NCBI GenBank assembly: GCA_965369865.1
Contig: CBDURU010000004.1
Span: 7,201 to 71,200 of the forward strand
Length of the DNA: 64,000 nucleotides
Direction of reading: 5' to 3'
From: an uncultured bacterium
GTDB lineage: Bacteria; JAJVIF01; JAPKYR01
Shown: in pieces, positions 1-64,000 of the stretch
Layout: each line of letters begins with the position of its first letter
How positions within the stretch are numbered: the first letter of the stretch is position 1
Position numbers and translations under genes: made by a program
Notes under the pieces: generated by a model
Seen by the model: the letters and a program-made list of their open reading frames with translations, nothing else
Told to the model about the DNA's origin: nothing
The model's database searches: none

Positions 1-212
1 AGTATTTGCGAAACTTTCGAACATTATCGGAGTGCTGTTCCATGAAAAATCGGTGAGATAATTTTCACCATCGAGGATGTGTACGTTCCCGGAGGTTCAA
101 ATTGGACGCAATAAATTCAAGCTTTATTATATAGATTATCGCATCAAATCGGGATTTTGGCAATATTGCATATGTATTCCTGAACCACAGCACCCAGTAT
201 CGCTCTTGAAAT

Positions 213-3203
213 TTGCAGGATTTCCTTTATATTTATATTATGCAGGATTTAATGACAACAATAAAATCCCGGAGTCATTGGGTACTCCAGACTGGTATCG
301 TCTCGATACTGGTCCTGCTCCTCTGCGGATGCTCCGGATCTGGGAAGCATGGTGATCCTATAACCCCTGCTGATCCAGGCTCGGATCAAAATATCGGACT
401 GTCGGATGGGATTCCAAATCCAGGCAACCGGTACACGCTGGGTGTCTGGGATTTTCATGTCGATCCGGCAACCCAGACAGTAACCGGGTCTCGAAGGCGT
501 AATGCGGACATGCATCTCAACATTGTCAGGCTCCTGGAGGAACAGTGCAGCGACTGCCTGAGGTTTGACAATTTCGATTTTTCAACGCCGGGTCAGTTAG
601 ATGTGGATATGACAATTAAACACCCTTTTGAAGGCAACCTGGCTCTGACAATATTCGATGTCCGGGGCATTTTTATAACTGATGATCATGAGGACCCATT
701 CATCAGATTTGCGTGGGGTGATGATTTACCTGTCCTTGTAAATCCCGATGGGTATACCTATCTTTTTAGTGAACAGAAATATCCATATAACCCGGATGAA
801 CCATCAATGCTGAATTATTATCCGGGCGTTTTTACCTTCGGGGAAGAGCGATCCGCAAAATTAAATGCTTTTTTAGCATATGGAAAAGATAGTCCGAGAA
901 GGATGTTCCTTCCGGGAACAGAGGAAACCCGAACTTTACAGATCGCGCTTCCTGGCATTCCATTTGATTTCGGATACGTAATAGATGTTTGCTGGGCTCT
1001 TCCGGATGCTGATCCTGTTGTTGATCCTGTGGATGATTTCCCCATTACCGCTAACTGCAATGAAGCATACAAACTTAATATCACTATTGGAGATGGTCTA
1101 ACAACAGCTCCTGGAAGTAAAGCGATAATCGAGGTAGAAATATTCGATCATCAGGGGCATGAAACCATAAGTTATTATTATAATTCTGATCATGATATAT
1201 TCATACCCCAGATAACTGGCCGGTTAATGCTTCCAGATGGCCCAGATATCTGGTACGCCTCACCAGGCATTGTTGATGAAAATCAATTTGAATTTTCTAA
1301 AGCAACCGGTGAAGACAGTTTTCAATTTACAGCTATAATTGAACAAGAGCTACAGTTATCGATTGAGGAAGGTCTTTACCCACTTGAAATTTATGTTTAT
1401 GATACGGTTGAAGATCCAAATCTTGGGTTCCACACAGCATCTAATGTAATTCCGGTATTTATTCCTGGGGGTGTCGACGCGCTACCGGTTGCCGAGGCAC
1501 TGGCGTATCCTGTCCCGCAGACAGTCGGGAAACCTGTTCAGTTTCGCAATAACGGTTCATACGATCCTGATGGCGGTGTAATTACGAAATTTGAGTGGGA
1601 CTGGGATATGGACGGGACGTTCGATGACGAGGGCAATCCGCTAAACCACATATTCGATACCCCTGGTCTCATCTACGTAAACCTTCGTGTAACCGACAAC
1701 GAGGGGTCGTCCCGAACGCTCTTTGAGCCTCTGGAAGTGATGATTAAGGAAGGCGAGGGCTGGGCGCGCACGTGGGGGGGTAGTTTTTCTGACTCTGCAT
1801 GGAATGTAGCTGTGGATAATGAAGGGAATATTTATGTGGTGGGTTATTATACAGCAACAACAGATTTTGATCCAAGTCCGTTTTTGGAAGCAATCAGGCA
1901 AAACTATGGTGAGGATAGCTCTGGATTTATCAGTAAATTTGGCAGAGATGGCCAATTCAAATGGGTACGAACAATGGGCGGATCTTACCAGGCATGGCCA
2001 CATTCACCCATTATAGGTGACAATGGCAACCTTTATTTAGTGGGTAAATTTTGGCCTACGTTGACTTTTGAGGGAGATCCAACACAGACTGAATATTTTT
2101 CCGGAAACGGAGGTGATGCTTTCCTGTGCTCTTACGGTAAGGCAGGTGAGTTCCAGTGGGCGATAACATGGGGAGGGGAAGGAAGTTTTTCAAATAGCGC
2201 AAATTGTCTTGATGGGGCTGGAAATATCTACATTGGAGGGACTTTTAGGGGAACCATCGACTTCGATCCTGGTCCTGGGATCGAGTTACATACAGCATCT
2301 AATGAACTTGATGCATACATTGAAAAACTAAGCCCCACGGGTGATTTTATCTGGGTAAGGACATGGGGATCAGAACCAACGGACCCACCTTCATCCTACT
2401 TAACAAGCCAGGTATATGAGATCGCAACTGATTCCAGTGATGCTGTGTATTGTACTGGTTACTTTAACGGGATTGTAGATTTTGATCCCGGCCCGGAAAC
2501 TGATTTCCATACAGCGACTGGCTTTCCCACGAATTTTAGAGAAGATGTCTTTCTGAGCAAGTTCACCAGCGATGGTGAATATCAATGGGTGAGAACGTGG
2601 GGAAACACCAAAGAGGACGAAGGATATGGGGTGGCTATAGATAGTAAAGATAATATTAGTGTTATTGGTTTTTTTCACAACACTGTGGACTTCGATCCCG
2701 GTCCGGGAGAATTTGAACTAACCTCAGCTTACTCTTATGGGACCTATAGCCCATTTATGAGCAGGTTTAATACTGAAGGTGATTTTATATGGGCTTTAAC
2801 CTGGGATGCCGGGGTGGACTGGCACTGGAGAGGATTATCAATCGCTCTTGATGCATGGGACAATATATTTGTTACAGGTATGTTTTGGCCAAGTGCTGAT
2901 TTCGACCCGGGACCCGGGATTGATGAGAGAACATCAAATGGTGGGAGGGATTATTACCTGAGTAAATTCAATGCTGACGGTGAGTTTTTATGGGTAGGGA
3001 CATGGGGAGGGCCAAGTTCGGAATACAATGGGCACGGGGTTGCTGTAGACTCACTTGGCTATGCAAGTGTTGTAGGTGGATTCCATAGTACTGCTGATTT
3101 CGACCCAGGTCCAGGTGAAGACTTACATTCGGTATACGAATATACCATTGGTGGAGCCGGTGATACATTCCTAACCAGGTTCCCCCCGGATGGCAATTGG
3201 TGA
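213..3203 (+). CDS. Secreted lipoprotein with about 9 beta-propeller (SBBP-type) repeats and a PKD domain
   Basis: 996 aa ORF. The N-terminus has a hydrophobic segment followed by lipobox LLLCGC-SGS. A roughly 45-55 aa motif containing DFDPGPG/DFDPSP and W(V/A)RTWGG recurs about 9 times, as in SBBP beta-propeller repeats. A PKD-like segment (YDPDGG...EWDWDMDGTFDDEGN...VTDNEGS) sits mid-protein. The true start is probably the internal Met at 240 or 252. Confidence 0.7.
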   Translation: MQDFLYIYIMQDLMTTIKSRSHWVLQTGIVSILVLLLCGCSGSGKHGDPITPADPGSDQNIGLSDGIPNPGNRYTLGVWDFHVDPATQTVTGSRRRNADMHLNIVRLLEEQCSDCLRFDNFDFSTPGQLDVDMTIKHPFEGNLALTIFDVRGIFITDDHEDPFIRFAWGDDLPVLVNPDGYTYLFSEQKYPYNPDEPSMLNYYPGVFTFGEERSAKLNAFLAYGKDSPRRMFLPGTEETRTLQIALPGIPFDFGYVIDVCWALPDADPVVDPVDDFPITANCNEAYKLNITIGDGLTTAPGSKAIIEVEIFDHQGHETISYYYNSDHDIFIPQITGRLMLPDGPDIWYASPGIVDENQFEFSKATGEDSFQFTAIIEQELQLSIEEGLYPLEIYVYDTVEDPNLGFHTASNVIPVFIPGGVDALPVAEALAYPVPQTVGKPVQFRNNGSYDPDGGVITKFEWDWDMDGTFDDEGNPLNHIFDTPGLIYVNLRVTDNEGSSRTLFEPLEVMIKEGEGWARTWGGSFSDSAWNVAVDNEGNIYVVGYYTATTDFDPSPFLEAIRQNYGEDSSGFISKFGRDGQFKWVRTMGGSYQAWPHSPIIGDNGNLYLVGKFWPTLTFEGDPTQTEYFSGNGGDAFLCSYGKAGEFQWAITWGGEGSFSNSANCLDGAGNIYIGGTFRGTIDFDPGPGIELHTASNELDAYIEKLSPTGDFIWVRTWGSEPTDPPSSYLTSQVYEIATDSSDAVYCTGYFNGIVDFDPGPETDFHTATGFPTNFREDVFLSKFTSDGEYQWVRTWGNTKEDEGYGVAIDSKDNISVIGFFHNTVDFDPGPGEFELTSAYSYGTYSPFMSRFNTEGDFIWALTWDAGVDWHWRGLSIALDAWDNIFVTGMFWPSADFDPGPGIDERTSNGGRDYYLSKFNADGEFLWVGTWGGPSSEYNGHGVAVDSLGYASVVGGFHSTADFDPGPGEDLHSVYEYTIGGAGDTFLTRFPPDGNW

Positions 3204-3282
3204 GGGAATGGCAGTAGTCCCCCCTGTACAGGCCAGGAACATCCTAAAATAAAAAAATACGTCGATTGTATGCGGGGTAGTT

Positions 3283-3440
3283 ATACCAATCTTAGATTCA
3301 GGGACGCCTTTCCATGCTTCCAGCGTTGAAGGTGTCCCGTGTAACTAAGAATTCATGGGGACACTTTCAACGCTGGAAGCATGGAAAAGCGTCCCCATGA
3401 ATTCTGGAAGCATGAAAAAGCGTCCCCATGAATTCAAAGC
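3283..3440. repeat. Dispersed intergenic repeat, expanded copy A, with a 37 bp inverted repeat (long hairpin) and a 32 bp tandem duplication
   Basis: The 33-mer TACCAATCTTAGATTCAGGGACGCCTTTCCATG and the 12-mer AATTCAAAGCGT flank about 115 bp of internal sequence here. The same two segments abut directly at 39413-39462. The insert contains GGACGCCTTTCCATGCTTCCAGCGTTGAAGGTGTCCC and its near-perfect reverse complement, plus two copies of CTGGAAGCATG(G/A)AAAAGCGTCCCCATGAATTC. Confidence 0.6.
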
Positions 3441-3443
3441 GTC

Positions 3444-4103
3444 TTATATATTCTGCTCAAATGCGGGGTTAAGAATGTAAAGCGCCTGCTCTACTGCCGC
3501 CTTAATATCCTCTGCTTCGCTAATCATGCTGACCGTCGCGATTCTCAGTGGTTTGATTACTCCCGCGAGGTCTTCGAGGTCTGAAAATTTGACACCCCCG
3601 AGGAAAAAAACAGGGACTTTAATCTTACCAAGGATATCCTTCGCGCCTTCGATCCCATGAGGTTCGTGCGGGGAATCCTTGTGGGAAAGCATGAACAGGG
3701 GGCTGTAGATAATGAAATCCGCTCCCATCCACGTTGCGGAAATTGCTTCCTCGACATTATGCGCTGAAAATCCGATAAGGAGGTCCATTCCCATGTGTTC
3801 CCTGACAACCTCTACCGGCAGATTGTTCACCCCGAGTTGAATCCCGTCCGCCCTGACAAGCGAAGCGATATCGAGCCGGTCGTTTACGATCAGTCCCGCT
3901 CCAACGTCATCACAAAGCTCCCTGACCTTAAGGCATTCGGTGTAAAAGTCTGCATCGTTCAGGTCCGGTTCGCGGTATTGAATCCACCTGCAGCCTCCAC
4001 GCAGGACGTCGGCAATGACCGAGAGATTATCACGCCCTTTGGAACGGTGCCGATCGGTGATAAACATAAGGGGATGCTCTCGGATAGATAGTGCTGGGAC
4101 CAA
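3444..4103 (-). CDS. thiE: Thiamine-phosphate synthase
   Basis: 219 aa. The N-terminus (LMFITD...) and the central and C-terminal regions (GADFIIYSP, GGVKFSDLEDLAGVIKPLRIATVS, LIVND...D) match the ThiE TIM-barrel family. Confidence 0.8.
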   Translation of the reverse strand: MVPALSIREHPLMFITDRHRSKGRDNLSVIADVLRGGCRWIQYREPDLNDADFYTECLKVRELCDDVGAGLIVNDRLDIASLVRADGIQLGVNNLPVEVVREHMGMDLLIGFSAHNVEEAISATWMGADFIIYSPLFMLSHKDSPHEPHGIEGAKDILGKIKVPVFFLGGVKFSDLEDLAGVIKPLRIATVSMISEAEDIKAAVEQALYILNPAFEQNI

Positions 4104-4202
4104 CGCTTCATCCTTTTTGGCGGAAATTTATCCCCGTTTACTTCCGCGTTTTAAATGAATCGATACTGGTAGCGGAAAAATTACTTAAAGAATGTTACCA
4201 GC

Positions 4203-4391
4203 CTATTTCTCCGTTATTTCAATTTCAAACTGCTTCTCTTCAAGATTCAGAAAAATCGAGAGTGCGTCCTTTGCGTTGGTGATCACTTCTTCCTTAGTGT
4301 CACCGTACGCGAAAAACCCGGGTGAATCAGGTGAGGTGGCCCACCAGTTATTTTCCAGGCTTTTTTCTATCATTACTTGTACTTTTTTCAT
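4203..4391 (-). CDS. HicB-like / UPF0150 family small protein, a possible orphan antitoxin
   Basis: 62 aa. The motif WWATSPDSPGFFAYGDTKEEVITNAKDALSIFLE resembles the UPF0150/HicB antitoxin fold. No HicA partner is visible. The start overlaps the ugd stop by 4 nt. Confidence 0.4.
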   Translation of the reverse strand: MKKVQVMIEKSLENNWWATSPDSPGFFAYGDTKEEVITNAKDALSIFLNLEEKQFEIEITEK

Positions 4392-5749
4392 CTGCCAACT
4401 CCAATTAATTTAAGACTTGCAGCTTCGAGTTTATCCCGATCGAGGCTGTTACGCCCATCGAAAATCACATTTCCATTCATAAGAGCAGCGATTTTATTCC
4501 AGTCGAGATCCATGAATTCGGGCCACTCGGTCACCAGGATGATAGCATCGGCATCCCGCGCGACCTCGTAGGGATCATCGAAATATTCACAGGAACTGAA
4601 CAGGTCCCTTGCGTTTGCGATTGCCTTTGGATCGGTTGCCCTCAGCCTGGCTCCGTCACGTTTCAGCTCACGCATCAGGTCGATTGCAGGGGCCTCTCTA
4701 ATATCATCGGTGCCGGGTTTGAAAGCGAGACCAAGAATTCCCAATGTTTTGCCGGATAAAGGTTCCAGTTTTCTGCGGATTTTCGCCAGGAACCGGTATC
4801 GCTGGATTCTGTTGACTTCTATGACGGCATTTAAAAGTGTAAAAGTGTAACCGCGGCTTCCCGCATGCTGGTGAAGCGCTTTAGTGTCCTTGGGGAAACA
4901 TGACCCGCCAAAACCGATCCCGGCCCTGAGAAACTGGGATCCGATCCGGGTATCAAGCCCGATTCCCCTGGCGACATCCCCGATATCCGCACCCACTTCC
5001 TCGCAAACATTTGCTATTTCGTTAATGAAACTGATTTTTGTCGCGAGGAACGCGTTGGATGCGTACTTTATCATCTCGGCCGACCTGGGTTTGGTTCTAA
5101 CTACTGGAACCGGATGGTGAAAATCGTGTGGGCGGGCGGGCCGTGGAGGTTCAGGTTCGAAATCCTGTTGAATCAGTTTTGCATACAGTTCATCAAGGAC
5201 ATTAAAAACGGTTTCATCGTCCGCACCGATAACAATCCGGTCCGGATAGAATGTATCTTGGATCGCCTGGCCTTCACGGAGGAATTCCGGATTGGACGCC
5301 ATCAGGAACGGTCCGGTAACCCTGGCTGAGAGACGCTCATGCAGGTAGTCCATCGTTCCCGACGGTACGGTGGATTTAATAACGACAACGGGAACACCGG
5401 CATCGGGATTACGGGATTTCAGGGATTCAGCAACCGATTCGATCGCTCCCTCAAGTTGCGAAAGATCGATCTGCCATGTCTCATTTGTAGGCGTGCCGAC
5501 AGTAAGAAATATTACTTCCGCGTCCCTGCACCCCTCGTTACATTCACCGGTGAATGACAGCCGTCCGGCGGAGATGTTTTCACTCAGCATCTCCTGCATG
5601 GATGCCTCGTAAATAGGACACTGGCCGTTCTTGAGTTTTGAGAGTTTGTCAGGATCGATCTCGACGCCTATTATCTCGTGCCCGAGATCGGCAAGTACGA
5701 CACTGGTTGCGAGACCGACATATCCGCATCCGATTACGGCAACTTTCAT
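4388..5749 (-). CDS. ugd: UDP-glucose 6-dehydrogenase
   Basis: 453 aa. It has an N-terminal Rossmann motif (VIGCGYVGL), the catalytic region GFGGSCFPKD and the UDPG_MGDP_dh C-terminal domain. Confidence 0.9.
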   Translation of the reverse strand: MKVAVIGCGYVGLATSVVLADLGHEIIGVEIDPDKLSKLKNGQCPIYEASMQEMLSENISAGRLSFTGECNEGCRDAEVIFLTVGTPTNETWQIDLSQLEGAIESVAESLKSRNPDAGVPVVVIKSTVPSGTMDYLHERLSARVTGPFLMASNPEFLREGQAIQDTFYPDRIVIGADDETVFNVLDELYAKLIQQDFEPEPPRPARPHDFHHPVPVVRTKPRSAEMIKYASNAFLATKISFINEIANVCEEVGADIGDVARGIGLDTRIGSQFLRAGIGFGGSCFPKDTKALHQHAGSRGYTFTLLNAVIEVNRIQRYRFLAKIRRKLEPLSGKTLGILGLAFKPGTDDIREAPAIDLMRELKRDGARLRATDPKAIANARDLFSSCEYFDDPYEVARDADAIILVTEWPEFMDLDWNKIAALMNGNVIFDGRNSLDRDKLEAASLKLIGVGR

Positions 5750-5826
5750 TCATGGATTGTAGCATTGCAGAGGGACATGGGGGAAGATTAATGTTGATGT
5801 AATTAAAAAATGGGGGAAAAATGAAT

Positions 5827-7401
5827 TTAGTGGCCAAGGTCTGCCAGGTTGAAGCCGGGATGTTTCCATCCAAGGATATCAAGTTTTTCCGAATCGATAT
5901 CGCCGGTTTCCAGCATGTTTTTAAGTAAGTTGCTTGACCTGATATGTTCCGCGAGCCTGGTTGAAGCGTAACCGGTTTGTGTTCCGGTGTGCATGATAAA
6001 CGGCCAGTCGGAGCTTTCGAGAAACAGAAGCTCCCTTTCAAACTGGATGAGCGCCTTTTTGATCTCAGGATCGGCGGTGTCCCTGTGCTTATCCTTGAGT
6101 TTTCGAAGGTGGCGATTTAGCCCGTAAATGTGAGGGTAGACCCATTCCGCCTGGTCCGATCCCCAAACCTCGCCGTAACCGCCGTCGCCCCATGATGAGT
6201 GGGCGGGTATACCCTTACGTGTTTCCCCGCCAGCCCTGATATAATCGGATCCGGTGCAGGCAGCCACATCCTCAAGGTTATTGATCTCCCTGAAGACTTC
6301 GCCGAGCCAGTGGATTCCCTCGAACCACCAGTGCCCGAAGAGTTCAGCGTCATATGGGCAGACGATCAGCGGGGTTTTCATACCACATTCGCCAAGCCAC
6401 CACAATCGACCCTTTATCCGGTTGGCGAAATCATACGCGTGGTCGTGCGCGATCGCTTTTGCTTTCTCGAAGTCATATGGTTCCTTGTGCTCGGTTTCGC
6501 CGGTAATCCGGTGATACTTGATCCCGGTGAAAGTGTGCGCGACCGCGGGCGGCAGGTAGGGTCTGACGATATCAGCGGGAAGGTCGAAGCCGACGTCACG
6601 ATAGAAATCACGGTACCAGTAGTGGCCTGGATACCCTTCCTCGGCACTCCATACGGCTTTGGATGTCTCGCGGTCGCGTCCGAACGCAACCGGTCCGGCG
6701 GGGGTTACCAGAGGCATATGCACTTCGTCATGCGAGGGGGTTACTCCGGGAGAAGCAAGTTCAATTCCGTGGGATTCAACGAAGGTAAATTCTATTCCTT
6801 CATTTGCCAGGATATTTTCTAATCCGGGAATGAAACCGCACTCCGGGAGCCAGATACCGCGGGGTCGACGACCGAGGATCCTTTCGTGGACCCTGCATCC
6901 GACAGCCACCTGGCGTTCGACCGATCCGGGTGACATCATGAGGTGCGGAAGGAACCCGTGGGTTGCCGAGCAGGTAATGATCTCGATCTGTCCCGTGGAT
7001 TCCAATGCCTTGAATGCGCGAATTAATCCGCCATGGCCATCGAGCACATCCCGTATCGCACTAAATCGTTCGCGATACATCTTTACAAGGGGACGGAACG
7101 GGTCGTTGAGGTTCGAGTGGCGTTCCGCTTCTTCATCGAGGAGTTTAAGCCGCGACTCGACATAGCGGATCGTGCGGTCGTGAAGAAGCTTATCCTCAAG
7201 CATAAGGAGAAGAGTGGGCGAGAGAGTCAAAGTCAGGCGTACGGGAATATTGTCGCGTCTCAGTTCCTCAAGGGTGATAACCAGAGGCACGTAAGTTTCG
7301 CATACAGCCTCGAACAGCCATTGTTCCTCCAGGAAATTATTCCACTCGGGATGGCGTACGTAGGGAAGGTGTGCGTGCAACGCTAGTAAAATCGATTTCA
7401 T
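5827..7401 (-). CDS. GH57-family 1,4-alpha-glucan branching enzyme
   Basis: 524 aa. The N-terminal LALHAHLPYVRH motif is typical of GH57 branching enzymes. The gene lies in an operon arrangement with glgA and glgC. Confidence 0.75.
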   Translation of the reverse strand: MKSILLALHAHLPYVRHPEWNNFLEEQWLFEAVCETYVPLVITLEELRRDNIPVRLTLTLSPTLLLMLEDKLLHDRTIRYVESRLKLLDEEAERHSNLNDPFRPLVKMYRERFSAIRDVLDGHGGLIRAFKALESTGQIEIITCSATHGFLPHLMMSPGSVERQVAVGCRVHERILGRRPRGIWLPECGFIPGLENILANEGIEFTFVESHGIELASPGVTPSHDEVHMPLVTPAGPVAFGRDRETSKAVWSAEEGYPGHYWYRDFYRDVGFDLPADIVRPYLPPAVAHTFTGIKYHRITGETEHKEPYDFEKAKAIAHDHAYDFANRIKGRLWWLGECGMKTPLIVCPYDAELFGHWWFEGIHWLGEVFREINNLEDVAACTGSDYIRAGGETRKGIPAHSSWGDGGYGEVWGSDQAEWVYPHIYGLNRHLRKLKDKHRDTADPEIKKALIQFERELLFLESSDWPFIMHTGTQTGYASTRLAEHIRSSNLLKNMLETGDIDSEKLDILGWKHPGFNLADLGH

Positions 7402-7403
7402 AA

Positions 7404-8888
7404 TTATTGCCGGATCATCGAATTATACAGTTTTAAATATTTTTTAGCCTGGGAAGGCCAACTGAAGTCTTTCTTCATACCTGTAATCATAAGTTCTTTC
7501 CAGGCGTCGGGATCGTTGCGGAACATCTGAGCGGCTTTCTTGATTGCGTTGATTACGCTGTTACCGCTGAATGCTTTCATAACGAACCCGGTCGCCTTGC
7601 CGGCTTTCAGTTTTGCCGATGTTGCATTTTCAACGGTGTCCTTGAGTCCGCCGGTCGATGAGACGATCGGGACTGTGCCGTACCTCAGGCTGTAAAGCTG
7701 GTTAAGGCCGCACGGCTCATACCTTGAGGGCATGAGGAAAATATCGCTCCCGGCCTCAATTTTGTGCGCAAGCTCGTTTGAGAATGCGAGATTTACTGAA
7801 ATATGCTCCGGATATTTCTTCGCGGCTTCCGAAAGCAACTGGTGGTACCTTTCATCGCCCGTGCCGAGAATAACCATCTGGCAGTCGAGTTTTACGATTT
7901 TTTTAAGCGTTTCCAGTACGAGTTCAAAACCCTTCTGCTCCGCGAGCCTGGAGATCATGCCGATCAACGGACCCCGGCCGTCGGGAAGCCCGACTTCGTC
8001 TCGCAAGGCTTTCCGGCATTTCCATTTCCCGCTGAGATTTTTATGTGAATATTTCTCTGGTATGAAATTATCTTTTGACGGGTCCCATATATTGTAATCG
8101 ACACCGTTGAGCAGGCCCGAGAGTTTATCCGCCCTCGATTTCAGGACACCATCGAGGCCCGCACCGAATTCGGCTGTCTGGATTTCCTTTGAATATGTCG
8201 GGCTGACCGTTGTAATGTGGTCGGCGAAAATAATTCCGCCTTTCAACAAGTTGAACTGTCCGAAATATTCAAGTCCGTCGACTGAAAAGAGATCCCAGGG
8301 AAGGTCGAGCGCAGGATATTTATCCGCGGGAAAACGTCCCTGGTACCCTAGATTATGGATTGTAAGGACCGAACGGGTGTCTTTAAAAAACTTGTCGTCC
8401 CTGTAATGAGTTTTGAGGAAAATTACCGCACAGGCGGCTTGCCAGTCGTGGGCATGGAGAATATCGGGTTTGATTTCGAGTTTCTTGCATGCCTCAAGCC
8501 CGGCCTTCGCGAAAACACCGAACCTGGTGGCGTTGTCCTCGTAATCCGTGCCCCCTTCGGTGTAAAGCTCCTCACGATCGTAAGCGGACGGGTAATCGAT
8601 AAACAGCACCCGCATGCCCGATTCATGCTTCAATTCACGAACGCACGCTTCCCCGGTGTATCCGGGAAGGAAAAATGGAAGTGTTGAATCTTCGATAATT
8701 TCAGGCTCGTTTCCGGATTTCTCCGCCCATTCCATGACCTTCCGGTAGTAGGGAAGAAAAACTGTGACGTTATTGCCCAGGTTTGACAGCTCAACCGGTA
8801 ATGCGCCAATTACATCGGCGAGACCGCCGGTCTTACAGTATGGAACCATTTCACTGGCCATGAACACGATTTCAGATGTTCGAGGCAT
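7404..8888 (-). CDS. glgA: Glycogen synthase (ADP-glucose type, GT5)
   Basis: 494 aa. The KTGGLADV motif is near the N-terminus and the GT5/GT1 C-terminal domain is present. It overlaps glgC by 17 nt. Confidence 0.9.
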   Translation of the reverse strand: MPRTSEIVFMASEMVPYCKTGGLADVIGALPVELSNLGNNVTVFLPYYRKVMEWAEKSGNEPEIIEDSTLPFFLPGYTGEACVRELKHESGMRVLFIDYPSAYDREELYTEGGTDYEDNATRFGVFAKAGLEACKKLEIKPDILHAHDWQAACAVIFLKTHYRDDKFFKDTRSVLTIHNLGYQGRFPADKYPALDLPWDLFSVDGLEYFGQFNLLKGGIIFADHITTVSPTYSKEIQTAEFGAGLDGVLKSRADKLSGLLNGVDYNIWDPSKDNFIPEKYSHKNLSGKWKCRKALRDEVGLPDGRGPLIGMISRLAEQKGFELVLETLKKIVKLDCQMVILGTGDERYHQLLSEAAKKYPEHISVNLAFSNELAHKIEAGSDIFLMPSRYEPCGLNQLYSLRYGTVPIVSSTGGLKDTVENATSAKLKAGKATGFVMKAFSGNSVINAIKKAAQMFRNDPDAWKELMITGMKKDFSWPSQAKKYLKLYNSMIRQ

Positions 8889-10179
8889 AAGGGGCTTCCT
8901 CCTCCTTTGGTGAATACGGACCCTCCAGCCGGATTACTTCCCCATCCGATGTTACATGGGTCCATTTTGGCACCACCACCCTGCCTTCCGGTGTGATGGT
9001 GAAATACTTTTTATCGAATTTGGAATCGTAGCCAATTTCAACACCATCATCGATGATGCAGCTTTTATCGATAATTGCGTTCCTGATTTTGACATGCTGG
9101 CGGATTTCGGTATCGTTAAAAATTATTGAATCCTCCACCTGGGCATAAGAGTGTACGAATACATTATGTCCCAGTACGCTGTCCAGTACCGATGCTCCTG
9201 AAATTATACTGCCCGAGGCTATAATGCTGTCGACAGCCTTTCCGAATCTGCCGCCTTTCTCGGCGAAAACGAATTTCGCAGGAGGGAAGGGTCTCATCAG
9301 GGTCCTGACAGGCCATTGGTAATTGTACAGGTTTATTGGCGGGTGCACCTGCCTGACTTCCATGTTGGCTTCGAAATAGCTGTCGATCGTACCGACATCG
9401 CGCCAGTATGTTTTTTCCCTCTCTCCCTCGCCGGGAATCCAGTTCAGTGAGTAATCATAAGCGAATACGCTTTCACCGCGAGCGACAAGATCGGGGATAA
9501 TATCCCGTCCGAAATCATGCGTCGAATTTTCGTTCTCCCTGTCGAGGAAAAGAGCGTGCCTGAGAGCCTGGGTTTCCCAGAAGTACGATCCCATGCTCAC
9601 GAGTGTCATATCGGGCCGTCCCGGCATGGGTTTAGGGTCGGCGGGTTTTTCTTCAAAGCCGATAATACGATTCTTTTCATCGACCTCCAAAACCCCGAAA
9701 CGTCCGGCCGCCTCCTCAATATCAACCGGGAGACATGCCACTGTCAGCGTGGCCTGGCGTTTCAGATGGAATCTGAACATCTCTGTTACATTCATTTTGT
9801 AAATATGGTCGCCGCCGAAAACAGCCACGTGCTCAGGATTGTGATCCCAGACCAGATGAAGATTTTGAAACACGGCATCGGCGGTTCCCTCATACCATCT
9901 CGAGCCGGTTCTCATCTGGGCCGGTACCGGGTCGACAAATTGTCCGAGAACTCCGCTAAGGTTCCAGCCCCGCGACAAATGCTGGTTCAGTGAATCGCTC
10001 ATGAACTGGGTGAGGACCTTGATATGGTAAAACCTGGAATTGATGAAATTTGAGAGAACGAAATCGATAATCCTGTAAGCTCCTCCGAAAGGAACGGCAG
10101 GCTTTGCGCGATCCTGGGTGAGAGGCATCAGCCGTTCACCGCGGCCACCCGCGAGAATCATCGCAAGTACTTCCAGCAT
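8872..10179 (-). CDS. glgC: Glucose-1-phosphate adenylyltransferase
   Basis: 435 aa. It has the N-terminal LAGGRGERL nucleotide-binding motif, PAVPFGG and a C-terminal left-handed beta-helix region. Confidence 0.9.
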   Translation of the reverse strand: MLEVLAMILAGGRGERLMPLTQDRAKPAVPFGGAYRIIDFVLSNFINSRFYHIKVLTQFMSDSLNQHLSRGWNLSGVLGQFVDPVPAQMRTGSRWYEGTADAVFQNLHLVWDHNPEHVAVFGGDHIYKMNVTEMFRFHLKRQATLTVACLPVDIEEAAGRFGVLEVDEKNRIIGFEEKPADPKPMPGRPDMTLVSMGSYFWETQALRHALFLDRENENSTHDFGRDIIPDLVARGESVFAYDYSLNWIPGEGEREKTYWRDVGTIDSYFEANMEVRQVHPPINLYNYQWPVRTLMRPFPPAKFVFAEKGGRFGKAVDSIIASGSIISGASVLDSVLGHNVFVHSYAQVEDSIIFNDTEIRQHVKIRNAIIDKSCIIDDGVEIGYDSKFDKKYFTITPEGRVVVPKWTHVTSDGEVIRLEGPYSPKEEEAPYASNI

Positions 10180-10182
10180 TGT

Positions 10183-10686
10183 TTAGCGGTCCTCCTCTCT
10201 CAGCGCGCGTTTCAATGGATCCTGGTGAAGGTCGAGCGATGACGGCAGGTCGGACGGCAATCTTCCCGGAACACTTCGGATCGGCATTCGTATGGGATTG
10301 GTAACCAGTAAAGGTGTGTCGTCCTTGTCAGAATGCCTGGCGATTACGTAAAGATACTCCTGCCCGGGTTCCAGACCGGGATCCTGGAAGCGGCCTATCG
10401 GTCCAACCGGCCATGATTTCTCTTTTGTGGGGATCTCACCTTTTAACCTTAACCTGATAAGGCGAAAATCAGGATTGTCCGGGGTGCCCGACTTGATTTC
10501 CCCCGCGAGTTCCCAGAAAACCAGTGCCCGTTCAGGTACGACAGCTATCGCAACAGCCTCGTCGAAACCGTAGGCCGACGGCCATTCCGAAGGTGTCGGT
10601 ATGGATGCCAAACCAGCCCCGACAGGTCCGAGCTGTGTCTCCCGAATATCGGGTTGGTGCTCCCTGGTATTTGAATCGTGGTCCAC
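10183..10686 (-). CDS. Hypothetical protein, the first gene of the glycogen operon (possibly a DUF4912-like domain; unverified)
   Basis: 167 aa ORF ending 4 nt before the glgC start on the same strand. No motif was recognised with confidence. Confidence 0.4.
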   Translation of the reverse strand: MDHDSNTREHQPDIRETQLGPVGAGLASIPTPSEWPSAYGFDEAVAIAVVPERALVFWELAGEIKSGTPDNPDFRLIRLRLKGEIPTKEKSWPVGPIGRFQDPGLEPGQEYLYVIARHSDKDDTPLLVTNPIRMPIRSVPGRLPSDLPSSLDLHQDPLKRALREEDR

Positions 10687-10844
10687 TAGTCCCCACCATT
10701 CCTCTGATTGAAATTAACATCTCCAATTCGAGGTTGAATATACCCTATTAGAAATAGAAAGCAAGGGTTTATAAGCAGAAATTTCTCTACCTTTACTGAA
10801 TTTTTGCCTTTTGCTAATAAAAATAGGAAGAATTGCTACATTCT

Positions 10845-12365
10845 TTATCCCGACTCCACTAGAGGGCCCAGCTCATCCTCCGTGGAGTCATCCCCATCTT
10901 CCGATTCCACGTCATCCCCATCCTCTTCACCAGGAGTGTAGGCATGTACCCCAGGCGGAAAATCGGGATTTGTCCCGATCGCGTCCTCCGGCGTTTCCTG
11001 AACCCATCCAACCTCGCCGGGTACCCATACAAACCGATGCCCGCGTTCTTCGAGGACGATCCTGTCGTCTGATGACTCGATAACCGTCACTTCCGTATTG
11101 GTTTTCGGCATGACAATTGTCTCACCCTCGCGGAACCCGACTGTCCCCGCTTCGTAGATGTTACCGATGCGTACGGTCCGTACCCATTCGTTTGTATCCT
11201 GAATATGGATATCGTTCGTGATTGGTTTGACAGTCGGCTGCAAAGTGAGATCGCTCAACTGGATTTCCATGCCAAGGTCGGAACCCGTATTGCCGGCAGC
11301 CTGCGATTGATCAATAGCCCTCGACCCAAAACCACTGTCCTCTGGATATCCGGTAGTGAAAGAATCGTAATTGAACCCTGGCTGGTCATCGAATCCCGGT
11401 AACGGCTGGAGATCATCCGAATAATCGGCTGGCTGCGGCGGGACAGGGATTTCAGGTGCGGATTCACCGGCACCCGGTCCGAGAAGTGAACTACCCGTGT
11501 CAGCCGAACCTGAATACCGTGGATCGCTGGCGATCCAGTTCATGTACTGCTCCTCACGGTTGATGTCCTCTATGACATTCTGGGCTATAGAAATAATGGC
11601 ATCGTCAGATGTTTCAGAGATCAGGCGGGACAAACGCTGACGGGCGGTTCCAAGGTCGTAATTCGCGATATGGTTCAGTGCAAGGCCGAGTTCGGGAGTC
11701 GGATCGTCGGGAAGTTTCTCGAGCGCATACTGGAAATGATAAACGGCGCTTGAGAGTGCGTCCGTATCCCCATCCACGTCGAATTGTAAATCAAGAGGCC
11801 AGTTGTACGGAAGGACATCCGCAAACCGACCGACCAGGTATACCTTCAGGTTATTGGGGTCGCCGGGCGAAATGCAACCGAGATTGTAAAGACACCCAAG
11901 CGCGAGATGGCTTTCACGGTCGTCCGGGGTAATTTCGAGTTCAGCCAGGAATTTTTTAACCGCGTCGCTGCCCTGCTTATTCTCGATCGCGATTCGTCCA
12001 AGCGATGAGTATGCCCCGGGAATGTCGGGATCGAGTTCAAGTGCGACCGTGAACTGGAAAAGCGCACGATATGAATCACCGTCTATAAGGGATGCCTGCC
12101 CCATCGCGAGACGTGTACGGGCTTCGTTTTGCCTCTCCCGGGTTTTCTGCACCTGTATAAATGCGATTACCATTATGACGATAATCGCGAGAACGGCTGT
12201 TGTTCCAATTAAAGTGATACCGTTCTTTGAATCTTTTTCGGGTTCAGCCGGTTCAGGTTGCGGATGATGTTCAGTAACAAGCAGGTCGTCCTGCTCGATC
12301 GGCTCTATCGGCTCAATTGGTCTGAATACAGCTTCATCCGGGATTTTGCTTTTGTCGTTTTTCAT
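10845..12365 (-). CDS. Membrane-anchored protein with a TPR-like helical region and an acidic C-terminus
   Basis: 506 aa. A single TM helix (ITLIGTTAVLAIIVIMVIAF) follows a short N-terminal cytoplasmic segment. Next come TPR-like helical repeats (LELDPD, ALGCLYNLG, HFQYALEKLPDDP) and a D/E-rich tail. Confidence 0.5.
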   Translation of the reverse strand: MKNDKSKIPDEAVFRPIEPIEPIEQDDLLVTEHHPQPEPAEPEKDSKNGITLIGTTAVLAIIVIMVIAFIQVQKTRERQNEARTRLAMGQASLIDGDSYRALFQFTVALELDPDIPGAYSSLGRIAIENKQGSDAVKKFLAELEITPDDRESHLALGCLYNLGCISPGDPNNLKVYLVGRFADVLPYNWPLDLQFDVDGDTDALSSAVYHFQYALEKLPDDPTPELGLALNHIANYDLGTARQRLSRLISETSDDAIISIAQNVIEDINREEQYMNWIASDPRYSGSADTGSSLLGPGAGESAPEIPVPPQPADYSDDLQPLPGFDDQPGFNYDSFTTGYPEDSGFGSRAIDQSQAAGNTGSDLGMEIQLSDLTLQPTVKPITNDIHIQDTNEWVRTVRIGNIYEAGTVGFREGETIVMPKTNTEVTVIESSDDRIVLEERGHRFVWVPGEVGWVQETPEDAIGTNPDFPPGVHAYTPGEEDGDDVESEDGDDSTEDELGPLVESG

Positions 12366-12442
12366 AAACAGTTTAACAATAAGCCCACGATCCCCATCCG
12401 CGAATATATGATAACCGATTTCAGTTCAAAGTTCGATTAATT

Positions 12443-13843
12443 CTAGTTCCGTTTAGACGGGTCTATGCCGAGCGATCGCATTTTCTTATACAAATGACTT
12501 CGCTCAAGCCCCAGTTCTTCCGCGGTGCGTTTTACATTACCCTTGCAAGAAGTAAGGCGCCGTTCGATCAATTCCCGCTCACAGGTCGATATAGCGTCTT
12601 TCAGCGCTATCTCATCGAAACGCCCGAGGAACATCTCATCCGAGCCGTCCGAGTCTGCCTGTGGGACCGGATACGGCCTTTCAACCCCGGGAATGATCCC
12701 CGCAAGATCGGCAGGAGTAATTTCATCGCCGGGTGTAAGAATCGCGAGCCGCTCCATGAAATTTCTGAGTTCTCGCACGTTCCCGGGCCACTGGTAGGAT
12801 TTTAAAATTTTGAGGGCGTTCGTGGTAATCTGTTTCGGACGCTTGCTGTTTTCCATTGAATATTTCGCAAGAAAATGCTCGGCGATCAATGGGATATCGT
12901 CTGGATGTTCTCTTAATGGAGGCACATGAATCGGAATAACATTCAACCGGAAATACAGGTCAGGACGAAACTCACCTTCCTCGATTTTCCGCTCAAGGTC
13001 CTGGTTTGTCGCCGCGATTACCCGTACATCGACCTTGACCGGTTTCTTGCCGCCAACCCTTTCAAGTTCCTGTTCCTCAAGCACCCGGAGAACCTTCGCC
13101 TGTGCGCCGGGTGACATATCGCCGATTTCGTCGAGGAAAATCGTGCCGCCGTCCGCGAGTTCGAATTTTCCGGGCTTGGCAGCGGTCGCTCCGGTGAACG
13201 CTCCCTTCTCGTGCCCGAAAAGTTCGCTCTCGATGAGTTCGCCCGGTATCGCGGCACAGTTGACTTTAATGAACGGTTTGCCGAAACGTTCGGAGCCTGT
13301 GTAAATAGCCCTTGCGACAATTTCCTTGCCGGTTCCGTTCTCACCGGTGATCAGGATACGTGAATTTGTCGGCGCGACCTGCGCGACCAGGGCACGCAGA
13401 CGGTCGAGTGCGGTGGATGTGCCGATCATGACCGGGGCATCCTCGGCGCCTTCCTTCAGGAGGATATTCTCCCGCTCGAGATCGTGGAGCTTGAGCGCGT
13501 TACGGAGGGTGAGCAGAAGGCGTTCGAGATCGAGGGGTTTTTCAAGGAACGTGAACGCGCCGAGTTTTGTAGCGTCGACTGCGGTGGCGATGGTCGAATG
13601 GCCGCTCATCATTATTACAGGGCGCACCGGATCATTACGCTTGAGTTCGCGCAGGACCTGGAGGCCGTCGATATCAGGAAGCCAGACGTCGAGCAGTACA
13701 CAGTCGACCGGGGTGTCGGATGCGCGCTCGAGCCCGTCGGAGCCGGTCGCGGCGGTGACCGGCTCATGCCCTTCGCCGGACAGGATTCCGGAAAGGGTTT
13801 TGAGGATGTTCTCCTCATCGTCGATGATCAGTACGCGTGCCAT
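12443..13843 (-). CDS. Sigma-54-dependent response regulator (NtrC family)
   Basis: 466 aa. A receiver domain (VLLDVWLPDIDG) is followed by an AAA+ sigma-54 activator domain (GENGTGKE, ESELFGHEKGAFTGA, GAFTGA) and a C-terminal Fis-type HTH. Confidence 0.9.
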   Translation of the reverse strand: MARVLIIDDEENILKTLSGILSGEGHEPVTAATGSDGLERASDTPVDCVLLDVWLPDIDGLQVLRELKRNDPVRPVIMMSGHSTIATAVDATKLGAFTFLEKPLDLERLLLTLRNALKLHDLERENILLKEGAEDAPVMIGTSTALDRLRALVAQVAPTNSRILITGENGTGKEIVARAIYTGSERFGKPFIKVNCAAIPGELIESELFGHEKGAFTGATAAKPGKFELADGGTIFLDEIGDMSPGAQAKVLRVLEEQELERVGGKKPVKVDVRVIAATNQDLERKIEEGEFRPDLYFRLNVIPIHVPPLREHPDDIPLIAEHFLAKYSMENSKRPKQITTNALKILKSYQWPGNVRELRNFMERLAILTPGDEITPADLAGIIPGVERPYPVPQADSDGSDEMFLGRFDEIALKDAISTCERELIERRLTSCKGNVKRTAEELGLERSHLYKKMRSLGIDPSKRN

Positions 13844-14012
13844 GGTTCTTTATGGGATAAAGGATAGCACAATTTCCAACCTGGTGGCATACGATAAACG
13901 TGCAACGAATCCTGCGCATGATTGCGTTGTAGTGTTGCCGTTGCCCATGGAATTTTTTTTTGATTTTTTCGTTTCTCCGCAACAGTCAACAGTCTTTAAT
14001 AGTACGTGTTTG

Positions 14013-14282
14013 ACGTTTGATAATTTTCTAAAATTGTTAGCAGGCTGCTTTGTGGTCATCTATGCTGAAAGGGAAATACGTCCGGCGGTCGTGATGCGGA
14101 AGGTTATCCTGCAAAACCGCTCCAATAAAGGCGCGCATACGCAGGAGGTTTTGATGACTGTTTTCAGAACTTTGAAACTCCGCGGTCACGACCCGATCAA
14201 GACAGTCGTCTCAGCGCTGACGGATTACCTGATCACCGGCAAATTGACACCATTATCTGAATTATTTGACACAGATGGGTAA
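14013..14282 (+). pseudogene. IS66-family transposase C-terminal remnant
   Basis: The translated tail (...FDNF...AEREIRPAVVMRKVILQNRSNKGAHTQEVLMTVFRTLKLRGHDPIKTVVSALTDYL) follows the conserved IS66 TnpC C-terminal pattern (IDNN.AERAIRP..GRKNWLF.GS..G.....YSLI.T.KLNG.DP..YL..VL). No upstream transposase body is present; the fragment abuts the NtrC gene. Confidence 0.5.
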
Positions 14283-14436
14283 AGTGTTACTATAGGAAAT
14301 ACATAACCTGTCCCTGTATTTCTTTGCTAAACGCATGTATACTCCTTTGAGCATTTCTTGAGGAGACCACCCATGAAATGCCCCATGCTCTTGATTTTGT
14401 TATCATTTAAAACCACAGGCGTGAAGTATTAAAAAA

Positions 14437-15315
14437 ATGGCTGAAAACATTCGCAAATTTGAAAAAGATGGTCATCGAATTTATCATGGTGATGCCACAG
14501 TAGTTCTTAGGACTGAGATTGCATCTGATTCCATTGACTTGATCTTTCTTGATCCACCCTACAATATAGGAAAGCAATTTGCTGGGTTTCATGATAAATG
14601 GCCATCAGATAAATCCTATGCGGAATGGGCCTATGAGTGGTTGGATGAATGTATCAGAATTTTGAAGCCCAATGGTTCTTTATATGCAATGACGAGCACT
14701 CAGGCCATGCCATATTTCGATCTCTATCTGAGAGATAAATTGACAGTAATTAGCAGGATAGTTTGGCATTATGATAGTTCCGGTGTTCAAGCTAAAAGAA
14801 CATTCGGCTCACTCTACGAACCCATCCTTCATGGTGTTAAAAATCCGAAGCAATACATTTTTAATTCGGATGCAATTAAAATTGAAGCCAAAACAGGCGC
14901 ACAGCGGAAATTAATCGATTACAGGAAAGAAGTACCAACCCAATATAATACTGAGAAAGTTCCAGGCAATGTTTGGTATTTTCCTCGCGTCAGGTATCGC
15001 ATGGATGAGTACGAGAACCATCCTTCTCAGAAACCAGAAGCTTTGCTGAAAAGAATTATCCTTGCAAGCAGCAACGAAAACGGCATTGTGCTTGATCCGT
15101 TTGCAGGAACTTTTACTACCGGTGCAGTATCACGTTTATTAAATCGAAAATCTATTAGCGTGGAGTCACAAGAAGAGTACTTAATGATTGGATTGCGAAG
15201 AGTACTTAAATTGAATTCCTATAAAGATGAAGCCCTTAAATCTCCAGTAAAAGACTATTCCAAAAAGAAAACAGAAAATGAGTTGACGGGAGGCTTGTTC
15301 AATGCCATCAGTTAA
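14437..15315 (+). CDS. DNA methyltransferase, beta class (N6-adenine or N4-cytosine), the R-M modification subunit
   Basis: 292 aa. Motif IV (DPPYN) precedes motif I (LDPFAGTFTTG), the beta-class order. The gene is AT-rich relative to its neighbours. Confidence 0.85.
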   Translation: MAENIRKFEKDGHRIYHGDATVVLRTEIASDSIDLIFLDPPYNIGKQFAGFHDKWPSDKSYAEWAYEWLDECIRILKPNGSLYAMTSTQAMPYFDLYLRDKLTVISRIVWHYDSSGVQAKRTFGSLYEPILHGVKNPKQYIFNSDAIKIEAKTGAQRKLIDYRKEVPTQYNTEKVPGNVWYFPRVRYRMDEYENHPSQKPEALLKRIILASSNENGIVLDPFAGTFTTGAVSRLLNRKSISVESQEEYLMIGLRRVLKLNSYKDEALKSPVKDYSKKKTENELTGGLFNAIS

Positions 15316-16450
15316 ACATGATTTTACACAGACAATTATCCGTATCTTAGAAGAGCATTTCCCAGGTCATGGTGAGCAGTTACTAGATAACAGCGAACTG
15401 CTACAGTACATAAACATAAAGGCAAAGGCGGCTAATCGTGGATCGAAATCAAGAAGCGGCTTTGCCAATCACTATGCTATATATGTGCTGATCGAAGATT
15501 ATTTAAATCATGGATTTAATGAGAGTGACGACTACACTAAATATGAGGGAGCGCAATATAGCAGACTCTTAAACCGACAACGTGAACTTCCGTTTGGCAG
15601 CAAGCTGCAGAATCATGCCCTAAATCATAGGTTAAACGAAGAATTTCATAAATATTTCCCCACTTCTACTCATGTAATAATAATTAGAGACGTTGAAACC
15701 AGTCGCTATTGGATTAATGAAAAATTGCTGCAAGTGAAACTTGGGAAAACTGTTTATAAAATAGCACCGGCCGTTAAAGCAATTATTGATGCCTATATCG
15801 AAGCAAGGTCTAGGTCCTTCGATGAATTTATGGGTTACTGCGAAGAGATAATGAAATTAGAGAAAGATGACGCCGATAAAGCCATTGAATTTGTCAAAGG
15901 GTTATTGAAACCAAATATCGATGCGCGTATTTTTGAAATAGTCAGTTATGCAATATTGAGGGAATTTTATTCTGACCAGAAAATATATTGGGGCTGGTCA
16001 CCGGATGAAATTAATCCTGAATTCTTGGTCTTATACAAGACAGGCAGGACTAATGCTAATGATGGCGGAATCGATTTTGTGATGAAGCCTCTGGGGCGTT
16101 TTTTTCAGGTAACTGAAACAGTTGATGCAGGCAAGTATTTTCTTGATATTGATAAGGTTCAAAGATACCCGATTACTTTTGTCGTAAAAACCGAGCAGTC
16201 TGTCGAAGAAATTAAAAATAAAATCAAGGAGCAAGCTATTGAAAAATACGGGATAGTCGCTATCGTTGAGAAGTATATGACTTCGGTTGAGGAAGTAATT
16301 AATATAGCAGAGCTCATGTTAAGATTTGACGAAGTATTGAAAAATAATAAACTGCATGTGACTATTGAGGAAATTATTCTCCAGAGCAAAGTTGAATTTA
16401 ATATTGATATTGAAGATGATAGCTTGGAGGATGAATCTGAAGATCAATAG
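15302..16450 (+). CDS. Putative type II restriction endonuclease with a PD-(D/E)xK Mrr-like catalytic region
   Basis: 382 aa. It overlaps the methyltransferase by 14 nt on the same strand and is AT-rich. The C-terminal segment (TGRTNANDGGIDFVMKP...FFQVTETVDAGK) resembles the Mrr_cat signature. Confidence 0.5.
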   Translation: MPSVKHDFTQTIIRILEEHFPGHGEQLLDNSELLQYINIKAKAANRGSKSRSGFANHYAIYVLIEDYLNHGFNESDDYTKYEGAQYSRLLNRQRELPFGSKLQNHALNHRLNEEFHKYFPTSTHVIIIRDVETSRYWINEKLLQVKLGKTVYKIAPAVKAIIDAYIEARSRSFDEFMGYCEEIMKLEKDDADKAIEFVKGLLKPNIDARIFEIVSYAILREFYSDQKIYWGWSPDEINPEFLVLYKTGRTNANDGGIDFVMKPLGRFFQVTETVDAGKYFLDIDKVQRYPITFVVKTEQSVEEIKNKIKEQAIEKYGIVAIVEKYMTSVEEVINIAELMLRFDEVLKNNKLHVTIEEIILQSKVEFNIDIEDDSLEDESEDQ

Positions 16451-16664
16451 CCACTATCCTTCATCCCCCCTTTCCCCTAAAATATCCCTCAATCAACCTC
16501 CTTCTCCCAAGGAGCCCGATACCACTGCCTAAACTCCTCCTCTTCACTTTAACCATCCTCTTCGCGATTACCCTCGCATCCTGCACCGATCGCGCCGGTG
16601 CAAAAAACGATCCGCCATCCAAGGTTGAATAAGCATACGCCGGATGCGCATGTTACATTTGAGG

Positions 16665-18245
16665 TCATTCGTCCGGGTCGAGGTAGGGTTGCCAGGGGAT
16701 GTCGATGTTGAGGATCAGGCGGAGGTTTAAAAGCAATCCCGCGAACTGTTCTGGGGTGGTTTCAGAATTTTCAAATGTCGTTGTTAAAATCCAGTCATAG
16801 TAAATTTCAGTGAGGGGATCGTAATACCTGTTGGCACCCTCATGCCATAATGTAAATTCTGGCTGCATCAGGCCCCATCTGAGCAGGTCGAGAGCCGCCG
16901 CACGGTCATCGGCGGTAGTTAATTCCGGGAGCAGAATGATAAGAGCGTCGTGAATACGGAATAATTCGTCACCGGTTAATTCAGCATCGAGGAATGATGC
17001 CTGGTCCGCTGAAAATGCTGTTAGTATTCCGGAATAGAGTTTTAAAAGTTCACCGTTACTTACCAGGCGCCTCTCTTCAATATGGGAAAGCACTTTACCT
17101 TTAAGCAGCAATGCCGAATCGGTTGTTGTGAGCCATGCGTCAACCGGCATGTGAAGCATCCGGGCGATTGCGGCGAAACACAAGTCCCGTCGAACCTGCT
17201 CTGTAACATTGCTCTCGGCTTCCTGAAAAAGTGCGTTCGCCCACTGCCATGACGGCGCCCGTCCAAGAGCGTCGGCAATTACCCATGCTTCTTCGCCTTC
17301 CCCTGTTGGACCGTTTTCAAGTCCGCCGCTCATGAGGAAATCCACTATTAAATTTACATCATCATCCGTGTATGGATACATACCGCCTGAATCCCATGTG
17401 GTTCGCGCCAGGTTCCAGTACATCCATCTGTGGAAATCAGAAACCCCACCACCATCGCGATATTGTTCAAGCTCGGAGAAGACCATGTCCAGGGCGGATT
17501 GGCGTGCAAGTTGAATGGACCTGAGCGACATCGCATGAGTGAGCCGTCCGTCCCAGAATGGCTGGTCGGGAGCAAGGTCCTGGAGGCTTTCGATCTCACT
17601 GTTCCAGTCCAGAATCGCCCTGACACCGGATTCACCAGTGGCTGCGAGTGCGGTGTGAAGCCAGTCCCGCCACTGTGAAACATCATCCTGGGCAACCTCC
17701 CCAACCGGGACCTCAAGCAGATCACTCCTCGATTCGTAAAGTGAACCAAGCTGGCGAAGAATCTCCTCCGGGATGTTGTTCCGGCCAGTCTGGACAGATT
17801 CAACCCCCGCACGAGCGAATGCATAAATTGCCGTGACACCTTCAGCTATCAAATCAGAAGTCCTGGCTCTCAGTTGTTCATCATCAATAATTGCCAGGAA
17901 CCTCTCCCGATCGAACGATGTTTTTCCCTCAGCAACCTGCTTTTTCAGATCGTCATTGAGAGCCCAGTAGATATCATTCATCTCCCTGAGACGGTTGCCG
18001 AGTTCCCGATCTACTCTCTCCCCCCCTTTGTGAACCCATGCGAAATGGATAATCGGGTGGTACGGATGCGGCCAGTTAGAGATGGCAGGATCGCCGGGTA
18101 TATATTCACCGTTTTCAGAAACCCAGGCGTTGTATTGACGCTCGACATCGTCATGGAGATTTCGCAGCCTGCTTGAAAATGGATTACATGCGATGGAACT
18201 TATTACGACAGCAAGTAAAATGAGCAAGGTGGTTGTAAATCGCAT
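16665..18245 (-). CDS. Secreted hypothetical protein (signal peptide, possible lipoprotein)
   Basis: 526 aa. It has an N-terminal signal peptide (MRFTTTLLILLAVVISSIAC). No catalytic motif was recognised. Confidence 0.5.
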   Translation of the reverse strand: MRFTTTLLILLAVVISSIACNPFSSRLRNLHDDVERQYNAWVSENGEYIPGDPAISNWPHPYHPIIHFAWVHKGGERVDRELGNRLREMNDIYWALNDDLKKQVAEGKTSFDRERFLAIIDDEQLRARTSDLIAEGVTAIYAFARAGVESVQTGRNNIPEEILRQLGSLYESRSDLLEVPVGEVAQDDVSQWRDWLHTALAATGESGVRAILDWNSEIESLQDLAPDQPFWDGRLTHAMSLRSIQLARQSALDMVFSELEQYRDGGGVSDFHRWMYWNLARTTWDSGGMYPYTDDDVNLIVDFLMSGGLENGPTGEGEEAWVIADALGRAPSWQWANALFQEAESNVTEQVRRDLCFAAIARMLHMPVDAWLTTTDSALLLKGKVLSHIEERRLVSNGELLKLYSGILTAFSADQASFLDAELTGDELFRIHDALIILLPELTTADDRAAALDLLRWGLMQPEFTLWHEGANRYYDPLTEIYYDWILTTTFENSETTPEQFAGLLLNLRLILNIDIPWQPYLDPDE

Positions 18246-18634
18246 AGGATTTCTCCCGGCCGAAATTTAATGCTTATATCCACTGCTGTCCAGGATAATC
18301 TGATTTTGGACAAGCTTACCCCATAGAATAAGGCATCCATGCGGTTAAATCATTCTTTCCGGGTAGAGGTCTACCCTTTTTACAGGTATTTTTAAGTTCA
18401 ATTCAACTCAAGCTGTCCATTTTATCTGTTTCGAGGAGGATTTTTCGCTTATAATTACCCCGCAACTGAAAAGTTGTTTTGGACATGAGTGGAAGTCAGT
18501 CTTGATTTTTGCCCCCCATTTGTGTATCCATTGTAACTTGTATGCTAATCAGTATGGGAAATTTTTCACAAGGTTTCCTGTTTTTTTACTGAAATCATAA
18601 AAATTATTCATCCGACCTAACATGAGGAGTTCCG

Positions 18635-20971
18635 ATGGAACCGGAAACAATAGTAGAAATCACTGAAGTAGCGGCACATGGAGCCGATTTTGTCTCAGAA
18701 CCAATGAACTGGACCTACATGATCATTGTACTGGCCTGCTCTATTCTCGGTCTGGCAATCGCCTTGATGCTCAAGGGCTGGGTCATGAAACAGGACACGG
18801 GCGCCGAGAACATGCGCAAAATTTCTGATTACATTAGAGAGGGCGCGGAGGCGTTCCTGAAGAGGCAGAACACGACGATCATCTGGCTCGCCGTAGTGCT
18901 CACCGCGGTGCTGTTCGTGATGTACGCGTTCGTTCGATCGCCAAGGGAATTTGATCCGGTCCAGGACCCGATAGCGCTCGGACTCGCGATCGCCGGATCA
19001 TTCATTTTCGGCGCGTTATGCTCGGTTTTCGCGGGTTACATCGGCATGTATGTAAGTATCCGCGCGAATATCCGGGTGGCGACCGCCGTGCAAACGAGCC
19101 TTAACAAGGCGCTGCAGATCGCGCTTAGAGGCGGCGCGGTCTCGGGAATATTTGTCGTCGCCGTAAGCCTTCTCGGGGTTGGATTGCTTTTCTCCCTCAT
19201 CGAGCTGGCCGGCATATCCGATTCAGAACACATTCCCTTCCTGATAGTCGGCTATGGGTTCGGCGCGAGTTTCGTCGCGCTGTTCGCCCAGCTTGGCGGC
19301 GGTATCTACACTAAAGCCGCGGATGTCGGCGCGGACCTTGTCGGCAAGGTCGAGGCTGGAATCCCTGAGGACGATCCCAGGAACCCGGCTGTTATCGCCG
19401 ACCTCGTTGGCGACAATGTCGGTGACTGCGCGGGCCGCGGCGCCGACCTTTTCGAGTCGACAGCCGCCGAGAATATCGGCGCGATGATCCTCGGCGCGAC
19501 ACTCGCGATGAACGCAAGCCAGGCGGGATATCCCTTCGTTTATGGAACGATTGGAGTCATGATGTTCCCGTTGATCGCCCGCGCCTTCGGGATCATCGCG
19601 GCAATCGTGGGGATTATAAGTGTCAGCACGCCTGAGGATGGCGATCCGATGGTCGCCCTGAACAAAGGTTATGCATGGGCTGTCGTGCTCGCCATGATAG
19701 CGTTTGGCGGCACAACCTGGTGGCTTCTCAGTGTTGAGGGAGCACCAAATGCATGGTGGCATTTCTTCATATGCGGAATTATCGGCGTTCTGACAAGTGT
19801 GGCTTTCGTGGGGATCACCCAGTATTACACCGAGCATAAATACAGGCCGGTCAAGGAGATCGCGGAAGCATCCACAACCGGTCCGGCAACAAACATCATA
19901 TCCGGAGTCGCGGTCGGCTTCGAATGCACCGCCGTTCCAACAATCGTAATGGGAATCGCGATTCTCGCAAGCTATTACATCGGGCGATTCGCGTTTCCGG
20001 CTGAAGCGCTCGCAAATGGAGTTAACGGCGGACTGTTCGGAACCGGTGTCGCGACAATGGGTATGCTGGCTACAGCGGCCTACATTCTCGCGATGGACAC
20101 ATTCGGACCGATCGCGGACAATGCGGGCGGTATCGTCGAGATGAGCGGACAGCCGGAAGAGGTTCGCAAAAAAACCGACCGGCTCGATGCTGTCGGCAAC
20201 ACGACAAAAGCCCTTACAAAAGGATACGCGATCGGATCGGCCGCTCTCGCGGCGTTCCTCCTGTTCTCCGCTTTCATGGATGAGGTCGGGCTTTACGCAA
20301 AAGAGCAGATTATGCAGGATAACATACCATGGCCGGTCGTCGACCTGAGCAAGCCTGAGGTTTTTGTTGCCGCGCTTCTTGGAGCAATGCTTGTATTCCT
20401 GTTCTCCGCTCTTGCGATACGCGCGGTTGGAACAACAGCAAAGGCGGTCATCGAGGAAGTCCGACGCCAATTCAAAGACCTTCCCCGCGTCAATGACATC
20501 ATCCAGTTCACCAGCGATTTTAAACCTGACTACGGAACCTGCGTCGACCTCGTTACCAGGAATGCTCTCAAGGCAATGATCGCGCCGGGGCTTCTTGCCG
20601 TCTTAATGCCGGTCGCGGTCGGTGTCATCTTCAAAATTTTCATCGGATTGAGAAACGACCCACTTATCGCGGCGGAATCTGTCGCGGCAATGCTGATGGT
20701 CGGCACGATCACAGGAATTCTCATGGCAACCTTCCTCAACAACAGCGGCGGCGCATGGGATAATGCGAAGAAGTTCATCGAGGACGGCGCATTCGGCGGT
20801 AAATACATCAAGGACGCAGACGGCAACGATATCAAGAACCCGACCCATGGCGCGGCGGTTGTCGGCGATACTGTCGGAGACCCGTTCAAAGACACGGCGG
20901 GTCCGAGTATTCACGTTTTGATCAAGTTGCTGGCTACGGTGACGCTTGTACTGGCACCATTGTTTATTTGA
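18635..20971 (+). CDS. hppA: Membrane-bound proton-translocating pyrophosphatase, K+-independent type
   Basis: 778 aa with multiple TM segments. Signature motifs are GDNVGDCAGRGADLFES, DNAGGIVEMSG and GDTVGDPFKDTAGPS. GNTTKA carries Lys rather than Ala, which indicates the K+-independent class. Confidence 0.9.
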   Translation: MEPETIVEITEVAAHGADFVSEPMNWTYMIIVLACSILGLAIALMLKGWVMKQDTGAENMRKISDYIREGAEAFLKRQNTTIIWLAVVLTAVLFVMYAFVRSPREFDPVQDPIALGLAIAGSFIFGALCSVFAGYIGMYVSIRANIRVATAVQTSLNKALQIALRGGAVSGIFVVAVSLLGVGLLFSLIELAGISDSEHIPFLIVGYGFGASFVALFAQLGGGIYTKAADVGADLVGKVEAGIPEDDPRNPAVIADLVGDNVGDCAGRGADLFESTAAENIGAMILGATLAMNASQAGYPFVYGTIGVMMFPLIARAFGIIAAIVGIISVSTPEDGDPMVALNKGYAWAVVLAMIAFGGTTWWLLSVEGAPNAWWHFFICGIIGVLTSVAFVGITQYYTEHKYRPVKEIAEASTTGPATNIISGVAVGFECTAVPTIVMGIAILASYYIGRFAFPAEALANGVNGGLFGTGVATMGMLATAAYILAMDTFGPIADNAGGIVEMSGQPEEVRKKTDRLDAVGNTTKALTKGYAIGSAALAAFLLFSAFMDEVGLYAKEQIMQDNIPWPVVDLSKPEVFVAALLGAMLVFLFSALAIRAVGTTAKAVIEEVRRQFKDLPRVNDIIQFTSDFKPDYGTCVDLVTRNALKAMIAPGLLAVLMPVAVGVIFKIFIGLRNDPLIAAESVAAMLMVGTITGILMATFLNNSGGAWDNAKKFIEDGAFGGKYIKDADGNDIKNPTHGAAVVGDTVGDPFKDTAGPSIHVLIKLLATVTLVLAPLFI

Positions 20972-21043
20972 TTGTTGAAATTTATTATTGGATGCAGGCA
21001 AGTTGTCTGCGTGACGAGAGAATTAGTACGTCAGGATTTTTAA

Positions 21044-21073
21044 AGCCGATATATTGTCGGCTTTTTTGTGTCT
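21044..21073 (+). terminator. Rho-independent terminator downstream of hppA
   Basis: Hairpin AAAGCCGA-TATATTG-TCGGCTTT is followed by TTTTTT. A second similar hairpin (AGCCGACA-TCC-TGTCGGCT) at 21101-21121 lacks a T-run. Confidence 0.6.
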
Positions 21074-21274
21074 GCAATTTTAACTGGAGGAAAAAATAGA
21101 GAGCCGACATCCTGTCGGCTTGAATAAACACGTAGCGCATGCGTCCCGCCTGCCTCCATTAATCAAATAATTTTCCGGTGCACGTTCACCAGGCCACTTG
21201 ATTATAAAACAATCCTGTAGCTTGACATAATTTCATTTCCATCTCTCACCCTACTCATTTATAATGCCAGGGCG

Positions 21275-24200
21275 ATGTCATTAGCTTTTCAGAAGAAAGG
21301 ACTCAAGATCATATTCTCGGGACCGCCCGGTTCCGGGAAGACACGCAAACTAATCGAAATTTTCAATGATGCCCGAATGGAAGGGCGGGAAGATAAGGTC
21401 CTGTTCCTCGTTCCCGATTCCGGCGCGAAAGAACACATCCGCGACATTATCGCCCGTCACAGCCCTACCGATGTTCCCCGGGCATTTTCGGATCGTGGAA
21501 TTCATTCGCTCTATTCCTACACAAGAAGAATTGGCGGCGACACGACGGCAGGGAAAATCCACCTGCACGCCTTGGTCAATAAATGGGTGAATGAAAATAA
21601 AATCAATTCAGTTAAGAATCCTGTATTGAAAACCTCCGGCGGGAGGATAGCTCTTAGAGGCGCGATTTCAACGCTCAGGTCGAACGGATATAATTCGGGG
21701 TCTCTTACCAAACTTCCCAAATCATCTATCGGACAAAATTCAGTGCTTCTTACGGGTCTGAAACTCTGGGAAGAATGGCTTTCGGAAACCGGGAAGTTAG
21801 ATGAGCTGGATATACTTGAAAAGGCGGTTAGGAAAGCGGGTGCAGAGAAGTGGGAAACAGTCCTGATAGATGGATTCACTGAAATCAATCCTCTTCAGTG
21901 GAAGGTGATAGAAAGGCTCATTGAGACAGTTGAAAATGTCGCGGTAGCACTCGATCCGAAACAGATTCCATCGGACAGGCTATTTCAAAATTTTACCCGG
22001 CTTGGATTTGAGGAAGTTAAACTCGATGCCGGTTTACGGTGGAAGAAAAACGATGACCTTCGATGGCTTGCGGATGTCGAATCCTGGGATATTCATTCAA
22101 GTAAACCCGATTCCTGCCCTGAAAATCCCGATAATAACCGGATCAAAATAATCAAGGCGGGGAATCCCAGGATTGAAGCGTCGCAGCTTGCGCGTGAAGT
22201 GACACGGTGTATTGCGGACGGTTATGAATACAGGGATATCGCGATCCTCACACCGTCGCTCGGGACAATCCACCGGGTTCTCAAATCGGAATTTTCACGC
22301 GCCGGGATTCCGATAAGGTTTTACCTGCCGATTCCCCTTACTGAAACAGGCCCGGGGAATTTTGTCGGGCAATTGCTCGAAATAGTTGGTGGAAACTGGG
22401 ATGACAGGGCTGTTTGTTCATTACTGTCGAATCCTGTTTCCGGGATTCCGCATGAAGATTCATCGAGAGCAAATTATGTAACCGGCACGAAAAGGCGTCT
22501 GGGAAGCATGGACGCCTGGCTTGCATGGGCGGATAATAATACTGGGGAATCCACAAGAGAGTTCCTTCATAAACTGGTTGAACTTAGTAACAAAGTGGAA
22601 ATCGATCCAGTTAAATTTACAGGGGAAATAATTCAGGTCGCGGAAGATAAAATCCGCGCAAGCTGGAAAGAATTTCCTGACGATTTGATAAAAGATGAAG
22701 GATGGGCATGGCGTGCGGTTGAATCATGTCTCACGGGATCATCGAGCATGTACCGGGATATTCATCCAGTTTCCTCAAAAGATAAATTATTAGATTTTTT
22801 AAAATCGGAACTCAGACTTGAGAAAGGTAAACCCCTCGATCGAAGAAGCGAGTGTGTTAATGCTGTAACGCTGCTCGGATCCCGAACATGGGGGATTAAG
22901 GTGGCCATGGTGTGCGGTCTTTCGCGAGATAATTTCCCTAAAAAGCCGGTTAAAAACCCATTCCTTCCCGATGAGCTTCGCGAGAATCTTACTCCCCAGC
23001 TTCCATCGTACGATGATTTAAAGAATCGCGAGGAAGCGCTTTTCAGAATCGCGGTGACACGCGCGAGCGATCGGATAGTGCTCTCATGGCCATCGACCGA
23101 TTCATCCGGGTCGCCCAACCTGCCTTCAGGACCCATAGAGAAACTGGTTGAATGGATTCTTAACGGTGAGGAACCCAAGACGATCGAACACGATCCGCCG
23201 GGGGATGTTGATAAATCTGTTTTCGCAAGAGATCTGGCATCGCTCGCACTCGAAAATAAAATCGATGACCCGGAGCTGATTGAATCGGTATCGGCCGATT
23301 TGGGAATTCCGCTTGCTGAAGCGGTTAATTCAGAAAAATATGAATCAGTGACAATAGAAGACAGAGAATTTCTTTCCAACAGCGCAATCGGATCGAAGGG
23401 TAAGCCGGTCTCGCCGACCGATCTGAACCATTTAAGCCAGTGTCCCTACAGGTTTTTTGCAAAACGTGTGCTCAAACTTTCGGATCCGAACCGCGATCGT
23501 GTGCGAAAAGGGTTTGATTTCATGCACTGGGGGAATATCGCGCACGACGCGTTGTCCGAGTGGTTCCGTGGTGGAAAAAAAGATGAGTTCGAACCCTTAG
23601 TAAGGAAGGCATTAAATAAACAGAGGGAACTTACAGGAAACTCGGTGACCGAAGCGCGAATCGGTCAAATTGTCGATGCGCTTAACCGTTTCGCTGAGTT
23701 CGAGAGGGATCACTGGCCGGATGGATTTACGCAAATTGAATCCGAGCTTGTTTTCGATACCCCTGAAAAAAGGGACAGGATACATAAAGGAAAGGGATAT
23801 GATCCGGTCGAATTTGAGATAGATAAGGACGTAACAATTTTCCTGAGTGGACGGGTCGACCGGGTTGATGCCGGTGAGGGAAATATCGCGATTGTTTCCG
23901 ATTACAAGAGATCGGAAAAGAATGACAAGTTTCTCAAGAAGGGTCTGGACTTTCAGCTCGCTTGTTATATCGAATTAGTGAAGGCAGGCCTTGGGGTCGA
24001 TGTCGCTATGGCATGTTACCTCCCCATAAAAAACATTACCGCCAAGGGTGCAGGATCGGTGATTTTCGATCCGGAAACCGATCTCAAGCCGGATGATTCA
24101 ATTTTCAAAACGCGCGATGAACTTTTTTTGGACACACACCTTGGATTAGTAAGGGAGAATATCGCCAATTTAGTCGGGAAACTTGCCGGTGGGAAAATCG

Positions 24201-24301
24201 ATCCGATCCCGACGGACCATAATAAATGCGGGCGAAAATGCGATTATCACGACCTGTGTCGATTCAAATTCTCCGGGGACGAGGGGGATAGCGATGGCTG
24301 A
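21275..24301 (+). CDS. addB: ATP-dependent helicase/nuclease subunit B (AddB/RexB-like)
   Basis: 1008 aa. It has an N-terminal Walker A (GPPGSGKT). The C-terminal PD-(D/E)xK nuclease has a DYK motif (VSDYKRSEK) and a four-Cys iron-staple (C...CGRKCDYHDLC). It overlaps addA by 8 nt. Confidence 0.8.
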   Translation: MSLAFQKKGLKIIFSGPPGSGKTRKLIEIFNDARMEGREDKVLFLVPDSGAKEHIRDIIARHSPTDVPRAFSDRGIHSLYSYTRRIGGDTTAGKIHLHALVNKWVNENKINSVKNPVLKTSGGRIALRGAISTLRSNGYNSGSLTKLPKSSIGQNSVLLTGLKLWEEWLSETGKLDELDILEKAVRKAGAEKWETVLIDGFTEINPLQWKVIERLIETVENVAVALDPKQIPSDRLFQNFTRLGFEEVKLDAGLRWKKNDDLRWLADVESWDIHSSKPDSCPENPDNNRIKIIKAGNPRIEASQLAREVTRCIADGYEYRDIAILTPSLGTIHRVLKSEFSRAGIPIRFYLPIPLTETGPGNFVGQLLEIVGGNWDDRAVCSLLSNPVSGIPHEDSSRANYVTGTKRRLGSMDAWLAWADNNTGESTREFLHKLVELSNKVEIDPVKFTGEIIQVAEDKIRASWKEFPDDLIKDEGWAWRAVESCLTGSSSMYRDIHPVSSKDKLLDFLKSELRLEKGKPLDRRSECVNAVTLLGSRTWGIKVAMVCGLSRDNFPKKPVKNPFLPDELRENLTPQLPSYDDLKNREEALFRIAVTRASDRIVLSWPSTDSSGSPNLPSGPIEKLVEWILNGEEPKTIEHDPPGDVDKSVFARDLASLALENKIDDPELIESVSADLGIPLAEAVNSEKYESVTIEDREFLSNSAIGSKGKPVSPTDLNHLSQCPYRFFAKRVLKLSDPNRDRVRKGFDFMHWGNIAHDALSEWFRGGKKDEFEPLVRKALNKQRELTGNSVTEARIGQIVDALNRFAEFERDHWPDGFTQIESELVFDTPEKRDRIHKGKGYDPVEFEIDKDVTIFLSGRVDRVDAGEGNIAIVSDYKRSEKNDKFLKKGLDFQLACYIELVKAGLGVDVAMACYLPIKNITAKGAGSVIFDPETDLKPDDSIFKTRDELFLDTHLGLVRENIANLVGKLAGGKIDPIPTDHNKCGRKCDYHDLCRFKFSGDEGDSDG

Positions 24302-27300
24302 AAACCTCACCAGAAGCCAGATCGCCGCGACCACTATCCCTGTCGGAATTCTGATTGTCTCAGCCGGAGCGGGGACCGGCAAAACCACGGTTCTCAGCCA
24401 TACAGTTACCGGTAAAATGGTCGCGGCTGATAATGCGAAAATCGATGAACTCCTTGTTTTGACATTCACAAGAAAAGCCGCGGTCGAGATGGCTGAACGT
24501 ATCGCGGAACGGTTGAAGGAAATGGCGGGGGAATCGGAGGATCGAGAGGAAAAGAAGCGGCTCCTTGACGCGGCAAGCCAGGTTCCCGATGCGGCAATCG
24601 AAACACTCGACGCGTTCGCGGTAAAAATGCTTCGTGATAACCCATCCGAAACAGGACTCGATCCGGATTTCGAGGTACTGAGTGAGGAGAGGAATCTCGA
24701 AATCGGGCATGAAGCAGGGCGAAAGCTTCTCGAAGACTGGCTGGCACATCCTCCCCATGAATTGTGGCCGGAGGTTGTGAAGGGGATCGAGCTTGAAAAC
24801 TGGCCGTGGATTTTTCACAGGCTGGACCAGCACCTGATGACCCGTCGGGCGATGAATTTGCCCGCACTGTTAATGGGTCGGGATGCTGGGACAGATGAAG
24901 ATATCGATAAAATTATCCGGGAACTCAAAGAGGAACGAGATCGCAGGTTCCGGGAGTGCCTGAATGAGATTCTTGGAGAAATTGAGCCAATAGATGAATT
25001 AATTGAAGAAACAATCAGGATTGGAGAGGAGGGTGGACAAAAATTTACCGAGAAAGCGAAACAAGTCCAAGAGGTTCTTCCCGAACTCCTGGCATGGTTG
25101 AAGGCTAAAAACCTTGACTGGAATGCGTCGATCATTCAGAAAGTCAGTAAATGGCAGCTTTTTAGGACTTCCAAAGATGAGCCGGGTGAAGCTAACAGAC
25201 TGGTGAAATTACTGAGAAACCACCTGACTTCCGATACGAAATCGGTTAAGGATATCGAGAAAAGTGAGAGATTACGCGCACTGAGCCTTGAAACCGAGAT
25301 GTTTAAATATCGCCTGCCGCTCGCTTCGGCACTAATGGAATTCCACAATGCGGCTCTTCTGGCAAGGCGAAGCCATAATGCCCTTTCATTCGCCGACTGC
25401 GAAATTGAGGCTCTCGATCTCCTTGAGAATTTCCCGGCTATCCGTAATAAATACAACAAACAGTACCGGTACGTAATTGTCGATGAATACCAGGACATAA
25501 ATCCCTTACAGCAGGAACTTATTTTCAAACTCGCGAGGCAATCGAAAGAAAAAACTGAATTACCATCGAACCTTTATGTGGTCGGGGATGAAAGGCAGAG
25601 CATTTATGGTTTCCGCGACGCTGATTTCCGATTACTGAGGAACCTCCGGGTAAATATGCAAGGCGTCAGGGATAAAAACGCCGGGGACAGGATTCTCAAT
25701 GAGAATTTCCGATCCCGTCCCCAGATTCTCAATTTCACGAACCATTTATTCCGTACGATCTGGGGATCGCGGTCCGATACGAATGAAATTGAACATACCG
25801 ACCTGAAACCGTCATTTGAATATTATTTCCGGGATGGAGAATCGGAAAGGCCACGGATCGAATTGCATGTAATCAAGGCGGGAGATTCAATTACGGGGAA
25901 ACTTCGCGAGGCTGCTGTAGTGGCTAAACGAATCTATGAAATAGTAAATAATAAAGAAATTCAAATCACCGAGAAAACCGGATCGGTAAGAAAAATTGAA
26001 TGGGGCGACTGCGCAGTCCTGATGAGTAAACGTGCCGGATTATCGTTGATGGAGCACGCGTTATCATCGCTTGGCGTACCGTTTGTAACCGAGTCCGGAG
26101 GCGGGTTCTGGGACACATCGGAAGCGTCGGACCTCATCTCGCTACTGTACTGCTTCTCAAAAAGTGTCGATAATCTCGACTGGGCAGTTCTTCTAAGGAG
26201 CCCGATAATCGGGATCTCGGATGACGGCCTTATGGAAATATCACTAGTGTCCGACCGTGGAAACTGGCGCGATGTATTCAAAACGGTTTCCCTCGGGGAT
26301 GATTCAAATCGGCGAAAACTTGCTACATTTATTGACTGGTTCGAGTCGGTTGAAAAATCAGCGGGACGAGTTCCTGTTACCGAGCTGGTCGATAAAGCGA
26401 TGCAAAGCTCAGGTTATCTTGAGAAAGCATTCGCGCAGGACCGTGGACGGGTGATCCGCGCAAACATCGAGAAATTTATATCGTTCCTGATGGCGGAACC
26501 GGATTTATTCGATCCAGGAGTCGCGGCGAATTATCTGACATGGCTGCGGGATGAAAATGTCCAGGCCGCGCAGGCAGGCGTGGCGCCGGCCGACAACAAA
26601 GGCGCGGTGGTACTCGCGACAGTACACGCGTCGAAAGGCCGTGAATGGCCGCTGGTTGTTCTAGCGGATTTGAATTCGGGCGGACGCTCCAACAGACCGG
26701 AGAATCTAACATGGGATGAGAATTCCGGCCTGGGATTCAAATGGCTGAATCCCGCGACAGGTGAATCGGAAAGTTCATCGAGTCACCATGCGGCTTCCGA
26801 GGTCGCTAACGAACGGGATAATTCAGAGAGTAAGCGGGTTATGTATGTCGCGTTGACCCGTGCGAGGGAATATTTAATCCTGTCGGGTTACTTACAATTA
26901 AACAAGAAAAAAGATGGGTGGATAGGTTTCAAGGAAAATGATTTTAAGAAGCGAACTAATTCGAGCTGGCTTTCAGCAATAGATTATGTTTTCACTCAAA
27001 CGGAAGAATCGTTTGTTGGAAAACCCGATGACGATCCTGCGACTGAATTAACCCTGATGGTCGCCGAGCCTCAGGATCCGGAATCGGATAAAGGTCCGAT
27101 GCCTCTAGAGAAACGAAATGTGGAACTGAAAGTCAAACGTGTAATTCATGATAAAACACCAGACCTGAAACCGGCTGCAGGGCAAAAAACTGAACTGGGA
27201 GACCGGTACCGAGCGAAGTTAAAATCGATCACAAGGCTTCCGGAACCTGTTACAAATCGTTATCTCATTACCGCGACCGAGATCGCGAATTTCGAAAAAT

Positions 27301-28079
27301 GTCCAAGGATGTACGCGTACAGGTCGGTATGGAATGTCCCGCAAATAAAGCATGATGGATGGATTCCAGCTACCGATGAAGATTTCATTGATGATCCGGG
27401 TGATGAAAATTTCCTGGCAGAAGAAAATGAAACATCCGAAAATTTCGAGCTGCCGTCAAGTGAATGGGGAAATCTAGCGCATAAGCTTATGGAGAAAGTC
27501 GATTTCGATGCTACTGAGGACCGGATCCGGACAACTGTGGAAGGACTTGTTGATGAAAATAACCGCGATCGAGTGAACATATCGCGGTTGGCTGAAATGG
27601 CCGTAAAAACTCTCAAGCTGCCGATTTTTCAATCGTTTGAGTCATTTAAAAAGGAGTATCGTCTGATCGGGAAGATTGGCGATTCAAAAGAAACCGTGCT
27701 GGGGACCCTGGATTTACTTCTGGAGAAAGATGGAAAGCTATTAGTTATCGATTACAAGTCAGGAAAGGTCAAAGAGGATGAAACTCCAGAGAAAGCCCGG
27801 TCATATTCAGCGCAGCTTTCGGTCTACGCTCATCTTGTGTCGGCTTATAAAAACATCCCGCTTGATAAAATCGAAACATGGATAATTTTTCTCCACCTGG
27901 CGAAACCTGAAAAGGTCGATTTATCGGAGGAAGATTATGAGGGGACATTGGAAGTGTTGAAAGATTTAACCGAATCGTCGAGGAAGAATGTATTCAAGGA
28001 AGATCCCAATGAGAGTAATTGCAGATGGTGTGATTACAGGGATATTTGCGGGTCTGCATGGTCGGCATCAAAACAATGA
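24294..28079 (+). CDS. addA: ATP-dependent helicase/nuclease subunit A (AddA, UvrD-like SF1 helicase with a C-terminal RecB-type nuclease)
   Basis: About 1261 aa from the ATG at 24294; the six-frame ORF extends back to 24183. Helicase motifs present are motif I (SAGAGTGKT), Ia (TFTRKAA), VDEYQD and a later YGFRDA. The C-terminus has DYKSGK and CRWCDYRDIC. Confidence 0.85.
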   Translation: MAENLTRSQIAATTIPVGILIVSAGAGTGKTTVLSHTVTGKMVAADNAKIDELLVLTFTRKAAVEMAERIAERLKEMAGESEDREEKKRLLDAASQVPDAAIETLDAFAVKMLRDNPSETGLDPDFEVLSEERNLEIGHEAGRKLLEDWLAHPPHELWPEVVKGIELENWPWIFHRLDQHLMTRRAMNLPALLMGRDAGTDEDIDKIIRELKEERDRRFRECLNEILGEIEPIDELIEETIRIGEEGGQKFTEKAKQVQEVLPELLAWLKAKNLDWNASIIQKVSKWQLFRTSKDEPGEANRLVKLLRNHLTSDTKSVKDIEKSERLRALSLETEMFKYRLPLASALMEFHNAALLARRSHNALSFADCEIEALDLLENFPAIRNKYNKQYRYVIVDEYQDINPLQQELIFKLARQSKEKTELPSNLYVVGDERQSIYGFRDADFRLLRNLRVNMQGVRDKNAGDRILNENFRSRPQILNFTNHLFRTIWGSRSDTNEIEHTDLKPSFEYYFRDGESERPRIELHVIKAGDSITGKLREAAVVAKRIYEIVNNKEIQITEKTGSVRKIEWGDCAVLMSKRAGLSLMEHALSSLGVPFVTESGGGFWDTSEASDLISLLYCFSKSVDNLDWAVLLRSPIIGISDDGLMEISLVSDRGNWRDVFKTVSLGDDSNRRKLATFIDWFESVEKSAGRVPVTELVDKAMQSSGYLEKAFAQDRGRVIRANIEKFISFLMAEPDLFDPGVAANYLTWLRDENVQAAQAGVAPADNKGAVVLATVHASKGREWPLVVLADLNSGGRSNRPENLTWDENSGLGFKWLNPATGESESSSSHHAASEVANERDNSESKRVMYVALTRAREYLILSGYLQLNKKKDGWIGFKENDFKKRTNSSWLSAIDYVFTQTEESFVGKPDDDPATELTLMVAEPQDPESDKGPMPLEKRNVELKVKRVIHDKTPDLKPAAGQKTELGDRYRAKLKSITRLPEPVTNRYLITATEIANFEKCPRMYAYRSVWNVPQIKHDGWIPATDEDFIDDPGDENFLAEENETSENFELPSSEWGNLAHKLMEKVDFDATEDRIRTTVEGLVDENNRDRVNISRLAEMAVKTLKLPIFQSFESFKKEYRLIGKIGDSKETVLGTLDLLLEKDGKLLVIDYKSGKVKEDETPEKARSYSAQLSVYAHLVSAYKNIPLDKIETWIIFLHLAKPEKVDLSEEDYEGTLEVLKDLTESSRKNVFKEDPNESNCRWCDYRDICGSAWSASKQ

Positions 28080-28082
28080 ACG

Positions 28083-29252
28083 TCAGTGATGTTTTAATGC
28101 TGATAACCGATCCCCTACCTCCTCCCAGAATTCATCTATCCCCTCGCCTGTGATCCCCGACACCCTCAGGCCATTCGTTACGGTTCGAATATCAATCGTG
28201 ATCTCCTCGGGGTTCTCGGATGTGCCATCACCAGGCGACTCCTTTTCCGGTGAATAAAGATCACACTTGGAAAATACAAGGATCCTCGGGATTTTTCCAG
28301 CCCCGATTTCTAAGAGCGTCTTTTCCACAACATCGAGTTTCTGTTCCCAGTCAGCTTCGGTGCCGTCAATAACAATCACAAGGAGGTTTGAAAAAACCGC
28401 TTCCTCCAGGGTCGCGCGGAAAGCCGCCACCAATGCTGTCGGCAGACGATCGATAAACCCGACCGTATCGGTCACCAGCAACTCCCTTCCAAGAGCCTGC
28501 GAATATGTTTTTCTTGTCAGGGGATCGAGGGTCGCGAACAGGCGGTTATCGGTATAGGCCTGGGGTTTCCCCGGTCCGGTAAGTTTATTCAGAAGAGTGC
28601 TTTTCCCTGCATTCGTGTAACCGACAAGAGCGATCATCGGAATCCCGGAAGCCTTCCTCCGCTTACGCTGGATCTCCCGGCGGCTGCCGATCCGGTCGAT
28701 CTTTACCCTGAGATTTGAAAGGCGTTTTCTAATCACGCGCCTGTCGGTCTCAAGTTTCGTTTCACCAGGACCCCTCGTACCGATCCCACCGCCAAGCGCC
28801 GAAAGTTCCTGGCCTCCCCTTCCCTTGAGCCTTGGAAGGAGGTAAGTAAGTTGAGCGTGCTCGACCTGTAATTTCCCCTCGCTTGTCTGGGCACGCATGG
28901 CGAAAATCTGGAGGATGACTTCCGTGCGATCGAGAACTTCGCATCCAATCTCGTCCTCAATACTCGCCCGTTGCGATCCGGAAAGGTCCTCATCGACACA
29001 CAAAAGCGTGGCGTTCATACGCCGGATTTCGTTACCCGCGAGACCGAGCAGGTGCGACGAGATCAGCGTACGGCTTTCCGGCTTCATGTTGCTCTGGAAA
29101 ACCTCACCTGTAATTTCCGCACCCATGCTCTCGACCAGTTGGCGCAGCTCATCGAGGGGATCATCGAGTTTCGAAACAGCGTCACGCTTATTTTTTAATG
29201 TAAAACCGACCAGCACCGCTGTCGGGACAAGTTTTTCAGTTTCATGCAGCAT
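28083..29252 (-). CDS. hflX: GTPase HflX
   Basis: 389 aa. It has the HflX N-terminal domain, the G1 motif GYTNAGKSTLLN, DTVGF and a C-terminal domain. It is convergent with addA, 3 nt apart. Confidence 0.85.
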   Translation of the reverse strand: MLHETEKLVPTAVLVGFTLKNKRDAVSKLDDPLDELRQLVESMGAEITGEVFQSNMKPESRTLISSHLLGLAGNEIRRMNATLLCVDEDLSGSQRASIEDEIGCEVLDRTEVILQIFAMRAQTSEGKLQVEHAQLTYLLPRLKGRGGQELSALGGGIGTRGPGETKLETDRRVIRKRLSNLRVKIDRIGSRREIQRKRRKASGIPMIALVGYTNAGKSTLLNKLTGPGKPQAYTDNRLFATLDPLTRKTYSQALGRELLVTDTVGFIDRLPTALVAAFRATLEEAVFSNLLVIVIDGTEADWEQKLDVVEKTLLEIGAGKIPRILVFSKCDLYSPEKESPGDGTSENPEEITIDIRTVTNGLRVSGITGEGIDEFWEEVGDRLSALKHH

Positions 29253-29302
29253 TTAGTTTTATTATTGAGTAATGAAACCCGGGTCATACAAAATCCCAGG
29301 TT

Positions 29303-29578
29303 TCATCCCATCCGGTAATATTTCCTGACCCCCCTTGTGATTTTCCAGGTGCACTTCATGCCTTTCGGGAATGTTACAAGGTCATCTTTGCCCATCGATA
29401 CCGGGCTTCCCCCTTCCGGTGTGACCTCAACTTCTCCCTCGATGAAAAAACAAGTTTCTTTTTCGGAATATTCCCACTCAAATTCACTTACTTCCTTAGA
29501 CCATTGCCCCCAGTTGTAGATGCCCATTTCCTCAAGTCTTTGCTGTTTGGGTTTGTGTTCGACGATGATCTCATCCAT
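29303..29578 (-). CDS. Small cupin-domain protein (DUF861-like)
   Basis: 91 aa with a single cupin barrel pattern (ETCFFIEGEVEVTPEGG...VTFPKGMKCTWK). Confidence 0.5.
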   Translation of the reverse strand: MDEIIVEHKPKQQRLEEMGIYNWGQWSKEVSEFEWEYSEKETCFFIEGEVEVTPEGGSPVSMGKDDLVTFPKGMKCTWKITRGVRKYYRMG

Positions 29579-29638
29579 AGCAGGTCCTCCCTGATTTTAT
29601 TGGTTTTTTAAAATCGCTATTGAATTATTTCCTATGTA

Positions 29639-30892
29639 TTATTTTATTACCCAATGCCCCCCGATGGCAACCGATTTTACATGGTTAACCGCGTGATGGT
29701 ATGGAATTTCCGCAATGTCATTTGTGTCCCAGATCACGAAATCCGCCGATTTCCCGATCTCGATCGATCCGATTTCCTCGTCCATCCCAATCGCTTTCGC
29801 GGCGTTGATTGTCACCATGCTGAACGCTTCTTCCGGCTGCAATCCATAATAGAGGCAGGCAACATTCAAAATCCACTGAAGATTTTCGGTCCTTGAAGAT
29901 CCAGGATTATTATCTGTCGCGAGGGCGAGAAGGCATCCCGCGTCCACCATTTTCCTGCACGGCGCGAAGGGTTTTTTCAAAAAATAGCTCGTGCCCGGAA
30001 GAAGGCATCCGACAGTTTCCGATCCTGCAAGTTTACCAATTCCCTCATCCGTGATCGCTATAAGGTGATCGACTGAAAAGCTTCCGAGGCCGACACACAT
30101 TTCAGTGCCGCCAAGCGAAACAATTTCATCGCAATGGACCTTGGCGTCCATTCCATGCTTTTTACCAGCCTCCAGAATTCGTTTCCCCTGCTCGACTGAG
30201 AAAACGCCGTCCTCGATAAAGACATCGCAGAAATCAGCAAGGTTACCGGCCGCGATCATCGGGATCATTTCGTTACAGACTAGATCGACATACTTATCCG
30301 GGTCATTCTTAAATTCCCTGGGGATCGCATGTGCTCCGAGAAATGTCGATTTAACGCGCATTGGTTGAGTGTTGGAGAGAGTTTTTATCGCGTTGAGGAT
30401 TTTTAATTCTGTCTTGGTGTCGAGACCGTATCCGGATTTTATTTCGATACTGGTAACTCCAAATGATAACGACCTCGATAGCGATTCCCGTCCGATCTCC
30501 ACAAGCTGGCCCGGGGAAGATTCGCGGGTTACATCAGTCGAATTGAGGATTCCCCCGCCGGACTTGAGAATATCCATATAATCCATTCCCTGGCAGCGCA
30601 TTACAAATTCATTCGCACGCGACCCGGCATTGACCGAATGAGTATGGCTGTCGATGAGTCCCGGAGTGACGATCCTTCCTCCGGCGTTATGCCATGTCGC
30701 CTCCTTGAACTTAACAGCATCGCGAATTTCATCGGGGGTTCCAACCAGTGCGATATTACCGCTGCCGGTCCATGCAATCGCGCCAGGGGAGACTGGCGCG
30801 GTATTTTTAAGTTCTTTCCCTCGACGGGGACCACCCTCGAAAGTATGGAGGGTGCCGATATTGGTGAGGACATGGATTTCATTCGAACTCAT
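29639..30892 (-). CDS. hutI: Imidazolonepropionase-like metal-dependent amidohydrolase
   Basis: 417 aa. PGLIDSHTH and GGGI match the imidazolonepropionase branch of the amidohydrolase superfamily. No other hut genes are nearby, so the assignment to histidine catabolism is tentative. Confidence 0.6.
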   Translation of the reverse strand: MSSNEIHVLTNIGTLHTFEGGPRRGKELKNTAPVSPGAIAWTGSGNIALVGTPDEIRDAVKFKEATWHNAGGRIVTPGLIDSHTHSVNAGSRANEFVMRCQGMDYMDILKSGGGILNSTDVTRESSPGQLVEIGRESLSRSLSFGVTSIEIKSGYGLDTKTELKILNAIKTLSNTQPMRVKSTFLGAHAIPREFKNDPDKYVDLVCNEMIPMIAAGNLADFCDVFIEDGVFSVEQGKRILEAGKKHGMDAKVHCDEIVSLGGTEMCVGLGSFSVDHLIAITDEGIGKLAGSETVGCLLPGTSYFLKKPFAPCRKMVDAGCLLALATDNNPGSSRTENLQWILNVACLYYGLQPEEAFSMVTINAAKAIGMDEEIGSIEIGKSADFVIWDTNDIAEIPYHHAVNHVKSVAIGGHWVIK

Positions 30893-31021
30893 ACAATCCT
30901 CCGTGAACGGATAAATATACCAGACATTAACCTGTGAATGTACCCGCCAGCTTACCGCATTTGGCTATTAACTGAATTGTCCAATCCGTTCGTGAATGAT
31001 AGAATACGCTTGGTTCCAACT

Positions 31022-31807
31022 ATGAAACTTTCCGTAATCATACCTGTTTACAATGAAGAATCCACTGTAGGTGAACTCCTGGAAAAAGTATTGGCTGTCG
31101 ATATCCCGAAGGAAGTAATAGTGGTCGATGACGGCAGCCGCGATTCGTCGATTGATATTGTAAGGGACAAGGCGGCACACACCGACCAGGTGATAAAAGT
31201 CCGGTCACACGAGGTTAATGTCGGGAAAGGGGCCGCCATCCGCATGGGAATACTTCATGCGACCGGCGATGTTGTACTTATCCAGGACGCGGACCTCGAA
31301 CTCGACCCGAAGGAATACCACATGCTGATAGCTCCGTTTAAGTCGGGTGTCGCGGATGTGGTCTACGGATCGAGATTCCGTAACAGGGGATATTTCTGGC
31401 ATTACAGGCAGGTTCCGTTTTTTTCAAGATTAGTAAATTTTCTACTCGCATTAACGGTCAATTTGTTCTGGTGGAAGGCGAAAATCACCGATGAAGCTAC
31501 CGCGTACAAGGTTTTCAGGACCGACCTTCTCAAATCATTACCTCTGAAATGCAACGGGTTTGAATTCTGTCCCGAGGTCACCGCGCTGATTCTCAACCGG
31601 GGTATTAATATCAGGGAAGTTCCAATCACCTATCATCCAAGGACGGTCGAGGAAGGGAAGAAGGTCACATGGAAGGACGGCGTAAAAGCTTTCTGGACCC
31701 TGTTCAAGTACAGATTCCTCGAACGGGAAGATGTACGGGCACCTGATAAAATTCAAAAACCCGAAAGCGAGTCGGAAGATAACTCAGATGAAATTCATTT
31801 TGAGTAG
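31022..31807 (+). CDS. Family 2 glycosyltransferase (dolichyl-phosphate/polyprenol-phosphate sugar transferase-like)
   Basis: The GT2 N-terminus is MKLSVIIPVYNEE...VVDDGSRDSS with a DAD motif (IQDADLE). The start is set at the internal Met 31022; the listed ORF begins at 30938. Confidence 0.75.
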   Translation: MKLSVIIPVYNEESTVGELLEKVLAVDIPKEVIVVDDGSRDSSIDIVRDKAAHTDQVIKVRSHEVNVGKGAAIRMGILHATGDVVLIQDADLELDPKEYHMLIAPFKSGVADVVYGSRFRNRGYFWHYRQVPFFSRLVNFLLALTVNLFWWKAKITDEATAYKVFRTDLLKSLPLKCNGFEFCPEVTALILNRGINIREVPITYHPRTVEEGKKVTWKDGVKAFWTLFKYRFLEREDVRAPDKIQKPESESEDNSDEIHFE

Positions 31808-31920
31808 GAGAGGGGGTATGTCAAAGTTAACTTATTAGAATTTATATTTTAAATAGTTTTGTTTTTAGTTATACTTATACCAGATAATCAAAAAATTTCT
31901 TCTGTACAGTAGGAATTGGC

Positions 31921-32583
31921 ATGGATAATTTTAATGGAAATCACGACAGTCCTTCCCCAACCGAAAAACCTACAGTAGAAAAACAAAGCCCACCACCAGA
32001 TTTTATAGAATTTTACAGGAATATTCCGAATGAAAATCTTAAGAAAATATTCTTGGGGGCAATCCTAGTCCTGTATTCAAAGAACGATGATAAAATTGCT
32101 TTGGCTTCACATGGTTTTAGGGAGTTCATGGACCATTTCCCTGGAGAAATGGGAAAAATTCCTTATCAATCAATAACTGACACAATTGAAGAAATTAAGA
32201 AACCAGTAAAATCATGGAAGAAATTAGGAGGAGAAACAACTAAAGAAAAAGTACTAGAATCAATGGTAGATTATTTAAATTTTTTAAATATATGGAAGGC
32301 TTTTTATAAATGGTTTGAAGGTGGATATATTGCTCAAACTGATCGATGGATCCAAGCAAGTATTAATATTGATCCATCATTGGAAGAAGTTCCGGATGAT
32401 TACCACGACAGCCAAATCAAACAAATCGTAAAATTAAAAAAATTTTTTATAGATGCGCTCCATCATAAGAAGGACCCAAGTTTTGATGAAATGATCAAAT
32501 ATATCCGATGGTTAACACGACTCTACAAACTTTTACTACAAGCAAAAAAAAATAATCTAGATAAAGAAGAAGGTGCAATATAA
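31921..32583 (+). CDS. Hypothetical Lys-rich protein, first gene of the AT-rich two-gene island
   Basis: 220 aa with no recognisable motif. Its TAA stop overlaps the ATG of the next gene (TAATG). It is strongly AT-rich relative to flanking genes. Confidence 0.5.
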   Translation: MDNFNGNHDSPSPTEKPTVEKQSPPPDFIEFYRNIPNENLKKIFLGAILVLYSKNDDKIALASHGFREFMDHFPGEMGKIPYQSITDTIEEIKKPVKSWKKLGGETTKEKVLESMVDYLNFLNIWKAFYKWFEGGYIAQTDRWIQASINIDPSLEEVPDDYHDSQIKQIVKLKKFFIDALHHKKDPSFDEMIKYIRWLTRLYKLLLQAKKNNLDKEEGAI

Positions 32584-35366
32584 TGCCTTCAAGCAAGGAT
32601 ATTTTTAAGCAAATATCTCAGCTCAATACAGACGCTGAGAAAGCATTTTTTGTGAATCAAATTTCAACGCCCGAATATTTACCTGTGCTGAGGGATCTAG
32701 GATTTTTTTCCACTCCACCCTTACCTATTAAAGATGATAAAGGCGTTAAATTTGAATTATGGTATGCATCTCGCTATCTCTTAAGAATTGCTGATAAAGC
32801 GCCTGCAGAGGTTATGGCGGTAGCGAAGGAAATTCCAGAAACTGAAAATTTTCGAGTACACGAGGATATTCTCGATATTTTAATCAAGATTCCAATCACA
32901 TTTGCCCTTGAATTTCTAACAATAGACAAAGCAAAATATTTCCTTGAGAATCCATACAATTATCAAGCTCCTGATAAGATATCTGAAATTATCAGGGGGG
33001 CCGCCCTTGCAAATCACCCTGATGAAGCTCTCAATCTTGCTGAGTTAGTATTTGTAATTACCTGGCAATCTAAATTTTCAGAATTTGACGGTGAGGAGGT
33101 TGATATTGGGAATTTATTTCCTAAATTCTTTAGATCTGGAGGAAGTTATGATTTTGAAAAACAAATTCGTGCATGCAGGATTCCCCTTATTGATTGTGCC
33201 GGATTTAAAGCTGTCAGGTTCTTTCTGGATTTACTCAGCAAAGCAATCTCTATTTCAAAAAACAAAGGCAAAACAGAATACTCGTGGGTATGGCTTCCAG
33301 CAATTGAGGAGCACGAGCAGAACGCAAGTTCAGGACTCGAAGCTGTTCTTGCAGCAAATGCAAGAGATACACTTGAGTATGTTTTCGAAATAAACCCAGT
33401 TTGGTTAGATAAAGCCCGTGAATTGCTGAGCAGATATAAGCACATTATTTTTAAGAGATTGGATTTACACATTCTAAGGCTTTTCGCTGAACAGAATAAA
33501 GCGGATGTAGTTAATCGACTTCTGGATAAGGAATTATTTAAAAATCCAGCTTGTTATCACGAGTACACACTTCTATTACATGAGCAGTATTCTAATCTCA
33601 AACCTGTGAACCAAAACAAGTTTCTCAATTTCATTGCTGAAATTGAAGGGGATTATATAGAATCTACTCAGTTTAAATGGTTGGATTTAATTAAGAATCA
33701 CCTGAAAAATAATTGGTTAAAAAAATATAAAACGTTGCAGCAAAAATATGGAGACCCTCCTTTCCCGACTTTTCTAAGTTATACAGAATCCGGACCTTGG
33801 TCAGGTCCAACTAGTCCTCTTGAAGATTTGTCCTCAATGACAGTAAAAGAAATTACTGATTTCCTTCAAACATGGAAACCTAGTGGTGAGAGGACATGGC
33901 CTCCTGAGCCATCTGCAGTAGGGTTGGGAAGGCAGCTAAAGAATGAAATTGTAGAACAACCCGTAAAATTTGCTAAAAATGCTGCAATGTTTATAGGTGT
34001 GAACCCAAAATTCCTTATACATGTCTTTTTTGGATTTCAGAATGCTGTCAAGGGCCAGGAAAAATTTGAGTGGGATAGCATCCTGGAGCTTTGCCTGACG
34101 ATAGCGAAGGGAGATTCTGGTAATTTACTTTCGGATGCAAGCACCTTATCTGAAGCCCGAAAACATGCGGCTGGCCTTTTAAAAGAAGGATTCAACAAAG
34201 GTGTGAATGAGATCCCATATAAATACAAAAAAATATCCTGGGATATCCTTGTACACCTAGCAAAAGATCCTGATCCATCACCATCTGATGAGCAAGGCTC
34301 TGGAATGGGTCCATCTCTGCAAGCCATTAACTCAGCTCGCGGCACAGCGATTGAAGCAGTAATCCTTTATGGTATTTGGCACTGGCGCAATCTCCAGGAA
34401 GTGGATAAATGGCGAGGTGTTGAATCAATACCTGAAGTTAGAGAATTACTTGAATCTCATCTCGATCCCAAAATTGACCCCTCACCCGCAATTCGCTCTG
34501 TATATGGTATATATTTCCCCTGGTTCGAAGGAATGGACAATGCCTGGGCTAAGAAAGTTGTAGATATAATATTTCCATTGGATAAAGATCAGGTACTTTT
34601 CAATGCTGCATGGGAAACATATATTTCATACAACCATGTTTATAATAATGCAGCAATGATTTTAACAACTCGGTATGAAAAGGCAATTAGGAACCTTGAA
34701 GTATTTGATAAAGATAATGTCACAATAGGTGACCCTGAAGCAAGGCTCGCAGAACACATGATAGTCATGTACGAACGAGACTTGATAGGCGAACCAGACG
34801 GAGACAGCCTATTCAAATTGTTTTGGGATTATGCACCTCTCTCTGTAAGAAAGCACGCTATTTCCTCAACAGGGATTTCTCTAAGCAATACAGAAGGTGA
34901 AGTTCCAGAACAAATAAGAGAAAAATTAATCAATCTAATCAAATTCAGGATTGGAGTATTAAAGGATAAACCACTCAATGACCGGTTTGAATTAACAGGT
35001 TTTCAGGAATGGTTTAACAGTGAGAAATTCGATATGAGTTGGGCGATTGCCAGTTTGTTAAAAATTCTAGAACTTACTGAAGGTCAACTTGAGCATGGAT
35101 GGGTAACTGTAAAAAAATTGGTTGAAATCGCAGACCAATATCCTGAGCAAGTAATTAAATGTCTTTCATTAATCCTCCTCAATGATACAAGTGGATGGGT
35201 AGTTATGGGTTCTGGAAGGGAAGTAGTCCCAGCATTATTAGAGATAAAAAATAAATCTTCGGAAATAAAGCAGCTTGTAGAAGAACTTGGTGAAAGTCTG
35301 TTTCAGCAAAAGAGATTTGAGTATGCAGATCTTATGGATAAGAGTAAACTAATAATCCCTGACTAA
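32583..35366 (+). CDS. Large hypothetical alpha-helical protein (927 aa), second gene of the AT-rich island
   Basis: Long uninterrupted ORF, AT-rich, with helical-repeat-like composition. No P-loop, nuclease or other catalytic signature was recognised. Confidence 0.5.
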   Translation: MPSSKDIFKQISQLNTDAEKAFFVNQISTPEYLPVLRDLGFFSTPPLPIKDDKGVKFELWYASRYLLRIADKAPAEVMAVAKEIPETENFRVHEDILDILIKIPITFALEFLTIDKAKYFLENPYNYQAPDKISEIIRGAALANHPDEALNLAELVFVITWQSKFSEFDGEEVDIGNLFPKFFRSGGSYDFEKQIRACRIPLIDCAGFKAVRFFLDLLSKAISISKNKGKTEYSWVWLPAIEEHEQNASSGLEAVLAANARDTLEYVFEINPVWLDKARELLSRYKHIIFKRLDLHILRLFAEQNKADVVNRLLDKELFKNPACYHEYTLLLHEQYSNLKPVNQNKFLNFIAEIEGDYIESTQFKWLDLIKNHLKNNWLKKYKTLQQKYGDPPFPTFLSYTESGPWSGPTSPLEDLSSMTVKEITDFLQTWKPSGERTWPPEPSAVGLGRQLKNEIVEQPVKFAKNAAMFIGVNPKFLIHVFFGFQNAVKGQEKFEWDSILELCLTIAKGDSGNLLSDASTLSEARKHAAGLLKEGFNKGVNEIPYKYKKISWDILVHLAKDPDPSPSDEQGSGMGPSLQAINSARGTAIEAVILYGIWHWRNLQEVDKWRGVESIPEVRELLESHLDPKIDPSPAIRSVYGIYFPWFEGMDNAWAKKVVDIIFPLDKDQVLFNAAWETYISYNHVYNNAAMILTTRYEKAIRNLEVFDKDNVTIGDPEARLAEHMIVMYERDLIGEPDGDSLFKLFWDYAPLSVRKHAISSTGISLSNTEGEVPEQIREKLINLIKFRIGVLKDKPLNDRFELTGFQEWFNSEKFDMSWAIASLLKILELTEGQLEHGWVTVKKLVEIADQYPEQVIKCLSLILLNDTSGWVVMGSGREVVPALLEIKNKSSEIKQLVEELGESLFQQKRFEYADLMDKSKLIIPD

Positions 35367-35400
35367 ACTGACTGAAATAAGGAAGAATTCCTATACCTTT

Positions 35401-36120
35401 CTAACTCAACTCAAACACCAGTGTTATTGACATCGACAAAGTTTCTCGTTCTGTCTCAGGGGGGATTGGATCGAATGGAGCCGCGTTACGGACCGCATTG
35501 ATCGCCGCACTGTCAAGACGATCGAATCCAGACGATGCCGATATCGAAACCGAGGATAATTCCCCGTTGGACGCGACCATAAAATTTATAGTCGCTGTGC
35601 CTGTTTCGCCCAAACGCCGGCTGACCTGAGGGAATTCCTTAGCCGCCTGAATTTTGCTCTTAACCGAAGCGGCATAATCGGCAAGCAATGTATCAATATC
35701 GATTTCAGGTTCCGGTTCAGGAGGTGTTATAGGAATTTCGTCCGAAGAACCATCAATTTCTTCGACGGACACCTGTTCATTTTCCAAATCACCGTTTTGC
35801 ACATCATTTTCTGAAGATTCATCACCGACAGCTTCAGCTTCTATCTCTGTTGCTACCACTTCGGTAACTTCTGTAACTTGATTAACCGGTTCGGGTTCAG
35901 GCTGCGATTGCTCTCGTACCGGCTCTCTTACTGGTTCAGGAGGGATTTCCGGCTCTGGCACTATTGCCGAAGGTTCTGGCTCATTGAGAGTTATCAGAAT
36001 TTCGGTAGTGACCGGTATATTCAGCGTGTCCGGGAGTTTCACCGAAAACAAGAGAATTATGTGCACAAGGATCGAAACAACCAGCAGAACCCATCGCCAA
36101 TTTTTAAACAGTCCAGTCAT
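35401..36120 (-). CDS. tonB: TonB-family energy transducer
   Basis: 239 aa. An N-terminal TM anchor is followed by a Pro/Glu-rich spacer (EPEIPPEPVREPVREQSQPEPEP) and a C-terminal TonB domain. It lies downstream of exbB-exbD. Confidence 0.7.
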   Translation of the reverse strand: MTGLFKNWRWVLLVVSILVHIILLFSVKLPDTLNIPVTTEILITLNEPEPSAIVPEPEIPPEPVREPVREQSQPEPEPVNQVTEVTEVVATEIEAEAVGDESSENDVQNGDLENEQVSVEEIDGSSDEIPITPPEPEPEIDIDTLLADYAASVKSKIQAAKEFPQVSRRLGETGTATINFMVASNGELSSVSISASSGFDRLDSAAINAVRNAAPFDPIPPETERETLSMSITLVFELS

Positions 36121-36128
36121 GTCGCTGT

Positions 36129-36545
36129 TTATTCTTCCTGTGGGTAAATAGTAGCTTCCATCGCTATCCCTGTAATACCAGTCACACGGACAGCGTCCAT
36201 GGCGCGGATGATTTTTTCATATGACGTCGATCGATCCGCTGATATCCTCACAAGATCTATTTCATTTTTTCTTTCAGAGATTCGTGAACTCAGATCGGCC
36301 CATTCGATACGTTCGAGGTCGAGATAAAGGTTCCCCGATTCGGTGATCCTGATAGTCATACTGCGCGCGTCGGTGGAAGTCGCTGTGCTGCTTCCCGGAA
36401 GTGTCAGCTCGAGTGCCGGATTCTGAAAACTCGTCACGAGCATGAAAAAAATCAGGAGGAGAAAAACCACATCGATTAGCGGCGCGATCGGCACTACCGG
36501 TGGACTATAGCCCCTTCTCCTAGAATTTCCCCGACCGGACATCAC
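36129..36545 (-). CDS. exbD: Biopolymer transport protein ExbD/TolR
   Basis: 138 aa. It has a single N-terminal TM (PLIDVVFLLLIFFMLV) and the ExbD periplasmic domain. Confidence 0.85.
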   Translation of the reverse strand: MMSGRGNSRRRGYSPPVVPIAPLIDVVFLLLIFFMLVTSFQNPALELTLPGSSTATSTDARSMTIRITESGNLYLDLERIEWADLSSRISERKNEIDLVRISADRSTSYEKIIRAMDAVRVTGITGIAMEATIYPQEE

Positions 36546-37132
36546 GAACCCGCACCCCCCGGCCGCGATTGCTTCAGGATTCTCGTAAGTGCGCCGTGTA
36601 AATATATTTCCAGGCTTTTAATCCGGCTGTTGAAATAAAGCGCCCCGACAAGTGCCGGGATCGCGACTGTCATCCCGACCGCGGTGGTGATCAGTGCTTC
36701 CCAGATTCCGCCCGCGAGGATGGCTGGATTTACCTGCCCTGCCAGGTCCTGTATACGCTGGAAAGCCTCGATCATGCCGGTGACGGTTCCAAGGAGTCCG
36801 AGGAGCGGCGCGACCTGCGAGATTATTCCGAGCCCGTTTACATAGCGTTCCGATTCGCCCAGGTCTTTTTCGATCGCGATTTCCAGAAGGTCTTTGTCGA
36901 GATTATTTTTTTTAAGGGAATCCGTGAGAGCTTTTGCGAAATGTCCCACGGGTTCGGATTTTACACCGTTCAGGATATTTTCAACCGACGCCTTGATCCG
37001 GGGAATGGTAATCCAGAAATGGATCATGCGATCGAGGAGGAAATAGAGGCCGAGAACCGATAAGAGTAATATCGGCCAGATGAATATTCCTCCCTTGAGG
37101 AGCCAGAGTACCTGTATGTCTGATCCGGACAT
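36542..37132 (-). CDS. exbB: MotA/TolQ/ExbB proton-channel protein
   Basis: 196 aa with three TM segments and the conserved C-terminal TM region (AVGMTVAIPAL). It overlaps exbD by 4 nt. Confidence 0.85.
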   Translation of the reverse strand: MSGSDIQVLWLLKGGIFIWPILLLSVLGLYFLLDRMIHFWITIPRIKASVENILNGVKSEPVGHFAKALTDSLKKNNLDKDLLEIAIEKDLGESERYVNGLGIISQVAPLLGLLGTVTGMIEAFQRIQDLAGQVNPAILAGGIWEALITTAVGMTVAIPALVGALYFNSRIKSLEIYLHGALTRILKQSRPGGAGS

Positions 37133-37199
37133 GTCAGTGGGTCTTAATCTTCAGTTGAATACTTGTGAGTATAATGAAATGGGACGAATGCGCAATCGC

Positions 37200-37330
37200 A
37201 GGCGGGTTTTTTAAAGCGGACAAATGAAACATGCAGAATGCATGTTTGACTGGGGAGTCATGCGCAGGATGCGCATGTTACATTTTTTAAAGCGGACAAG
37301 TGAACACATGCAGAATGCGCATGTTACATA
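37200..37330. promoter_or_regulatory. Repeated palindromic elements upstream of exbB: candidate operator and promoter region
   Basis: Perfect 21 bp palindrome AAACATGCA-GAA-TGCATGTTT at 37228-37248. About 40 bp direct repeat TTTTTTAAAGCGGACAA(A/G)TGAA(A/C)ACATGCAGAATGC(GC)ATGTT, two copies. Hairpin CATGCGCA-GGA-TGCGCATG at 37259-37277. On the minus strand, TTGCGC-N16-TATACT is a promoter-like element just upstream of exbB. Confidence 0.45.
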
Positions 37331-38632
37331 TTAAAACCTGGGTTTTTTTGTAATTAAAATTACTATTGCGGCGATAATACTTGCCGCACCCGCGATCATG
37401 AACGGGGTCATCCAGGCACCGTAACCCGCGCCGCCCGATGCCAGGTCTCTGAAATATCCGGCGATCTGCGGACCTACAAGTCCACCCACACCGTACGCGG
37501 TAAACATCCAGCCATAGTTGACACCTACACTCTTATTTCCAAAATAATCCGCGGTCGCTGCAGGATAAAGTGCGAAATTACCCCCAAAGTTGAATCCTAT
37601 AATAGCAGCCATAACGAAAAGTCCGATTGCGGTGTTGCCAACATAGAAAAACGCAAGCATCGCGATCCCCTGTATCAGGCACATCAGGAAAATTGCCATT
37701 TTCCGTCCGATTTTATCCGAGATCATTCCCCAGGCGATTCGTCCAATTCCGTTGGCAAGCGAGTAAAAAACTGCCATAGCTGTACCTGCTGTCGCGGCAG
37801 CCTGTTCGGCAGTCATCCCTGTGGTCTGCAGCGAGTCGATCCCAAATAACTTGATAACACCGATCACCATCAGGCCTGCCATGGCTCCGGCGATAAAGCA
37901 GAACCAGATCATGTAGAACTGGGGGGTTTTAAGCATCTGGAACTGGTTAAATTCCACCGAACCGGTCGCCGACCCACCCGGTTCACCCGATGGTTCCGCT
38001 GGTTCCCAACCCTCAGGCTTGTATCCATCGGGTGGGTTCACCATCCAGATTGACCCAATGAGAACGGCAACCATGTAAATAATCCCAAAAATTAACCATG
38101 TTTGCGAAAGACCCAGGTTATCAATCAAATGACCCCATGATCCAGCCAGCTTGACCCATATAAGCGCACCGAAACCAAATCCTGCGACCGCGAGTCCCGT
38201 TATCATGCCTTTCTTATCCGGGAACCATTTCACGCCTACTGCGATAGGGCATACATAGGCAAGGCCGATTCCCGCACCGCCAACCAGACCCAGAAGCACT
38301 ACCTGCATGGCAAGTGATTTCCCAATGAGGCCGGCAAGGATGTATCCAATTCCAAGTACAATTCCCCCGGTTATTGAAACAATTTTCGGGCCTGCTTTTT
38401 TCTGCCAGTTCCCGGCTAAAACCATCACCACCGCGAAAGTCGCAAGGCCTATCGAAAAAGGCAGTTGGGATTGGGCTTTGGTAAAACCGTAGAGTCCTCC
38501 CTCTGCAAGAGGTTTTGTCAGCTCTGCAGTGTATGCCGACCATGCATAGATCGCTCCAAGGCACAATTGTATCAGGATCGCTCCGAGTACAACCAACCAT
38601 CTGTTCATTCCGGGTCCGGATTTCATCATCAA
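37331..38632 (-). CDS. MFS transporter, oxalate/formate antiporter (OxlT-like) family
   Basis: 433 aa with 12 predicted TM segments and the OFA-family N-terminus (RWLVVLGAILIQLCLGAIYAWS). Confidence 0.7.
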   Translation of the reverse strand: MMMKSGPGMNRWLVVLGAILIQLCLGAIYAWSAYTAELTKPLAEGGLYGFTKAQSQLPFSIGLATFAVVMVLAGNWQKKAGPKIVSITGGIVLGIGYILAGLIGKSLAMQVVLLGLVGGAGIGLAYVCPIAVGVKWFPDKKGMITGLAVAGFGFGALIWVKLAGSWGHLIDNLGLSQTWLIFGIIYMVAVLIGSIWMVNPPDGYKPEGWEPAEPSGEPGGSATGSVEFNQFQMLKTPQFYMIWFCFIAGAMAGLMVIGVIKLFGIDSLQTTGMTAEQAAATAGTAMAVFYSLANGIGRIAWGMISDKIGRKMAIFLMCLIQGIAMLAFFYVGNTAIGLFVMAAIIGFNFGGNFALYPAATADYFGNKSVGVNYGWMFTAYGVGGLVGPQIAGYFRDLASGGAGYGAWMTPFMIAGAASIIAAIVILITKKPRF

Positions 38633-38807
38633 ATCGTCCTCACTGGTAATAATTTGTCCATTCCCCCATTATTTTCAATGCTTGTGAAAATTCTAACAAG
38701 CCAAGTATAGCAAAATCCCCGCTTTTTTCAAAGCCCATTCGGCTGGATATGAAATATGGCATTTTTTCTATATATTTTCAGCCTGGTTGATGGGTCCTGC
38801 CAACCCA

Positions 38808-39104
38808 TCAGGTATCATCTAAAATTTCCGCGACAGATTTTACCTTGCCTTTAAGCATGCCTTCCGCCCCTGCCTTGTCATCAATCCAGATTTTAATGCT
38901 CACCCTCCCGGAATCCTTCCGCATCTCCAGACGGCACCGGTTAATTACATCCATAACCTCATCCCAGTCGCCTTCAATTAATGTGGACATCGCTGTTAAC
39001 TCAAAGGGCAGTCCCGATTTCTTAATAATTTTCAGGGATTTCGCCACAATATGAGAAAAGTGGGGTCCTTTGTCGAGTGGGATCATTGCGAAAGAAACGA
39101 GCAT
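38808..39104 (-). CDS. MTH1187/YkoF-family (DUF77) small protein, a putative thiamine/HMP-binding fold
   Basis: About 98 aa from the internal Met; the listed ORF extends to 39170. It shows the MxVSFxxIPLDKG...H....V...L pattern of the UPF0045/MTH1187 family. Confidence 0.55.
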   Translation of the reverse strand: MLVSFAMIPLDKGPHFSHIVAKSLKIIKKSGLPFELTAMSTLIEGDWDEVMDVINRCRLEMRKDSGRVSIKIWIDDKAGAEGMLKGKVKSVAEILDDT

Positions 39105-39361
39105 TTGTACGGTCCTCCGAAATCCAGAATTCAAAATAAATCGCAATTGAGTATACCTTATCCGTGGCATCTGATGTTAAAAGGGCTCGTTAAGGCAGAA
39201 GGAAGGACGTAGATTCCGGGACACCTCAAATCGCACACATTTGATGGTGTCCCGGTTTCGATCTCCAATCCGTTTAAAGCCCTAGACTGACTGGATATGT
39301 CCATCAGTCGGGAGAACCTGAATCTGAATTTGAAAAGTCCATCCTGTATATACTTAATGCA

Positions 39362-39400
39362 AAGCCCCCGGTTCCCACAACCGGGGGTGATTTTTTTCTT
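39362..39400 (+). terminator. Rho-independent terminator on the plus strand, with a T-run only on the plus side
   Basis: AAAGCCCCCGGTT-CCCAC-AACCGGGGGTGA is followed by TTTTTTT. Upstream at 39181-39285 there is a 16 bp near-perfect hairpin (CCGGGACACCTCAAAT...ATTTGATGGTGTCCCGG) enclosed by the closing stem AGGGCT/AGCCCT. Confidence 0.5.
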
Positions 39401-39412
39401 CCCATAATGAGT

Positions 39413-39462
39413 AATACCAATCTTAGATTCAGGGACGCCTTTCCATGAATTCAAAGCGTGTA
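39413..39462. repeat. Dispersed intergenic repeat, compact copy B
   Basis: TACCAATCTTAGATTCAGGGACGCCTTTCCATGAATTCAAAGCGT matches the two ends of the element at 3283-3440 but lacks the internal inverted-repeat insert. Confidence 0.6.
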
Positions 39463-39829
39463 AGGCCAATGCCGTTAAATAAAAATTGATAGGACATATT
39501 TAGTATTGATGTACGTCGTACACTTACATTTGGGAATGATTCAGGATTTTTTTGAAGATCGGGGACACCTGCTTTTCGACGGGCGAAAAGAGATGTCCCC
39601 AGTATTAGCAGACGAACTCAGGCTTGCGGGATGGAGATGTCTCACTCGGCTTGCCGACGCCACGCGATTAGGCCGCCGCCATGCGTTTATAATTCTACGG
39701 TCGTTAAAATTACCCTTGTATCACCGTCACCATTCGGGTATGTTTTAGAATTATTGTTTGGATAGTTTTGTAAGTCATTGGCCTCCCCCCCTTAATCCCC
39801 CCCGCAAGCGGTGGGGAGGTATGGTGTTT

Positions 39830-39985
39830 GTCCTTTAATTGTAACGCAGGCAGCTTGCCTGCAGTACCGCGGACAGCTTGTCCTTTAATTGTAACGCAGG
39901 CAGCTTGCCTCCAGTACCGCGGACAGCTTGTCCTTAAATTGTAACGCAGGCAGCTTGCCTGCAGTACCGCGGACAGCTTGTCCGC
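39830..39985. repeat. Three tandem 50 bp direct repeats, each carrying two short hairpins, abutting the alaS start
   Basis: Unit GTCCTTTAATTGTAACGCAGGCAGCTTGCCTGCAGTACCGCGGACAGCTT repeats three times with 2 mismatches in total. Each unit carries hairpins GCAGGCA-GCT-TGCCTGC and GGACA-GCT-TGTCC. A GC-rich inverted repeat (CCTCCCC...GGGGAGG) precedes the array at 39783-39818. Confidence 0.85.
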
Positions 39986-42632
39986 ATCAAAGGAACTAAA
40001 AGTGGAAACATCCAGGCTCAGATCGCTTTTCCTCGACTTCTTCAAGTCAAAGGATCACCACATAGAACCGTCCGCAAGCCTTGTCCCCTCAGCGGATGAT
40101 AAATCGCTTCTGTTAATCAACGCGGGAATGGCGCCGCTCAAGCCTTACTTCACCGGATTGCAGGCACCCCCGTCCACACGTATCGCTTCGTGCCAGCGAT
40201 GTCTTCGCACAAATGACATTGATGAGGTCGGTCGAACACCCCGTCATCTGACCATGTTTGAAATGCTCGGTAATTTCTCCTTCGGCGATTATTTCAAAGA
40301 GGAGATAATCATATGGAGCTGGGAATTTATCACGGACTGGTTGAAAATCCCGGTCGAGAAGCTCAGGATCAGCGTTCACGAAAAAGACGATGAGGCTTTT
40401 TCAATCTGGGAAAAGGAGGTCGGTGTTCGCTCGGACTGGATTTACCGGCTAGGCGACGAGGATAACTTCTGGTTCATGGCCGACACAGGTCCATGCGGGC
40501 CTGACAGTGAAATTTTCTATGACATTGGCGAGGAACTTGGTCCCGACCAGACACCCGCTAAAGATGGGGATCGATGGGTGGAAATCTGGAACCTGGTTTT
40601 TACGCAGTTTGACCGCCAGGCCGACGGAACTCTCGTGCCACTGCCGAAAAAAAATGTCGACACGGGAATGGGTCTTGAAAGAACAGCGATGGCATTGCAG
40701 GGAAAACATTCCGTGTTTGAAGTGGATATATTCAAGCCAATTTCAGACTTTTATAAAACCGAGACTAAAAAGGAAATTCTCGAATCCGAAAGTTATATTT
40801 CGGCTGGTGTTAACTCGCTGTATGTGGTGTCGGACCACATCCGGGCGGTCTCGATGCTCCTCGCGGACGGAGTGCACCCGGGGAACGAGGGCAGGGGTTA
40901 TATACTCCGGAGAATCCTTCGACGGGCGCTTGTCCATTTGCGCCGCCTTGGCCGGCATGAAGGCGGACTTATTAAAGCGTTCCCGATTGTACTCGATCAG
41001 CTTGGGGAAACATATCCACTTTTACTTGAGCGCAGAGACCACATCGCAAATTTAATCCGGCACGAGGAGCAGAATTTCCTGAAAACCCTCGATGCCGGTG
41101 TCCAGCGATTGGAAAATGCGATAGAGAGTGTCGGGGATGAGAAAATCCTGCCGGGTGAAATAGCATTCGAGATGTTCGACACTTACGGCGTCCCGCTTGA
41201 TGTCACAATCGAAATGGCCCAGGCAAGGGGAATGGAAGTCGATGTGGTCAGCTACACTGACGCACTGGAAACCGCACGGAGGATATCCCGCGAGGTCACG
41301 GATGAGACGCTTGACGCCGATAACGCCGCTCGCCAGGCTGTGAAAACCACCGATGAAACTGAATTCATTGGCTATGATTTCTATCGCGAAACGTCATCTC
41401 TCATTGAATTCGATCCCGCGCACAATTTCATCGTAATCGAAAAAACTCCGTTTTATGCCGAAATGGGTGGTCAGACCGGGGATACGGGCGCACTGCGGTT
41501 TAAGGATGGGGAATTCAAAGTTACCGGCACCCAGATTGTCGGCAATGTTGTCGTCCATAAAATCGATCCCGAAAAGACTACCGGCGATCCATCAAATCTG
41601 AAACCCGGCGATCCAATCGAAGCGATTGTCGATATCGATAGAAGGCTTGGAATCCAGAGAGCGCATACCGGGACTCATCTACTTCATGCAGCCTTAAGGG
41701 TTGTCCTTGGCGATCATGTGCAGCAGGCGGGATCGGCGGTCGAGCCGGATCGATTCCGCTTCGATTTCACCCATTTCCAACCGCTTACAAGGGAGGAAAC
41801 CCGAAAAATAGAGGACTGGGCGAACGAGCGGGTATTCGCGGAACATGACGTGTTTACCAGGGATGTTTCGTACGATGATGCGATCGAGGCAGGCGCGATT
41901 GCATTGTTCGGCGAAAAATATCCCGAAACTGTCCGGATGGTCTGGATCGGCGGACGTGAGACTGAGCCAGTTCCAGGGCAGGTTCAATCGACCGAGCTTT
42001 GCGGCGGCACGCATGTAAAAAACACAGGTGTCATCGGGCTGATAAAAATTGTTGGGGAGGAATCGATAGCAAGCGGCGTACGGCGGATCGAGGTTTTGAC
42101 GGGTCGTCGATCGTACGAATTTATGCAGGATGAGGACATGACACTTCATCATATTTCAGACGCGATGCACATGCCCATCCAGCACCTCGAACGCGGGGTC
42201 CGGAAGCATCTCGAAATACAGAAACGCCTGGAGAGGGAAGTCAGGGATCTCGAATCGAAGCTGATTTCAGGTGAGGGCGGCGGAGCGTTCGAAGATTTCA
42301 CATCGGGTGACATTAAAGCCAGGATATACCCGTTACAATCTCTCGCGCCCGATGCGGTCGCGAAATTGCTCGATAAAGCAGTGGAGGAGGATCGGGTTCA
42401 CATCGCGTTCGCTGTCACCGACCATGATGGCAAGGGAACGTTGATGATCCGTTGTTCCGACGAAGCGATAAAAGCCGGACTGCATGCGGGGAATTTCGTG
42501 AAGAAGGTCGCGGGTGCCATGGGGGGCCGTGGTGGAGGAAAGCCGTCATTCGCCCGTGGCGGCGTGGACGCATCCCGCTACGAAGAAGGTTCTCTGGCAT
42601 ACCGCGATGTTTTAACAGGCGGAATTAACTGA
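39978..42632 (+). CDS. alaS: Alanine--tRNA ligase
   Basis: 884 aa. Class II catalytic motifs are near the N-terminus (FLDFFKSKDH, LLLINAGMAPLKPYF). The editing domain has HTGTHLLH and a zinc site (CGGTHV), and the C-terminal DHHA1-like domain is present. The listed start is TTG at 39978 inside the last tandem repeat; GTG at 40002 is an equally plausible start. Confidence 0.9.
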   Translation: MSASKELKVETSRLRSLFLDFFKSKDHHIEPSASLVPSADDKSLLLINAGMAPLKPYFTGLQAPPSTRIASCQRCLRTNDIDEVGRTPRHLTMFEMLGNFSFGDYFKEEIIIWSWEFITDWLKIPVEKLRISVHEKDDEAFSIWEKEVGVRSDWIYRLGDEDNFWFMADTGPCGPDSEIFYDIGEELGPDQTPAKDGDRWVEIWNLVFTQFDRQADGTLVPLPKKNVDTGMGLERTAMALQGKHSVFEVDIFKPISDFYKTETKKEILESESYISAGVNSLYVVSDHIRAVSMLLADGVHPGNEGRGYILRRILRRALVHLRRLGRHEGGLIKAFPIVLDQLGETYPLLLERRDHIANLIRHEEQNFLKTLDAGVQRLENAIESVGDEKILPGEIAFEMFDTYGVPLDVTIEMAQARGMEVDVVSYTDALETARRISREVTDETLDADNAARQAVKTTDETEFIGYDFYRETSSLIEFDPAHNFIVIEKTPFYAEMGGQTGDTGALRFKDGEFKVTGTQIVGNVVVHKIDPEKTTGDPSNLKPGDPIEAIVDIDRRLGIQRAHTGTHLLHAALRVVLGDHVQQAGSAVEPDRFRFDFTHFQPLTREETRKIEDWANERVFAEHDVFTRDVSYDDAIEAGAIALFGEKYPETVRMVWIGGRETEPVPGQVQSTELCGGTHVKNTGVIGLIKIVGEESIASGVRRIEVLTGRRSYEFMQDEDMTLHHISDAMHMPIQHLERGVRKHLEIQKRLEREVRDLESKLISGEGGGAFEDFTSGDIKARIYPLQSLAPDAVAKLLDKAVEEDRVHIAFAVTDHDGKGTLMIRCSDEAIKAGLHAGNFVKKVAGAMGGRGGGKPSFARGGVDASRYEEGSLAYRDVLTGGIN

Positions 42633-42725
42633 CTTTTTTGAGAGCTTCTTCTCTTGCTTGGCTTACACCAATTAATACATCCAACAAAGGACCTGCTTGG
42701 GTAAGATTTAGCGTGAAGTGTGGCA

Positions 42726-42965
42726 TTAAGAGTTAAGAAGGCGTGTAATAACCTGCATTTGTTCAACTGCTTGAATTCTCTTAACTAAAAACGGGGTTTC
42801 AACACCAAATTTTTCGTATCCAGCTTTTAAAGCGTCTTCATAAGCTGCATATATTCCTGCGATGGTGTCTCCTTTAATAAGGACAAATTTCCCTTCGTCA
42901 GCGTCCAGCCGGGATAAATTTGCCTTATACGTTTGTAATTCTTTTTCCAGTGCCATAGAATCCAA
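42726..42965 (-). CDS. Small hypothetical protein (79 aa)
   Basis: ORF in an AT-rich spacer with a plausible RBS (AAGGGG) upstream. No family was recognised. Confidence 0.3.
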   Translation of the reverse strand: MDSMALEKELQTYKANLSRLDADEGKFVLIKGDTIAGIYAAYEDALKAGYEKFGVETPFLVKRIQAVEQMQVITRLLNS

Positions 42966-43147
42966 CCCCTTACATGGTTGAAATACGTTGGATGACTTTG
43001 GGTCCTTTATCGTACATCACTCAAAACCAGGATGCAACTATCAAAAATATCGTCCAAATCTGGGGTTTATGTTACAATTATATCATATTTGTACATGATC
43101 CAATAGACAAAGTTATACAGACTATGCGATTGGCACATTTTAAAGTC

Positions 43148-43576
43148 TTAATTTTGAACCAGGCTTAATTCCAGATCCACCCGCTCGAACCTTCCCGGAC
43201 GGACCCGTACTACCGTCTCCCCCCCAAACGGTGAACCTCGCGCATTCAGGTAAATTAGTCGATATATCCCCTGCCTAAGCCCCATGAGCCTGAAACTCCC
43301 GGTCTGGTTACATCGCTCCTGGGCTATCAATTTACCTTCTTCGTCCAATGCCTGAACAGTTCCGTACGCCTGCGGATTGCCGTCGACATAAACCGTACCC
43401 GCGATAGATCCCAGCGCTTCACCCCAGGCGCTGTCTACAAATTCAGATACTAGTCCTGAACCCGATTCTTCCCCGGTATCTTCTCCCGCAGACTCCGGAC
43501 ACCCGACCAGGGACAATAACAGAATGGCGGAAAAGATGTAAATGAAAGATTTCAGGACTATAAACCGTATTTTCAT
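43148..43576 (-). CDS. Small lipoprotein with a carboxypeptidase-regulatory-like beta-sandwich
   Basis: 142 aa. It has a signal peptide with lipobox LSLVGC. The mature part (GTVYVDGNPQAYGTVQALDEEGKLIA...TGSFRLMGLRQGIYRL) resembles CarboxypepD_reg-like domains. Confidence 0.5.
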   Translation of the reverse strand: MKIRFIVLKSFIYIFSAILLLSLVGCPESAGEDTGEESGSGLVSEFVDSAWGEALGSIAGTVYVDGNPQAYGTVQALDEEGKLIAQERCNQTGSFRLMGLRQGIYRLIYLNARGSPFGGETVVRVRPGRFERVDLELSLVQN

Positions 43577-43712
43577 TATTCAAATCCTCCATGGATCCGA
43601 GTTGGACGATCGCGGTTACAGTGTTTAGATTATAACATTACCGGTTGGGTTCGTTTGGATTCAGATAAAATGAGCGCTAAGTCTTTAGTAATTTCCTGTT
43701 ATAATACACCAC

Positions 43713-44756
43713 ATGAATAAACAATATTTACTTCAGATAGCTGATTTCTGGAAGACACGGATACTCCTTACGGCAGTCGACTTAGAAATATTCCCGCTCC
43801 TGCAGGAACCTGTTACAGCTTCGTATGTCGCTACAGCTAAAGATCTCGATACTGGGGCAACCGAACGTCTCATGGACGCTCTCGTCGCGTTGGAAATTCT
43901 CCATAAGACCGATAATGATTATGAAATCACCCACCACTACAAGAATGAACTTGGGGATGGTGTGCATTCCATTATCGGGATGCTGAGGCACCGGCTTCAC
44001 CTTTGGAAATCCTGGTCCATGCTCAGTGAGATTGTCAGGTCCGGAAAATGCTACTACGAATTAAAGGGTTCATATGATGAGCGTGGTGAAAATCTTGGGG
44101 ATTTCATCCGTGCGATGGCGGCGTCCGGGGCAGGTGTTGCGGAAGAAACATTAATCGCGCTGGACCTTGAAGCTTTTGGGGGAGTAGGGGATGTCGATTC
44201 GGTTCTCGATATCGGTGGAGGGCCGGCGATCTTCGCGATTGAATTCTGCAAAGCCCTTCCTGGAATCAGGATGGTAATTCTCGACCGTCCGGGCGTGAAA
44301 GAAATCGCGGCGGAATTTCTTGAGAATTCTCCGTATAAGGATCAAATTTCATTTATTGATGGCGATGTGCTGACAGTCGATGACGCGGGTGTTACCGGTG
44401 AAGCGGGAGATAAAAAATTCGACATTGTTTTCGCGTCTAACCTGATTCATTCGATGTCCCCCCATGAGGTTCGGGAACTTTTAAGTCGGATGGGTAGATG
44501 GGCCAATCCCGGCGGGCAGATCGTGTTGAAGGATTTCTATCTCGAGGACAATCGAACACACCCCTCGCAATCGGCTTTATTCGATATCAATATGCTCACG
44601 AATACCCCGGAAGGAAAGAGTTACACGTGGTCGGAAGTTGAAGCCATGATGAATGACCTAGTAGATGAGAATGGCGAGAAAGTGGTTAAGAAAACCAGTC
44701 ATGTTTATCTAAGCGATGGATTTTCCGGGATGATTGTCGCTGATGTGAATGGATGA
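43713..44756 (+). CDS. Class I SAM-dependent O-methyltransferase (family 2, with an N-terminal dimerisation domain)
   Basis: 347 aa. Motif I (VLDIGGGPAIFA) and motif II/III spacing are typical of COMT/CrtF-like O-methyltransferases. Confidence 0.75.
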   Translation: MNKQYLLQIADFWKTRILLTAVDLEIFPLLQEPVTASYVATAKDLDTGATERLMDALVALEILHKTDNDYEITHHYKNELGDGVHSIIGMLRHRLHLWKSWSMLSEIVRSGKCYYELKGSYDERGENLGDFIRAMAASGAGVAEETLIALDLEAFGGVGDVDSVLDIGGGPAIFAIEFCKALPGIRMVILDRPGVKEIAAEFLENSPYKDQISFIDGDVLTVDDAGVTGEAGDKKFDIVFASNLIHSMSPHEVRELLSRMGRWANPGGQIVLKDFYLEDNRTHPSQSALFDINMLTNTPEGKSYTWSEVEAMMNDLVDENGEKVVKKTSHVYLSDGFSGMIVADVNG

Positions 44757-44840
44757 AAATGTATAGAACCCGTATCAGAGCCGCGAATGTTAATGAGGGG
44801 ATTTCCACTGGTACACCACTCACTGACGTTCGGGGCTCTG

Positions 44841-46769
44841 TTACAGACGTACAGGTCGGCATTCTTTATAGATCTGGTGCAATCCACAGGAAAGGCACCT
44901 GGATTCATTGCAGTCGGGGATCGTTATTTCATCGAGCGCGCGATGCCAGTCCTCCTTTAACCAGTCCTTATCGACCCCGCACGACAGGTGATCCCATGGC
45001 AGAATCTCGTCGATATCCCGTCCGCCGGAATACTCTTCAGGAACAATTCCCGTTTCCTTGAAAGCTGCGTCCCAGAGATCGGGGGCGCACCGGTCGCCCC
45101 ATGCGTCGAACCTGGCCCCCAGGCTGTATGCTTTCTCTATGGCGTCCGCCAGTCGACTGTCTCCGCGTGCCATGATGCCCTCGACCCAGCTCGATCCTGA
45201 ATCATGATATGAATATTCCACTCCTTTGATCCGGCGGAGTTCGGTGAGAAGTTTCTGCTTCCGGTTCAATTCCTCACCCGAATTCATCGGTGCCCACTGA
45301 AACGGGGTGTGCGATTTAGGGACAAAACTCGATACGCTGACTTTAATTTTCAAATTCCCGATTTCCGTCCTGCCTTCCTTTTTCAATTTCCTGGCTAAAC
45401 CGCGTATCCGTCCGACAAGGTCGATAATCCCCAGCACATCCTCATCCGTCTCGGTTGGAAGGCCGATCATGAAATAGAGCTTGATTAAATTCCATCCCGA
45501 TTCAACCGTGCTGGTAACGGCCATCTCAATATCTTCATCGGTTACCTCCTTGTTGATTACAGCCCTTAAACGCGACGTGGCGGCTTCGGGAGCGATCGTA
45601 AGTCCGCCTTTCCTGCTTGATTTCAGAAGTTCCAGCAAATCGCTATCGATTGCGGCGACCCTGTTTGACGGGAGGGTAATTCTCAGGTGAAAATCCCTGG
45701 ACTTATCCTGCATCCGCTTTATGAATTCCTTGAGACCGGGGTAATCGGTCGCGGACAACGCAAGGAAACTCTGTTCCTGCAGTCCGGTGTGCTCGAGCAA
45801 TTTTTCAGCCTGGTCGACAATTCGATCGACCGATCTTTCCCGGTACGGACGATAGATCATCCCGGCGTTACAGAACCTGCACCCATGAGTGCATCCGCGG
45901 ATCGGTTCGATTGTCACCCGATTCGATACGCCCTGCATATGAGGTGTCGGCGGATCGAGAACCCATGCTGAATTCTCAAGATCCGTGATCAACGCTTTTT
46001 GAATAACTTCAGGACCGCCGGCAGTGTTCTTTATACTTATTATAGATCCCCGGTCATCGCGGAGAATTTCAAAATGGCCCGGAACGTAAACTCCCTGTAT
46101 TGGTTTCGATCCTCCCGCTCCCCCCCAGGCATCCAGAATTTCAGATTTTACTGCCTTTTCACGTTCGATATTTCCCCGGGCGGAATCAATTTCGTCACGT
46201 CTTTTTAAAATCTCATCCGCCATCTCAAGCACAGCTTCCTCGCCATCCCCAAGGAGAACCGCGTCGACAAATGGCGCGATCGGTTCGGGATTGAACGCAG
46301 CCGGCCCGCCCGCGATCACAAGCGGTAATCCCCGGTCCTCCGCTCGAAGGGGAAGGCCCGCGAGGTCAATTACCTGGAGAAGATTTGTATAGCTCAATTC
46401 ATGGGTCAGCGATACCCCGATAACATCGAAACGGTGAGCCGGATGGTAACTTTCCAGTGAGTAAAGCGGCGTACCGGTCTCGCGCATTAATTTTTCCATA
46501 TCCGGCCACAGCGAATACGCGCGTTCGGCGAGTATATCAATGTGTGAATTGAGAATTTCCTGGATAAGGCGGTGTCCGAGATTCCCGACCGCGATTTCAT
46601 AGACATCGGGGAAAACAATTAAGATCCGGGCTTTCGCTTTGTCCCAGTCTTTTTTCCGAATCCCGATTTCCCCCGCGAAATACCGTCCGGGTTTGGCTAC
46701 ATGCGGGAGAATGTCATCGAGACGTTTTTTAATGGCGTCCGGGGAGTTTTCATTTTCATTGCTTGTCAC
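44841..46769 (-). CDS. B12-binding-domain radical SAM protein (TIGR03960-like)
   Basis: 642 aa. The N-terminal pattern (ILPHVAKPGRYFAGEIG) is followed by a B12-binding-like region and a radical SAM CxxxCxxC (CTHGCRFC) with a TIM-barrel core. Confidence 0.7.
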   Translation of the reverse strand: MTSNENENSPDAIKKRLDDILPHVAKPGRYFAGEIGIRKKDWDKAKARILIVFPDVYEIAVGNLGHRLIQEILNSHIDILAERAYSLWPDMEKLMRETGTPLYSLESYHPAHRFDVIGVSLTHELSYTNLLQVIDLAGLPLRAEDRGLPLVIAGGPAAFNPEPIAPFVDAVLLGDGEEAVLEMADEILKRRDEIDSARGNIEREKAVKSEILDAWGGAGGSKPIQGVYVPGHFEILRDDRGSIISIKNTAGGPEVIQKALITDLENSAWVLDPPTPHMQGVSNRVTIEPIRGCTHGCRFCNAGMIYRPYRERSVDRIVDQAEKLLEHTGLQEQSFLALSATDYPGLKEFIKRMQDKSRDFHLRITLPSNRVAAIDSDLLELLKSSRKGGLTIAPEAATSRLRAVINKEVTDEDIEMAVTSTVESGWNLIKLYFMIGLPTETDEDVLGIIDLVGRIRGLARKLKKEGRTEIGNLKIKVSVSSFVPKSHTPFQWAPMNSGEELNRKQKLLTELRRIKGVEYSYHDSGSSWVEGIMARGDSRLADAIEKAYSLGARFDAWGDRCAPDLWDAAFKETGIVPEEYSGGRDIDEILPWDHLSCGVDKDWLKEDWHRALDEITIPDCNESRCLSCGLHQIYKECRPVRL

Positions 46770-46863
46770 GGTTACACATTATACAGAAACTGGAGCCGCT
46801 ACGGGATGACAGCCCGTATCATCGCGTGTTAGAATGCTCGGTCAATAGTTAACCTTAATACCG

Positions 46864-47247
46864 ATGCCAGAAACCAATGAATTAATCGTACTTTTTATTG
46901 CCATCGCCATGGGCGCGGTTGGCCAGATCGCCATGAAAGCCGGTATGAACCGTGTTAAGGAGAAATCCGGCGGTGATCTCGGCCCTATGATCAAGGCCCT
47001 TCCCAGGATTTTCACCGATATCTATGTCCTTGCCGGGGTAACTATTTATGTGTTGTCGACGGTGCTCTGGTTATGGGTTCTTTCGAAAGTGCCACTCTCG
47101 TTCGCTTACCCGTGCATCAGCATCAGTTATATCATCATCATTATTGCAGGAAAGTGGGTATTTAAAGAACGGATCGATAAATGGAAAATCGCGGCGATCG
47201 TGCTGATCCTGCTCGGAGTCGCGGCGTTAGGATTGAGTGAAATATAA
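46864..47247 (+). CDS. Small 4-TM DMT/SMR-like membrane protein (half-transporter A)
   Basis: 127 aa with four predicted TM helices, EamA/SMR-like. It overlaps the next gene by 1 nt. Confidence 0.55.
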   Translation: MPETNELIVLFIAIAMGAVGQIAMKAGMNRVKEKSGGDLGPMIKALPRIFTDIYVLAGVTIYVLSTVLWLWVLSKVPLSFAYPCISISYIIIIIAGKWVFKERIDKWKIAAIVLILLGVAALGLSEI

Positions 47248-47672
47248 TGGCCTCCACTCCCGAAACAGCAGGGAAAACAGCATCAATAACGATGGTAATT
47301 TTCATCATCTCGATGGTGTTCCTGGCAGGTGTTGGGCAATTATTCATTAAATATGGGGTGAATCAGGTCACCGATCAAATCGGCCATTTCCCAACCGACC
47401 CGGTGGGATTCATTAAACTTGTTTTCTTCTGGCCGGTATTCTCGGGACTGTGCATCTATTTCTTCTTCGGTATGGCATGGTTGAAAATACTCGCCGATGT
47501 GCCGGTTAGCTTTGCATTCCCTTTTCTTGCGATCAGTTATATCGTGATAATTATTGGAAGCTACTTGTTCCTTGGCGAGAATATAAACATCCTGAAACTA
47601 TTCGCTATTGCGCTCATAATTATGGGTGTAATCTGCCTCTCCCGTTCCGATACAACCCAGGCCGCAACGTAA
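47247..47672 (+). CDS. Small 4-TM DMT/SMR-like membrane protein (half-transporter B)
   Basis: 141 aa with four predicted TM helices, a paralog of the preceding gene. The pairing resembles ArnE/ArnF or paired SMR heterodimers. Confidence 0.55.
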   Translation: MASTPETAGKTASITMVIFIISMVFLAGVGQLFIKYGVNQVTDQIGHFPTDPVGFIKLVFFWPVFSGLCIYFFFGMAWLKILADVPVSFAFPFLAISYIVIIIGSYLFLGENINILKLFAIALIIMGVICLSRSDTTQAAT

Positions 47673-47874
47673 ATAAAATATGATGTCAGGTTCTCCCGAC
47701 TACCCTGCCACGGGGCAAATCCCGCCTTCCATGGCTTATTTTAATCGAATCCAACCAGACTTAAAAAATGGGCTCTTGTTAGGATATGTTTAATTTAACT
47801 TTAATTATATAGCCTCTGTACAGGCGATTCTAATTTGATTGTATGTGTAAAGTACTGAATCTTTTGGAGCTAAA

Positions 47875-50040
47875 GTGTCCGGATCAAATAACTTATCCCT
47901 GCTTCTGGCATCAAACAATGATTCGCTTGCAAACGAATTAATTGATGCCGGTTTAAATATCTCCCGCAGTAGCGACGGTTTCGAAACTATCCGCATGGCC
48001 ATTGAATCGAACCCGGACGCGGTTATCCTTGACTGTAAAAACAATGGGCTTCCACCTCCTTCAGTGGCAATCTGGTTAAAACTGAACCCATCGACTCATT
48101 CACTCCCTGTCATAGGTTTAAACGGAGGTGAAATGTTCTGGCAGGAGGCTGTGATCGATGCGGAAATTCCGTATGGCGATTCAATCGACAAACTTGTCTC
48201 GATCACAGAAGAACTGGTCAGAAACAAACGTGTGCTCAGTGATCAGGATAAAAACGAGATAATTCAGAATTTTGATCCATTGGATATAACCCTGGACCTT
48301 ATTTCAACCTACCGGGAACGTCTCGGGCTGGCAAGTGCCATGATCGAGCTCGCAAGCCTTCAGCATGACCTTGGCGATTTCGAATACACGATTAAGTCAA
48401 TTCTTGAGGTGACCGGACATGCAATTGGAAGCAAGCTGGTAGCCCTTACGCTTATTCGAGAGCGTTCGCATTATATCCTGGTGCGCGGTAACGATTCCTG
48501 CGATTCAGATCTGGTAAAGCTCGAGGATTATTCCTTATCGAGACTAAACGAGTATATGGACAAACCGGTTGAAATTGACGACCAACTGGTTTTTGGACGT
48601 CGCAAGGTTAATAAAAATGCCGGGAATCCTGAGATTGAATGTAATTTTTTCGGGCATCCGATTTATTCAAGCGGTAAAACCCTCGGCTACCTGTCAGGTA
48701 TAATCGAAAACGATCATTCCACACAATATCTATATGATGGACTGCTTTCCGATCTGACCGCTCAAATCGCGCTTTTACTTGTTAACACCGAACTGATCGA
48801 AACACACGACAGCTATGTAGGTGAACTTTCGAAGGTGCTTCGAGCGGTCGTTGAGGTTTCAAGTATCAGCCCCCTGTCGGAAACCACATCGAAGGGCTTT
48901 CTCCTTCAGTTTCTCCTGATCGTTCTCGAACTCTGTAACACAAACAAGGGTTGCGTAATTCTTTACGATTCGGAAAGTGAGGAGATAGAAGATGTCGCCG
49001 CGCTTGGGGTGGAAGAGAATGAGATTCTCTCGTCCCGTATGGACCTTGGGAAGAGCCTCATAGAAACTCTACCGGAGTTGCCGAAATCGGAAGTTCATAT
49101 CGACACGGCAAATCTGGGGCACGGAAGAATATCCAGGCTTGTTGTGCCGCTTGCCGCAGGTGAGAAAATTATGGGCGGACTGGTTGTTCTTGGATTCCCG
49201 CTCAATTTAAGTCCCAGGATCATCAAGTCGGTTACCACACTGGCGACGCTGGCAGGGTACTTCCTCGACAATCGTGCCCTCCATCAACACAGTATAAAAA
49301 CATCGATTATGGAGGACCAGCTTAAGTTCGCCAGGGAAATCCAACTGGAAATGTTGCCCGACGGTAATCCCGAGTACCCCGGTTACGATATTTTTGGATG
49401 CAGTATTCCCGCTAAAGAAGTGGGGGGAGATTTCTTCGATTACCTGCGGCAGGACGGTCTACTGGGTATTTCGGTCGCGGATGTGTGTGGAAAAAGCATA
49501 CCCGCAAGCCTTTTAATGACAATGACACGTGCTCTCGTGCTCTCGGCATCCGAGTCTCGCGATCATCCCAACGAGGTCATGCAGTCGGTTAATGCACTGC
49601 TCACCCGGATAATTACCAGGGGTAAATTCGTGACGAGTTCGTTACTTTATATCTCTAAGGATAATATCGATTACGCGTCCGCAGGACACCAGCCTCTTCT
49701 TGTTTACCGCGCCGCAAATGATGAATTTGAAGAGATCGATCCCGATGGAGTAGCACTTGGAATTGTTGAGCATATGGATTTTGAACACGTCAATTTTAAG
49801 ATGAACGGCGGGGATATTGCCCTGATGTTCACTGACGGGCTTAACGAGGCAATGAACTCGAAGCGCGAGCAGTTCGGATACGAAAATATACGCACTATTA
49901 TCCGATCAAACTCGGCAAAAGGGGCGCAGGAGATTGTGGATACATTATTTAATGCCATCAGGAACCATGCCGGTGGCGCAGATCAGTTCGACGATACCAC
50001 TATTGTGATTATAAAGAAAATCAAAGAAGGGAATGAATGA
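47875..50040 (+). CDS. Receiver-like domain / GAF / PP2C (SpoIIE-RsbU family) serine phosphatase
   Basis: 721 aa from a GTG start. It has an N-terminal CheY-like segment (AVILDCK), central GAF-like regions, and a C-terminal PP2C domain (VGGDFFDYL, ISVADVCGKSIPASLLM, FTDGLNEA, QFDDTTIVI). Confidence 0.75.
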   Translation: MSGSNNLSLLLASNNDSLANELIDAGLNISRSSDGFETIRMAIESNPDAVILDCKNNGLPPPSVAIWLKLNPSTHSLPVIGLNGGEMFWQEAVIDAEIPYGDSIDKLVSITEELVRNKRVLSDQDKNEIIQNFDPLDITLDLISTYRERLGLASAMIELASLQHDLGDFEYTIKSILEVTGHAIGSKLVALTLIRERSHYILVRGNDSCDSDLVKLEDYSLSRLNEYMDKPVEIDDQLVFGRRKVNKNAGNPEIECNFFGHPIYSSGKTLGYLSGIIENDHSTQYLYDGLLSDLTAQIALLLVNTELIETHDSYVGELSKVLRAVVEVSSISPLSETTSKGFLLQFLLIVLELCNTNKGCVILYDSESEEIEDVAALGVEENEILSSRMDLGKSLIETLPELPKSEVHIDTANLGHGRISRLVVPLAAGEKIMGGLVVLGFPLNLSPRIIKSVTTLATLAGYFLDNRALHQHSIKTSIMEDQLKFAREIQLEMLPDGNPEYPGYDIFGCSIPAKEVGGDFFDYLRQDGLLGISVADVCGKSIPASLLMTMTRALVLSASESRDHPNEVMQSVNALLTRIITRGKFVTSSLLYISKDNIDYASAGHQPLLVYRAANDEFEEIDPDGVALGIVEHMDFEHVNFKMNGGDIALMFTDGLNEAMNSKREQFGYENIRTIIRSNSAKGAQEIVDTLFNAIRNHAGGADQFDDTTIVIIKKIKEGNE

Positions 50041-50819
50041 AAATGGCTGCAACCAAAACATCAAGGAAAAAAATCAGGAAAAGTACAACTCGAAAAAGTA
50101 CCGGAATTAAGAAATCGACAACGGTTAAGACTGTCGGAAAAAAATCCCGCACTAAAAAAACTACTTCAGGAACCAGGGCAAAATCATCCAACACTAAAAT
50201 TACAGCGACCCGCCCTGATGTTGTTGGACTTCCGGAACAGGATAAACACCTCGTTGGGAATGTACTCAACACCGAAACAACTCCTGGGATTATTCCGGAG
50301 TTGCCGATAGAGCCTGAACCACGCACCGACATTTCGATCGACCGGATCGCGTCAGAGATCTCGAGCACTGACACTGACTTCGGAAAAGGGTCGGAGCTGA
50401 ATACCGGGACAACCTCACAGGAAACCATGGTTACTGCGATTCTCCCTGATGGCGGTTTCGATATCAGCCGTAAGGTCCTTGCGCGAATCGCATCACTGGC
50501 CGCGAATGAGATCGATGGTCTCCTCCCTCCGCGCAACGATGCGTTTATTAAATTGATCGATTCTATGCATGGACGCACCGACGGCATAAAGGTCAATGTC
50601 GGGTCGACTGAAGCCGCGGTCGATATGCATATCCGTGTGCAATATGGAACCCATATCCCCGATGTGACCGAACGCCTTCGCGAAAACATCACCAGGCGTA
50701 TTCATCAAATGACCGGTCTCAAAGTCACGGAAATCAACATAAGGGTCCAGGATGTGACAACGGCGGATGATCCTCAGCCTGAAAAAACTGCCGGTGATCG
50801 GCATGCAACTGCTTTGTAG
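50037..50819 (+). CDS. Asp23/Gls24-family (DUF322) protein with a Lys/Thr/Arg-rich N-terminal tail
   Basis: 260 aa. The C-terminal half (ISRKVLARIASLAANEIDGL...EINIRVQDV) matches the alkaline-shock-protein-23 family. The first about 70 aa are highly basic (KKIRKSTTRKSTGIKKSTTVKTVGKKSRTKKTTS). The start overlaps the upstream stop (ATGA). Confidence 0.6.
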   Translation: MKMAATKTSRKKIRKSTTRKSTGIKKSTTVKTVGKKSRTKKTTSGTRAKSSNTKITATRPDVVGLPEQDKHLVGNVLNTETTPGIIPELPIEPEPRTDISIDRIASEISSTDTDFGKGSELNTGTTSQETMVTAILPDGGFDISRKVLARIASLAANEIDGLLPPRNDAFIKLIDSMHGRTDGIKVNVGSTEAAVDMHIRVQYGTHIPDVTERLRENITRRIHQMTGLKVTEINIRVQDVTTADDPQPEKTAGDRHATAL

Positions 50820-50865
50820 CGCCAGGCCTGGATAAAACCAATCGAGGGCGAACAAGCAGGTTGTT

Positions 50866-53800
50866 ATGGGTAAATTTACAAAAATATGCAGCATCGGATC
50901 AAACTGGATCTCAATCCTGAGATCCAGTAAGAACAGCATGCTTTTCGTAATGGTGATCGCCTGTTTTTCCCTGCTGTTGTATTCAGGTATCGTTTACTTC
51001 TCAACAACCAACCGGGTCATGGAACGACAGGTTATTAACCTTGCCATTTCAAGCCTGGTTGCGACTCTCAGCAACGCCTATCCCTCAGCGATTAACAGTT
51101 TCGCCGCCGGTTCCAGCAATATTGAGGTTATTGAATCCCTGCAGAATCCTGCAGCCGATCACACCAACGCTGACCATTTCATCCCTTTCATCCTGATCGG
51201 TAATATGGAAATCATCGGTGGAAGTAATCTTCCCAATCATATAGAGGCCGACCTGGTGAAGGTTTTAAGTGCGGACCCTTTTTCCCGGAACCGATTCCCG
51301 TTGGGTGATGAATATGCCGATTCATACATTGTGAAATCAGGCAGAGGTCTGTTTGTTGCAGTAGTCTCACCGGTTACCGAATCCGGCGTGCGGATCGGTT
51401 TGCTGCGCGATATCAAATACCTGCTTTCCTTCGCAGGAAAAATCGAACGTGCTCTTATCGGTTACATGGTCCTGGCTTATCTGGTGTTAATGGTACTCCT
51501 CGTCATTGTACTAAAGATTATCACAAAGCCCCTGGTAACCCTCACCGCTGCCGCAGAGCGTTATGCTAAAGGGGATTTTGATTTCACTGTAGCTGTCCAA
51601 ACCGGTGTCACTGAAATGATAATACTGACCGACGCGTTCAATCGCATGGGAGAAGAGCTTAAACTCCAGCATCAATCGCTCGAGGCGTATTCCAACAAGC
51701 TTGTCGAAGCGAATCGCAAGGTGAGTTCGGTAGTTGAAAAACTCAGCATTCGGAATTCTGAACAACAGGTGATGATCGAAGCATCCCTTAAGGCCAATAA
51801 GCTTGCAACGTCCAATGACGTGGTCAGGATGATGATGGAGCTGCTGAGGGATAATCTCAATCTGGAACACCTTGTTTATTTCCTTGAAAATGAAAATGAA
51901 GAATTAATTCCAATGGCTTATCCATGGCTAACTGATCCAGACATGGATACGATAGATGAAAAAACATTTAATGCGGTAAAAGCCTGCCTGGATACCCTCG
52001 AACCACAAATTGTCCCGGCTGTCCGGGAGGGAGCGTTCCATCTTAATATGTTAAGCGACAAGCTCTATATTCCTGTCTCAAATATACTTGGCAGACTGGG
52101 GGTACTTGAACTCACTTCCGACATTGGAAAATCATTCGATCCTGAGACTCAACAGTTCTGCATGCATTTTATTACCCACATGGAAGTAATTATCAGGAAC
52201 AAATCCCTGTACCATGAGACAATTCGAAGGAGCCACGAACTCGAACGAATCAACCAGATCTCTCAGGCAATTTCCGGAAAGCTTGATATGGAGCCGCTTA
52301 TCAGGGATGTTGTCGAATACACCGAGAGCACTATCAAGGCCGATTGTGCATTCGTAGGGCTTATCGTGAGATCCAGGCTTGAAATTATGCATATACAGCC
52401 CGATGTACCGGGTATCGAATCCTGGGCCGTGGATATTGATAAGAATAATATAATTTCCACAATCGTGAATTCGGCTCAGGAGCTGCTTATCAGCGATATC
52501 CATGATAGCGTGGATTATTTCGATGAAATAAACAGCCCTTTCATCAAAGCTAATGGTTTTAATTCAATTATTGGCTGTCCGATTCTCAACAAGGGCCAGG
52601 TTACCGGTGTTATCTGTGGATTTTCACACAAAACCAACGCGTTCACATCAAGCGACGCCTATTTCCTTGGCCTTCTGGCAAGCCAGGTTGCCATCGCACT
52701 GGAGAATGCCAGGTTGTTTGATGAGATTCTGACTCGAGACAAACGAAGGGATCATCAGCTCAAGATGGCTCAGAAACTCCAGGCTGACCGAATGCCGGCC
52801 TTCTTCAAGCAGAATGTCGCCGCGGTAAGCTGTGAACTTCAGCCTGCCGATGAGCTTGCCGGTGATTTCTGTGATGTATTCTCTCTGGGTCGTCACTCGA
52901 TTGCCATTGTTATCGGTGACGTTGCCAATAAGGGTGTTGCCGCAAGCCTGATGACATTCAGCATTCTCTCCATGTTCAGAAACGTTGCTAAAACCCTTAA
53001 ACCCCCATGCGATATCCTCGACACGATTAACCGTTCACTGATCGGTCAGGTCAAAGAGGAAGGCTGGTTCGCCACAGCTTTTTACGGTAAGCTAAACACA
53101 AATACAGGCACTTTCACGTACTCTTCGGCAGGACACGAGCAGCCGATCTGGTATCATGCCGATACCGGTGAAGTTGAGAAACTTGATGTTGAGGGTTATC
53201 CGCTTGGACTCTTCAAGTGCTTCACCTATGAAACCGGCGAATTTGTATTGAAAAAGGGTGATCGGATCGTTTTTTATACCGATGGGGTCACTGACGCGGT
53301 CGATGAAAATAATAAGCGTTTCGGCCACCATAGACTGCTTGGTTTTGTCGCTGACAGTGGACATCTTTCAGCCGAGGAATTCACCTCAACCCTGGTAAGG
53401 AAGGTCGAAGAATTTACAGGGGGACGTAAGCAGAAAGACGATATAATCGTTTCGATGCTGGAAATGCAGGAGGACCCCTGGATACATAAGTCAGTTAAAT
53501 TCTCGGAATCCGCCCAGCTTATACAGGACATCCTCGACGGGCTTGCCCCATATGAGCTTTCTCCTGAAGAAACTTATTCGATCCGCCTCGCGATTGATGA
53601 AGCCCTTGCAAATGCCTGGAAGCACGGACTCAATGAGGATGATCAGGCACCATTCAAAGTCAGTTACCTTATCGCAGATGAAGGATTCAGGATTCGGGTC
53701 ACAGATCCCGGTTCCGGTTTCGATCACGAAAGCCTGCCTGATCCGACCGTTCCCGAAAACCTGTATAAGGCCAACGGACGGGGCGTGTTCCTCATCCGCC

Positions 53801-54039
53801 AGATGATGGATGAAGTCGAATATAACAGTAATGGCAACGAAATTTCCGTAATGAAACGATTTGTGCCATCTGATGACCGCGGAGAGGGAACCTACGATGA
53901 CCTTGTCCTGCCTGCCAGGCTTGACATCGTTAAACAGCGGTCGTCCCTTGACAAGGCTAAAACCGCAGAAGCTTCCAATGAAGATGAGGTTTCGGAAGCT
54001 GATAAAGCTGATAATATTGTCAAGCCCCAATTCGATTAA
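50866..54039 (+). CDS. Membrane HAMP / GAF / PP2C phosphatase / HATPase_c (RsbW-SpoIIAB-like kinase) fusion protein
   Basis: 1057 aa. It has an N-terminal TM, a periplasmic segment, a second TM and a HAMP domain (TLTAAAERYAKGDFDFTV). GAF-like regions follow, then a PP2C domain (AGDFCDVF, IGDVANKGVAASLM, YTDGVTDA). The C-terminus is a GHKL ATPase of the anti-sigma-factor type (ALANAWKHG...DPGSGFD...GRGVFLIRQMMDEVEY). Confidence 0.75.
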   Translation: MGKFTKICSIGSNWISILRSSKNSMLFVMVIACFSLLLYSGIVYFSTTNRVMERQVINLAISSLVATLSNAYPSAINSFAAGSSNIEVIESLQNPAADHTNADHFIPFILIGNMEIIGGSNLPNHIEADLVKVLSADPFSRNRFPLGDEYADSYIVKSGRGLFVAVVSPVTESGVRIGLLRDIKYLLSFAGKIERALIGYMVLAYLVLMVLLVIVLKIITKPLVTLTAAAERYAKGDFDFTVAVQTGVTEMIILTDAFNRMGEELKLQHQSLEAYSNKLVEANRKVSSVVEKLSIRNSEQQVMIEASLKANKLATSNDVVRMMMELLRDNLNLEHLVYFLENENEELIPMAYPWLTDPDMDTIDEKTFNAVKACLDTLEPQIVPAVREGAFHLNMLSDKLYIPVSNILGRLGVLELTSDIGKSFDPETQQFCMHFITHMEVIIRNKSLYHETIRRSHELERINQISQAISGKLDMEPLIRDVVEYTESTIKADCAFVGLIVRSRLEIMHIQPDVPGIESWAVDIDKNNIISTIVNSAQELLISDIHDSVDYFDEINSPFIKANGFNSIIGCPILNKGQVTGVICGFSHKTNAFTSSDAYFLGLLASQVAIALENARLFDEILTRDKRRDHQLKMAQKLQADRMPAFFKQNVAAVSCELQPADELAGDFCDVFSLGRHSIAIVIGDVANKGVAASLMTFSILSMFRNVAKTLKPPCDILDTINRSLIGQVKEEGWFATAFYGKLNTNTGTFTYSSAGHEQPIWYHADTGEVEKLDVEGYPLGLFKCFTYETGEFVLKKGDRIVFYTDGVTDAVDENNKRFGHHRLLGFVADSGHLSAEEFTSTLVRKVEEFTGGRKQKDDIIVSMLEMQEDPWIHKSVKFSESAQLIQDILDGLAPYELSPEETYSIRLAIDEALANAWKHGLNEDDQAPFKVSYLIADEGFRIRVTDPGSGFDHESLPDPTVPENLYKANGRGVFLIRQMMDEVEYNSNGNEISVMKRFVPSDDRGEGTYDDLVLPARLDIVKQRSSLDKAKTAEASNEDEVSEADKADNIVKPQFD

Positions 54040-54148
54040 TAATTCCCAACTGGCCAACCTGGGTGGTAAATAAAAATTCTCAAACATCGATGTTCAGGGG
54101 ATTTAATGTTGTTAGAGGTGTTTCATGCTGCTATAATCGCTCTGAACA

Positions 54149-55603
54149 TTGGGAGGACCCGTTATTATGAACAGGTATCTTACCTACCAGGAAGGGGAGT
54201 TCCTCTTCGAAGATGTAGCCTTGAGCGAGATCGCGGAAGAAATGTACACTCCGTTCTACGTGTACTCCAAGGCGGCGATATTTGAAAAAGTTGAGGCCTT
54301 CAAGCAGGCTTTTAACGATGTAAAGCCCATGATGACTTTCAACATGACGGCTCTCGACACCACGTTGATCCTGAAAATGCTGCAGGAGCGTGGATGTTCC
54401 CTCGCTGTCTCGAACCTGTCGGAGCTGAAACGGGCTATCGCCATCGGCTTCCCGCCAACATCAATCATTTTTAACTCATGCGGTGTCGCGGATCACGAAA
54501 TATCCGACCTCCTTAAAATCAAACCATTAATAATAAATGTCAGCAGTATTTTTGAGCTCGAACCTCTCAATACGTTTGGTGTAAAACTGGACACTGGCGT
54601 CAGGGTCGGGCTCAGGATCAATCCTGGAATAGATGTCGGAGGACTGGAAGGCGCGAACTCAGGCGCATCCGACAGCCGCGTCGGCATACAGAAAAATGAG
54701 TTAGATCTCGCGCTGGCTATGATCGAAAAATTTCCGCAGCTTAATTTTGTGGGGATCGCCTGCGACTTGGGCAGCCAGGTTGCCACACTCGCCCCCTGGA
54801 TCAAAATGTCCCAGGACATGGCCGCTCTCTACAAGGAAATTAAAAATAAGGGGCATAATCTCGAATACCTCAACCTCGGTGGTGGATTCCCCGCAGCTTA
54901 CAAGGATGTCGATTACCTTGAAATAAAGAAAATCGCGCGGAATATTATCCCCCATGTGGAGGATATCGAGTGTTGTATCGTTCTACAGCCTGGACGATAT
55001 TTCACCGCTGAATCAGGGGTTCTGGTTACTTCCGTGCTTGGTGTAAAGGAAGCCGGTGCTAAAAAGTTCATCATCTGCGATGCTGGATTTTCCGAGTTTC
55101 CACGTTCCGCTCTGTACCGGATAAACCATGAAATCGTACCGGTCAAAGAACCCGCTGCTCCCATACCTGAACAAGCGTCCGCATTCGGAATTGGCGGAGA
55201 TTCGACAGATCCTGTCGATGCAGCTACCGGCATGCACGATCCGGGTGAAATAATGGACCGTTCTGAATTGCCCGGTGAAGATGCGGTTGCCCCCCTGGCC
55301 GCGGAGCAGACCGAAGTCCCCTCAACTCCCGGTGACGCGGAAACGGTCCAACTGGTAGGGCCGGGTTCCGATGGACTTGATTATCTCGCCAGGGATGTCG
55401 AGATGTTTATTCCCGAAAGAGGCGACCTGCTTGCTGTCCTGAATGTCGGCGCCTACGGCAGGACGATGTCGAATAATTTAGAGTCAAGGCTCAAGCCCCC
55501 TGAAATTTTGATCGAACGGGATAAGTTTGAACTCATCAGGGAACGCGAAGTAACCGACGACCTGATTGGTCTTGACCTTGAAGAAAGCGGCATCGAGGTT
55601 TAG
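54149..55603 (+). CDS. Fold-type III PLP-dependent decarboxylase homolog (LysA/ODC family) with divergent active-site motifs and a C-terminal insertion
   Basis: 484 aa. A TIM-barrel N-terminal domain (TPFYVYSKAAI) is followed by DLGSQ, GGGFP and a beta-sandwich C-terminal domain (GAYG, GPGSDGLD). The low-complexity insert PAAPIPEQ...AETVQL sits before the GPGSDGLD motif. Confidence 0.65.
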   Translation: MGGPVIMNRYLTYQEGEFLFEDVALSEIAEEMYTPFYVYSKAAIFEKVEAFKQAFNDVKPMMTFNMTALDTTLILKMLQERGCSLAVSNLSELKRAIAIGFPPTSIIFNSCGVADHEISDLLKIKPLIINVSSIFELEPLNTFGVKLDTGVRVGLRINPGIDVGGLEGANSGASDSRVGIQKNELDLALAMIEKFPQLNFVGIACDLGSQVATLAPWIKMSQDMAALYKEIKNKGHNLEYLNLGGGFPAAYKDVDYLEIKKIARNIIPHVEDIECCIVLQPGRYFTAESGVLVTSVLGVKEAGAKKFIICDAGFSEFPRSALYRINHEIVPVKEPAAPIPEQASAFGIGGDSTDPVDAATGMHDPGEIMDRSELPGEDAVAPLAAEQTEVPSTPGDAETVQLVGPGSDGLDYLARDVEMFIPERGDLLAVLNVGAYGRTMSNNLESRLKPPEILIERDKFELIREREVTDDLIGLDLEESGIEV

Positions 55604-55688
55604 GTAAATCCAATTAAACAAGTACGTCGTATTGGTAAACGATTGCTTACAGACTTGTCTGGGGATTTATCCTGTCGAGGTAACCGCA

Positions 55689-56564
55689 CTACTTTTCTGG
55701 CTTCAGAACTTTTTTAACGCTTGAATACGCCATAAACCCGGTAATTACGATCGTTATTAACATTACCAGGATGACTAGAAGAATATCAATTACTGGTATT
55801 CCACCAGATACAAGGAGACTATATAATCCTGCCCAATTAACAAGAACAACGTTAATAAACCAGAATATAATCCCAATGCATCCAAAAATTATGTAACTCA
55901 AGATTACATTCCTGAATCTAAGGCTCGTGAAGATCGCCAGCAATGCGTAACTTACCATCAGACCCACATGGACCAGGAGAGAAACGGATAACTGGAATGG
56001 ACCAGGCCCGGGCAGGCAGAATATAAACGGATTGTGTGCATAAAAAGCAGATATGCTGTAAAACAGCCGGGCAACCAACGTTACTGTCGGATAAATGGCA
56101 AACGATATCATCTGCAAAACTACCAGGGATTTAAATCCGTCCATTGGGTTTTGACTGATAAGATTGAGCTTCCCGCTGTCCGCATCATGCCTCATAAGTA
56201 ACCGTCCCGGCCAGTGAAGTATCCAGATCGCGTAGAGAAATCCTGCAAACAGCACAAAATATATAGGTGTCAATCCGGGTGCAAGCCGGCTCAGGGGATT
56301 AATGTAGATAGGATTGCCCTGCGTTCCATAAATATAGATCGCCGGAAGGATGATCAGGTAGATCAGCTCGAAAATGAGACCGGTATTTCTGACAGGTTCG
56401 TCTTCGATCATTTTTCTGGCCAGAATCGACAGGAACGGATCCTTGCTCCGGCTTATCAACCTGAGCAATTGAAGGCGTGGTGAAAATCTCGCTAACCCTG
56501 TAAGTTCAATTTCCGAAATACCGGAGGTTTGACTCACAGTGGAGTCGGATTGTGTAGTTACCAT
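55689..56564 (-). CDS. Hypothetical polytopic membrane protein
   Basis: 291 aa with about 7 hydrophobic helices. No family was recognised. Confidence 0.45.
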   Translation of the reverse strand: MVTTQSDSTVSQTSGISEIELTGLARFSPRLQLLRLISRSKDPFLSILARKMIEDEPVRNTGLIFELIYLIILPAIYIYGTQGNPIYINPLSRLAPGLTPIYFVLFAGFLYAIWILHWPGRLLMRHDADSGKLNLISQNPMDGFKSLVVLQMISFAIYPTVTLVARLFYSISAFYAHNPFIFCLPGPGPFQLSVSLLVHVGLMVSYALLAIFTSLRFRNVILSYIIFGCIGIIFWFINVVLVNWAGLYSLLVSGGIPVIDILLVILVMLITIVITGFMAYSSVKKVLKPEK

Positions 56565-56662
56565 CGTCCTTTTTCCCTTCCAATCTCCACATATTCAAAG
56601 GCTTCAGTATACTACCAGACCTGAGTAACCTTCCCAGGAATGAAATATTACTACTATTTCAG

Positions 56663-57565
56663 GTGCTAAAGCAAAAAGCTTTGTATAATAAAGTGACTAT
56701 GGGAACGGTTGAGGTTTCAAAATTCGCTTTTAAACCTGTACAAAAAAGTTCCGGCAGTGAATCTCCGTCGCGGGTGATTTTCAACTATGCATACCGTCGA
56801 ATCTGGTCGGGTAATGGACTCTGGATTTTCGAGACCGTCCTGTGGTGCCTTGCTGGTGCTTATGTCGCGTTCTGGATTTTCGATCTCACAAGTTATCTGC
56901 TCGATTCAATTTTAGAATCTGTCTGCCGGGGCGGTTTACCGGCATTAACGCCGATCATTATCGGCATCGCTATTTATAAGGCTCAGGTGAATATCGGAAC
57001 GGGAGATGAGTCGCTGAGAGGAGTGCCTTTGAGGGGATATCAGGTCGTGGGTCCGAGGTTCCTGGCGGTATTTTTAACTTGGTTACAGATAATGGCACCT
57101 ATGGTGGTGGTTTTAATCGTTATCATTCTGGGTATGATTTCAGAAACTACCTACTTTTCCTATAATCCCATTCCGGTTTTTTCTATGAGTTACATTTTCA
57201 TCACATGGATCGCCGGCGATAATATTTTTGCAAACATCTCGAATTCTGTCCATACAGGTGAAATAACTCCAGTAGTTATTCTCTTTTTACAGGCCCTTGG
57301 GTGGGGGCTAGTACCCATCTCCTGGGGATTGATCTGGGCTACGGTCTACCAGCGACATGGAGGACCGTTCCTGCTAGCCTTTCTCCTTTACCTCCTTATC
57401 CCGGCGGTATATTTCTCTGCCATTTACTGGAATGTTTTTGGGTCATATTACGAAGATCAATCCCTGTTCTGGACATTAGTTTATATATACGTGTTTGGAT
57501 TTTTACTCCTTGCGGCACTTTTTTTCCGAATAGCCTGCACTTTATGGGACAGGAGGTCTGGATGA
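56663..57565 (+). CDS. Hypothetical polytopic membrane protein
   Basis: 300 aa with multiple TM helices. Its stop overlaps the next start (ATGA). Confidence 0.45.
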   Translation: MLKQKALYNKVTMGTVEVSKFAFKPVQKSSGSESPSRVIFNYAYRRIWSGNGLWIFETVLWCLAGAYVAFWIFDLTSYLLDSILESVCRGGLPALTPIIIGIAIYKAQVNIGTGDESLRGVPLRGYQVVGPRFLAVFLTWLQIMAPMVVVLIVIILGMISETTYFSYNPIPVFSMSYIFITWIAGDNIFANISNSVHTGEITPVVILFLQALGWGLVPISWGLIWATVYQRHGGPFLLAFLLYLLIPAVYFSAIYWNVFGSYYEDQSLFWTLVYIYVFGFLLLAALFFRIACTLWDRRSG

Positions 57566-58557
57566 GAAGGTTACGGTTTCTGGTCCCGCTGTTTTTATTT
57601 ATTGTTTGCATCTCTGTTGCTTTTGCTAATGTTGTGAGCAGGCGCCAGGCTGTAAGGAGGATGTTCAATGATGCAGGCAGGGATGGGAATCCGGTATTAT
57701 TTTTCCAGAACAAGAACCAGTATCCAATCGAGAATTATTTGGCTTCGTTAGGCCACCGACCTATTAAGCTATTCACTAGAAGCATGGGACAATCTTTGTG
57801 GGTGCTATTTTTTTCATCAAATGGAGCCTTACATATGGTTAGTGAAATGCCAGTTATCGATACTTATGAGCACTGGACAATCAATTTTCCCGAAATCCAC
57901 TCAATCAGGGATGATGAATGGGGGTCAGACTTTTTATGGAGATTCCCTGATGCAGGTGTACCCCTTACCGGTTCAACCCACCAGCAAATTATCTCGGCTG
58001 GTTTAGACCACTATCGAATCCTAGATCTTGAAAGCGGTAAATACACATCCAGTGATTTTGTAAGTCCAAGACCGAGGTCGACATCTCAGTATAGCTTAGG
58101 TGAATCCAAGCTCAGTCCAGATGGTAGGTACATCATCACCCGGGCATTGTACTCCACAGATTTATGGAATATATGGAAATATGACATTCAGGAAGGTGTG
58201 TGGACTAATATTATCGAAGAACAGAACGGTTACATTCTAAATGTGGGTCCTGAAGCCAAAATTATAGGCCTTGGAAATTTCAGAACCAGCCCGGAATATA
58301 CAGTATTTTTCGATGGACTAACCGGGGAAGCCATTCACACAGTCCAGAACAGTACCACTTCATTTATTGGTGAAAGGTGGATTGTATGCCAGCCATACCC
58401 GAGAAAGAGTGATTTAATATTTATTGACATGGAAGATAACTGGAAGGAATACCGGATTACACTCCCAACCGATAACGTTTTAAGAATGGCTGTATACATA
58501 CCCCCGCCGGGCGGGATTGAGGAAATGCTTCGTATGCGTCAAGAAGCGCAGGAATGA
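57562..58557 (+). CDS. Secreted hypothetical protein, possibly beta-propeller (TolB/PD40-like)
   Basis: About 331 aa from the ATG at 57562, which is preceded by AGGAGG. The signal peptide is MRRLRFLVPLFLFIVCISVAFA. It is lower in GC than its neighbours. The listed ORF 57301-58557 has an unlikely N-terminal extension that overlaps the upstream gene. Confidence 0.45.
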   Translation: MRRLRFLVPLFLFIVCISVAFANVVSRRQAVRRMFNDAGRDGNPVLFFQNKNQYPIENYLASLGHRPIKLFTRSMGQSLWVLFFSSNGALHMVSEMPVIDTYEHWTINFPEIHSIRDDEWGSDFLWRFPDAGVPLTGSTHQQIISAGLDHYRILDLESGKYTSSDFVSPRPRSTSQYSLGESKLSPDGRYIITRALYSTDLWNIWKYDIQEGVWTNIIEEQNGYILNVGPEAKIIGLGNFRTSPEYTVFFDGLTGEAIHTVQNSTTSFIGERWIVCQPYPRKSDLIFIDMEDNWKEYRITLPTDNVLRMAVYIPPPGGIEEMLRMRQEAQE

Positions 58558-58584
58558 ACACTAACGAAATTCAGTTCCCATACT

Positions 58585-59223
58585 TTAAGAAATAAAATCG
58601 CAGCCTTTATCGCGGTTGTGGTTCGATGCAATACAGTTCACCAGGATTTCAATCGTTTCATCATCGCTGAATGGTTCAGGGATGATGCCCTCCGGTCTGA
58701 GCGCGGTGGTTATTCTGGCGGCAAGTCCGCGGCTGAGAATGCACCAGGCGCATTTGGTCGGGTCAGTATCCGGTTTAACCGTTCCGTCCTTGATCCCTCT
58801 TTCAATAAGGGTTTGGAGGAAATCGTTCAGCTTGACAAACCCATCCTGGACTAGTTCGCGGAGACTTTCATACCGCTCCGACGCGGCCATCCCATGCACA
58901 AGGAAGGCGTAGACATGGAGGTTCTCTTCCGGTCCGTAAACCATGGCTTTGACTGCACTCCGAAGCGCGGAAATACCATCCGGTTTAGCCTGTGCCGCTT
59001 TACGCAGAGAACCATCGATCAGTTCACCAAGACCCTTAACCACCTCGCGGAACAGGTCTTCCTTCCCTGAGAAATGTTTGTAGAGTAAGGCTTCGTTTAC
59101 CTTGCACGCTTCGGCAATTTCACGCACGCTGACCCCGTCATAACCATAAAGACTGAAATAACGACCAGCTTTCTGGAGAATATCCTGCCGCCTTTCCACT
59201 CGAGTTAGTTTCACGTTTGACAT
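58585..59223 (-). CDS. TetR-family transcriptional regulator
   Basis: 212 aa with an N-terminal HTH (ILQKAGRYFSLYGYDGVSVREIAEACKVNEALLYKHFSGKEDLF). Confidence 0.8.
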   Translation of the reverse strand: MSNVKLTRVERRQDILQKAGRYFSLYGYDGVSVREIAEACKVNEALLYKHFSGKEDLFREVVKGLGELIDGSLRKAAQAKPDGISALRSAVKAMVYGPEENLHVYAFLVHGMAASERYESLRELVQDGFVKLNDFLQTLIERGIKDGTVKPDTDPTKCAWCILSRGLAARITTALRPEGIIPEPFSDDETIEILVNCIASNHNRDKGCDFIS

Positions 59224-59312
59224 GGTCCCTCAATCCTGACTGACCAAAAATTGGGCCTCTTAAGATCAATATCCTATACCTATTGCAGCGTAAAGTCAAA
59301 GACAACGGATGT

Positions 59313-60743
59313 TTATATCCGGATAACCAGTACCCGTTCTTCTGTCATTTCATGCATCGTGCAACTGATTCCTTCCCGACCCTGCCCGGATTCCTTCGTC
59401 CCGCCGTATGGATAATTATCCACCCTGAATGTCGGGATTTCATTTGCTATCACCCCGCCAACCTCAAGCTCTTGGTACGCCTGCATGATCCGGTTGATAT
59501 CTTTCGTGAAAATCCCCGCCTGGAGCCCGAAAATTGAATCATTCACCAGTTCGAGTGCTTCACCATCCCAGTTTTGATATGGCATCACAATAATTACAGG
59601 ACCGAACAATTCGCCGGCATAAACCTTCGCATCGCGTGGGACATCGCTTAAAATCGTCGGACTTATTACTTGTCCATCTCTATTGCCCCTGAGTAACGCT
59701 TTTGCTCCCCCCTCAATTGCCTCTTCTATCCATGCCTCCACACGGTCGGCTTCCGAAGCGGTTATCATCGGACCGACAATCGTTTCTTCATCTGCCGGGT
59801 CGCCGGATTTGACTTGTTTCGACAGATCTATGAGCATTTTGACGAATGTATCGTAAATCGGCTCGTGGATGAATACTCTCTGGACACTGATACATATCTG
59901 CCCGGCATGAGCGAAACCCCCGAAAACGATTTTCTTAGCGGCATATTCAATATCCGCGTCCTCGTGGACAATCACACCCGCATTTCCACCGAGTTCCAGC
60001 GCGACACGTTTTTTCCCCGCGATTTTTTTCAGCTTCCATCCGACCTCCGCACTCCCGGTAAATGAAAGTATTTTCGCGCGGTCATCGGTAACCAGTTTCT
60101 CAAACGATGGGCCGGGGCAGGGGATAACATTTACTGAACCGGGTGGTAATCCCGCCTCGTGACAAACTTCCGCTAGTTTCAACGCCGTAAAGGGCGTTTC
60201 GCTCGATGGTTTGATAATCGTAGGGCATCCGACAGCGATCGCAGGCGCTAATTTATGCATGATCAGGTTCAATGGAAAATTGAACGGGCTGATCGCAAGC
60301 GCAGGGCCGAGCGGGACTCGTCCGACAAGCCCGGTATAATTTTCCATTCCGGGATGGATATCGAGAGCAAGCCAGTCGCCACCGAAACGTAAAGCCTCCT
60401 CCGCCGCGTACCTTGAAACCAACCGGCTTCGATTTACCTCCGCTTCGGCAAGCTTGATCGGTTTCCCGCCTTCACTACAGATCAGGCGGGCGAACTCATC
60501 CTCCCTTGCCGCGATTCCCTGAGATAAATTATGAAGGAGTTGCGACCGCTCGTGGCGTGCCATCGACTTAAAAGGCTTGAAAGAATCCACCGAACCCGCC
60601 ATTGCGCTTTCGAGCAGTTTGTCATCCGAAACCGGGCACTCCGCGATGGTCTCACCGTTGAATGGGTTTAATACCGGACGGTAATCTTTCGTCGCGATGA
60701 ATTCCCCGTTGACGTAACACTTGCCCTTTTCGATTTTTACCAT
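59313..60743 (-). CDS. NAD(P)-dependent aldehyde dehydrogenase
   Basis: 476 aa. It has the ALDH glutamate motif (ELGGNAG) and catalytic Cys (GQICIS). Confidence 0.85.
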   Translation of the reverse strand: MVKIEKGKCYVNGEFIATKDYRPVLNPFNGETIAECPVSDDKLLESAMAGSVDSFKPFKSMARHERSQLLHNLSQGIAAREDEFARLICSEGGKPIKLAEAEVNRSRLVSRYAAEEALRFGGDWLALDIHPGMENYTGLVGRVPLGPALAISPFNFPLNLIMHKLAPAIAVGCPTIIKPSSETPFTALKLAEVCHEAGLPPGSVNVIPCPGPSFEKLVTDDRAKILSFTGSAEVGWKLKKIAGKKRVALELGGNAGVIVHEDADIEYAAKKIVFGGFAHAGQICISVQRVFIHEPIYDTFVKMLIDLSKQVKSGDPADEETIVGPMITASEADRVEAWIEEAIEGGAKALLRGNRDGQVISPTILSDVPRDAKVYAGELFGPVIIVMPYQNWDGEALELVNDSIFGLQAGIFTKDINRIMQAYQELEVGGVIANEIPTFRVDNYPYGGTKESGQGREGISCTMHEMTEERVLVIRI

Positions 60744-60769
60744 GATGATTTACCCCTGTTTTTCTTACT

Positions 60770-61414
60770 TTATTGGATATCCAGCCTTAACCTGATTTCA
60801 TCCCTGACCGGGATTCCCGCGAATCCTTCCGGAGGTCCGCCATGCTGTCGCACAACCTCTTCAGTAATCACTTCTTCAATTACAAATCCGGCACGCTGGT
60901 AGAAATACAGCGCGGGAAGATTATCGTTCGTTGTCCCGAGTTTGATTGACGGGAGCTGAAGCTTCCTGCACTCTGTGATAACCGCATCTAGAAGTTTCCG
61001 TCCAACGCCGCGGTAGTGCCAGCCGGGCCAGACATTGAACACTACTATATGAAGGAAATCCTCATCCTCTTCGTATATTGAAACCTGCCCGGCGATACCG
61101 TGATAATTTTCATCCAGCGCACCCGGCTCATCGGGGAGCGGCACAGCGAGAATGTTCCGGCATTCAAACACGTTGTACATGCGGCCGAAAATATCCTGCT
61201 CGACTGAATTCCAGAAAAAATTATTGATGGCTTCAATCGCCTTCCTTTCGTCCTCATTCTCAGTTTCCACGAACCTTATCGTTCCCCGGAATCCTGCCTG
61301 CCTCGAAATTTCGTCGTGTCCCGCCGTTACGATAGACGCGTCGCCAAGCGTGAGCGGTTTTAAGGATAAGCCCGACCGGTAGAGGTGTCGATCGGTGATT
61401 CGTTCATCACTCAT
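60770..61414 (-). CDS. GNAT-family N-acetyltransferase
   Basis: 214 aa. The acetyl-CoA-binding motif A (YRGVGRKLLDAV) is present with C-terminal GNAT strands. It overlaps folP by 8 nt. Confidence 0.6.
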   Translation of the reverse strand: MSDERITDRHLYRSGLSLKPLTLGDASIVTAGHDEISRQAGFRGTIRFVETENEDERKAIEAINNFFWNSVEQDIFGRMYNVFECRNILAVPLPDEPGALDENYHGIAGQVSIYEEDEDFLHIVVFNVWPGWHYRGVGRKLLDAVITECRKLQLPSIKLGTTNDNLPALYFYQRAGFVIEEVITEEVVRQHGGPPEGFAGIPVRDEIRLRLDIQ

Positions 61415-62270
61415 GATTCGATCCAGTGTCGTTTAAAATTGAAAATGCAACCTCGATGGCTTCCCTGACAGCTTTGACATCATGCACCCTGAAAATCCTG
61501 GCGCCTGAATTTAACCCCATCACACATGCCCCGATCGTCCCATACAACCTGTCCGTTACATCATTTCCAAGGATTTCCCCGATAAAACGTTTCCGCGACG
61601 GACCTATCATTAATGGCCGTCCGTATTTCAACCACTCACCGCAACGCCTGAGAATTTCGAGATTATGCCCGAGCAGTTTTCCGAACCCGATACCGGGATC
61701 AAGGATAATATTTTCTTTAGGAATGCCCCTGCCGATCGCAAAATCCAGCCGCTCTTCGAAAAACTCACCGATTTCTCCGATGACATCGTCATAGTGCGGC
61801 TCCGCCTGCATAAGTTTCGGCCTTCCCTGCATATGCATCAGAACCACACCGAGATTTTCCCCGGCTATTAAATACGCCAGTTCGGGTTCATCATTGAGCG
61901 CGGATACATCATTTACTATCACAGCACCCGCACTTACAGCTTTACCCGCGACCTCGACCTTCCTTGTATCGATGGAGATCGGTGTCGTGACGCCCTTTCC
62001 CTTGATCCCTTCGATAACCGGAATCACACGGTCGATCTCTTCCTGGAGGAGCACCGGGTCACTTTCCGGACGTGTCGATTCCCCGCCGATATCGATAATG
62101 TCCGCGCCCTGTTTTACCAGGTCGACCGCGTGATCAATCGCATTTTCCGGATCGATAAATTCTCCGCCATCAAAAAAACTGTCGGGAGTTACATTTACTA
62201 TTCCCATTATTACCGGACGGGTGGTGTCGAGCGCATGTCCGCAAAATGTCCATCTACCGGGAATAGTCAT
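61407..62270 (-). CDS. folP: Dihydropteroate synthase
   Basis: 287 aa. The pterin-binding TIM barrel shows IMGIVNVTPDSFFDGG, DIIDIGGESTRP and DPGIGFGK. Confidence 0.85.
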   Translation of the reverse strand: MTIPGRWTFCGHALDTTRPVIMGIVNVTPDSFFDGGEFIDPENAIDHAVDLVKQGADIIDIGGESTRPESDPVLLQEEIDRVIPVIEGIKGKGVTTPISIDTRKVEVAGKAVSAGAVIVNDVSALNDEPELAYLIAGENLGVVLMHMQGRPKLMQAEPHYDDVIGEIGEFFEERLDFAIGRGIPKENIILDPGIGFGKLLGHNLEILRRCGEWLKYGRPLMIGPSRKRFIGEILGNDVTDRLYGTIGACVMGLNSGARIFRVHDVKAVREAIEVAFSILNDTGSNHE

Positions 62271-62309
62271 AATACGGGAAGTATATAAAAAAATTCCCGG
62301 AGAGCAAGG

Positions 62310-63008
62310 TCAACTCAATATTTCAAGACCCAGCAACCGGGAAATATTCTTCACTATCGAGTCCTCAACCTCACTAAATTCGACCGCATTCTCCGCAAGA
62401 TCGACGAGCCTTGTTACCGGGTTGTCCCCAATCCCGCATGGGACGATCAAATTAAAAAAATCGAGATCGACGTCCACATTGAACGCGAGGCCGTGCTTTG
62501 TGATTCCCCCCGATTTCACCGCCGCGCCGACCGCCCCTATTTTTCCCCGATCCGTCCAGCATCCCCGGTATCTTTCGCGCGTATAAGCCTGTACTCCATA
62601 TTCCGCGCAGGTTACTATCATTGTGTTTTCAAGCAGCCTGATATACTCGCCCGCTCTGAGTCCTAGCTCTTTCAATGCAAGGATCGGATAGGCAACCACC
62701 TGTCCGAGCCCGTGGAATGTTACATCCCCGCCACGGTCGATATCCCTGAGATCGATCCCGCGTTCGTTGTATTCCCCGGGTGTTAAAAGCAGGCTCTCGC
62801 TGTTTGTCGACCTCCCGCACGTGATCACCGGATCGTGTTCCAGCGAGAAAATTACCGGAAGTCCCGCGCCGGATTCCCTGTATGTTTCAATCGCTCTTTC
62901 CTGGAGAACAAGCGCGTCATCGAATGAAATTCGCCCGCACCTCTCATGCCTGATAAAAGAAACAGGCTTTAATGCCTGTTTTACGCGATCTCGATTAAGT
63001 TCATGCAT
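62310..63008 (-). CDS. lipB: Octanoyl-[ACP]:protein N-octanoyltransferase (lipoyl/octanoyl transferase)
   Basis: 232 aa. The LipB signature DRGGDVTFHGLGQ is present along with the conserved Lys region (KIGAVGAAVK). Confidence 0.85.
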   Translation of the reverse strand: MHELNRDRVKQALKPVSFIRHERCGRISFDDALVLQERAIETYRESGAGLPVIFSLEHDPVITCGRSTNSESLLLTPGEYNERGIDLRDIDRGGDVTFHGLGQVVAYPILALKELGLRAGEYIRLLENTMIVTCAEYGVQAYTRERYRGCWTDRGKIGAVGAAVKSGGITKHGLAFNVDVDLDFFNLIVPCGIGDNPVTRLVDLAENAVEFSEVEDSIVKNISRLLGLEILS

Positions 63009-63013
63009 GATTA

Positions 63014-63280
63014 CTAATCCTTATGGGATGACAGCGGCGCACCCTCGACCTCATACACTCCCTTGTCCTTCCTGACCAGCTTCGAGAATCCCTTTTCCTT
63101 GAGGCTTGATGACGACAGGTGGTCGATCGTGAAATTGGCCGTGGTAATTATCCGCTTCACTTTCCTGCCGCACTTCGGGCATTTCGAAAAGTGTTCGCTC
63201 CCGAATTCCTGGTGCACTTCGATTTCCTTCTTGCATCCCTTACCGGGCTTATTCATATGTTCGTAGACATAAACAGGCAT
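63014..63280 (-). CDS. FmdB-family zinc-ribbon small protein
   Basis: About 88 aa from the internal Met (MPVYVYEHM...CPKCG). The second CxxC is intact and the first is degenerate. The listed ORF extends to 63388. Confidence 0.45.
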   Translation of the reverse strand: MPVYVYEHMNKPGKGCKKEIEVHQEFGSEHFSKCPKCGRKVKRIITTANFTIDHLSSSSLKEKGFSKLVRKDKGVYEVEGAPLSSHKD

Positions 63281-63393
63281 CAGATGTAATTCTACAACCC
63301 AATTCCTGGAAGTACAACATTCATGGCCTGTTGAATACCCGCTCTGATGGTATACTGAATTGTCTCTACTGAACCCGATGGAGGACATCTGCT

Positions 63394-64000
63394 ATGATCC
63401 AATACTGGATTCGAATATCAATCCTGGCCGCAATTGTCTCGACCGCAATTCTGTTAGCGGGACCCATTCACGCTGAAACTGAACTGATGATCCTGGTAGA
63501 TGCGTCGGCAGAAATGGCTGCCATGGGTGAGCCGGGAACCAGCCATACGAAATTCGATGAAATTAAAAATGCAATTACTTCGATGCTCCAGGCACTTCCC
63601 GCCGACACTGCGGTTGGTTTGCGCGCTATGGGCAGCAGCCCTGCCGCGGACTGCTACAGCTCTTACCTCTATTATCCCATCGGGACCGGTCTCAGGGGAT
63701 TAATTCAGGACTACCTTGACTCGATTCACCCGTCCGGAAGCAGGGCGTTGCTCCAGGGAATTGAGGACGGGATCGGGGATTTCTCATTTGGTGAAATCGG
63801 CCAGGACAAAATGCTCCTGGTTATTACAGGCGGCGGCGATGCATGCGGTCGGGCGTTTGATACATTACAGGGGAACCTGGCTAATGAACCGTATCCGCCG
63901 CATGTTGTTATTTACGCGTGCAATCTCAATAGTGATGAGAGTGAAGAACTCGGTGAACTGGCGGCAATTACCGGTGGACGTTTGATTTCGGTTCCCTCAA
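63394..64000 (+). CDS. Secreted von Willebrand factor A (VWA)-like domain protein (partial; it runs off the window end)
   Basis: The ATG at 63394 is preceded by GGAGGA. The signal peptide is MIQYWIRISILAAIVSTAILLAGPIHA. A MIDAS-like ILVDASAEM is followed by LLVITGGGDAC. No stop codon occurs before the window end. Confidence 0.5.
   Translation, partial: MIQYWIRISILAAIVSTAILLAGPIHAETELMILVDASAEMAAMGEPGTSHTKFDEIKNAITSMLQALPADTAVGLRAMGSSPAADCYSSYLYYPIGTGLRGLIQDYLDSIHPSGSRALLQGIEDGIGDFSFGEIGQDKMLLVITGGGDACGRAFDTLQGNLANEPYPPHVVIYACNLNSDESEELGELAAITGGRLISVPS

Follow-up and report, generated by a model that had tools for sequence, protein, structure and literature searches.

Small non-coding repeats with TNA target duplications and in-place length variation in an uncultured Planctomycetota lineage

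Pneumococcal BOX elements carry a boxB module in variable tandem number between conserved ends, enterobacterial ERIC/IRU repeats come in shorter and longer variants that arise via internal deletion or insertion, and both form stable hairpins; elements derived from IS200/IS605 use a fixed tetra- or pentanucleotide target without duplicating it and carry subterminal hairpins at both ends. The Correia (NEMIS) elements of Neisseria have terminal inverted repeats (TIR) and a target duplication, fall into two size classes of ~107 and 155 bp, distinguished by an internal segment, and give rise to long hairpin transcripts that are cleaved by RNase III (PMC2229807). REPs of the CGTC/GTAG type consist of an unpaired tag, 5–13-bp stems, short loops and a 3-nt tail, with no target duplication, and CGTC REPs have not been reported in Planctomycetes (PMC3733652). 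Among insertion sequences, the IS1031 group (IS5 family) prefers 5'-TNA-3' and generates exclusively a 3-bp direct repeat (PMC12016507). Here we set beside these systems a repeat (herein referred to as E1) that constitutes a previously undescribed family in an uncultured marine-sediment Planctomycetota lineage; the kind of selfish DNA is already well known, and E1 is very probably a family of non-coding MITEs that inserts at TNA with duplication of the triplet and changes in length in place.

We analysed a stretch of 64,000 nt (the window), which is the reverse complement of positions 3376–67375 of ZORZ22-1 scaffold_49 (ENA ERZ23499000), a metagenome scaffold of 95 kb, and define E1 as the element common to positions 3284–3443 (copy A) and 39415–39460 (copy B). 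The initial annotation had pointed to a 33-mer (TACCAATCTTAGATTCAGGGACGCCTTTCCATG) found twice, both times in intergenic DNA, and exactly two such occurrences are present (3284–3316 and 39415–39447), against matches in 0 of 100 dinucleotide-preserving shuffles of the window (chance expectation 0); the stretch that the copies have in common is slightly longer than first noted (38 nt at 97% identity, from 3279 and 39410). A 12-mer, AATTCAAAGCGT, lies at 3431–3442 in copy A and at 39448–39459 in copy B. The two parts abut in the compact copy, as had been described (39447/39448), and are separated in copy A by exactly 114 nt, close to the ~115 bp originally given. The copies can be aligned only over these ~50 common bases and their flanks are unrelated; because homology stops at the element, they are discrete and not part of a larger duplicated segment. 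The boundaries of E1 enclose 160 nt in copy A and 46 nt in copy B, with the 3-nt duplications outside. The features, including those of an adjoining second repeat (E2), are the following:

3281–3283, + strand: left target-site duplication of copy A (TTA), identical to 3444–3446
3284–3443, + strand: long, hairpin-bearing E1 copy A (160 nt), comprising left end, arms, loop, two 31-nt units and right end
3284–3304, + strand: E1 left end, TACCAATCTTAGATTCAGGGA, which the right end repeats imperfectly in inverted orientation
3301–3338, + strand: left arm of the 38-nt inverted repeat, 95% complementary
3339–3357, + strand: hairpin loop, GTGTAACTAAGAATTCATG; the loop TAA is the E2 insertion site in L006
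3358–3395, + strand: right arm of the 38-nt inverted repeat
3373–3434, + strand: two tandem 31-nt units, CTGGAAGCATGGAAAAGCGTCCCCATGAATT; 0, 1 or 2 units among E1 family members
3428–3443, + strand: E1 right end, ATGAATTCAAAGCGTC, conserved in copy A, copy B, L012, L005, L008 and L028
3444–3446, − strand: right target-site duplication of copy A (TTA on the + strand), which is the TAA stop codon of thiE
39412–39414, + strand: left target-site duplication of copy B (TAA)
39415–39460, + strand: compact E1 copy B (46 nt), ends joined at CCATG/AATTC, 0 units
39461–39463, + strand: right target-site duplication of copy B (TAA), also flank of the adjoining E2
39464–39666, + strand: partial copy of E2 (end GGCCAATGCC...), with a hairpin (GGGGACAC...GTGTCCCC) at 39561–39600 and the core at 39622–39666

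Copy A stands between two convergent genes, one for a 996-aa PKD/SBBP protein (+) and thiE (−), in agreement with the earlier reading of this spacer as lipoprotein/thiE; thiE was identified via Pfam TMP-TENI, and its stop-to-stop ORF (3444–4127, −) terminates at the right duplication of copy A. Copy B lies between an MTH1187/Thiamine_BP gene (−), which is the 98-aa gene at 38808–39104 and not a 120-aa ORF, and alaS (+, called start 40002). E1 has no coding capacity, with no ORF of its own; no Rfam family reached its gathering score in the window, and permissive Rfam scans of both strands returned only generic hairpin (miRNA-precursor) models far below threshold. Two further observations concern the surroundings of copy A. 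Upstream of thiE, and overlapping the UDP-glucose dehydrogenase gene at its end, is a gene for a 62-aa HicB-like antitoxin (4203–4391; L001 11359–11547); it is conserved in every relative, and no HicA partner was noted. The five copies of a 30-nt motif at 2145–3008, spaced by 195–234 nt, lie inside the PKD/SBBP gene and reflect repeated protein domains, not a non-coding repeat.

The insert of copy A had been described as a near-perfect 37-bp inverted repeat followed by a 32-bp tandem duplication. Both structures are present, with slightly different dimensions: the inverted repeat is 38 nt long and 95% complementary (3301–3338 and 3358–3395, with a 19-nt loop), and the tandem unit measures 31 nt (3373–3403 and 3404–3434, 97%). 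The long hairpin predicted from them is supported by folding as RNA (−93.1 kcal/mol, z = −10.8 on the + strand; −90.8 kcal/mol, z = −12.1 on the − strand), with no shuffle as stable on either strand. Neither strand of the compact 46-nt form folds significantly (z = −0.8 and −0.5), and in all unit-bearing forms the predicted fold pairs the subterminal repeats. The earlier suggestion that such elements double as terminators gains no support from the sequence of copy A, whose hairpin lacks, on either strand, the directly following U-tract of an intrinsic (rho-independent) terminator; no T-run adjoins the hairpin, and no terminator-like site was found within 3000–3700 on either strand. Elsewhere in the window, a terminator-like hairpin with a T-run occurs on the + strand at 39364–39395, upstream of the minus-strand Thiamine_BP gene, where no + gene ends.

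Hairpins and tandem repeats in a metagenome scaffold may be products of assembly, and in an independent Logan assembly of the window's own sample two short-read contigs (L002 and L032) do break inside the elements, as is usual at repeats. The hairpin form nevertheless recurs in independent assemblies and other samples, at this and at other loci (L003, L006, L017, L028), and is therefore not an assembly artefact; the two-unit state, moreover, is common to the window and L028. We give an artefactual origin next to no credence.

To look for E1 elsewhere, we searched 185,579 species-representative genomes for a degenerate core, GGGACGCYTTTYCATGMWTYC, that covers all four window variants, and recovered 19 loci. 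Nine core matches on six contigs belong to a single MAG, Planctomycetota bacterium CSMAG_1386 (DAOVJF01), and 13 others occur once each in unrelated taxa, roughly as many as expected by chance from the information content of the pattern. CSMAG_1386 is ~95% identical to the window and carries six further E1 copies at unrelated loci, so that the notion of a dispersed element holds beyond the two original sites; BLAST of these loci against the window matches only the repeats, and the flanks are unrelated. The copies are the following:

L012: 46-nt compact form, identical to copy B
L003 (contig edge): hairpin form, with 119 nt that match copy A at 100% identity
L017: hairpin form in its left half only, followed by a different hairpin
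L005: intermediate 78-nt form, which is the compact form plus one 31-nt unit
L008: 56-nt form
L006: hairpin form with a 210-nt E2 inside the loop, 361 nt in total

E1 thus occupies eight distinct insertion sites, two in the window and six in CSMAG_1386, and ranges in size from 46 to 160 nt (L006 reaches 361 nt through its nested E2). Its neighbors in CSMAG_1386 include trkA-like, histidine kinase, murJ, lepA, DeoC aldolase and sulfatase genes, and there is no transposase among the genes beside these copies. A scan of JGI metagenome contigs with the left-end 19-mer gave two chance matches, with similarity ending at 19–21 nt; two scans of viral contigs contained no E1, and plasmids and phages had no blastn match to it.

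With all copies oriented alike, E1 reads TACCAATCTTAGATTCAGGGA...ATGAATTCAAAGCGT(C/G), and a fuzzy search finds the left end in every copy with 0–1 mismatch. Target-site duplications, which had been proposed as something to search for, are present as 3-nt repeats at every complete copy: TTA/TTA in copy A (3281–3283 and 3444–3446), TAA/TAA in copy B (39412–39414 and 39461–39463), TTA/TTA in L012, TGA/TGA in L008, TTA/TTA in L005 and TCA/TCA in L006. Matching T-N-A flanks are therefore seen in six of six complete copies, and agreement of the middle base in all six has p = 2.5e-4 when T and A are taken as fixed. The left end of the long form can be aligned with the reverse-complemented right end over ~34 nt with 3 mismatches and 3 gap positions; this imperfect inverted repeat begins 4–7 nt inside the tips, which differ, the outermost 4–7 nt being non-complementary (TACCAAT vs GACG), a feature unusual for IS5-type ends. 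The compact form retains ~18 nt of each end. The right end of L006 differs, being an inverted copy of the E1 left end, and the right terminus of E1 is thus not fully settled.

Orthologs of one filled locus allow inserted and uninserted states to be compared directly. In L012, compact E1 and E2 together occupy the spacer that separates a trkA-like gene from a convergent 285-aa ORF, and we predicted its empty site beforehand by taking out both elements along with two of the three TTA triplets, which yields ...GAATGAC TAA TGAAC... and, with it, two genes overlapping at their stop codons. The orthologous trkA loci, taken from the 90% protein cluster, have the following structures:

L036 (Logan ERR10503156): ...GAATGAC TAA TGCAC..., an empty site in which the genes overlap by 4 nt
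L012 (MAG CSMAG_1386): GAC TAA, E1 (46 nt), TAA, E2 (123 nt), TAA TGA
L033 and L035 (JGI 3300040951/2): TAA, E1 (78 nt, one unit), TAA, E2 ...
L034 (the window's sample, scaffold_713; 2501–3511): ...GAATTCCTGAAT-CTAAGATTGGTA TAA, E2, TAA

Comparison of the empty (L036) and filled (L012) alleles confirms the predicted clean site; E1 and E2 are therefore insertions accompanied by a 3-nt duplication, and at trkA both use the same TAA. In L034, nearly all of E1 has been deleted between 7-nt CCTGAAT repeats, one of which lies in trkA and the other in E1, and trkA is fused to the last 12 nt of E1, with the duplicated TAA as its stop codon; the encoded TrkA ends in ...EFLNLRLV (stop) and has 336 aa instead of 333, its C-terminal D being replaced by LRLV. 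The 46-nt form, the 78-nt form and the 12-nt relic are thus allelic states of a single insertion, which shows that E1 changes from one size to another in place, and the idea of an element caught in two states, put forward from the two window copies, is borne out by these alleles at a fixed trkA insertion.

E2 makes up a second repeat family that is itself modular: its ends are GACCAATCC...GGATTGGTC, and it has a 45-nt core and, optionally, a 40-nt hairpin module; beyond the window, copies occur in L012 (3239–3361) and in L006 (5374–5583, 24–177 and 7780–7975). It abuts E1 in the window and at trkA, where it has TAA/TAA flanks and a matching empty site, and is nested in the E1 loop in L006. With a common ...ACCAAT... 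terminus and TNA duplication, E2 is a sister family of E1. An 80-aa ORF called across the window copy (39506–39748) is probably spurious.

Relatives of the window also inform on the loci of copies A and B. The thiE 90% cluster contains four orthologous loci (L026, L027, L028 and L029) with DNA ~95% identical to the window, three of which have no element after thiE (L026, L027 from CSMAG_1386, and L029); the fourth (L028; ENA ERZ23498525, ZHAN22-2) has the element at the same place, with two units, on a contig that ends inside it. The empty L027 and the filled L028 share 99.6% identity over 2447 nt, with no difference in the final kilobase before and including GAGTAGA, after which three of the next four bases differ and TAA and the element follow in L028. 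Copy A is thus a strain-level presence/absence polymorphism, and it sits at a synteny breakpoint: past the element, homology is lost between the window and the empty alleles, which instead have after thiE a co-directional, large lipoprotein-like gene whose protein is 26% identical to the window's convergent PKD/SBBP protein, and the region is a variable surface-protein region bounded by the MITE. Synteny with the ~95%-identical genomes stops in the region of the thiE stop codon (window 3443–3452, compared with L026, L027 and L029). Locus A offers no clean empty site, as the far flank is non-syntenic in the empty alleles and three of the four bases beside the TAA differ; a rearrangement through the E1 copy, or exchange of a variable segment that starts just outside the element, would both fit this breakpoint.

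At locus B, a single relative was compared (L030, JGI), in which E1 is absent and the spacer strongly remodelled, with the E2 interior kept together with a 9–13-nt stretch resembling the E1 left end; there is no clean empty site in L030. This spacer holds several features of its own. The block with the terminator-like hairpin at 39364–39395 has no alignment to L030. Three tandem 50-nt units (98% identical; 39828–39983) lie just upstream of the alaS start, each with two short palindromes (GCAGGCAGCTTGCCTGC and GGACAGCTTGTCC), and L030 has a single unit; they may represent a repeat of variable copy number within the leader or promoter, or else a site resembling an operator. A C-run/G-run hairpin, CCTCCCCCCCTTAATCCCCCCCGCAAGCGGTGGGGAGG, occurs in the same spacer upstream of alaS (window 39782–39820) and again beside E1 in L008 (3757–3793), is absent from the orthologous L030 spacer, and probably represents a further small repeat family. 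The alaS of L030 is divided into two gene calls (553 and 204 aa; 1998–4270) against one of 876 aa, and this split is a frameshift, a pseudogene or an assembly error. Elsewhere in the window, a 27-nt CATGCGCAGGATGCGCATGTTACATTT-like motif occurs three times (16634–16660, 37259–37285 and 37305–37331), the latter two in tandem, 46 nt apart, just upstream of an MFS transporter gene; it might serve as a binding site for a regulator or belong to another repeat.

In copy A (thiE), L012 (trkA) and L005 (histidine kinase), the triplet that has been duplicated coincides with the stop codon of the neighboring gene, and in L006 the murJ stop codon directly abuts it. Every TNA reads TAA or TGA on one strand or the other; as TAA and TGA (seen from the opposite strand, TTA and TCA) conform to TNA, a stop codon is a usable target, and duplication of a TNA located there regenerates the stop codon. 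Three of the five informative loci hit a stop codon exactly (p ~0.04 for at least three, conditioned on TNA sites in short spacers). Several copies lie exactly on stop codons because tightly packed gene pairs can offer no other harmless site, and at trkA the stop codon is the sole non-coding position. Short spacers and purifying selection explain the excess equally well, and we consider it doubtful that E1 and E2 actively prefer, beyond such selection, stop codons or DNA beside an existing element, the latter suggested by the single TNA that they have in common at both loci where they are adjacent (window and trkA). If such targeting were real, the family would systematically rewrite the 3' ends of genes, adding stop codons, C-terminal tails (as in TrkA, ...NLRLV followed by the stop codon) and 3' hairpins genome-wide.

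Several other explanations of E1 deserve consideration. A REP/BIME-type palindrome tagged by GTAG or CGTC and spread by a RAYT/IS200-like tyrosine transposase, as opposed to a DDE-type MITE, would be in keeping with the palindromic, modular and intergenic character of E1, its frequent position a few nt from stop codons and the CGTC within its right end (...GCGTC), and REP families have been reported in the PVC group (PMC3733652). However, the CGTC of E1 lies within the stem, the stems are 8 or 38 bp long and there is no conserved GTAG, and a 3-nt duplication at every complete copy, together with the verified empty site, renders a REP origin very improbable. Of the original label, "MITE- or REP-like," the first half fits the dispersal, target-site duplications and empty site and the second half does not. 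Alternatively, the two window copies, which lie in direct orientation 36,131 bp apart, might be attL/attR-type repeats bounding an integrated island or prophage of 36 kb, but each has its own, different duplication (TTA vs TAA) and six more copies occupy unrelated loci. The interval itself holds housekeeping genes (glycogen metabolism, UDP-glucose dehydrogenase, thiE, ExbBD/TonB), and the neighboring genes inside it remain syntenic in relatives without copy A (L026, L027, L029) or copy B (L030); with no tRNA gene in the window and no integrase among the annotated genes of the two stretches examined, the probability of an integrated island is practically nil.

The proximity of both window copies to thiamine genes, with copy A abutting the thiE stop codon and copy B ~310 nt upstream of the MTH1187/Thiamine_BP gene, raises the question of a cis-regulatory RNA or DNA site. 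This neighborhood is coincidental, because the neighbors of the other copies (trkA, histidine kinase, murJ/lepA, DeoC aldolase, sulfatase) are unrelated to thiamine; the orthologous thiE and Thiamine_BP loci of relatives lack the element, there is no match to the TPP riboswitch or any other Rfam family, and a regulatory role of this kind is extremely unlikely. A host-level effect of copy A is compatible with its being a MITE: as the sole strong structure between the convergent genes, starting 48 nt past the thiE stop codon, its hairpin, if transcribed at the 3' end of thiE, could stabilise that end, be a target of RNase III or form a bidirectional roadblock, much as co-transcribed Correia elements are RNase III substrates (PMC2229807). 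Such an effect is possible but rather unlikely, given that the hairpin is followed by no U-tract on either strand, very close strains do without the element, the compact copy lacks a significant fold and the copies are near-identical, so that no covariation among them supports selection on the structure.

Dispersal, duplications, an empty site, allelic size states and strain polymorphism are direct observations, and the MITE reading that we favor connects them through a mechanism already known in outline. We hypothesize that a DDE transposase acting in trans moves E1 by a cut-and-paste route; this enzyme would make a 3-nt staggered cut at 5'-TNA-3', with repair duplicating the triplet. The TTA, TAA, TGA and TCA duplications agree with the TNA/3-bp feature of the IS1031 group, and from this combination of target and duplication we infer that the enzyme is most likely of that type (IS5 family). 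A fuzzy search found no transposase-sized ORF flanked by paired ends in any fetched locus, and neither a transposase gene nor an autonomous IS with E1/E2-like ends came to light there.

Changes in length would follow insertion. Direct repeats of GAATTCATGG may allow gain or loss of the 31-nt unit, a deletion between CCATG repeats may remove the long palindrome and leave the 46-nt form, and deletion between chance 7-nt repeats, such as CCTGAAT at trkA, can fuse the element to a gene end; the short direct repeats at these changes are a likely footprint of replication slippage or of recombination across the hairpin. Copy A would then represent the long form with two units and copy B the fully collapsed form. 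The 46-nt form is found at two unrelated sites with different duplications (copy B and L012), a distribution that either transposition of this form or recurrent collapse would explain.

These findings add a well-documented MITE family to a phylum with poorly described mobile repeats, and provide a natural example of one insertion decaying or expanding in place, with states of 160, 78 and 46 nt and a 12-nt gene-fused relic. They also have practical consequences for this lineage, as E1 and E2 break its short-read assemblies, mark synteny breakpoints between ~95%-identical genomes and can produce spurious ORF calls and altered gene ends. No new mechanism emerges from them, the implied transposition chemistry being that of known IS5-type elements.

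Among described systems, the IS1031 group resembles E1 and E2 in the TNA target and 3-bp repeat found at all of their complete copies, but the E1 tips (TACCAAT... and ...GCGTC) are unlike one published IS1031-group end, GAACCTGTCTAGTATCT. An origin from an IS200/IS605-derived element was rejected, as E1 has a duplication, a variable middle base that matches on both sides and a left end without a hairpin. REP/BIME repeats are likewise intergenic palindromes in mosaic arrangements, frequently near stop codons (PMC3733652), but they are tagged, short-stemmed and RAYT-linked and make no duplication, whereas E1 duplicates TNA and has no tag. BOX and ERIC/IRU elements are similarly modular or size-variable intergenic repeats that differ from E1 in sequence, host and duplication. 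The closest analogue of E1 is the Correia/NEMIS family, from which it differs in duplicating TNA (3 nt) rather than TA, in lacking sequence similarity, in its smaller size (46–160 nt), its variable tandem 31-nt unit and non-complementary tips, and in its Planctomycetota host; like E1, Correia elements are small, non-coding intergenic MITEs with distinct size classes and with filled and empty sites between strains (PMC2229807).

Follow-up and report, generated by a model that had tools for sequence, protein, structure and literature searches.

The composition and layout of the island

A pair of overlapping genes between a GT2 glycosyltransferase gene and a convergent tonB gene of an uncultured bacterium raises the question of what kind of system it encodes and what each of its two products contributes. 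We examined this locus within a 64,000-nucleotide stretch of contig CBDURU010000004.1 (hereafter the window). The earlier note, made from the letters alone, had presented the pair as a compositionally foreign, AT-rich island without recognisable family and as a candidate novel system, its footprint being likened to accessory modules such as phage-defence, toxin-immunity or abortive-infection pairs. Its layout could be read directly from the sequence as described: two co-directional ORFs of 220 and 927 aa (A and B) overlap by one base at a TAATG, the TAA stop of A occupying 32581-32583 and the ATG of B 32583-32585, and the neighbours are indeed GT2 and the convergent tonB gene. The features, in window coordinates, are as follows.

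30938-31807, + strand: GT2 gene, the 5' flank of the island
31808-31920, + strand: AT-rich intergenic stretch of 113 bp ahead of ORF A (GC 0.27); a match to the sigma-70-like consensus lies at 31848-31875
31921-32583, + strand: ORF A, 220 aa, all-alpha partner and candidate effector, with motifs N55, H64-x2-R67-E68 and H181-H182
32581-32585, + strand: TAATG stop/start overlap of A and B with one shared base, read from the sequence
32583-35366, + strand: ORF B, 927 aa, an alpha-solenoid that stands alone and is homologous to the part of Dsr1 after SIR2 (the sensor)
35367-35400, no strand: 34-bp spacer between the stop codons of B and of convergent tonB
35401-36120, - strand: TonB gene, convergent with B, followed by ExbD and ExbB

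The difference in base composition, which had been judged by eye, was reproduced by a windowed GC profile. The 1-kb windows across 32-35 kb had a GC of 0.335-0.404, compared with about 0.48 elsewhere, and the island (31921-35366) had a GC of 0.371. Across the other, non-overlapping windows of equal size the mean was 0.487 (sd 0.022), which gives the island z = -5.2; the lowest of those windows reached 0.416. The third codon positions showed the same foreign character, with GC3 values of 0.249 for A and 0.309 for B and of 0.425-0.614 for nine neighbouring genes. A promoter scan of 31808-31920 returned 12 sigma-70-like sites, where 12.8 were expected from shuffled sequences; thus, the consensus match at 31848-31875 is no evidence of function. 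The spacer (35367-35400) held no terminator-like hairpin in a scan that did no better than on shuffled sequence. Searches of the island boundaries yielded no direct repeats on its flanks and no tRNA, integrase or Rfam family, and no scars of mobile elements were found around the pair in the window.

ORF B is related to the sensor part of Dsr1

Dsr1 stands for defence-associated sirtuin 1, a system reportedly described by Gao et al. (2020) and Garb et al. (2022). A PADLOC run matched B to the Dsr1 model PDLC04166 with E = 8e-40 (134.5 bits), residues 86-730 aligning with positions 414-1040 of the 1227-position profile, so the lack of any recognisable family claimed for B does not hold. This match is restricted to the region that follows the SIR2 domain, beginning at profile position 414. 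Seven B-family relatives that were tested matched positions 288-1218 of 1227, and the relatives P0020, L100 and L094 covered positions 301-1218. B scored 19.4 bits with the NCBIfam Dsr1 model (NF041818), which has a cut-off of 1400, and it is not a full-length single-polypeptide equivalog. No Pfam domain was found in B, and no Pfam match to SIR2 or SIR2_2 was obtained for A or B. A motif scan of both proteins also agreed with the earlier reading that neither carries a P-loop (GxxxxGK[ST]), and no Pfam NTPase domain was found in them.

The large protein had been pictured as an all-alpha helical-repeat scaffold, and its AlphaFold2 model is an all-alpha solenoid (pLDDT 85). Foldseek against the PDB matched it to generic HEAT/ARM solenoids, the best TM-score (0.37) being that of the Avs4 sensor; no Dsr1 or Avs7 structure was among these matches. 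Sequence searches of the PDB with A, B and the A3 profile returned nothing but spurious matches to helical proteins or de novo designs. A word-index protein search gave 23 homologues of B, and metagenome contigs yielded 383 confirmed relatives. A 939-aa Pfam-negative protein encoded downstream of GT2 in loci L170 and L171 was considered as a relative and proved unrelated to B. On sequence grounds, B is a member of the Dsr1/Avs7 sensor superfamily, and this bilobed alpha-solenoid, with neither a SIR2 nor a STAND NTPase domain, is most likely the sensor of the pair.

According to Lee et al. (Nature 2026, PMC13581612; preprint PMC12803255), SeAvs7 and EcDsr1 are both triggered by the major capsid protein of phages, and the Avs7 sensor also occurs in Dsr1 and in further non-STAND proteins, whose effectors are NADases, nucleases, kinases or HEPN-like. 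For Dsr1, anti-phage activity with activation by the capsid protein is known from EcDsr1 alone (PMC13581612). The survey of Lee et al. includes a 'HEPN-like' effector as well as split forms, split proteins being considered in its methods (PMC13581612). A wholly novel system is therefore not what this locus encodes: B falls in the Dsr1/Avs7 superfamily, and the occurrence of this sensor with non-SIR2 effectors has been surveyed (PMC13581612).

ORF A represents a divergent family of helical proteins

The small protein is Lys-rich, as had been noticed (12.3% K). Its AlphaFold2 model is all-alpha, with nine helices (pLDDT 89), and the fold may be loosely HEPN-like; Foldseek against the PDB gave no significant match. 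A word-indexed search returned A alone, and a full phmmer search was needed to find its family. The 63 A-family sequences are only about 22% identical to ORF A, whose identity with no single homologue exceeds 26%. Nevertheless, R67 is invariant and N55, H64, E68, H181 and H182 are each present in at least 90% of these 63 sequences, and ORF A retains all of these motif residues. ORF A bears substitutions at three near-invariant family positions (P56D, E199T and P208A). A tblastn search of plasmids with a typical member of the family gave no match.

Weak similarities link this family to nucleases associated with Argonaute-type proteins. ORF A scored 14.9 bits with Pfam PF18165 (pP_pnuc_1, a predicted pPIWI-associating nuclease), below the cut-off of 26.3 and over positions 4-42 of 133. 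Among the 63 family members, 56 matched pP_pnuc_1 at E <= 0.1 (best 4.6e-6, sub-threshold), and 29 matched the PADLOC model Aga_Nuclease. These matches span only a motif of about 40 residues (positions 4-50 of 133 in pP_pnuc_1 and 13-50 of 267 in Aga_Nuclease), which indicates a putative relationship to pP_pnuc_1 that is remote and partial and does not amount to membership. The claim that A has no recognisable family is thus weakened by similarities that are faint but recurrent. No PIWI or Argonaute gene adjoins A and B, whose neighbours are GT2 and TonB, and the partner in every classified related locus is a Dsr1-type sensor. Our literature search found no description of pP_pnuc_1 or PF18165, and the 2013 paper on pPIWI-RE gives none of that domain.

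A canonical HEPN motif (Rx4-6H) was considered and rejected at the level of the family, in which the fifth residue after R67 is K in 51 of the 63 sequences and H in two, one of them ORF A. The conserved histidines of the family are H64, three residues before the arginine, and H181 and H182. Agap-HEPN was also considered as a relative; it has a canonical R-x4-H motif, and no link to A was found (PMC11162769).

A-type proteins and SIR2 alternate in the slot upstream of the sensor

What occupies the position upstream of B was surveyed in 88 loci, namely this window and 87 related loci. A separate A-family gene lies upstream of the B-family gene in 46 of them, including this window, and usually overlaps it, the commonest candidate overlaps in the related loci being 29 nt and 8 nt. 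In 10 loci, the slot holds a separate SIR2_2 gene (nine were scanned, all Pfam-positive), and in 25 the sensor carries a fused N-terminal domain of 165-257 aa, mostly about 170 aa. In this sensor clade, A-type and fused forms are therefore commoner than SIR2 (46 + 25 versus 10), so that, under the 'cartridge' reading proposed below, the 'sirtuin' system would be a minority form of a larger family.

The fused domain of about 170 aa has no Pfam match of its own. It was aligned by hhalign with the N-terminal motif region of A (76% probability, E = 2e-5), and its H-x2-R-E and AH(H/R)R motifs correspond to those of A by inspection of two alignments. P0031, P0007, P0023 and P0098 are fusions of an A domain with the sensor, and a 1090-aa plasmid protein of Streptomyces sp. 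NBC_00212 carries the fused domain of about 170 aa (E = 2e-43 to the A4 profile). The occurrence of A in the position of SIR2 in Dsr1 and in split-SIR2 relatives, together with its fusion to the sensor N-terminus in others, leads us to read A as an effector.

The association was also recovered in the reciprocal direction: the A homologues P0026 and P0036, which were found without reference to B, are each followed by an overlapping B-like gene of 948-970 aa. The product of the B-like gene in L176 shares 30% identity with B (E = 2e-119), and the identical A-B pair is present on four contigs from several sources. The tight coupling suggested by the TAATG overlap is accordingly real and conserved, being seen in 46 of the 88 loci and in the linkage of P0026 and P0036.

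Genomic neighbourhood

Type I restriction-modification (R-M) genes, hsdM/hsdS, lie directly upstream of 24 related loci. Among the 54 loci for which 1 kb or more of upstream sequence is present, hsdM/hsdS precede 21, and among the A-type loci five of 26. L006 and L007 adjoin genes for a methyltransferase, NERD, AAA_15/21 and an integrase, and homologues on Legionella and Streptomyces plasmids stand beside IS or Tn7-like genes. In this window, the pair is located among housekeeping genes and not in a defence island, and the A-type loci L003 and L005 are likewise among housekeeping genes.

The genome collection contained no close relative as judged by GT2, the best GT2 match being 53% identical (an Ignavibacteriales MAG). 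Metagenome relatives with an 80-84% identical GT2 keep the HutI-GT2 pair and have other genes downstream, with no adjacent TonB; the A-B pair is absent from this position in them, and no clean empty site was demonstrated. The TonB/GT2 context recurred in none of the 87 related loci examined. The idea of a horizontally acquired module of the phage-defence type is thus favoured by the foreign composition, the Dsr1 homology, the presence of SIR2 in the same slot, the R-M linkage and the absence of the pair in the GT2 relatives, and what has to be dropped is the lack of a recognisable family and, with it, the label of a wholly novel system.

Comparison with known systems

The closest comparison is with Dsr1 itself, which likewise combines an N-terminal or upstream effector with a large alpha-solenoid sensor. 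The homology of B extends to the entire part of Dsr1 that follows SIR2, and sister loci of the island have a SIR2 gene in the place of A. Unlike Dsr1, the island lacks SIR2, the usual NAD-destroying domain, consists of two genes, and has a helical protein in the effector slot. [quoted passage not shown] NBC_00271, for which an AlphaFold3 model is available, is a member of the same sensor superfamily (PMC13581612, Extended Data Fig. 2) and resembles the island in having a helical HEPN-like N-terminal module instead of SIR2, whereas ORF A belongs to a type of separate and longer protein (about 220-250 aa). We infer that this HEPN-like module may correspond to the A family or the A4 domain. Avs7 shares a homologous sensor fold according to Lee et al., and its trigger is a phage structural protein; however, the island proteins are much smaller, and neither has an NTPase domain or P-loop, so that an NTPase-driven tetramerisation in the manner of Avs7 cannot apply as such.

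The effectors associated with pAgo (pP_pnuc_1, Aga_Nuclease and the bAgaN of long-B pAgo; PMC10620215, PMC13535254) share with A a helix hairpin of about 40 residues ending in AH-x2-RE, as reflected in the weak recurrent matches, and in both types of system such a module alternates with SIR2 as the partner of the sensor. They differ in that all matches fall below the curated cut-offs and involve the N-terminal part only, that no Argonaute gene is adjacent to A, and that A has no PD-(D/E)XK domain.

Among the HEPN RNases that act as effectors of defence are PrrC, which is embedded in a type I R-M locus, Csm6, Cas13 and AbiF; HEPN effectors have reportedly been described as a group by Anantharaman et al. 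(2013). Unlike these RNases, the A family lacks a conserved Rx4-6H, its conserved histidine stands three residues before the arginine and not after it, and A has no significant Foldseek match.

A proposed role for the pair and its alternatives

Taken together, these results suggest that the island is probably a horizontally acquired two-gene anti-phage module of the abortive-infection type, which would be a Dsr1-like system that has been split and had its effector swapped. The best reading is that B would be the sensor and A the swapped effector, the defence role of this particular locus being suggested by homology. Translational coupling would supply A and B in a fixed proportion, and in the resting state A would be docked, inactive, on the N-terminal end of B. 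B may bind a phage structural protein, which could be the major capsid protein if E. coli Dsr1 and Avs7 are a guide, and the ensuing change of conformation or oligomerisation would activate A. The H-x2-R-E and HH residues of A would next perform a toxic reaction, most probably RNA or DNA cleavage, and phage production would stop. As for the chemistry, we tentatively propose that the A family and the fused domain of about 170 aa could be an uncharacterised enzymatic effector, that is, a non-canonical HEPN-like helical nuclease with an active site of H-x2-R-E and HH/HR instead of Rx4-6H, acting as a 'cartridge' that can be exchanged for SIR2 in two or more unrelated types of sensor system (the Dsr1/Avs7 type and Argonautes); this is possible but falls short of being probable.

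The same defence module could also contain A as a non-catalytic adaptor or switch that couples B to a host factor or to its own oligomerisation, which we consider unlikely. There is precedent for such a part in bAgaN, a pAgo-associated nuclease whose N-terminal alpha-helical domain binds the sensor and relieves autoinhibition; in EcbAgaN, this non-toxic helical switch domain has about 220 aa, the size of A (PMC13535254). The only named similarities of A are to the N-terminal 40 or so residues of pAgo-associated proteins, and the missing canonical HEPN motif and missing significant Foldseek neighbour fit an adaptor as well. Host factors also have a precedent in this sensor family, since host EF-Tu is reported to be the scaffold of SeAvs7 (PMC12803255). 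However, no conserved third gene was found to provide an effector, the only recurrent neighbours being hsdM/hsdS, at five of the 26 A-type loci with at least 1 kb upstream; B leaves no room for an enzymatic domain, being all-alpha and, in its relatives, spanned over its whole length by the Dsr1 sensor profile. Moreover, A sits exactly in the slot of the SIR2 enzyme of sister systems, and its pattern of conservation among sequences of only about 22% identity (Arg invariant; His, Glu and His-His nearly so) is seen more typically at an active or ligand-binding site than on a docking surface.

A role outside defence for a horizontally acquired module, for example as a toxin-antitoxin (addiction) pair or as a protein scaffold tied to the envelope and TonB genes, appears rather improbable. 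Although GT2, TonB, ExbB and ExbD surround the pair in the window without any defence genes, and L003 and L005 have comparable housekeeping settings, the TonB/GT2 linkage is conserved neither in the GT2 relatives nor in the related loci. The sensor to which B is homologous is known only from defence proteins (Dsr1 and Avs7), A and SIR2 alternate in one slot, and type I R-M genes frequently precede the related loci. We regard it as very improbable that what survives here is the relic of a defence system, decayed or inactive, in which the small protein has lost its function through drift. ORF A does stand apart within its family, as its low identity, its recovery by full phmmer only and the changes P56D, E199T and P208A attest, but both ORFs are intact and full-length with their overlap preserved, every candidate catalytic residue is kept in ORF A, both AlphaFold2 models are confident, and the identical pair recurs on contigs from several sources.

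The island does not represent a new principle: the modularity of sensors and effectors is well established, as is the swapping of effectors, and a survey of the sensor superfamily has recently appeared. If the preferred reading of a split, effector-swapped Dsr1-like module is true, a phage-protein sensor of the Dsr1 type would exist as a stand-alone subunit that is paired in trans with different effectors, and its commonest partner in environmental bacteria would be an unstudied helical family rather than the sirtuin after which the system is named. The pair would offer a compact two-gene system for asking how an NTPase-free sensor activates a separate effector, and a second question concerns the chemistry of the H-x2-R-E/HH module, which seemingly also occurs beside Argonautes. 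The related loci would further extend the list of defence genes located behind type I R-M operons.

A compositionally distinct two-gene island

Exactly two long ORFs, ORF A and ORF B, lie in the same direction between GT2 and the convergent tonB:

30938-31807, +, GT2 gene, left flank of the island
31921-32583, +, ORF A, 220 aa
32583-35366, +, ORF B, 927 aa, co-directional with ORF A
35401-36120, -, tonB gene, convergent, right flank of the island

The coordinates read from the sequence bear out the coupled arrangement described in the earlier note, with a TAATG junction in which one base is common to the TAA of A (32581-32583) and the ATG of B (32583-32585). Its by-eye impression that the island is more AT-rich than its flanks also holds on computation: the three 1-kb windows over the island have GC contents of 0.335, 0.376 and 0.404, against about 0.48 elsewhere, and the whole island (0.371) lies at z = -5.2 relative to non-overlapping windows of the same size (mean 0.487, sd 0.022; lowest other island-sized window 0.416). 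The GC3 values of A (0.25) and B (0.31) are likewise below those of nine neighbouring genes (0.43-0.61). As had been noticed, A is Lys-rich (12.3%), and a P-loop was absent from both proteins.

The neighbours are housekeeping genes: to the left lie AddAB, HflX, cupin, HutI and GT2, and to the right TonB, ExbD, ExbB, an MFS transporter and AlaRS. Searches around the island for repeats at its flanks, tRNA genes, an integrase or Rfam families found none. In metagenome relatives with a GT2 80-84% identical, the divergent HutI-GT2 pair is kept and the downstream genes are different, while the A-B pair is absent from all of them. Thus, the pair is not a core part of the lineage, and what follows GT2 varies. 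Among these GT2 relatives a clean empty site was not found, and a close relative is absent from the genome collection.

Each close relative carries different content just downstream of HutI-GT2, namely a 939-aa protein without a Pfam match and unrelated to B (L170/L171, 9002-12021), an ADP-ribosylglycohydrolase (L172, 8796-9836), or a DUF3795 gene and others (L174, 8972-11416); this position looks like a variable spot in the lineage. A second AT-rich patch of the window (14437-16450, +; GC 0.38-0.41) encodes an N6_N4 DNA methylase (292 aa, Pfam E = 5e-55), the end of whose gene overlaps a 382-aa ORF without a Pfam match (15302-16450, +). The two genes resemble a type II restriction-modification pair, which would be a second defence module that the window gained by horizontal transfer.

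ORF B matches the sensor region of Dsr1

The Pfam scan of B gave zero matches. The PADLOC model of Dsr1 (defence-associated sirtuin 1; PDLC04166) matched B with an E-value of 8e-40, residues 86-730 aligning to profile positions 414-1040 of 1227, a stretch that is C-terminal to the N-terminal SIR2 domain; the earlier statement that the proteins belong to no recognisable family is therefore not correct. The same model was matched by 7/7 relatives of B, within profile positions 288-1218; in one of these homologous proteins (P0020), residues 18-959 align to positions 301-1213. This coverage indicates that the B family represents the entire non-SIR2 part of Dsr1, as its own gene. B as a true Dsr1 was rejected, since it scored 19 bits against the NCBIfam Dsr1 equivalog, far under the cut-off of 1400.

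The AlphaFold2 model of B is a confident all-alpha solenoid (pLDDT 85), in agreement with the helical-repeat scaffold proposed for the large protein. Foldseek against the PDB returned HEAT/ARM solenoids, with the phage-portal-binding sensor of Avs4 giving the top TM-score (0.37); a solved Dsr1 or Avs7 structure was absent among the matches from the PDB copy searched. The word-index protein search yielded 23 B homologues, and 383 relatives in metagenome contigs were confirmed by tblastn.

The sensor of the STAND NTPase Avs7 is common to Dsr1 and other proteins without a STAND NTPase, whose effectors are NADase, nuclease, kinase or 'HEPN-like'; SeAvs7 and EcDsr1 are alike triggered by the phage major capsid protein, and the survey took split proteins into account (Lee et al., Nature 2026, PMC13581612; preprint PMC12803255). 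This sensor superfamily and its effector diversity have thus been covered by a recent survey; the A-type protein is a candidate effector, and the in-trans sensor-effector arrangement is a predicted one.

Two sensor homologues carry additional N-terminal parts: an HTH_3 domain in P0004 (1310 aa), and DUF2283 followed by a pP_pnuc_1-like motif in P0023 (1253 aa).

The A family holds the SIR2 slot

The slot upstream of B was classified for the window together with L003-L009 and L090-L169, 88 loci in total. A-type genes were called with an HMM made from the remote homologues of A itself, at E-values from 1e-10 to 1e-94.

Content of the slot upstream of B
Separate ~220-280 aa gene recognised by the A-homologue HMM: 46 loci
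N-terminal fused domain in the same ORF, 165-257 aa (mostly ~170): 25 loci
Separate ~300-330 aa gene: 10 loci
Contig without upstream DNA: 6 loci
Unclear: 1 locus

The tight coupling of the pair is conserved, with an A-type gene upstream of B in 46/88 loci and usually overlapping its start. Pfam SIR2_2 was found in 9/9 of the ~300-330 aa genes scanned, the tenth (L008) duplicating L007. Dereplication at 90% identity left 73 clusters (42 A-type, about 15 fused and 9 with the ~300-330 aa gene), and the A-type family is commoner than SIR2 in this sensor clade. The linkage also holds when one starts from A: P0026 and P0036, found only via homology to A, are each followed by an overlapping 948-970 aa gene, and the product of the gene after the A homologue in locus L176 aligns full-length with B at 30% identity (E = 2e-119). 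Furthermore, the A domain is fused to the sensor N-terminus in P0031 (1144 aa), P0007, P0023 and P0098. Taken together, the slot census, the reciprocal linkage and the fusions demonstrate that A holds the slot that SIR2 occupies in Dsr1 and in its 'split Dsr1' relatives.

Conserved residues of the A family

A is nearly an orphan: the word-index search recovered A itself only, and full phmmer found 84 proteins at E <= 1e-3, with about 25% identity and mostly 212-250 aa. In an alignment of 63 family sequences, R67 is invariant, and N55, H64, E68, W99, F128, P158, F176, H181 and H182 are conserved in at least 90%, giving the consensus motifs NPDRxALAAHxxRELMEK and FxxVAHHR. ORF A retains every conserved polar residue (N55, H64, R67, E68, H181, H182) and deviates at three near-invariant positions (P56D, E199T, P208A). 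A His at R67+5 occurs in 2/63 members, ORF A included, and is a chance R-x4-H pattern.

The ties of A to named families are recurrent and weak. The Pfam 'predicted pPIWI-associating nuclease' (pP_pnuc_1, PF18165) matched A with E = 0.02 and the partner in locus L003 with 7e-4; P0007 and P0023 matched it at their N-termini with 3e-5. Matches to this family came from 56/63 members, every one within profile positions ~4-50 of 133, and 29/63 matched PADLOC Aga_Nuclease at positions 13-50 of 267. What these matches have in common is a ~40-residue motif with AH-x2-RE at its end. The N-terminal motif of A recurs in the fused ~170-aa domain (hhalign: E = 2e-5, 76% probability), which carries the same motif pair (VAHLLREIE and LHxxAHRR).

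Defence surroundings of related loci

In 24 loci, the B-family module lies straight after a co-directional type I R-M hsdM and/or hsdS, as in L092 (region 1712-7880), where the order is hsdM (1712-3220), hsdS (3213-4328), A (4325-5011) and B (from 4983); others include L004, L090, L093, L094, L096, L097, L099, L100, L103, L104, L106, L112, L115, L116, L118, L119, L121, L144, L147, L152 and L160. Where 1 kb or more of upstream sequence was available, hsdM/hsdS directly precede the module in 21/54 loci (A-type 5/26, fused 14/20, SIR2-type 2/8). This placement is reminiscent of prrC-like genes embedded in hsd loci. All three partner types occur behind hsdM-hsdS with abutting or overlapping ends, most commonly the fused-domain type. 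L006 and L007 are close to methyltransferase, NERD, AAA_15/21, GIY-YIG and integrase genes.

A possible two-part abortive-infection system

The island is probably a split system with a Dsr1/Avs7-type sensor, in which a helical family of candidate effectors takes the effector slot. With the homology, SIR2-slot equivalence, fusions, conserved residues and defence context established here, the best-supported reading of the A-B pair is a two-part Dsr1-like abortive-infection system. B would sense a phage protein, and A would be an effector, co-translated with B and kept inactive by it until the trigger binds, whose output would most likely be nucleic-acid cleavage via the H-x2-R-E / HH residues. 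The earlier idea of a foreign, tightly coupled, probable defence pair was right in kind, apart from its missing family.

The main rival to an effector role is that A serves as a non-catalytic coupling or switch domain, as does the ~220-aa N-terminal helical domain of the pAgo-associated nuclease EcbAgaN, which binds the Argonaute sensor and is non-toxic, with catalysis sitting elsewhere in a separate PD-(D/E)XK domain (PMC13535254). However, a conserved third gene is absent from A-type loci, and B leaves no room for an enzyme domain, both of which speak against this rival.

Plasmid copies of the family

Plasmid copies of the family adjoin IS and Tn7-like genes. The Streptomyces sp. NBC_00212 plasmid NZ_CP108116.1 (L178, 3395-6667) encodes a 1090-aa 'hypothetical protein', WP_331721222.1, with the fused ~170-aa H-x2-R-E / AHR domain (E = 2e-43) followed by the sensor; its gene adjoins genes for TniB and a Mu-transposase (Tn7-like) as well as two for an 'ATP-binding protein'. 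It probably has the architecture of the 'HEPN-like' Streptomyces NBC_00271 protein (Lee et al. 2026). Haloarchaeal plasmids (Halocatena, Natronorubrum, Haloferax, Halapricum) gave partial matches to B (43-62% coverage) in proteins annotated as 'ATP-binding protein' or 'AAA family ATPase', possibly STAND proteins of the Avs7 type from archaea that have this sensor in common with B. On the Legionella pneumophila conjugative plasmid NZ_CP016871.1 (L179, 4001-7834), a B homologue (97% coverage at 25% identity) aligns as two segments; an IS3 transposase seems to interrupt it, and IS256 copies lie on its flanks.

Follow-up and report, generated by a model that had tools for sequence, protein, structure and literature searches.

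Short palindromes upstream of exbB-exbD-tonB in an uncultured bacterium probably belong to a dispersed REP/BIME/REPIN-type family

The palindromes found between an MFS transporter gene and the exbB-exbD-tonB operon of an uncultured bacterium are probably (we put the likelihood at roughly 0.78) copies belonging to a dispersed REP/BIME/REPIN-type family of repetitive extragenic palindromes. Since the units follow the stop codons of unrelated genes and vary in copy number among relatives, we regard them as ordinary genomic repeats and not as a switch of the TonB system; near-identical sequence in unrelated contexts, together with inverted doublets, argues for copying as opposed to convergent evolution. 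An earlier note on this DNA had read a shared 19-mer as the sign of either a short-repeat family or a shared 3′-end or terminator motif, and this was borne out in the form of dispersed palindromes that strongly favour the first nucleotides after a stop codon.

Results

The window, by which we mean the whole stretch of 64,000 nucleotides analysed here, carries on its minus strand an MFS transporter gene (37331..38632; PF07690, E=3.6e-45) and, downstream of the repeats, an operon (35401..37132) of exbB (36542-37132), exbD (36129-36545) and finally tonB (35401-36120), across which the Pfam families PF01618, PF02472 and PF03544 are matched. The spacer of 198 nt from the MFS stop codon (37331) to the ATG of exbB (37132) contains three hairpin units, all on the minus strand in the same (direct) orientation and partly decayed; there is no REPIN doublet in the window. 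Unit a (37300..37333), which adjoins the MFS stop codon, has the head ATGTAAC 1 nt past the stop followed by an imperfect hairpin, CATGCGCA-TTC-TGC--ATG; it matches our covariance model at 26.8 bits (E=5e-5) and has a predicted RNA hairpin of -7.4 kcal/mol. A linker (minus strand, 37283..37304, TTCACTTGTCCGCTTTAAAAAA) connects it to unit b (37254..37287), the canonical copy, in which the head ATGTAAC precedes a perfect 8-bp stem, CATGCGCA/TGCGCATG, with the loop TCC (GGA on the plus strand). Unit b matches the model at 48.3 bits (E=2e-11), was also found as an inverted repeat, and is predicted to fold at -11.8 kcal/mol as RNA (z -5.2) and at -9.6 kcal/mol as DNA (z -7). In unit c (37227..37247), a variant form, each arm is without its central GC; its predicted RNA fold is -9.0 kcal/mol (z -3.0), and a second linker (minus strand, 37207..37228, TTCATTTGTCCGCTTTAAAAAA) follows it. 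A direct-repeat search found the two linkers to be 95% identical, 37283-37304 being the second copy of a 22-nt direct repeat.

The features listed in the earlier note are all present, at most 1 nt from where it had placed them. Its perfect 21 bp palindrome is unit c, a 9-3-9 arrangement AAACATGCA-GAA-TGCATGTTT at 37227-37247 with no match in shuffled sequences. The 19-mer GGATGCGCATGTTACATTT occurs exactly at 37267-37285 and 16642-16660 and with two mismatches at 37313-37331, giving three matches against 0.04 expected, a number reached in 0 of 100 shuffles; on the plus strand it corresponds to the loop, 3′ arm and tail of the unit b hairpin, and its variant is held within unit a. The note overlooked a third, perfect hairpin, that of unit b, CATGCGCA-GGA-TGCGCATG, at 37259-77. 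Its pair of ∼40 bp direct repeats containing the palindrome holds only approximately: a core, TTTTTTAAAGCGGACAARTGAA, does recur at 37207 and 37283 with 95% identity and a palindrome variant after each copy, but the second palindrome is imperfect, with a 2-nt indel. A likeness to a dif/Xer site (GGATGCGCAT...ATGTTACAT), noticed by eye, was rejected as no 11-6-11 register fits.

The minus-strand promoter-like sequence TTGCGC-N16-TATACT proposed upstream of exbB is indeed there (37168..37195), with the -35 box TTGCGC at 37195->37190, a 16-nt spacer and the -10 box TATACT at 37173->37168. The six orthologous loci compared all carry TATACTCA unchanged and keep TT.CG in the -35 box; one of them, L016, has no unit. 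This conservation supports its assignment as the predicted promoter of exbB itself, independent of the repeats; the closest palindrome stops 31 nt short of the -35 box, on its upstream side, and does not overlap the promoter. The -35 region, TTGCGCATTC, is similar to the left arm and loop of a unit.

The order of the MFS gene and exbB-exbD-tonB is kept in L016-L021, which allows the spacer to be compared between relatives. L016, L017 and L018 encode ExbB proteins 92-93% identical to that of the window (92% in L016), and L019 and L020 are relatives at 68-69%. The spacer holds three units in the window, two in each of L017 and L018, and none in L016, L019 or L020. In L017 and L018 unit a is missing, leaving units b and c and the linker after unit c; L019 and L020 have canonical terminators at the same place. 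L016 has no unit, yet its promoter is intact. The head, too, is missing or diverged in L016, where 10-nt repeats of TTGCGCATTC were considered as the endpoints of a deletion, as against an empty site.

At the second locus, the exact 19-mer lies 6 nt past the stop codon (16665) of a 526-aa minus-strand gene (16665-18245), immediately 3′ of this gene as the earlier note had it. It is part of a degenerate unit (minus strand, 16629..16662), ATGTAAC-ATGCGCA-TCC-GGCGTATG, which matches the covariance model at 39.8 bits (E=7e-9), is predicted to fold at -10.2 kcal/mol as RNA on the sense strand of the gene, and has orthologous copies in L022 and L023. Relative to L022, the window has here an inserted low-GC island (13870..16647; 2.8 kb, GC 0.39) with a DNA methylase gene (14437-15315; PF01555), a 382-aa ORF (15302-16450) and, at about 13989-14282, a weak remnant of IS66-like sequence (E=0.007, below threshold). 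One island boundary falls inside the unit at 16648, the blastn breakpoints being 3928|3945 in L022 and 16648|13869 in the window. Synteny among three relatives is broken within this unit, and the breakpoint is the centre of the hairpin. A degenerate, weak unit lies at ∼13893-13920; its pairing with the 16629-16662 unit across the island as a doublet is speculative.

A related array (plus strand, 39828..39983) consists of three 50-nt units with the stem GCAGGCA-GCT-TGCCTGC and ends 18 nt upstream of alaS. Tandem Repeats Finder gives a period of 50, 3.1 copies and 97% matches, and the predicted fold is -20.9 kcal/mol. The array shares the TGTAAC head and the TTGTCC/TTTAA linker with the spacer units, a likeness (TTGTCC..TTTAA..TGTAAC) that was judged by eye, and its stem differs. 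The three units of the window correspond to one in L016.

Beyond the window, homologous copies with the left arm follow an enolase gene in L004, a MAG labelled Planctomycetota. In L006/L024, units follow a periplasmic binding-protein gene and again a FecCD permease gene, within an ABC operon controlled by a cobalamin riboswitch; seven tandem copies lie inside this operon in L024. The binding protein-ATPase spacer holds seven units in L024 versus one doublet (two units) in L025. In L024 at least 15 units fall into two clusters within 13 kb, L025 has four loci in 17 kb, and some 70 kb of the source genome show two loci (four units), the 5.6 kb added to the source contig contributing none. Scans of the two large sequence collections turned up the exact 19-mer pattern very rarely. 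Its matches in L003, L005 and L007-L015 lack the left arm, lie mostly in apparent coding sequence and were set aside as chance. An apparent synteny between the window and L004, suggested by ORFs of 927 and 239 aa with equal lengths in both, was discarded after BLASTP gave no homology.

A covariance model built from 13 units found 24 significant units in 121 kb. The unit combines a GTAA or GTAG head with an 8-bp stem, CATGCGCA/TGCGCATG, whose 3-nt loop reads TYY on the head strand; in the aligned units this loop, RRA when read from the tail strand, and the tail, YTAC or CCAC, are conserved. Of 176 cells in the 24 units 95.5% are paired, and covariation is seen at two positions of the stem (U-A/C-G and A-U/G-C). 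Every copy in the window, L004, L017, L018 and L023 has the head GTAA, and those in L024 and L025 have GTAG or GTGG (tails CTAC and CCAC); the position of the head is conserved, but the window lineage has a different fourth base. Among the stem variants, about four to five G-U wobble events favour the strand reading hairpin-TTAC and the unit at 16642 speaks for its complement; the stem changes behind this pattern are all CpG-to-TpG transitions.

A unit may stand alone, be repeated in a tandem array or pair with another as an inverted doublet. The doublet at 6698-6776 of L025 is predicted to form a single long hairpin (-29.5 kcal/mol, z -9.1) and that at 12958-13046 of L024 one of -28 kcal/mol (z -6.0), the inverted units in these two genomes being spaced roughly 25-30 nt apart; their tandem arrays have periods of 37 nt (5.7 copies) and 89 nt (3.7 copies). 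In five of seven independent loci the foot of the hairpin lies 0-12 nt past a stop codon, head first. The head provides the TAA or TAG stop codon itself in two genes, and otherwise every unit lies between ORFs. Some are placed in divergent promoter regions, at 11244-11320 of L025 and, for the 50-nt array, upstream of alaS. A search for a RAYT gene (PF01797) came up empty; it covered the scanned ORFs of the window, the unknown ORFs in L024 and L025 and the Pfam lists of the loci, together ∼200 kb from several genomes, a scope in which a one-copy gene would easily escape. Against Rfam 15 the window has no match at the gathering threshold, and 36900-40100 has nothing relevant at E<=1.

Discussion

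The earlier note had proposed that a dimeric, metal-responsive or other repressor binds the palindromes as operator sites and controls exbB-exbD-tonB. This reading is invited by the presence of palindromes, perfect or nearly so, ahead of a TonB operon, by the resemblance of the -35 region TTGCGCATTC to the left arm and loop of a unit and by the fact that the binding protein/ABC operon of L024 and L025 is likewise an uptake system. The comparative data nevertheless largely refute it, and we consider it very unlikely: L016, with an ExbB 92% identical, has the same promoter with no units, L019 and L020 also lack them, and a copy number of 0, 2 or 3 does not suit an operator. The units of the window begin 1 nt past the MFS stop codon and come no nearer than 31 nt to the -35 box that lies downstream of them; the same unit follows an enolase gene and a 526-aa gene of unknown function and stands in seven tandem copies inside an operon already under a cobalamin riboswitch. 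On the reading we prefer, the units have no part in exbB regulation. A lineage-specific terminator or mRNA 3′-end stabiliser that does not spread is harder to dismiss, although still improbable. It would account for the units within 12 nt of a stop codon in five of seven loci and for the spacer of the window, which has no canonical coding-strand terminator where L019 and L020 have one, and unit b with TTACATTTTT was flagged as terminator-like on the plus strand. Against this, there is no minus-strand terminator site in 37133-37330 and no U-run after the coding-strand hairpin; the T-run on the opposite strand is not conserved among copies, nor are the tails U-rich in the aligned copies. A separate canonical terminator comes after the L004 units, and a unit of L025 itself follows one. 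Six to seven tandem units and 89-nt doublet arrays exceed the needs of termination, which would equally leave near-identical copies in unrelated contexts, inverted doublets and units in divergent promoter regions to be explained.

The sites could also be imagined as attC-like, with the flanking genes and the restriction-modification island as cassettes of an integron or attC cluster. The attC core consensus is RYYYAAC / GTTRRRY and attC sites are about 57-141 nt long; the head ATGTAAC and tail GTTACAT fit the core at six of seven positions, the units lie at gene 3′ ends, the island is joined at one of them, and a gene of the Phage_integrase family lies in L025, 1.1 kb upstream of both riboswitch and operon. 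We find this extremely unlikely given that the AAC/GTT triplets are not kept in L024 and L025 (heads AGC or GGC, tails GCTAC or GCCAC), that single units measure ∼31 nt and mostly have one core only, that the arrays of 37-nt period contain no cassettes or ORFs, and that the island boundary lies in the hairpin centre and not at GTT; the window ORFs scanned against Pfam yielded no integrase gene. As little credence is due to a small or antisense RNA on the plus strand of the spacer, terminated at unit b. The terminator-like CATGCGCAGGATGCGCATG followed by TTACATTTTT on that strand, and several stem variants that are G-U wobbles on the plus strand only, would agree with it, but no plus-strand promoter is predicted upstream, Rfam is silent even at E<=1, the entire segment is missing in L016, the plus-strand fold of the spacer is no better than that of shuffles (z -1.3), and for the unit at 16642 the opposite strand gives the more stable fold, so that the wobbles favour neither strand clearly.

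The reading we prefer, that of a dispersed family of the REP/BIME/REPIN type, agrees with published definitions of REPs, which fit features of this family (PMC12306157). As in E. coli and other Proteobacteria, the units are short, imperfect, extragenic palindromes that form stem-loops, here mostly at gene 3′ ends, and their presence and copy number differ at orthologous sites of close relatives in the two spacers compared. Their conserved tetranucleotide head at the foot of the hairpin is comparable in position to that of REP/BIME elements; it is GTAG or GTGG in L024 and L025 and GTAA in the window, and in E. coli it is GTAG and is bound by TnpA-REP (PMC3479197). [quoted passage not shown] 2015. 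The family differs in its unrelated stem (CATGCGCA/TGCGCATG) of 8 bp with a 3-nt loop and no internal bulge, in the GTAA head of the window lineage, which is not the classical GT[AG]G, and in its host, an uncultured bacterium, the closest named carrier being the MAG labelled Planctomycetota. In Pseudomonas fluorescens SBW25, REPIN doublets and tandem REPIN clusters with flanking sequence have been described, and REP singlets have been proposed as decayed remnants (PMC3116915). The inverted doublets of L024 and L025, each folding as one long hairpin, and their tandem arrays resemble these REPINs, and the singlets of the window look like decayed remnants; unlike SBW25, the window has no doublet, and no RAYT was found in the ∼200 kb examined. 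Integron attC sites are likewise imperfect palindromes at gene 3′ ends, with the window head and tail resembling RYYYAAC/GTTRRRY and an island joined at one copy, whereas the units of this family are too short, have no conserved core triplets, enclose no cassettes between tandem units, have the breakpoint in the hairpin centre, and are accompanied by no intI among the window ORFs scanned against Pfam.

How such a family would arise and act can be sketched from what is known of the class. Spread would be expected to depend on a tyrosine transposase of the RAYT type (IS200/IS605-like), with single-stranded hairpins as its substrate. The three head-first units of the spacer most likely stem from local duplication or unequal recombination, and the unit after the 526-aa gene is a fourth, decaying copy. 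Transcribed, the spacer would present three stem-loops starting ∼7 nt past the MFS stop codon, which by analogy with E. coli REPs may shield the 3′ end of the MFS message from exonucleases and could attenuate read-through into exbB; units within 15 nt of a stop codon could, by the same analogy, hinder terminating ribosomes. At the DNA level the palindromes may be hot spots of rearrangement, the restriction-modification island (13870-16647) being joined within one of them. We think it unlikely, though worth stating, that the units represent an undescribed REP/REPIN family outside the Proteobacteria, with an unseen RAYT and a GTAA/GTAG head that is used as, or targeted to, the upstream stop codon. 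If so, the elements would insert or be selected at translation stops, could form a lineage-wide device coupling translation termination to mRNA fate, and could offer docking points for defence islands such as that at 13870-16647.

On a practical level, a false lead is removed, and annotators should not label these palindromes an operator of the TonB system, whether Fur-like or of another kind. A family of the REP/REPIN type with an unrelated stem is now documented in poorly known uncultured bacteria, and the covariance model could be used for copy counts, for strain typing and in the search for a partner transposase. The tight link to stop codons provides test cases for the idea, drawn mainly from E. 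coli and Pseudomonas, that REPs influence how translation terminates, and the island boundary inside a unit adds one case to the suggestion, likewise mainly from these organisms, that REPs may seed genome rearrangements.

Results and Discussion

The MFS-exbB spacer (37133-37330, 198 nt) extends from the stop codon of a major-facilitator (MFS) gene (37331-38632, minus strand, PF07690) to the start codon of exbB (36542-37132, minus strand), which is followed by exbD and tonB. The perfect 9-3-9 palindrome described here in an earlier note, AAACATGCA-GAA-TGCATGTTT, was confirmed at 37227-37247, and the accompanying direct-repeat pair was found as 22-nt copies at 37207 and 37283, each followed by a palindrome variant. 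The shared 19-mer, GGATGCGCATGTTACATTT, recurs exactly at 37267-37285 and 16642-16660, with its close variant (2 mismatches) at 37313-37331; the window thus holds three matches where 0.04 would be expected, a number that no shuffle out of 100 attained. The promoter-like TTGCGC-N16-TATACT was also found, on the minus strand at 37195-37168. A third perfect hairpin that had escaped that note, CATGCGCA-GGA-TGCGCATG, lies at 37259-37277, and the 19-mer is its loop, 3′ arm and tail. Read in gene direction, the spacer consists of the stop codon, 1 nt, unit a, a linker, unit b, a short spacer, unit c, a linker and the promoter. In each unit an ATGTAAC head (degenerate in unit c) is joined to a stem of 8 bp with a loop of 3 nt.

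Searching for ExbB homologues yielded six orthologous loci that share the gene order MFS-exbB-exbD-tonB. Against the three units of the window (ExbB 100%), the spacer holds two in L017 (92%) and L018 (93%), none in L016 (92%), where it measures 72 nt, and none in L019 (69%) or L020 (68%), both of which have a canonical terminator after the MFS gene; the ExbB protein (P0003) is identical in L016 and L017. The exbB promoter box TATACTCA is unchanged in all six loci, with a −35 of TTGCGC or TTGCGA. Because this promoter is conserved whatever the unit number, the palindromes are dispensable for it, and they vary between near-identical lineages. The 10-mer TTGCGCATTC at 37190-37199 includes the exbB −35 box. 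In L017 and L018 the left arm and loop of unit b′ have the identical sequence, and copies of the 10-mer flank exactly the 80 nt absent from L016; either L016 lost its units through recombination between the 10-mers, or the promoter region is an old half unit. In L018 (∼265-280, exbB 5′ region), 22 nt of exbB leader kept in the window, L016 and L017 are missing, so that the exbB ATG follows the TATACTCA box by only ∼9 nt; the transcript may have almost no leader, or the assembly may be at fault here.

Scanning 185,579 species genomes with the pattern GRATGCGCATGTTACATWT returned 3 matches, one of them clearly homologous (L004, in a Planctomycetota-labelled MAG). Two tandem units, CATGCGCA-GAA-TGCGCATG-TTACAT and CATGTGCA-GAA-TGTGCATG-TTAGAT, begin there 3 nt past the enolase stop, with a separate canonical terminator 3′ of them. 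Beside these, L004 carries a ∼120-nt duplication (5660-5900) with GGTGACTC...GAGTCACC hairpins, unrelated in sequence to the unit family. The same scan of a metagenome collection gave 10 matches, of which one was real (L006); the remaining matches of both scans lack the left arm, consistent with chance. A longer form of L006, L024, and its 89% relative L025 were recovered via the adjacent protein. The spacer between the periplasmic binding-protein and ABC ATPase genes of L024 contains one inverted doublet and six tandem 37-nt units. In the spacer 3′ of the FecCD permease gene, 89-nt doublets with the structure GTAG-CATGCGCA-TCT-TGCGCATG...CATGCGCG-GGA-CGCGCATG-CTAC are repeated in tandem at least four times. 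In L025 the former site carries only one doublet and the latter a half unit, and one symmetric single unit and one degenerate doublet occur elsewhere. These homologous units after other genes bear out the fallback offered earlier, of a short-repeat family or 3′-end motif.

With a covariance model trained on 13 units, 24 significant units were detected in 121 kb (the window plus related loci), and the window itself yielded no significant copy beyond those described above. Aligning these 24 showed standard pairs in 95.5% of stem cells and covariation at two stem positions (U-A with C-G; A-U with G-C), and a one-column shift of the 3′ partner abolished the pairing. On the tail strand the loop is rich in purines, and the tail is YTAC or CCAC, so that the head is GTAA, GTAG or GTGG. 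Several stem variants are G-U wobbles on the tail strand only, the unit at 16642 being the opposite, and every change is a CpG transition. Folding energies of single units range from −7 to −12 kcal/mol; a doublet folds into a single long hairpin of −28 to −29.5 kcal/mol (z −6 to −9).

A cobalamin riboswitch (RF00174, 57-64 bits; L024 9587-9714, L025 5475-5602) lies upstream of the Peripla_BP_2/ABC_tran/FecCD operon, whose arrays reach seven units; it accounts for the regulation of the operon and makes the transporter probably a B12 importer.

Turning to the other window locus, the sequence TGA-N6-ATGTAACATGC is retained by the L022 and L023 orthologues of the 526-aa gene, and both loci part from the window, and from one another, within the hairpin. 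Compared with L022, the window carries an additional 2.8 kb between 13869 and 16648, as an insertion. This island (13870-16647, GC 0.39) encodes an N6/N4 DNA methylase (14437-15315); overlapping this gene is a 382-aa ORF (15302-16450) that matches nothing in Pfam and may be the restriction enzyme. The island also contains a weak IS66-like remnant of a transposase (∼13989-14282). At the corresponding site L023 has another insert, with 48 nt in common with the island (window 14016-14063). Since the relatives diverge inside the hairpin and the window island joins there, the sequences point to the unit at 16642 as a breakpoint at which rearrangement took place or an island inserted. More speculatively, the far island end (∼13893-13920) may hold a weak, degenerate unit in inverse orientation, which the covariance model does not detect. 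Elsewhere, adjacent 220-aa and 927-aa ORFs (31921-35366, plus strand, convergent with tonB), which have no Pfam match and also occur in loci L001 and L002, occupy the lowest-GC part of the window (0.36-0.42) and may be a foreign island.

Several palindromic repeat families are present in intergenic regions of the source genome. Three tandem 50-nt units (39828-39983, plus strand, 97% matches) end 18 nt upstream of alaS (∼40002), where L016 has only one; in each, a strong GCAGGCA-GCT-TGCCTGC hairpin follows the TGTAAC head and TTGTCC/TTTAA linker of the exbB-locus units. The array seems to represent another stem class within that repeat system, in the alaS leader or promoter region. A further family (3279-3316 and 39410-39447; 3373-3434; 39219-39255; ∼39585-39630) includes a 38-nt repeat present at two loci with 97% identity, a tandem duplication of 31 nt, and several hairpins of the GGGGACACC...GGTGTCCCC type, which a hairpin in the L020 MFS-exbB spacer resembles.

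The earlier proposal that the palindrome is an operator of the TonB system did not survive these comparisons: units are absent or variable at orthologous spacers, even among near-identical lineages, while the promoter is conserved without them, and such variability and dispensability are unlike the behaviour of an operator, a role we now consider very improbable. That the units are purely a terminator motif is somewhat easier to entertain but still unlikely, given the lack of a U-run on the coding strand, the separate canonical terminators adjoining units in L004 and L025, and tandem arrays of 4-7 units. We give slightly less credence than to the operator to attC sites, against which stand the unconserved core triplets, the unit length, arrays without cassettes and a breakpoint central in the hairpin; a plus-strand small RNA in the spacer is just as hard to credit, the segment being missing in L016 and showing no promoter, no Rfam match and an unremarkable fold.

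By its sequence features, the repeat matches instead a REP/BIME/REPIN-type family in uncultured bacteria. Published REPs are likewise short, extragenic, highly similar stem-loops (PMC12306157); a conserved tetranucleotide head stands at the hairpin foot, GTAG in E. coli (PMC3479197) and GTAA, GTAG or GTGG in the present family, with GTAA in the window. The inverted doublets forming long hairpins and the tandem clusters including flanking sequence that characterise REPINs (PMC3116915) also occur in the family. Spread by a RAYT transposase would be the expected mechanism for this class; no RAYT gene was seen in the window ORFs or the L024/L025 ORFs scanned, nor in precomputed Pfam lists. In E. 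coli, a REP no more than 15 nt from a stop codon causes terminating ribosomes to stall and reduces expression (Liang et al. 2015, as described in PMC12306157). In five of seven independent loci of the present family the hairpin foot lies 0-12 nt past the stop codon, and in two genes the stop codon is itself the TAA or TAG of the unit head. REPs also stabilise upstream mRNA, and by analogy we infer that the units may stall ribosomes and lower expression at the MFS transcript, as well as stabilising its mRNA.

Follow-up and report, generated by a model that had tools for sequence, protein, structure and literature searches.

The alanine--tRNA ligase gene (alaS) of an uncultured Planctomycetota-like bacterium is preceded by head-to-tail copies of a stem-loop that end next to the ribosome-binding site. 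We analyzed the 64-kb stretch of DNA carrying this gene (hereafter, the window) together with alaS loci of relatives, and conclude that the array is probably a copy-number-variable amplification, of the VNTR or minisatellite type, of a stem-loop of the alaS 5' leader that would act at the RNA level. Repeat anatomy, copy-number variation, stem covariation, restriction to this locus and a conserved promoter motif were observed directly; from these we infer transcription of the array, its action as RNA and any effect on expression.

Anatomy of the array and of the alaS upstream region

All features described here lie on the + strand of the window. The array (39828 to 39983) comprises 3.1 copies of a 50-bp unit (TRF score 298, 97% matches), equivalent to six hairpin modules of ~25 nt, although a short-read metagenome assembly can miscount an array of 156 bp. 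Two samples yielded the contig, one of them ERZ23499000. The copies are 98% identical to the reference unit, and the 43-nt core of the unit was matched three times versus zero expected from 100 shuffles. The original prediction of three perfect 50-bp repeats stands as to their head-to-tail order but not as to their perfection, given substitutions at 39911 (G to C, unit 2) and 39936 (T to A, unit 3). With mismatches at only two of ~150 positions, the three units are either young or homogenized. Also as predicted, two inverted repeats occur in every unit, i.e., H1 (GCAGGCA-GCT-TGCCTGC, starting at 39846, 39896 and 39946) and H2 (GGACA-GCT-TGTCC, starting at 39871, 39921 and 39971), the latter straddling the unit junctions; the H1 stem of unit 2 is, however, broken by a C.C mismatch arising from the change at 39911. 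H1 and H2 are diverged copies of a single 17-mer, and the true subunit is thus ~25 nt long. In this basic module, GTAMC precedes a 7-bp stem that closes a 3-nt loop, and each 50-bp unit is made up of two diverged modules.

H1 of unit 1 (39846 to 39862) has a 7-bp stem that can be extended by 3 bp (GTA/TAC, 39841 to 39867) beyond a 2-nt internal loop, with a predicted RNA fold of -12.2 kcal/mol. The first junction copy of H2 (39871 to 39883; -5.5 kcal/mol) pairs over 5 bp only before TTTAATT, and was picked up by a terminator scan as a weak terminator-like site; the second (39921 to 39933) has the same stem length and is followed by TTAAATT. The damaged H1 of unit 2 (39896 to 39912; GCAGGCA-GCT-TGCCTCC, C.C at pair 2) folds at -5.6 kcal/mol, no better than shuffles, and H1 of unit 3 (39946 to 39962) retains an intact 7-bp stem. 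The terminal, Shine-Dalgarno (SD)-proximal H2 (39969 to 39985; GCGGACA-GCT-TGTCCGC) forms a full 7-bp stem 4 nt upstream of the SD sequence (-11.4 kcal/mol, z = -4.3).

alaS itself spans 40002 to 42632 and specifies a protein of 876 aa from a GTG start, identical over its full length to database protein P0001 (100% identity and coverage; Pfam domains tRNA-synt_2c, tRNA_SAD and DHHA1). Relatives use the homologous GTG, except for one TTG. The TTG inside unit 3 that had been taken for the start codon (39978) is merely the first in-frame start codon of a mechanically called ORF. The SD sequence AAGGA lies at 39990 to 39994, and an SD-like motif 11 to 15 nt upstream of the start codon is present in 14 of the 15 alaS loci examined (AAGGA in 12, GAGGA in L084, AAGGG in L169, none in L172). 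Since the coding region begins 19 nt past the array, the repeats are non-coding. Moreover, a period of 50 bp cannot keep a reading frame, and ORFs overlapping the array gave no Pfam match.

A predicted sigma-70-type promoter lies upstream of the array at 39716 to 39744 (-35 TTGTAT, 39716 to 39721; 17-nt spacer; -10 TATGTT, 39739 to 39744), with transcription predicted to start near 39751. Of 11 relatives, 10 have a single match to TTGTAT-N17-TATGTT in front of alaS. L170 carries the variant TTGTGA-N17-TATGTT, and in L086, L169 and L172 the match to the pattern is incomplete or absent. The surrounding block (39674 to 39757) is 97 to 99% identical in the relatives L004 and L164, versus 92 to 94% in the coding region. 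Such a clade-conserved promoter upstream of the array makes it most likely that the repeats are transcribed as part of the alaS 5' leader, in agreement with the leader structure originally proposed. On the same strand, the promoter scan found none inside the repeat units, and the 5-bp junction stem was the only terminator-like match within the array.

Promoter and array are separated by a window-specific stretch of about 72 nt (39756 to 39829), which has no counterpart in alignments with L004, L164 and L167 and is unique in the window. It contains a C-rich/G-rich hairpin, CCTCCCCCCC..GGTGGGGAGG (39782 to 39819), and folds no better than shuffled sequence (z = -1.0). A second, unrelated VNTR with a 19-nt unit sits just upstream of the alaS promoter (1.9 copies in the window, 3.7 in L164).

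Copy number and constraint among relatives

AlaRS searches identified at least two close relatives in genome contigs and at least three in metagenome contigs. Relatedness at genus level applies to L004 and L164, with 92 to 94% nucleotide identity in alaS, and to L167, whose AlaRS clusters with that of the window at 90% identity. Alignment at the orthologous site counts one hairpin module in L167, two in L164, five in L004 and six in the window, which corresponds to no full, ~1, 2.4 and 3.1 copies, respectively, of the 50-bp unit between the same promoter and SD sequence. The variation in array length was observed only between genomes 6 to 8% diverged, and unit-specific substitutions tell the copies apart. 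Because module number differs among genus-level relatives, the three units represent a recent repeat expansion, as the alternative of a recent tandem duplication had anticipated; this and the leader-structure reading, initially offered as alternatives, are supported together. It had also been held that single units devoid of a conserved palindrome in relatives would speak against a regulatory array. L164 and L167 do carry a single unit, yet the palindrome is conserved there. Altogether, the module occurs at the orthologous site in five independently assembled genomes. The fifth, the more distant L002 (AlaRS 80% identical), carries GTAAC plus ACGGGCA-TTC-TGCCCGT as a perfect 25-bp repeat in two copies and has amplified the same module independently. 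L166 has an unrelated array in its alaS leader (26 nt, 5.7 copies), whose palindrome GGAATATTCC is too short for RNA self-folding.

Constraint is concentrated on the copy closest to the SD sequence. This copy reads GCGGGCA/TGCCCGC in L004, GCGGGCA/TGCCTGC in L164 and GTGGACA/TGTCCGC in L167, is paired at 7 of 7 positions in these three, the window and L002, and keeps a constant gap of 4 nt to the SD sequence in all four genus members, whereas its distance to the promoter can be anything between about 10 and 219 nt (about +11 to about +219 from the predicted transcription start). The window and L004 differ in this stem by a compensatory A-U to G-C change. Its only departures from canonical pairing are sense-strand wobbles (U.G in L167, G.U in L164), which fits an RNA rather than a DNA palindrome, an argument of two cells only for a palindrome equally compatible with a dimeric DNA-binding protein. 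Internal copies show C.C and A.C mismatches and truncated 5-bp stems. Only the SD-proximal copy is always intact, and the internal ones are decaying. Across 12 distinct module copies, 91.7% of stem cells were paired (27 to 43% in slid controls), two-sided changes affected three of the seven pairs, and the covariation score of 0.344 (0.222 for shuffles) was reached by none of 500 shuffles; these counts pool paralogous copies with orthologous ones across five genomes and are not independent events. Folding energy of the region does not single out the sense RNA, for its z score (-2.5) is no better than that of the antisense strand (-5.6).

Beyond the genus, L084, L085 and L165 have sequence-unrelated 6- to 7-bp hairpins 0 to 1 nt from the SD sequence. 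In total, an SD-adjacent hairpin is found in 5 of 12 alaS lineages, compared with 1 of 18 other SD-bearing genes of the window (Fisher p = 0.026). Among the alaS loci examined, none was found in L003, L005, L086, L166, L169, L170 or L172, which renders any function dispensable.

These observations suggest how the array may have arisen and what it might do. The ancestral, selected element would be one ~25-nt module, i.e., GTAMC and a 7-bp stem with a 3-nt loop, placed 4 nt upstream of the SD sequence. In the mRNA, such a stem-loop would most likely protect the transcript or shape the structure around the ribosome-binding site. Because the modules resemble one another and are self-complementary, slipped-strand mispairing or unequal recombination is favored as the process by which copies may have been repeatedly added and removed. 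The window lineage would have first gained a second, since diverged module (H1 plus H2, 50 bp) and then reached three copies of the 50-bp unit. The extra copies would be young and not individually maintained. They would lengthen the leader from ~43 to ~251 nt, introduce weak hairpin-plus-U-tract junctions and permit long alternative duplexes, and might in this way reduce or adjust alaS expression, unless they are neutral.

The alaS leader of this uncultured clade shows an unusual propensity for tandem amplification, which occurred independently at least three times. If our reading is right, the alleles constitute a natural series in which one, two, five and six stem-loops separate the same promoter from the same ribosome-binding site of an essential gene, and which could be used to measure how leader length and repeated structure influence mRNA stability and translation.

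Known element classes and competing explanations

Rfam gave no match at the gathering threshold anywhere in the window, and at E <= 10 the interval 39050 to 40150 produced only chance-level miRNA/sRNA matches, with no T-box and no known leader. A T-box riboswitch, the usual leader of aminoacyl-tRNA synthetase genes in Firmicutes, was rejected on the lack of a covariance-model match in the window. The GCU loop spells an Ala codon, but its use as a T-box specifier was rejected as well: in L002 the loops read UUC and UUU, and three loop nucleotides are too few to present a codon. The window contains no tRNA-Ala gene. An attenuator governed by an Ala leader peptide, of the pheM/pheST type, was discarded, as small ORFs in 39745 to 40010 are not Ala-rich and the junction hairpins are weak (-5.5 kcal/mol). 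These ORFs mostly have no well-spaced SD-like sequence, and none lies in sequence conserved across relatives, which lack these stretches or carry them in other copy numbers; the one starting at TTG 39828 (38 aa) has GGAGG 8 nt upstream, a motif belonging to the window-specific stretch. H1 (AGGCAGcttgcCTGCA) matches the sigma-54 consensus TGGCAC-N5-TTGCA at 8 of 12 positions, a resemblance that the palindrome itself yields and that is not shared by H2 or the L002 modules, and it was therefore rejected. We also rejected allele-specific sequestration of the SD sequence. In the window allele it is predicted to pair with an upstream UCCUU (39831 to 39835), which arises at each junction, and in short alleles its pairing with the conserved coding sequence CUUUUCCUC is just as strong. 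All alleles have a poorly accessible SD sequence by prediction, and short arrays are not told apart from long ones by this measure.

An assembly artifact is hardly credible, and so is a mobile or dispersed element of REP/BIME, MITE or CRISPR-like type, even though the units are repeated and palindrome-bearing and De Bruijn assemblers can miscount short tandem arrays. The module is found only at alaS, with no further copy in the 64-kb window, 814 kb of fetched loci or viral contigs, which speaks against REP/BIME and MITE families. The units abut head to tail without spacers, unlike those of a CRISPR array; and the occurrence in five independently assembled genomes, the unit-specific substitutions and the recovery of the contig from two samples argue against an artifact. 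A wholly neutral minisatellite, in which hairpins and their number have no effect and palindromes persist by driving their own duplication, is unlikely but deserves more weight. It would account for the decay of internal copies, the drift of copy number among relatives, the missing hairpin in many clade members and the 19-nt VNTR upstream of the same promoter, which suggests a locally unstable region. It does not account for SD-proximal pairing kept through compensatory and wobble changes in five genomes with AlaRS identities from 80% to at least 90%, for the invariant 4-nt gap in the genus, or for the enrichment of SD-adjacent hairpins at alaS over other genes.

The remaining alternatives give the module a partner, AlaRS itself. 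According to PMC6918089 (citing Putney & Schimmel 1981), alanine-dependent binding of E. coli AlaRS to DNA near the transcription start autoregulates alaS transcription, and RefSeq labels the E. coli product 'alanine--tRNA ligase/DNA-binding transcriptional repressor'. By analogy, dimeric AlaRS could occupy the 7-3-7 palindromes downstream of the promoter and repress at high alanine, more tightly with more copies. Relative to the predicted start, the palindromes extend from about +11 to +27 in L167, a suitable place for a repressor, and from about +96 to about +235 in the window, none overlapping the -10 box or the start; the L166 palindrome that is too short to self-fold as RNA would also fit. 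Nevertheless, we consider this reading improbable. The conserved copy is fixed to the SD sequence and not to the promoter, lying ~219 nt downstream of the predicted start in the window. Half-sites are not conserved, with compensated changes at three of seven positions and wobbles on the sense strand only; spacings of 23 and 27 bp are out of helical phase; L003, L005 and L166 share the promoter without such a palindrome, which L086, L169 and L172 also lack; and the E. coli upstream region is not similar (visual inspection of 127 bp upstream of alaS in K-12, L175, revealed no GGCA-N3-TGCC module and no tandem array). Even more doubtful is an RNA operator at which the 7-bp stem and the A-U-C-A tail mimic the tRNA-Ala acceptor stem so that AlaRS competes with the ribosome, extra copies acting as further binding sites or as decoys. 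The hairpin lies right against the SD sequence, as does the anticodon-arm mimic of the E. coli thrS operator, its 7-bp stem is followed by an A resembling the A73 discriminator, and the third pair in L164 is the G.U identity element of tRNA-Ala. At this position, however, the window, L004 and L167 have G-C and H1 has A-U, so that the defining G3.U70 is not conserved; besides, the second pair is C-G or U.G instead of G-C, the tail reads AUCA rather than ACCA, and L084, L085 and L165 have hairpins of unrelated sequence next to the SD sequence. Taken together, there is only a slim chance that the module is an AlaRS-binding site, as SD-adjacent RNA or as duplex DNA, with module gain and loss resetting an autoregulatory set-point; were this true, the L002 and L166 arrays would be parallel solutions to the same problem. 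Nothing specific in the data supports an AlaRS operator function of the array, and the analysis reveals neither a new class of element nor evidence of AlaRS autoregulation beyond E. coli. The reading that we favor remains an amplified leader stem-loop.

Comparison with known systems

The E. coli alaS system and the array concern the same gene and share a palindromic sequence near the promoter. In our clade, however, the palindromes follow the predicted start, keep their position relative to the SD sequence and are missing from members that have the same promoter. Another E. coli synthetase gene, thrS, has a translational operator in which a tRNA-like stem-loop next to the SD sequence is bound by ThrRS. 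A stem-loop directly upstream of the SD sequence of an aminoacyl-tRNA synthetase gene is likewise found in the four genus members, but it is one simple 7-bp stem, as opposed to the multi-domain thrS operator, and has no conserved mimicry of tRNA-Ala identity, with G3.U70 only in L164.

A parallel in layout is provided by the 5' untranslated region of Haemophilus influenzae hmw1A and hmw2A, where a transcribed tandem repeat between promoter and start codon forms part of RNA hairpins and repeat number is inversely related to expression (PMC12721329). The hmw tracts have more than 10 units of 7 nt each and undergo phase variation, switching at high frequency within populations, and RNase III processing has been demonstrated (PMC12721329). 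The alaS array would share this position if the conserved predicted promoter is the active one, but it has a 50-nt unit in one to three copies and is seen to vary only between species-level relatives. That unit length sets it apart from simple sequence repeats of phase-variable loci, which have units of 1 to 9 nt and switch at high frequency.

Bacterial intergenic VNTRs and minisatellites, e.g., the 40- to 100-bp MIRU-type tandem repeats used in strain typing, offer the last comparison. Unlike these, the array occupies the leader of an essential housekeeping gene and has units built of stem-loop modules with a structurally constrained SD-proximal copy; judging from 64 kb of the genome, it does not belong to a family dispersed genome-wide. 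What it has in common with VNTRs is that non-coding units, each tens of base pairs long and highly similar to the others, follow one another head to tail, and that close relatives differ in their number at the orthologous locus.

Architecture of the array upstream of alaS

The DNA preceding alaS carries the top-scoring tandem array that TRF finds in the 64 kb, a head-to-tail repeat of 3.1 copies with a period of 50 bp (39828-39983; 97% matches; score 298). When the whole window was searched with the 43-nt unit core, its three matches all fell in the array, against 0 expected from 100 dinucleotide-preserving shuffles. Besides this array, just one tandem repeat of the window scores >100, a 31-bp unit, CTGGAAGCATGAAAAAGCGTCCCCATGAATT, at 3373-3435 (2.0 copies, 96% identical). 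The original prediction of three perfect units holds for the tandem repetition but not for the perfection, as unit 2 carries a G-to-C substitution at 39911 and unit 3 a T-to-A substitution at 39936. Both inverted repeats it described recur in all units, i.e., H1 (GCAGGCA-GCT-TGCCTGC) and, across unit junctions, H2 (GGACA-GCT-TGTCC), whose last copy (39969-39985) has the full 7-bp stem GCGGACA-GCT-TGTCCGC. H1 and H2 represent two divergent forms of one 17-mer, with compensating differences at pairs 3 and 5; the true sub-unit is thus a ~25-nt module, GTAMC followed by a hairpin. The substitution at 39911 places a C.C mismatch in the H1 stem of unit 2, for which folding predicts -5.6 kcal/mol instead of -12.2 kcal/mol. 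The GTAMC of each module resembles the conserved leader start, so the units may derive from a duplicated start-proximal segment. Conservation continues ~18 nt past the -10 hexamer, GGGTATGTTTTAGGATTGTGCGTC (window 39739-39760; alaS leaders of relatives L085, L165, L169, L170, and L003).

The TTG at 39978 inside the third unit, previously taken as the alaS start, is just the first start codon of a mechanical ORF. Database AlaRS P0001 (876 aa) matches the translation from the GTG at 40002 with 100% identity and coverage, and the homologous GTG is the start in relatives (TTG in L005). The coding region therefore begins 19 nt past the array end, and its Shine-Dalgarno sequence (SD), AAGGA, lies at 39990-39994. 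Repetition every 50 bp is incompatible with a maintained reading frame, and Pfam yielded no match for the 111-aa minus-strand ORF across the array or for two nearby ORFs. In L167, L164, L004, and L003, the alaS codons 8-10, CUUUUCCUC (homologous to window 40025-40033), have a predicted probability of 0.6-0.9 of pairing with the AAGGA SD, and this helix may be a conserved, repeat-independent SD-sequestering element. In L164 (1501-3773), alaS is called as two ORFs of 553 and 204 aa with a 4-nt overlap, a sign that the gene is frameshifted, missequenced, or a pseudogene.

We compared alaS upstream regions from 14 further loci representing at least 11 lineages. Among the matches listed, the closest genomes, L004 and L005, are MAGs of uncultured organisms that carry the label Planctomycetota bacterium, and AlaRS identity descends to ~45% for homologs beyond the clade. 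In 10 of the 11 relatives tested, the DNA preceding alaS contains a single TTGTAT-N17-TATGTT; L170 carries a variant of it. This motif is the predicted alaS promoter of the window (39716-39744), in a block that shares 97-99% identity with L004 and L164, compared with only 92-94% for alaS. Its conservation would set the transcription start near 39751 and place the whole array inside a ~251-nt 5' leader, in agreement with the leader structure originally proposed as one option. A plus-strand promoter scan found none inside the array.

A short way upstream of this promoter lies a second, unrelated VNTR with a 19-nt unit, GCCGCCACGCGTTTAGGTC (39653-39689; L164 1052-1121). The window has 1.9 copies of the unit and L164 has 3.7, whereas L004 has ~1 and L167 lacks it; regulators could bind at these successive units, or the tract could be just another unstable repeat. 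At 39199-39395, a plus-strand element of ~200 nt is structured (MFE -77.3 kcal/mol, z = -5.1), and its 3' end is a strong intrinsic terminator, GCCCCCGGTT..AACCGGGGGT plus a T7 run (39364-39395). No Rfam family matches this element, which recurs in L004 (1871-2067; 95% identity) and in L167, where it comes immediately after the stop codon of a large plus-strand ORF. The window lacks that ORF at this position. The element is either what remains of a 3'-UTR and its terminator or a small RNA in its own right. Low-GC islands at 32001-36000 (0.36-0.42; containing a 927-aa ORF, 32583-35366) and 14001-16000 (0.39), versus ~0.48 elsewhere, may be horizontally acquired DNA.

Module number across relatives

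Alignment of leaders from the four genus-level genomes (A1) revealed an identical promoter and SD region separated by a nested module series: one module in L167 (GTGGACA-GCT-TGTCCGC only), two in L164 (H1 and H2), five in L004 (an H2-like module and two 50-bp units), and six in the window (3 x 50 bp, plus ~72 nt). The latter ~72-nt stretch (39756-39829), between promoter and array, corresponds to nothing in L004, L164, or L167; it is single-copy in the window and holds two C7 runs and a G-rich complement, CCTCCCCCCC..GGTGGGGAGG. Such variation within a genus bears out the earlier suggestion of recent tandem duplication. The array is best classed as an intergenic VNTR whose building block is a probable leader stem-loop.

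The more distant L002 (AlaRS 80% identical) shares the module as GTAAC plus ACGGGCA-TTC-TGCCCGT, independently amplified into a perfect 25-bp x 2 repeat after which a third hairpin, CACAGGCA-TTT-TGCCTGTG, adjoins the SD. The leader of L003 (77%) spans ~30 nt and is devoid of hairpins. In L166 (71% AlaRS identity), the 341-nt alaS leader harbors a 26-nt x 5.7 array of unrelated sequence (1207-1352), which is an independent repeat expansion at the same kind of site; a perfect palindrome, GGAATATTCC, occurs in each unit, and a strong hairpin, CCTACAAGC..GCTTGTAGG, follows the array. Within 67 kb of relatives' sequence, alaS leaders make up 1.9% of the bases and hold five of the eight TRF arrays scoring >=75, an enrichment that is weaker if intergenic DNA alone is the baseline. 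The five arrays do not stand for five independent events but for three or more. The alaS leaders of this clade acquire tandem arrays repeatedly.

Several known identities were discarded. Array and leader matched no Rfam family, including T-box, and no Ala-rich peptide was found in the leader. The units lack the spacers of a CRISPR-like array, and restriction of the module to alaS, in the window and 814 kb of collected loci, rejects a dispersed repeat; the viral contigs searched are also free of it. Upstream of E. coli alaS, both the motif and a tandem array are absent.

Probable selection on the SD-proximal stem

In a covariation set of 12 distinct module copies from five genomes, which mixes paralogs and orthologs so that counts overstate independent events, pairing holds in 91.7% of the cells of the 7-bp stem versus 27-43% with 3' partners slid by 1-3 columns, three of the seven pairs change on both sides, and the observed score was reached by none of 500 shuffles. 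More telling than these pooled counts is the contrast between SD-proximal and internal copies. The former retains complete pairing in all five genomes, departs from it only by sense-strand wobbles (U.G in L167, G.U in L164), and differs between the window and L004 by a compensatory A-U to G-C change, whereas internal copies bear C.C and A.C mismatches or 5-bp stems cut by the duplication junction. The terminal hairpin always ends 4 nt upstream of the SD, its distance to the promoter ranging from ~10 to ~219 nt. Unrelated 6-7-bp hairpins adjoin the SD in L084, L085, and L165. Altogether, an SD-adjacent hairpin occurs in 5 of 12 alaS lineages versus 1 of 18 other SD-bearing window genes (Fisher p = 0.026; p = 0.054 when L002 is grouped with the window genus as a single lineage).

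E. coli AlaRS exerts alanine-dependent repression on its own transcription (PMC6918089), and the palindromes had been proposed as an equivalent DNA operator. We found no link between them and AlaRS, and this reading is improbable given that the position of the palindromes relative to the promoter varies, half-site sequence is unconserved, and the element is absent from other clade members that share the promoter. Also of low probability is an RNA operator in which the hairpin adjoining the SD would be a putative acceptor-stem mimic, likened to the thrS operator; a 7-bp stem followed by A and the G.U at pair 3 in L164 fit this idea, but the window, L004, and L167 all have G-C there.

For the SD-adjacent stem-loop as such, we favor an RNA-level action, because the hairpin is anchored to the SD, wobbles are confined to the sense strand, and sequence-unrelated analogous hairpins occur in other lineages. 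The likely role of the hairpin is mRNA stabilization or insulation of the ribosome-binding site.

A probable amplification of the leader hairpin

On balance, we lean toward VNTR-type amplification of an SD-adjacent leader stem-loop, with the SD-proximal copy alone under selection and the extra copies recent. Self-complementary, mutually similar modules would be a substrate for slippage or unequal recombination, which would account for repeated gains and losses and for the independent amplification in L002. Expansion may lengthen the leader, create two weak hairpin-plus-U-tract junctions (-5.5 kcal/mol, predicted), and allow long alternative duplexes. No directional effect of expansion emerged: structure prediction leaves most of the SD paired in all alleles, and antisense folding at least equals sense folding. 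The genus offers a natural allelic series usable experimentally. The long alternative duplexes of the window are comparable to the repeat hairpin in the Haemophilus influenzae hmw 5'-UTR, which is processed by RNase III and where expression is inversely related to repeat number (PMC12721329).
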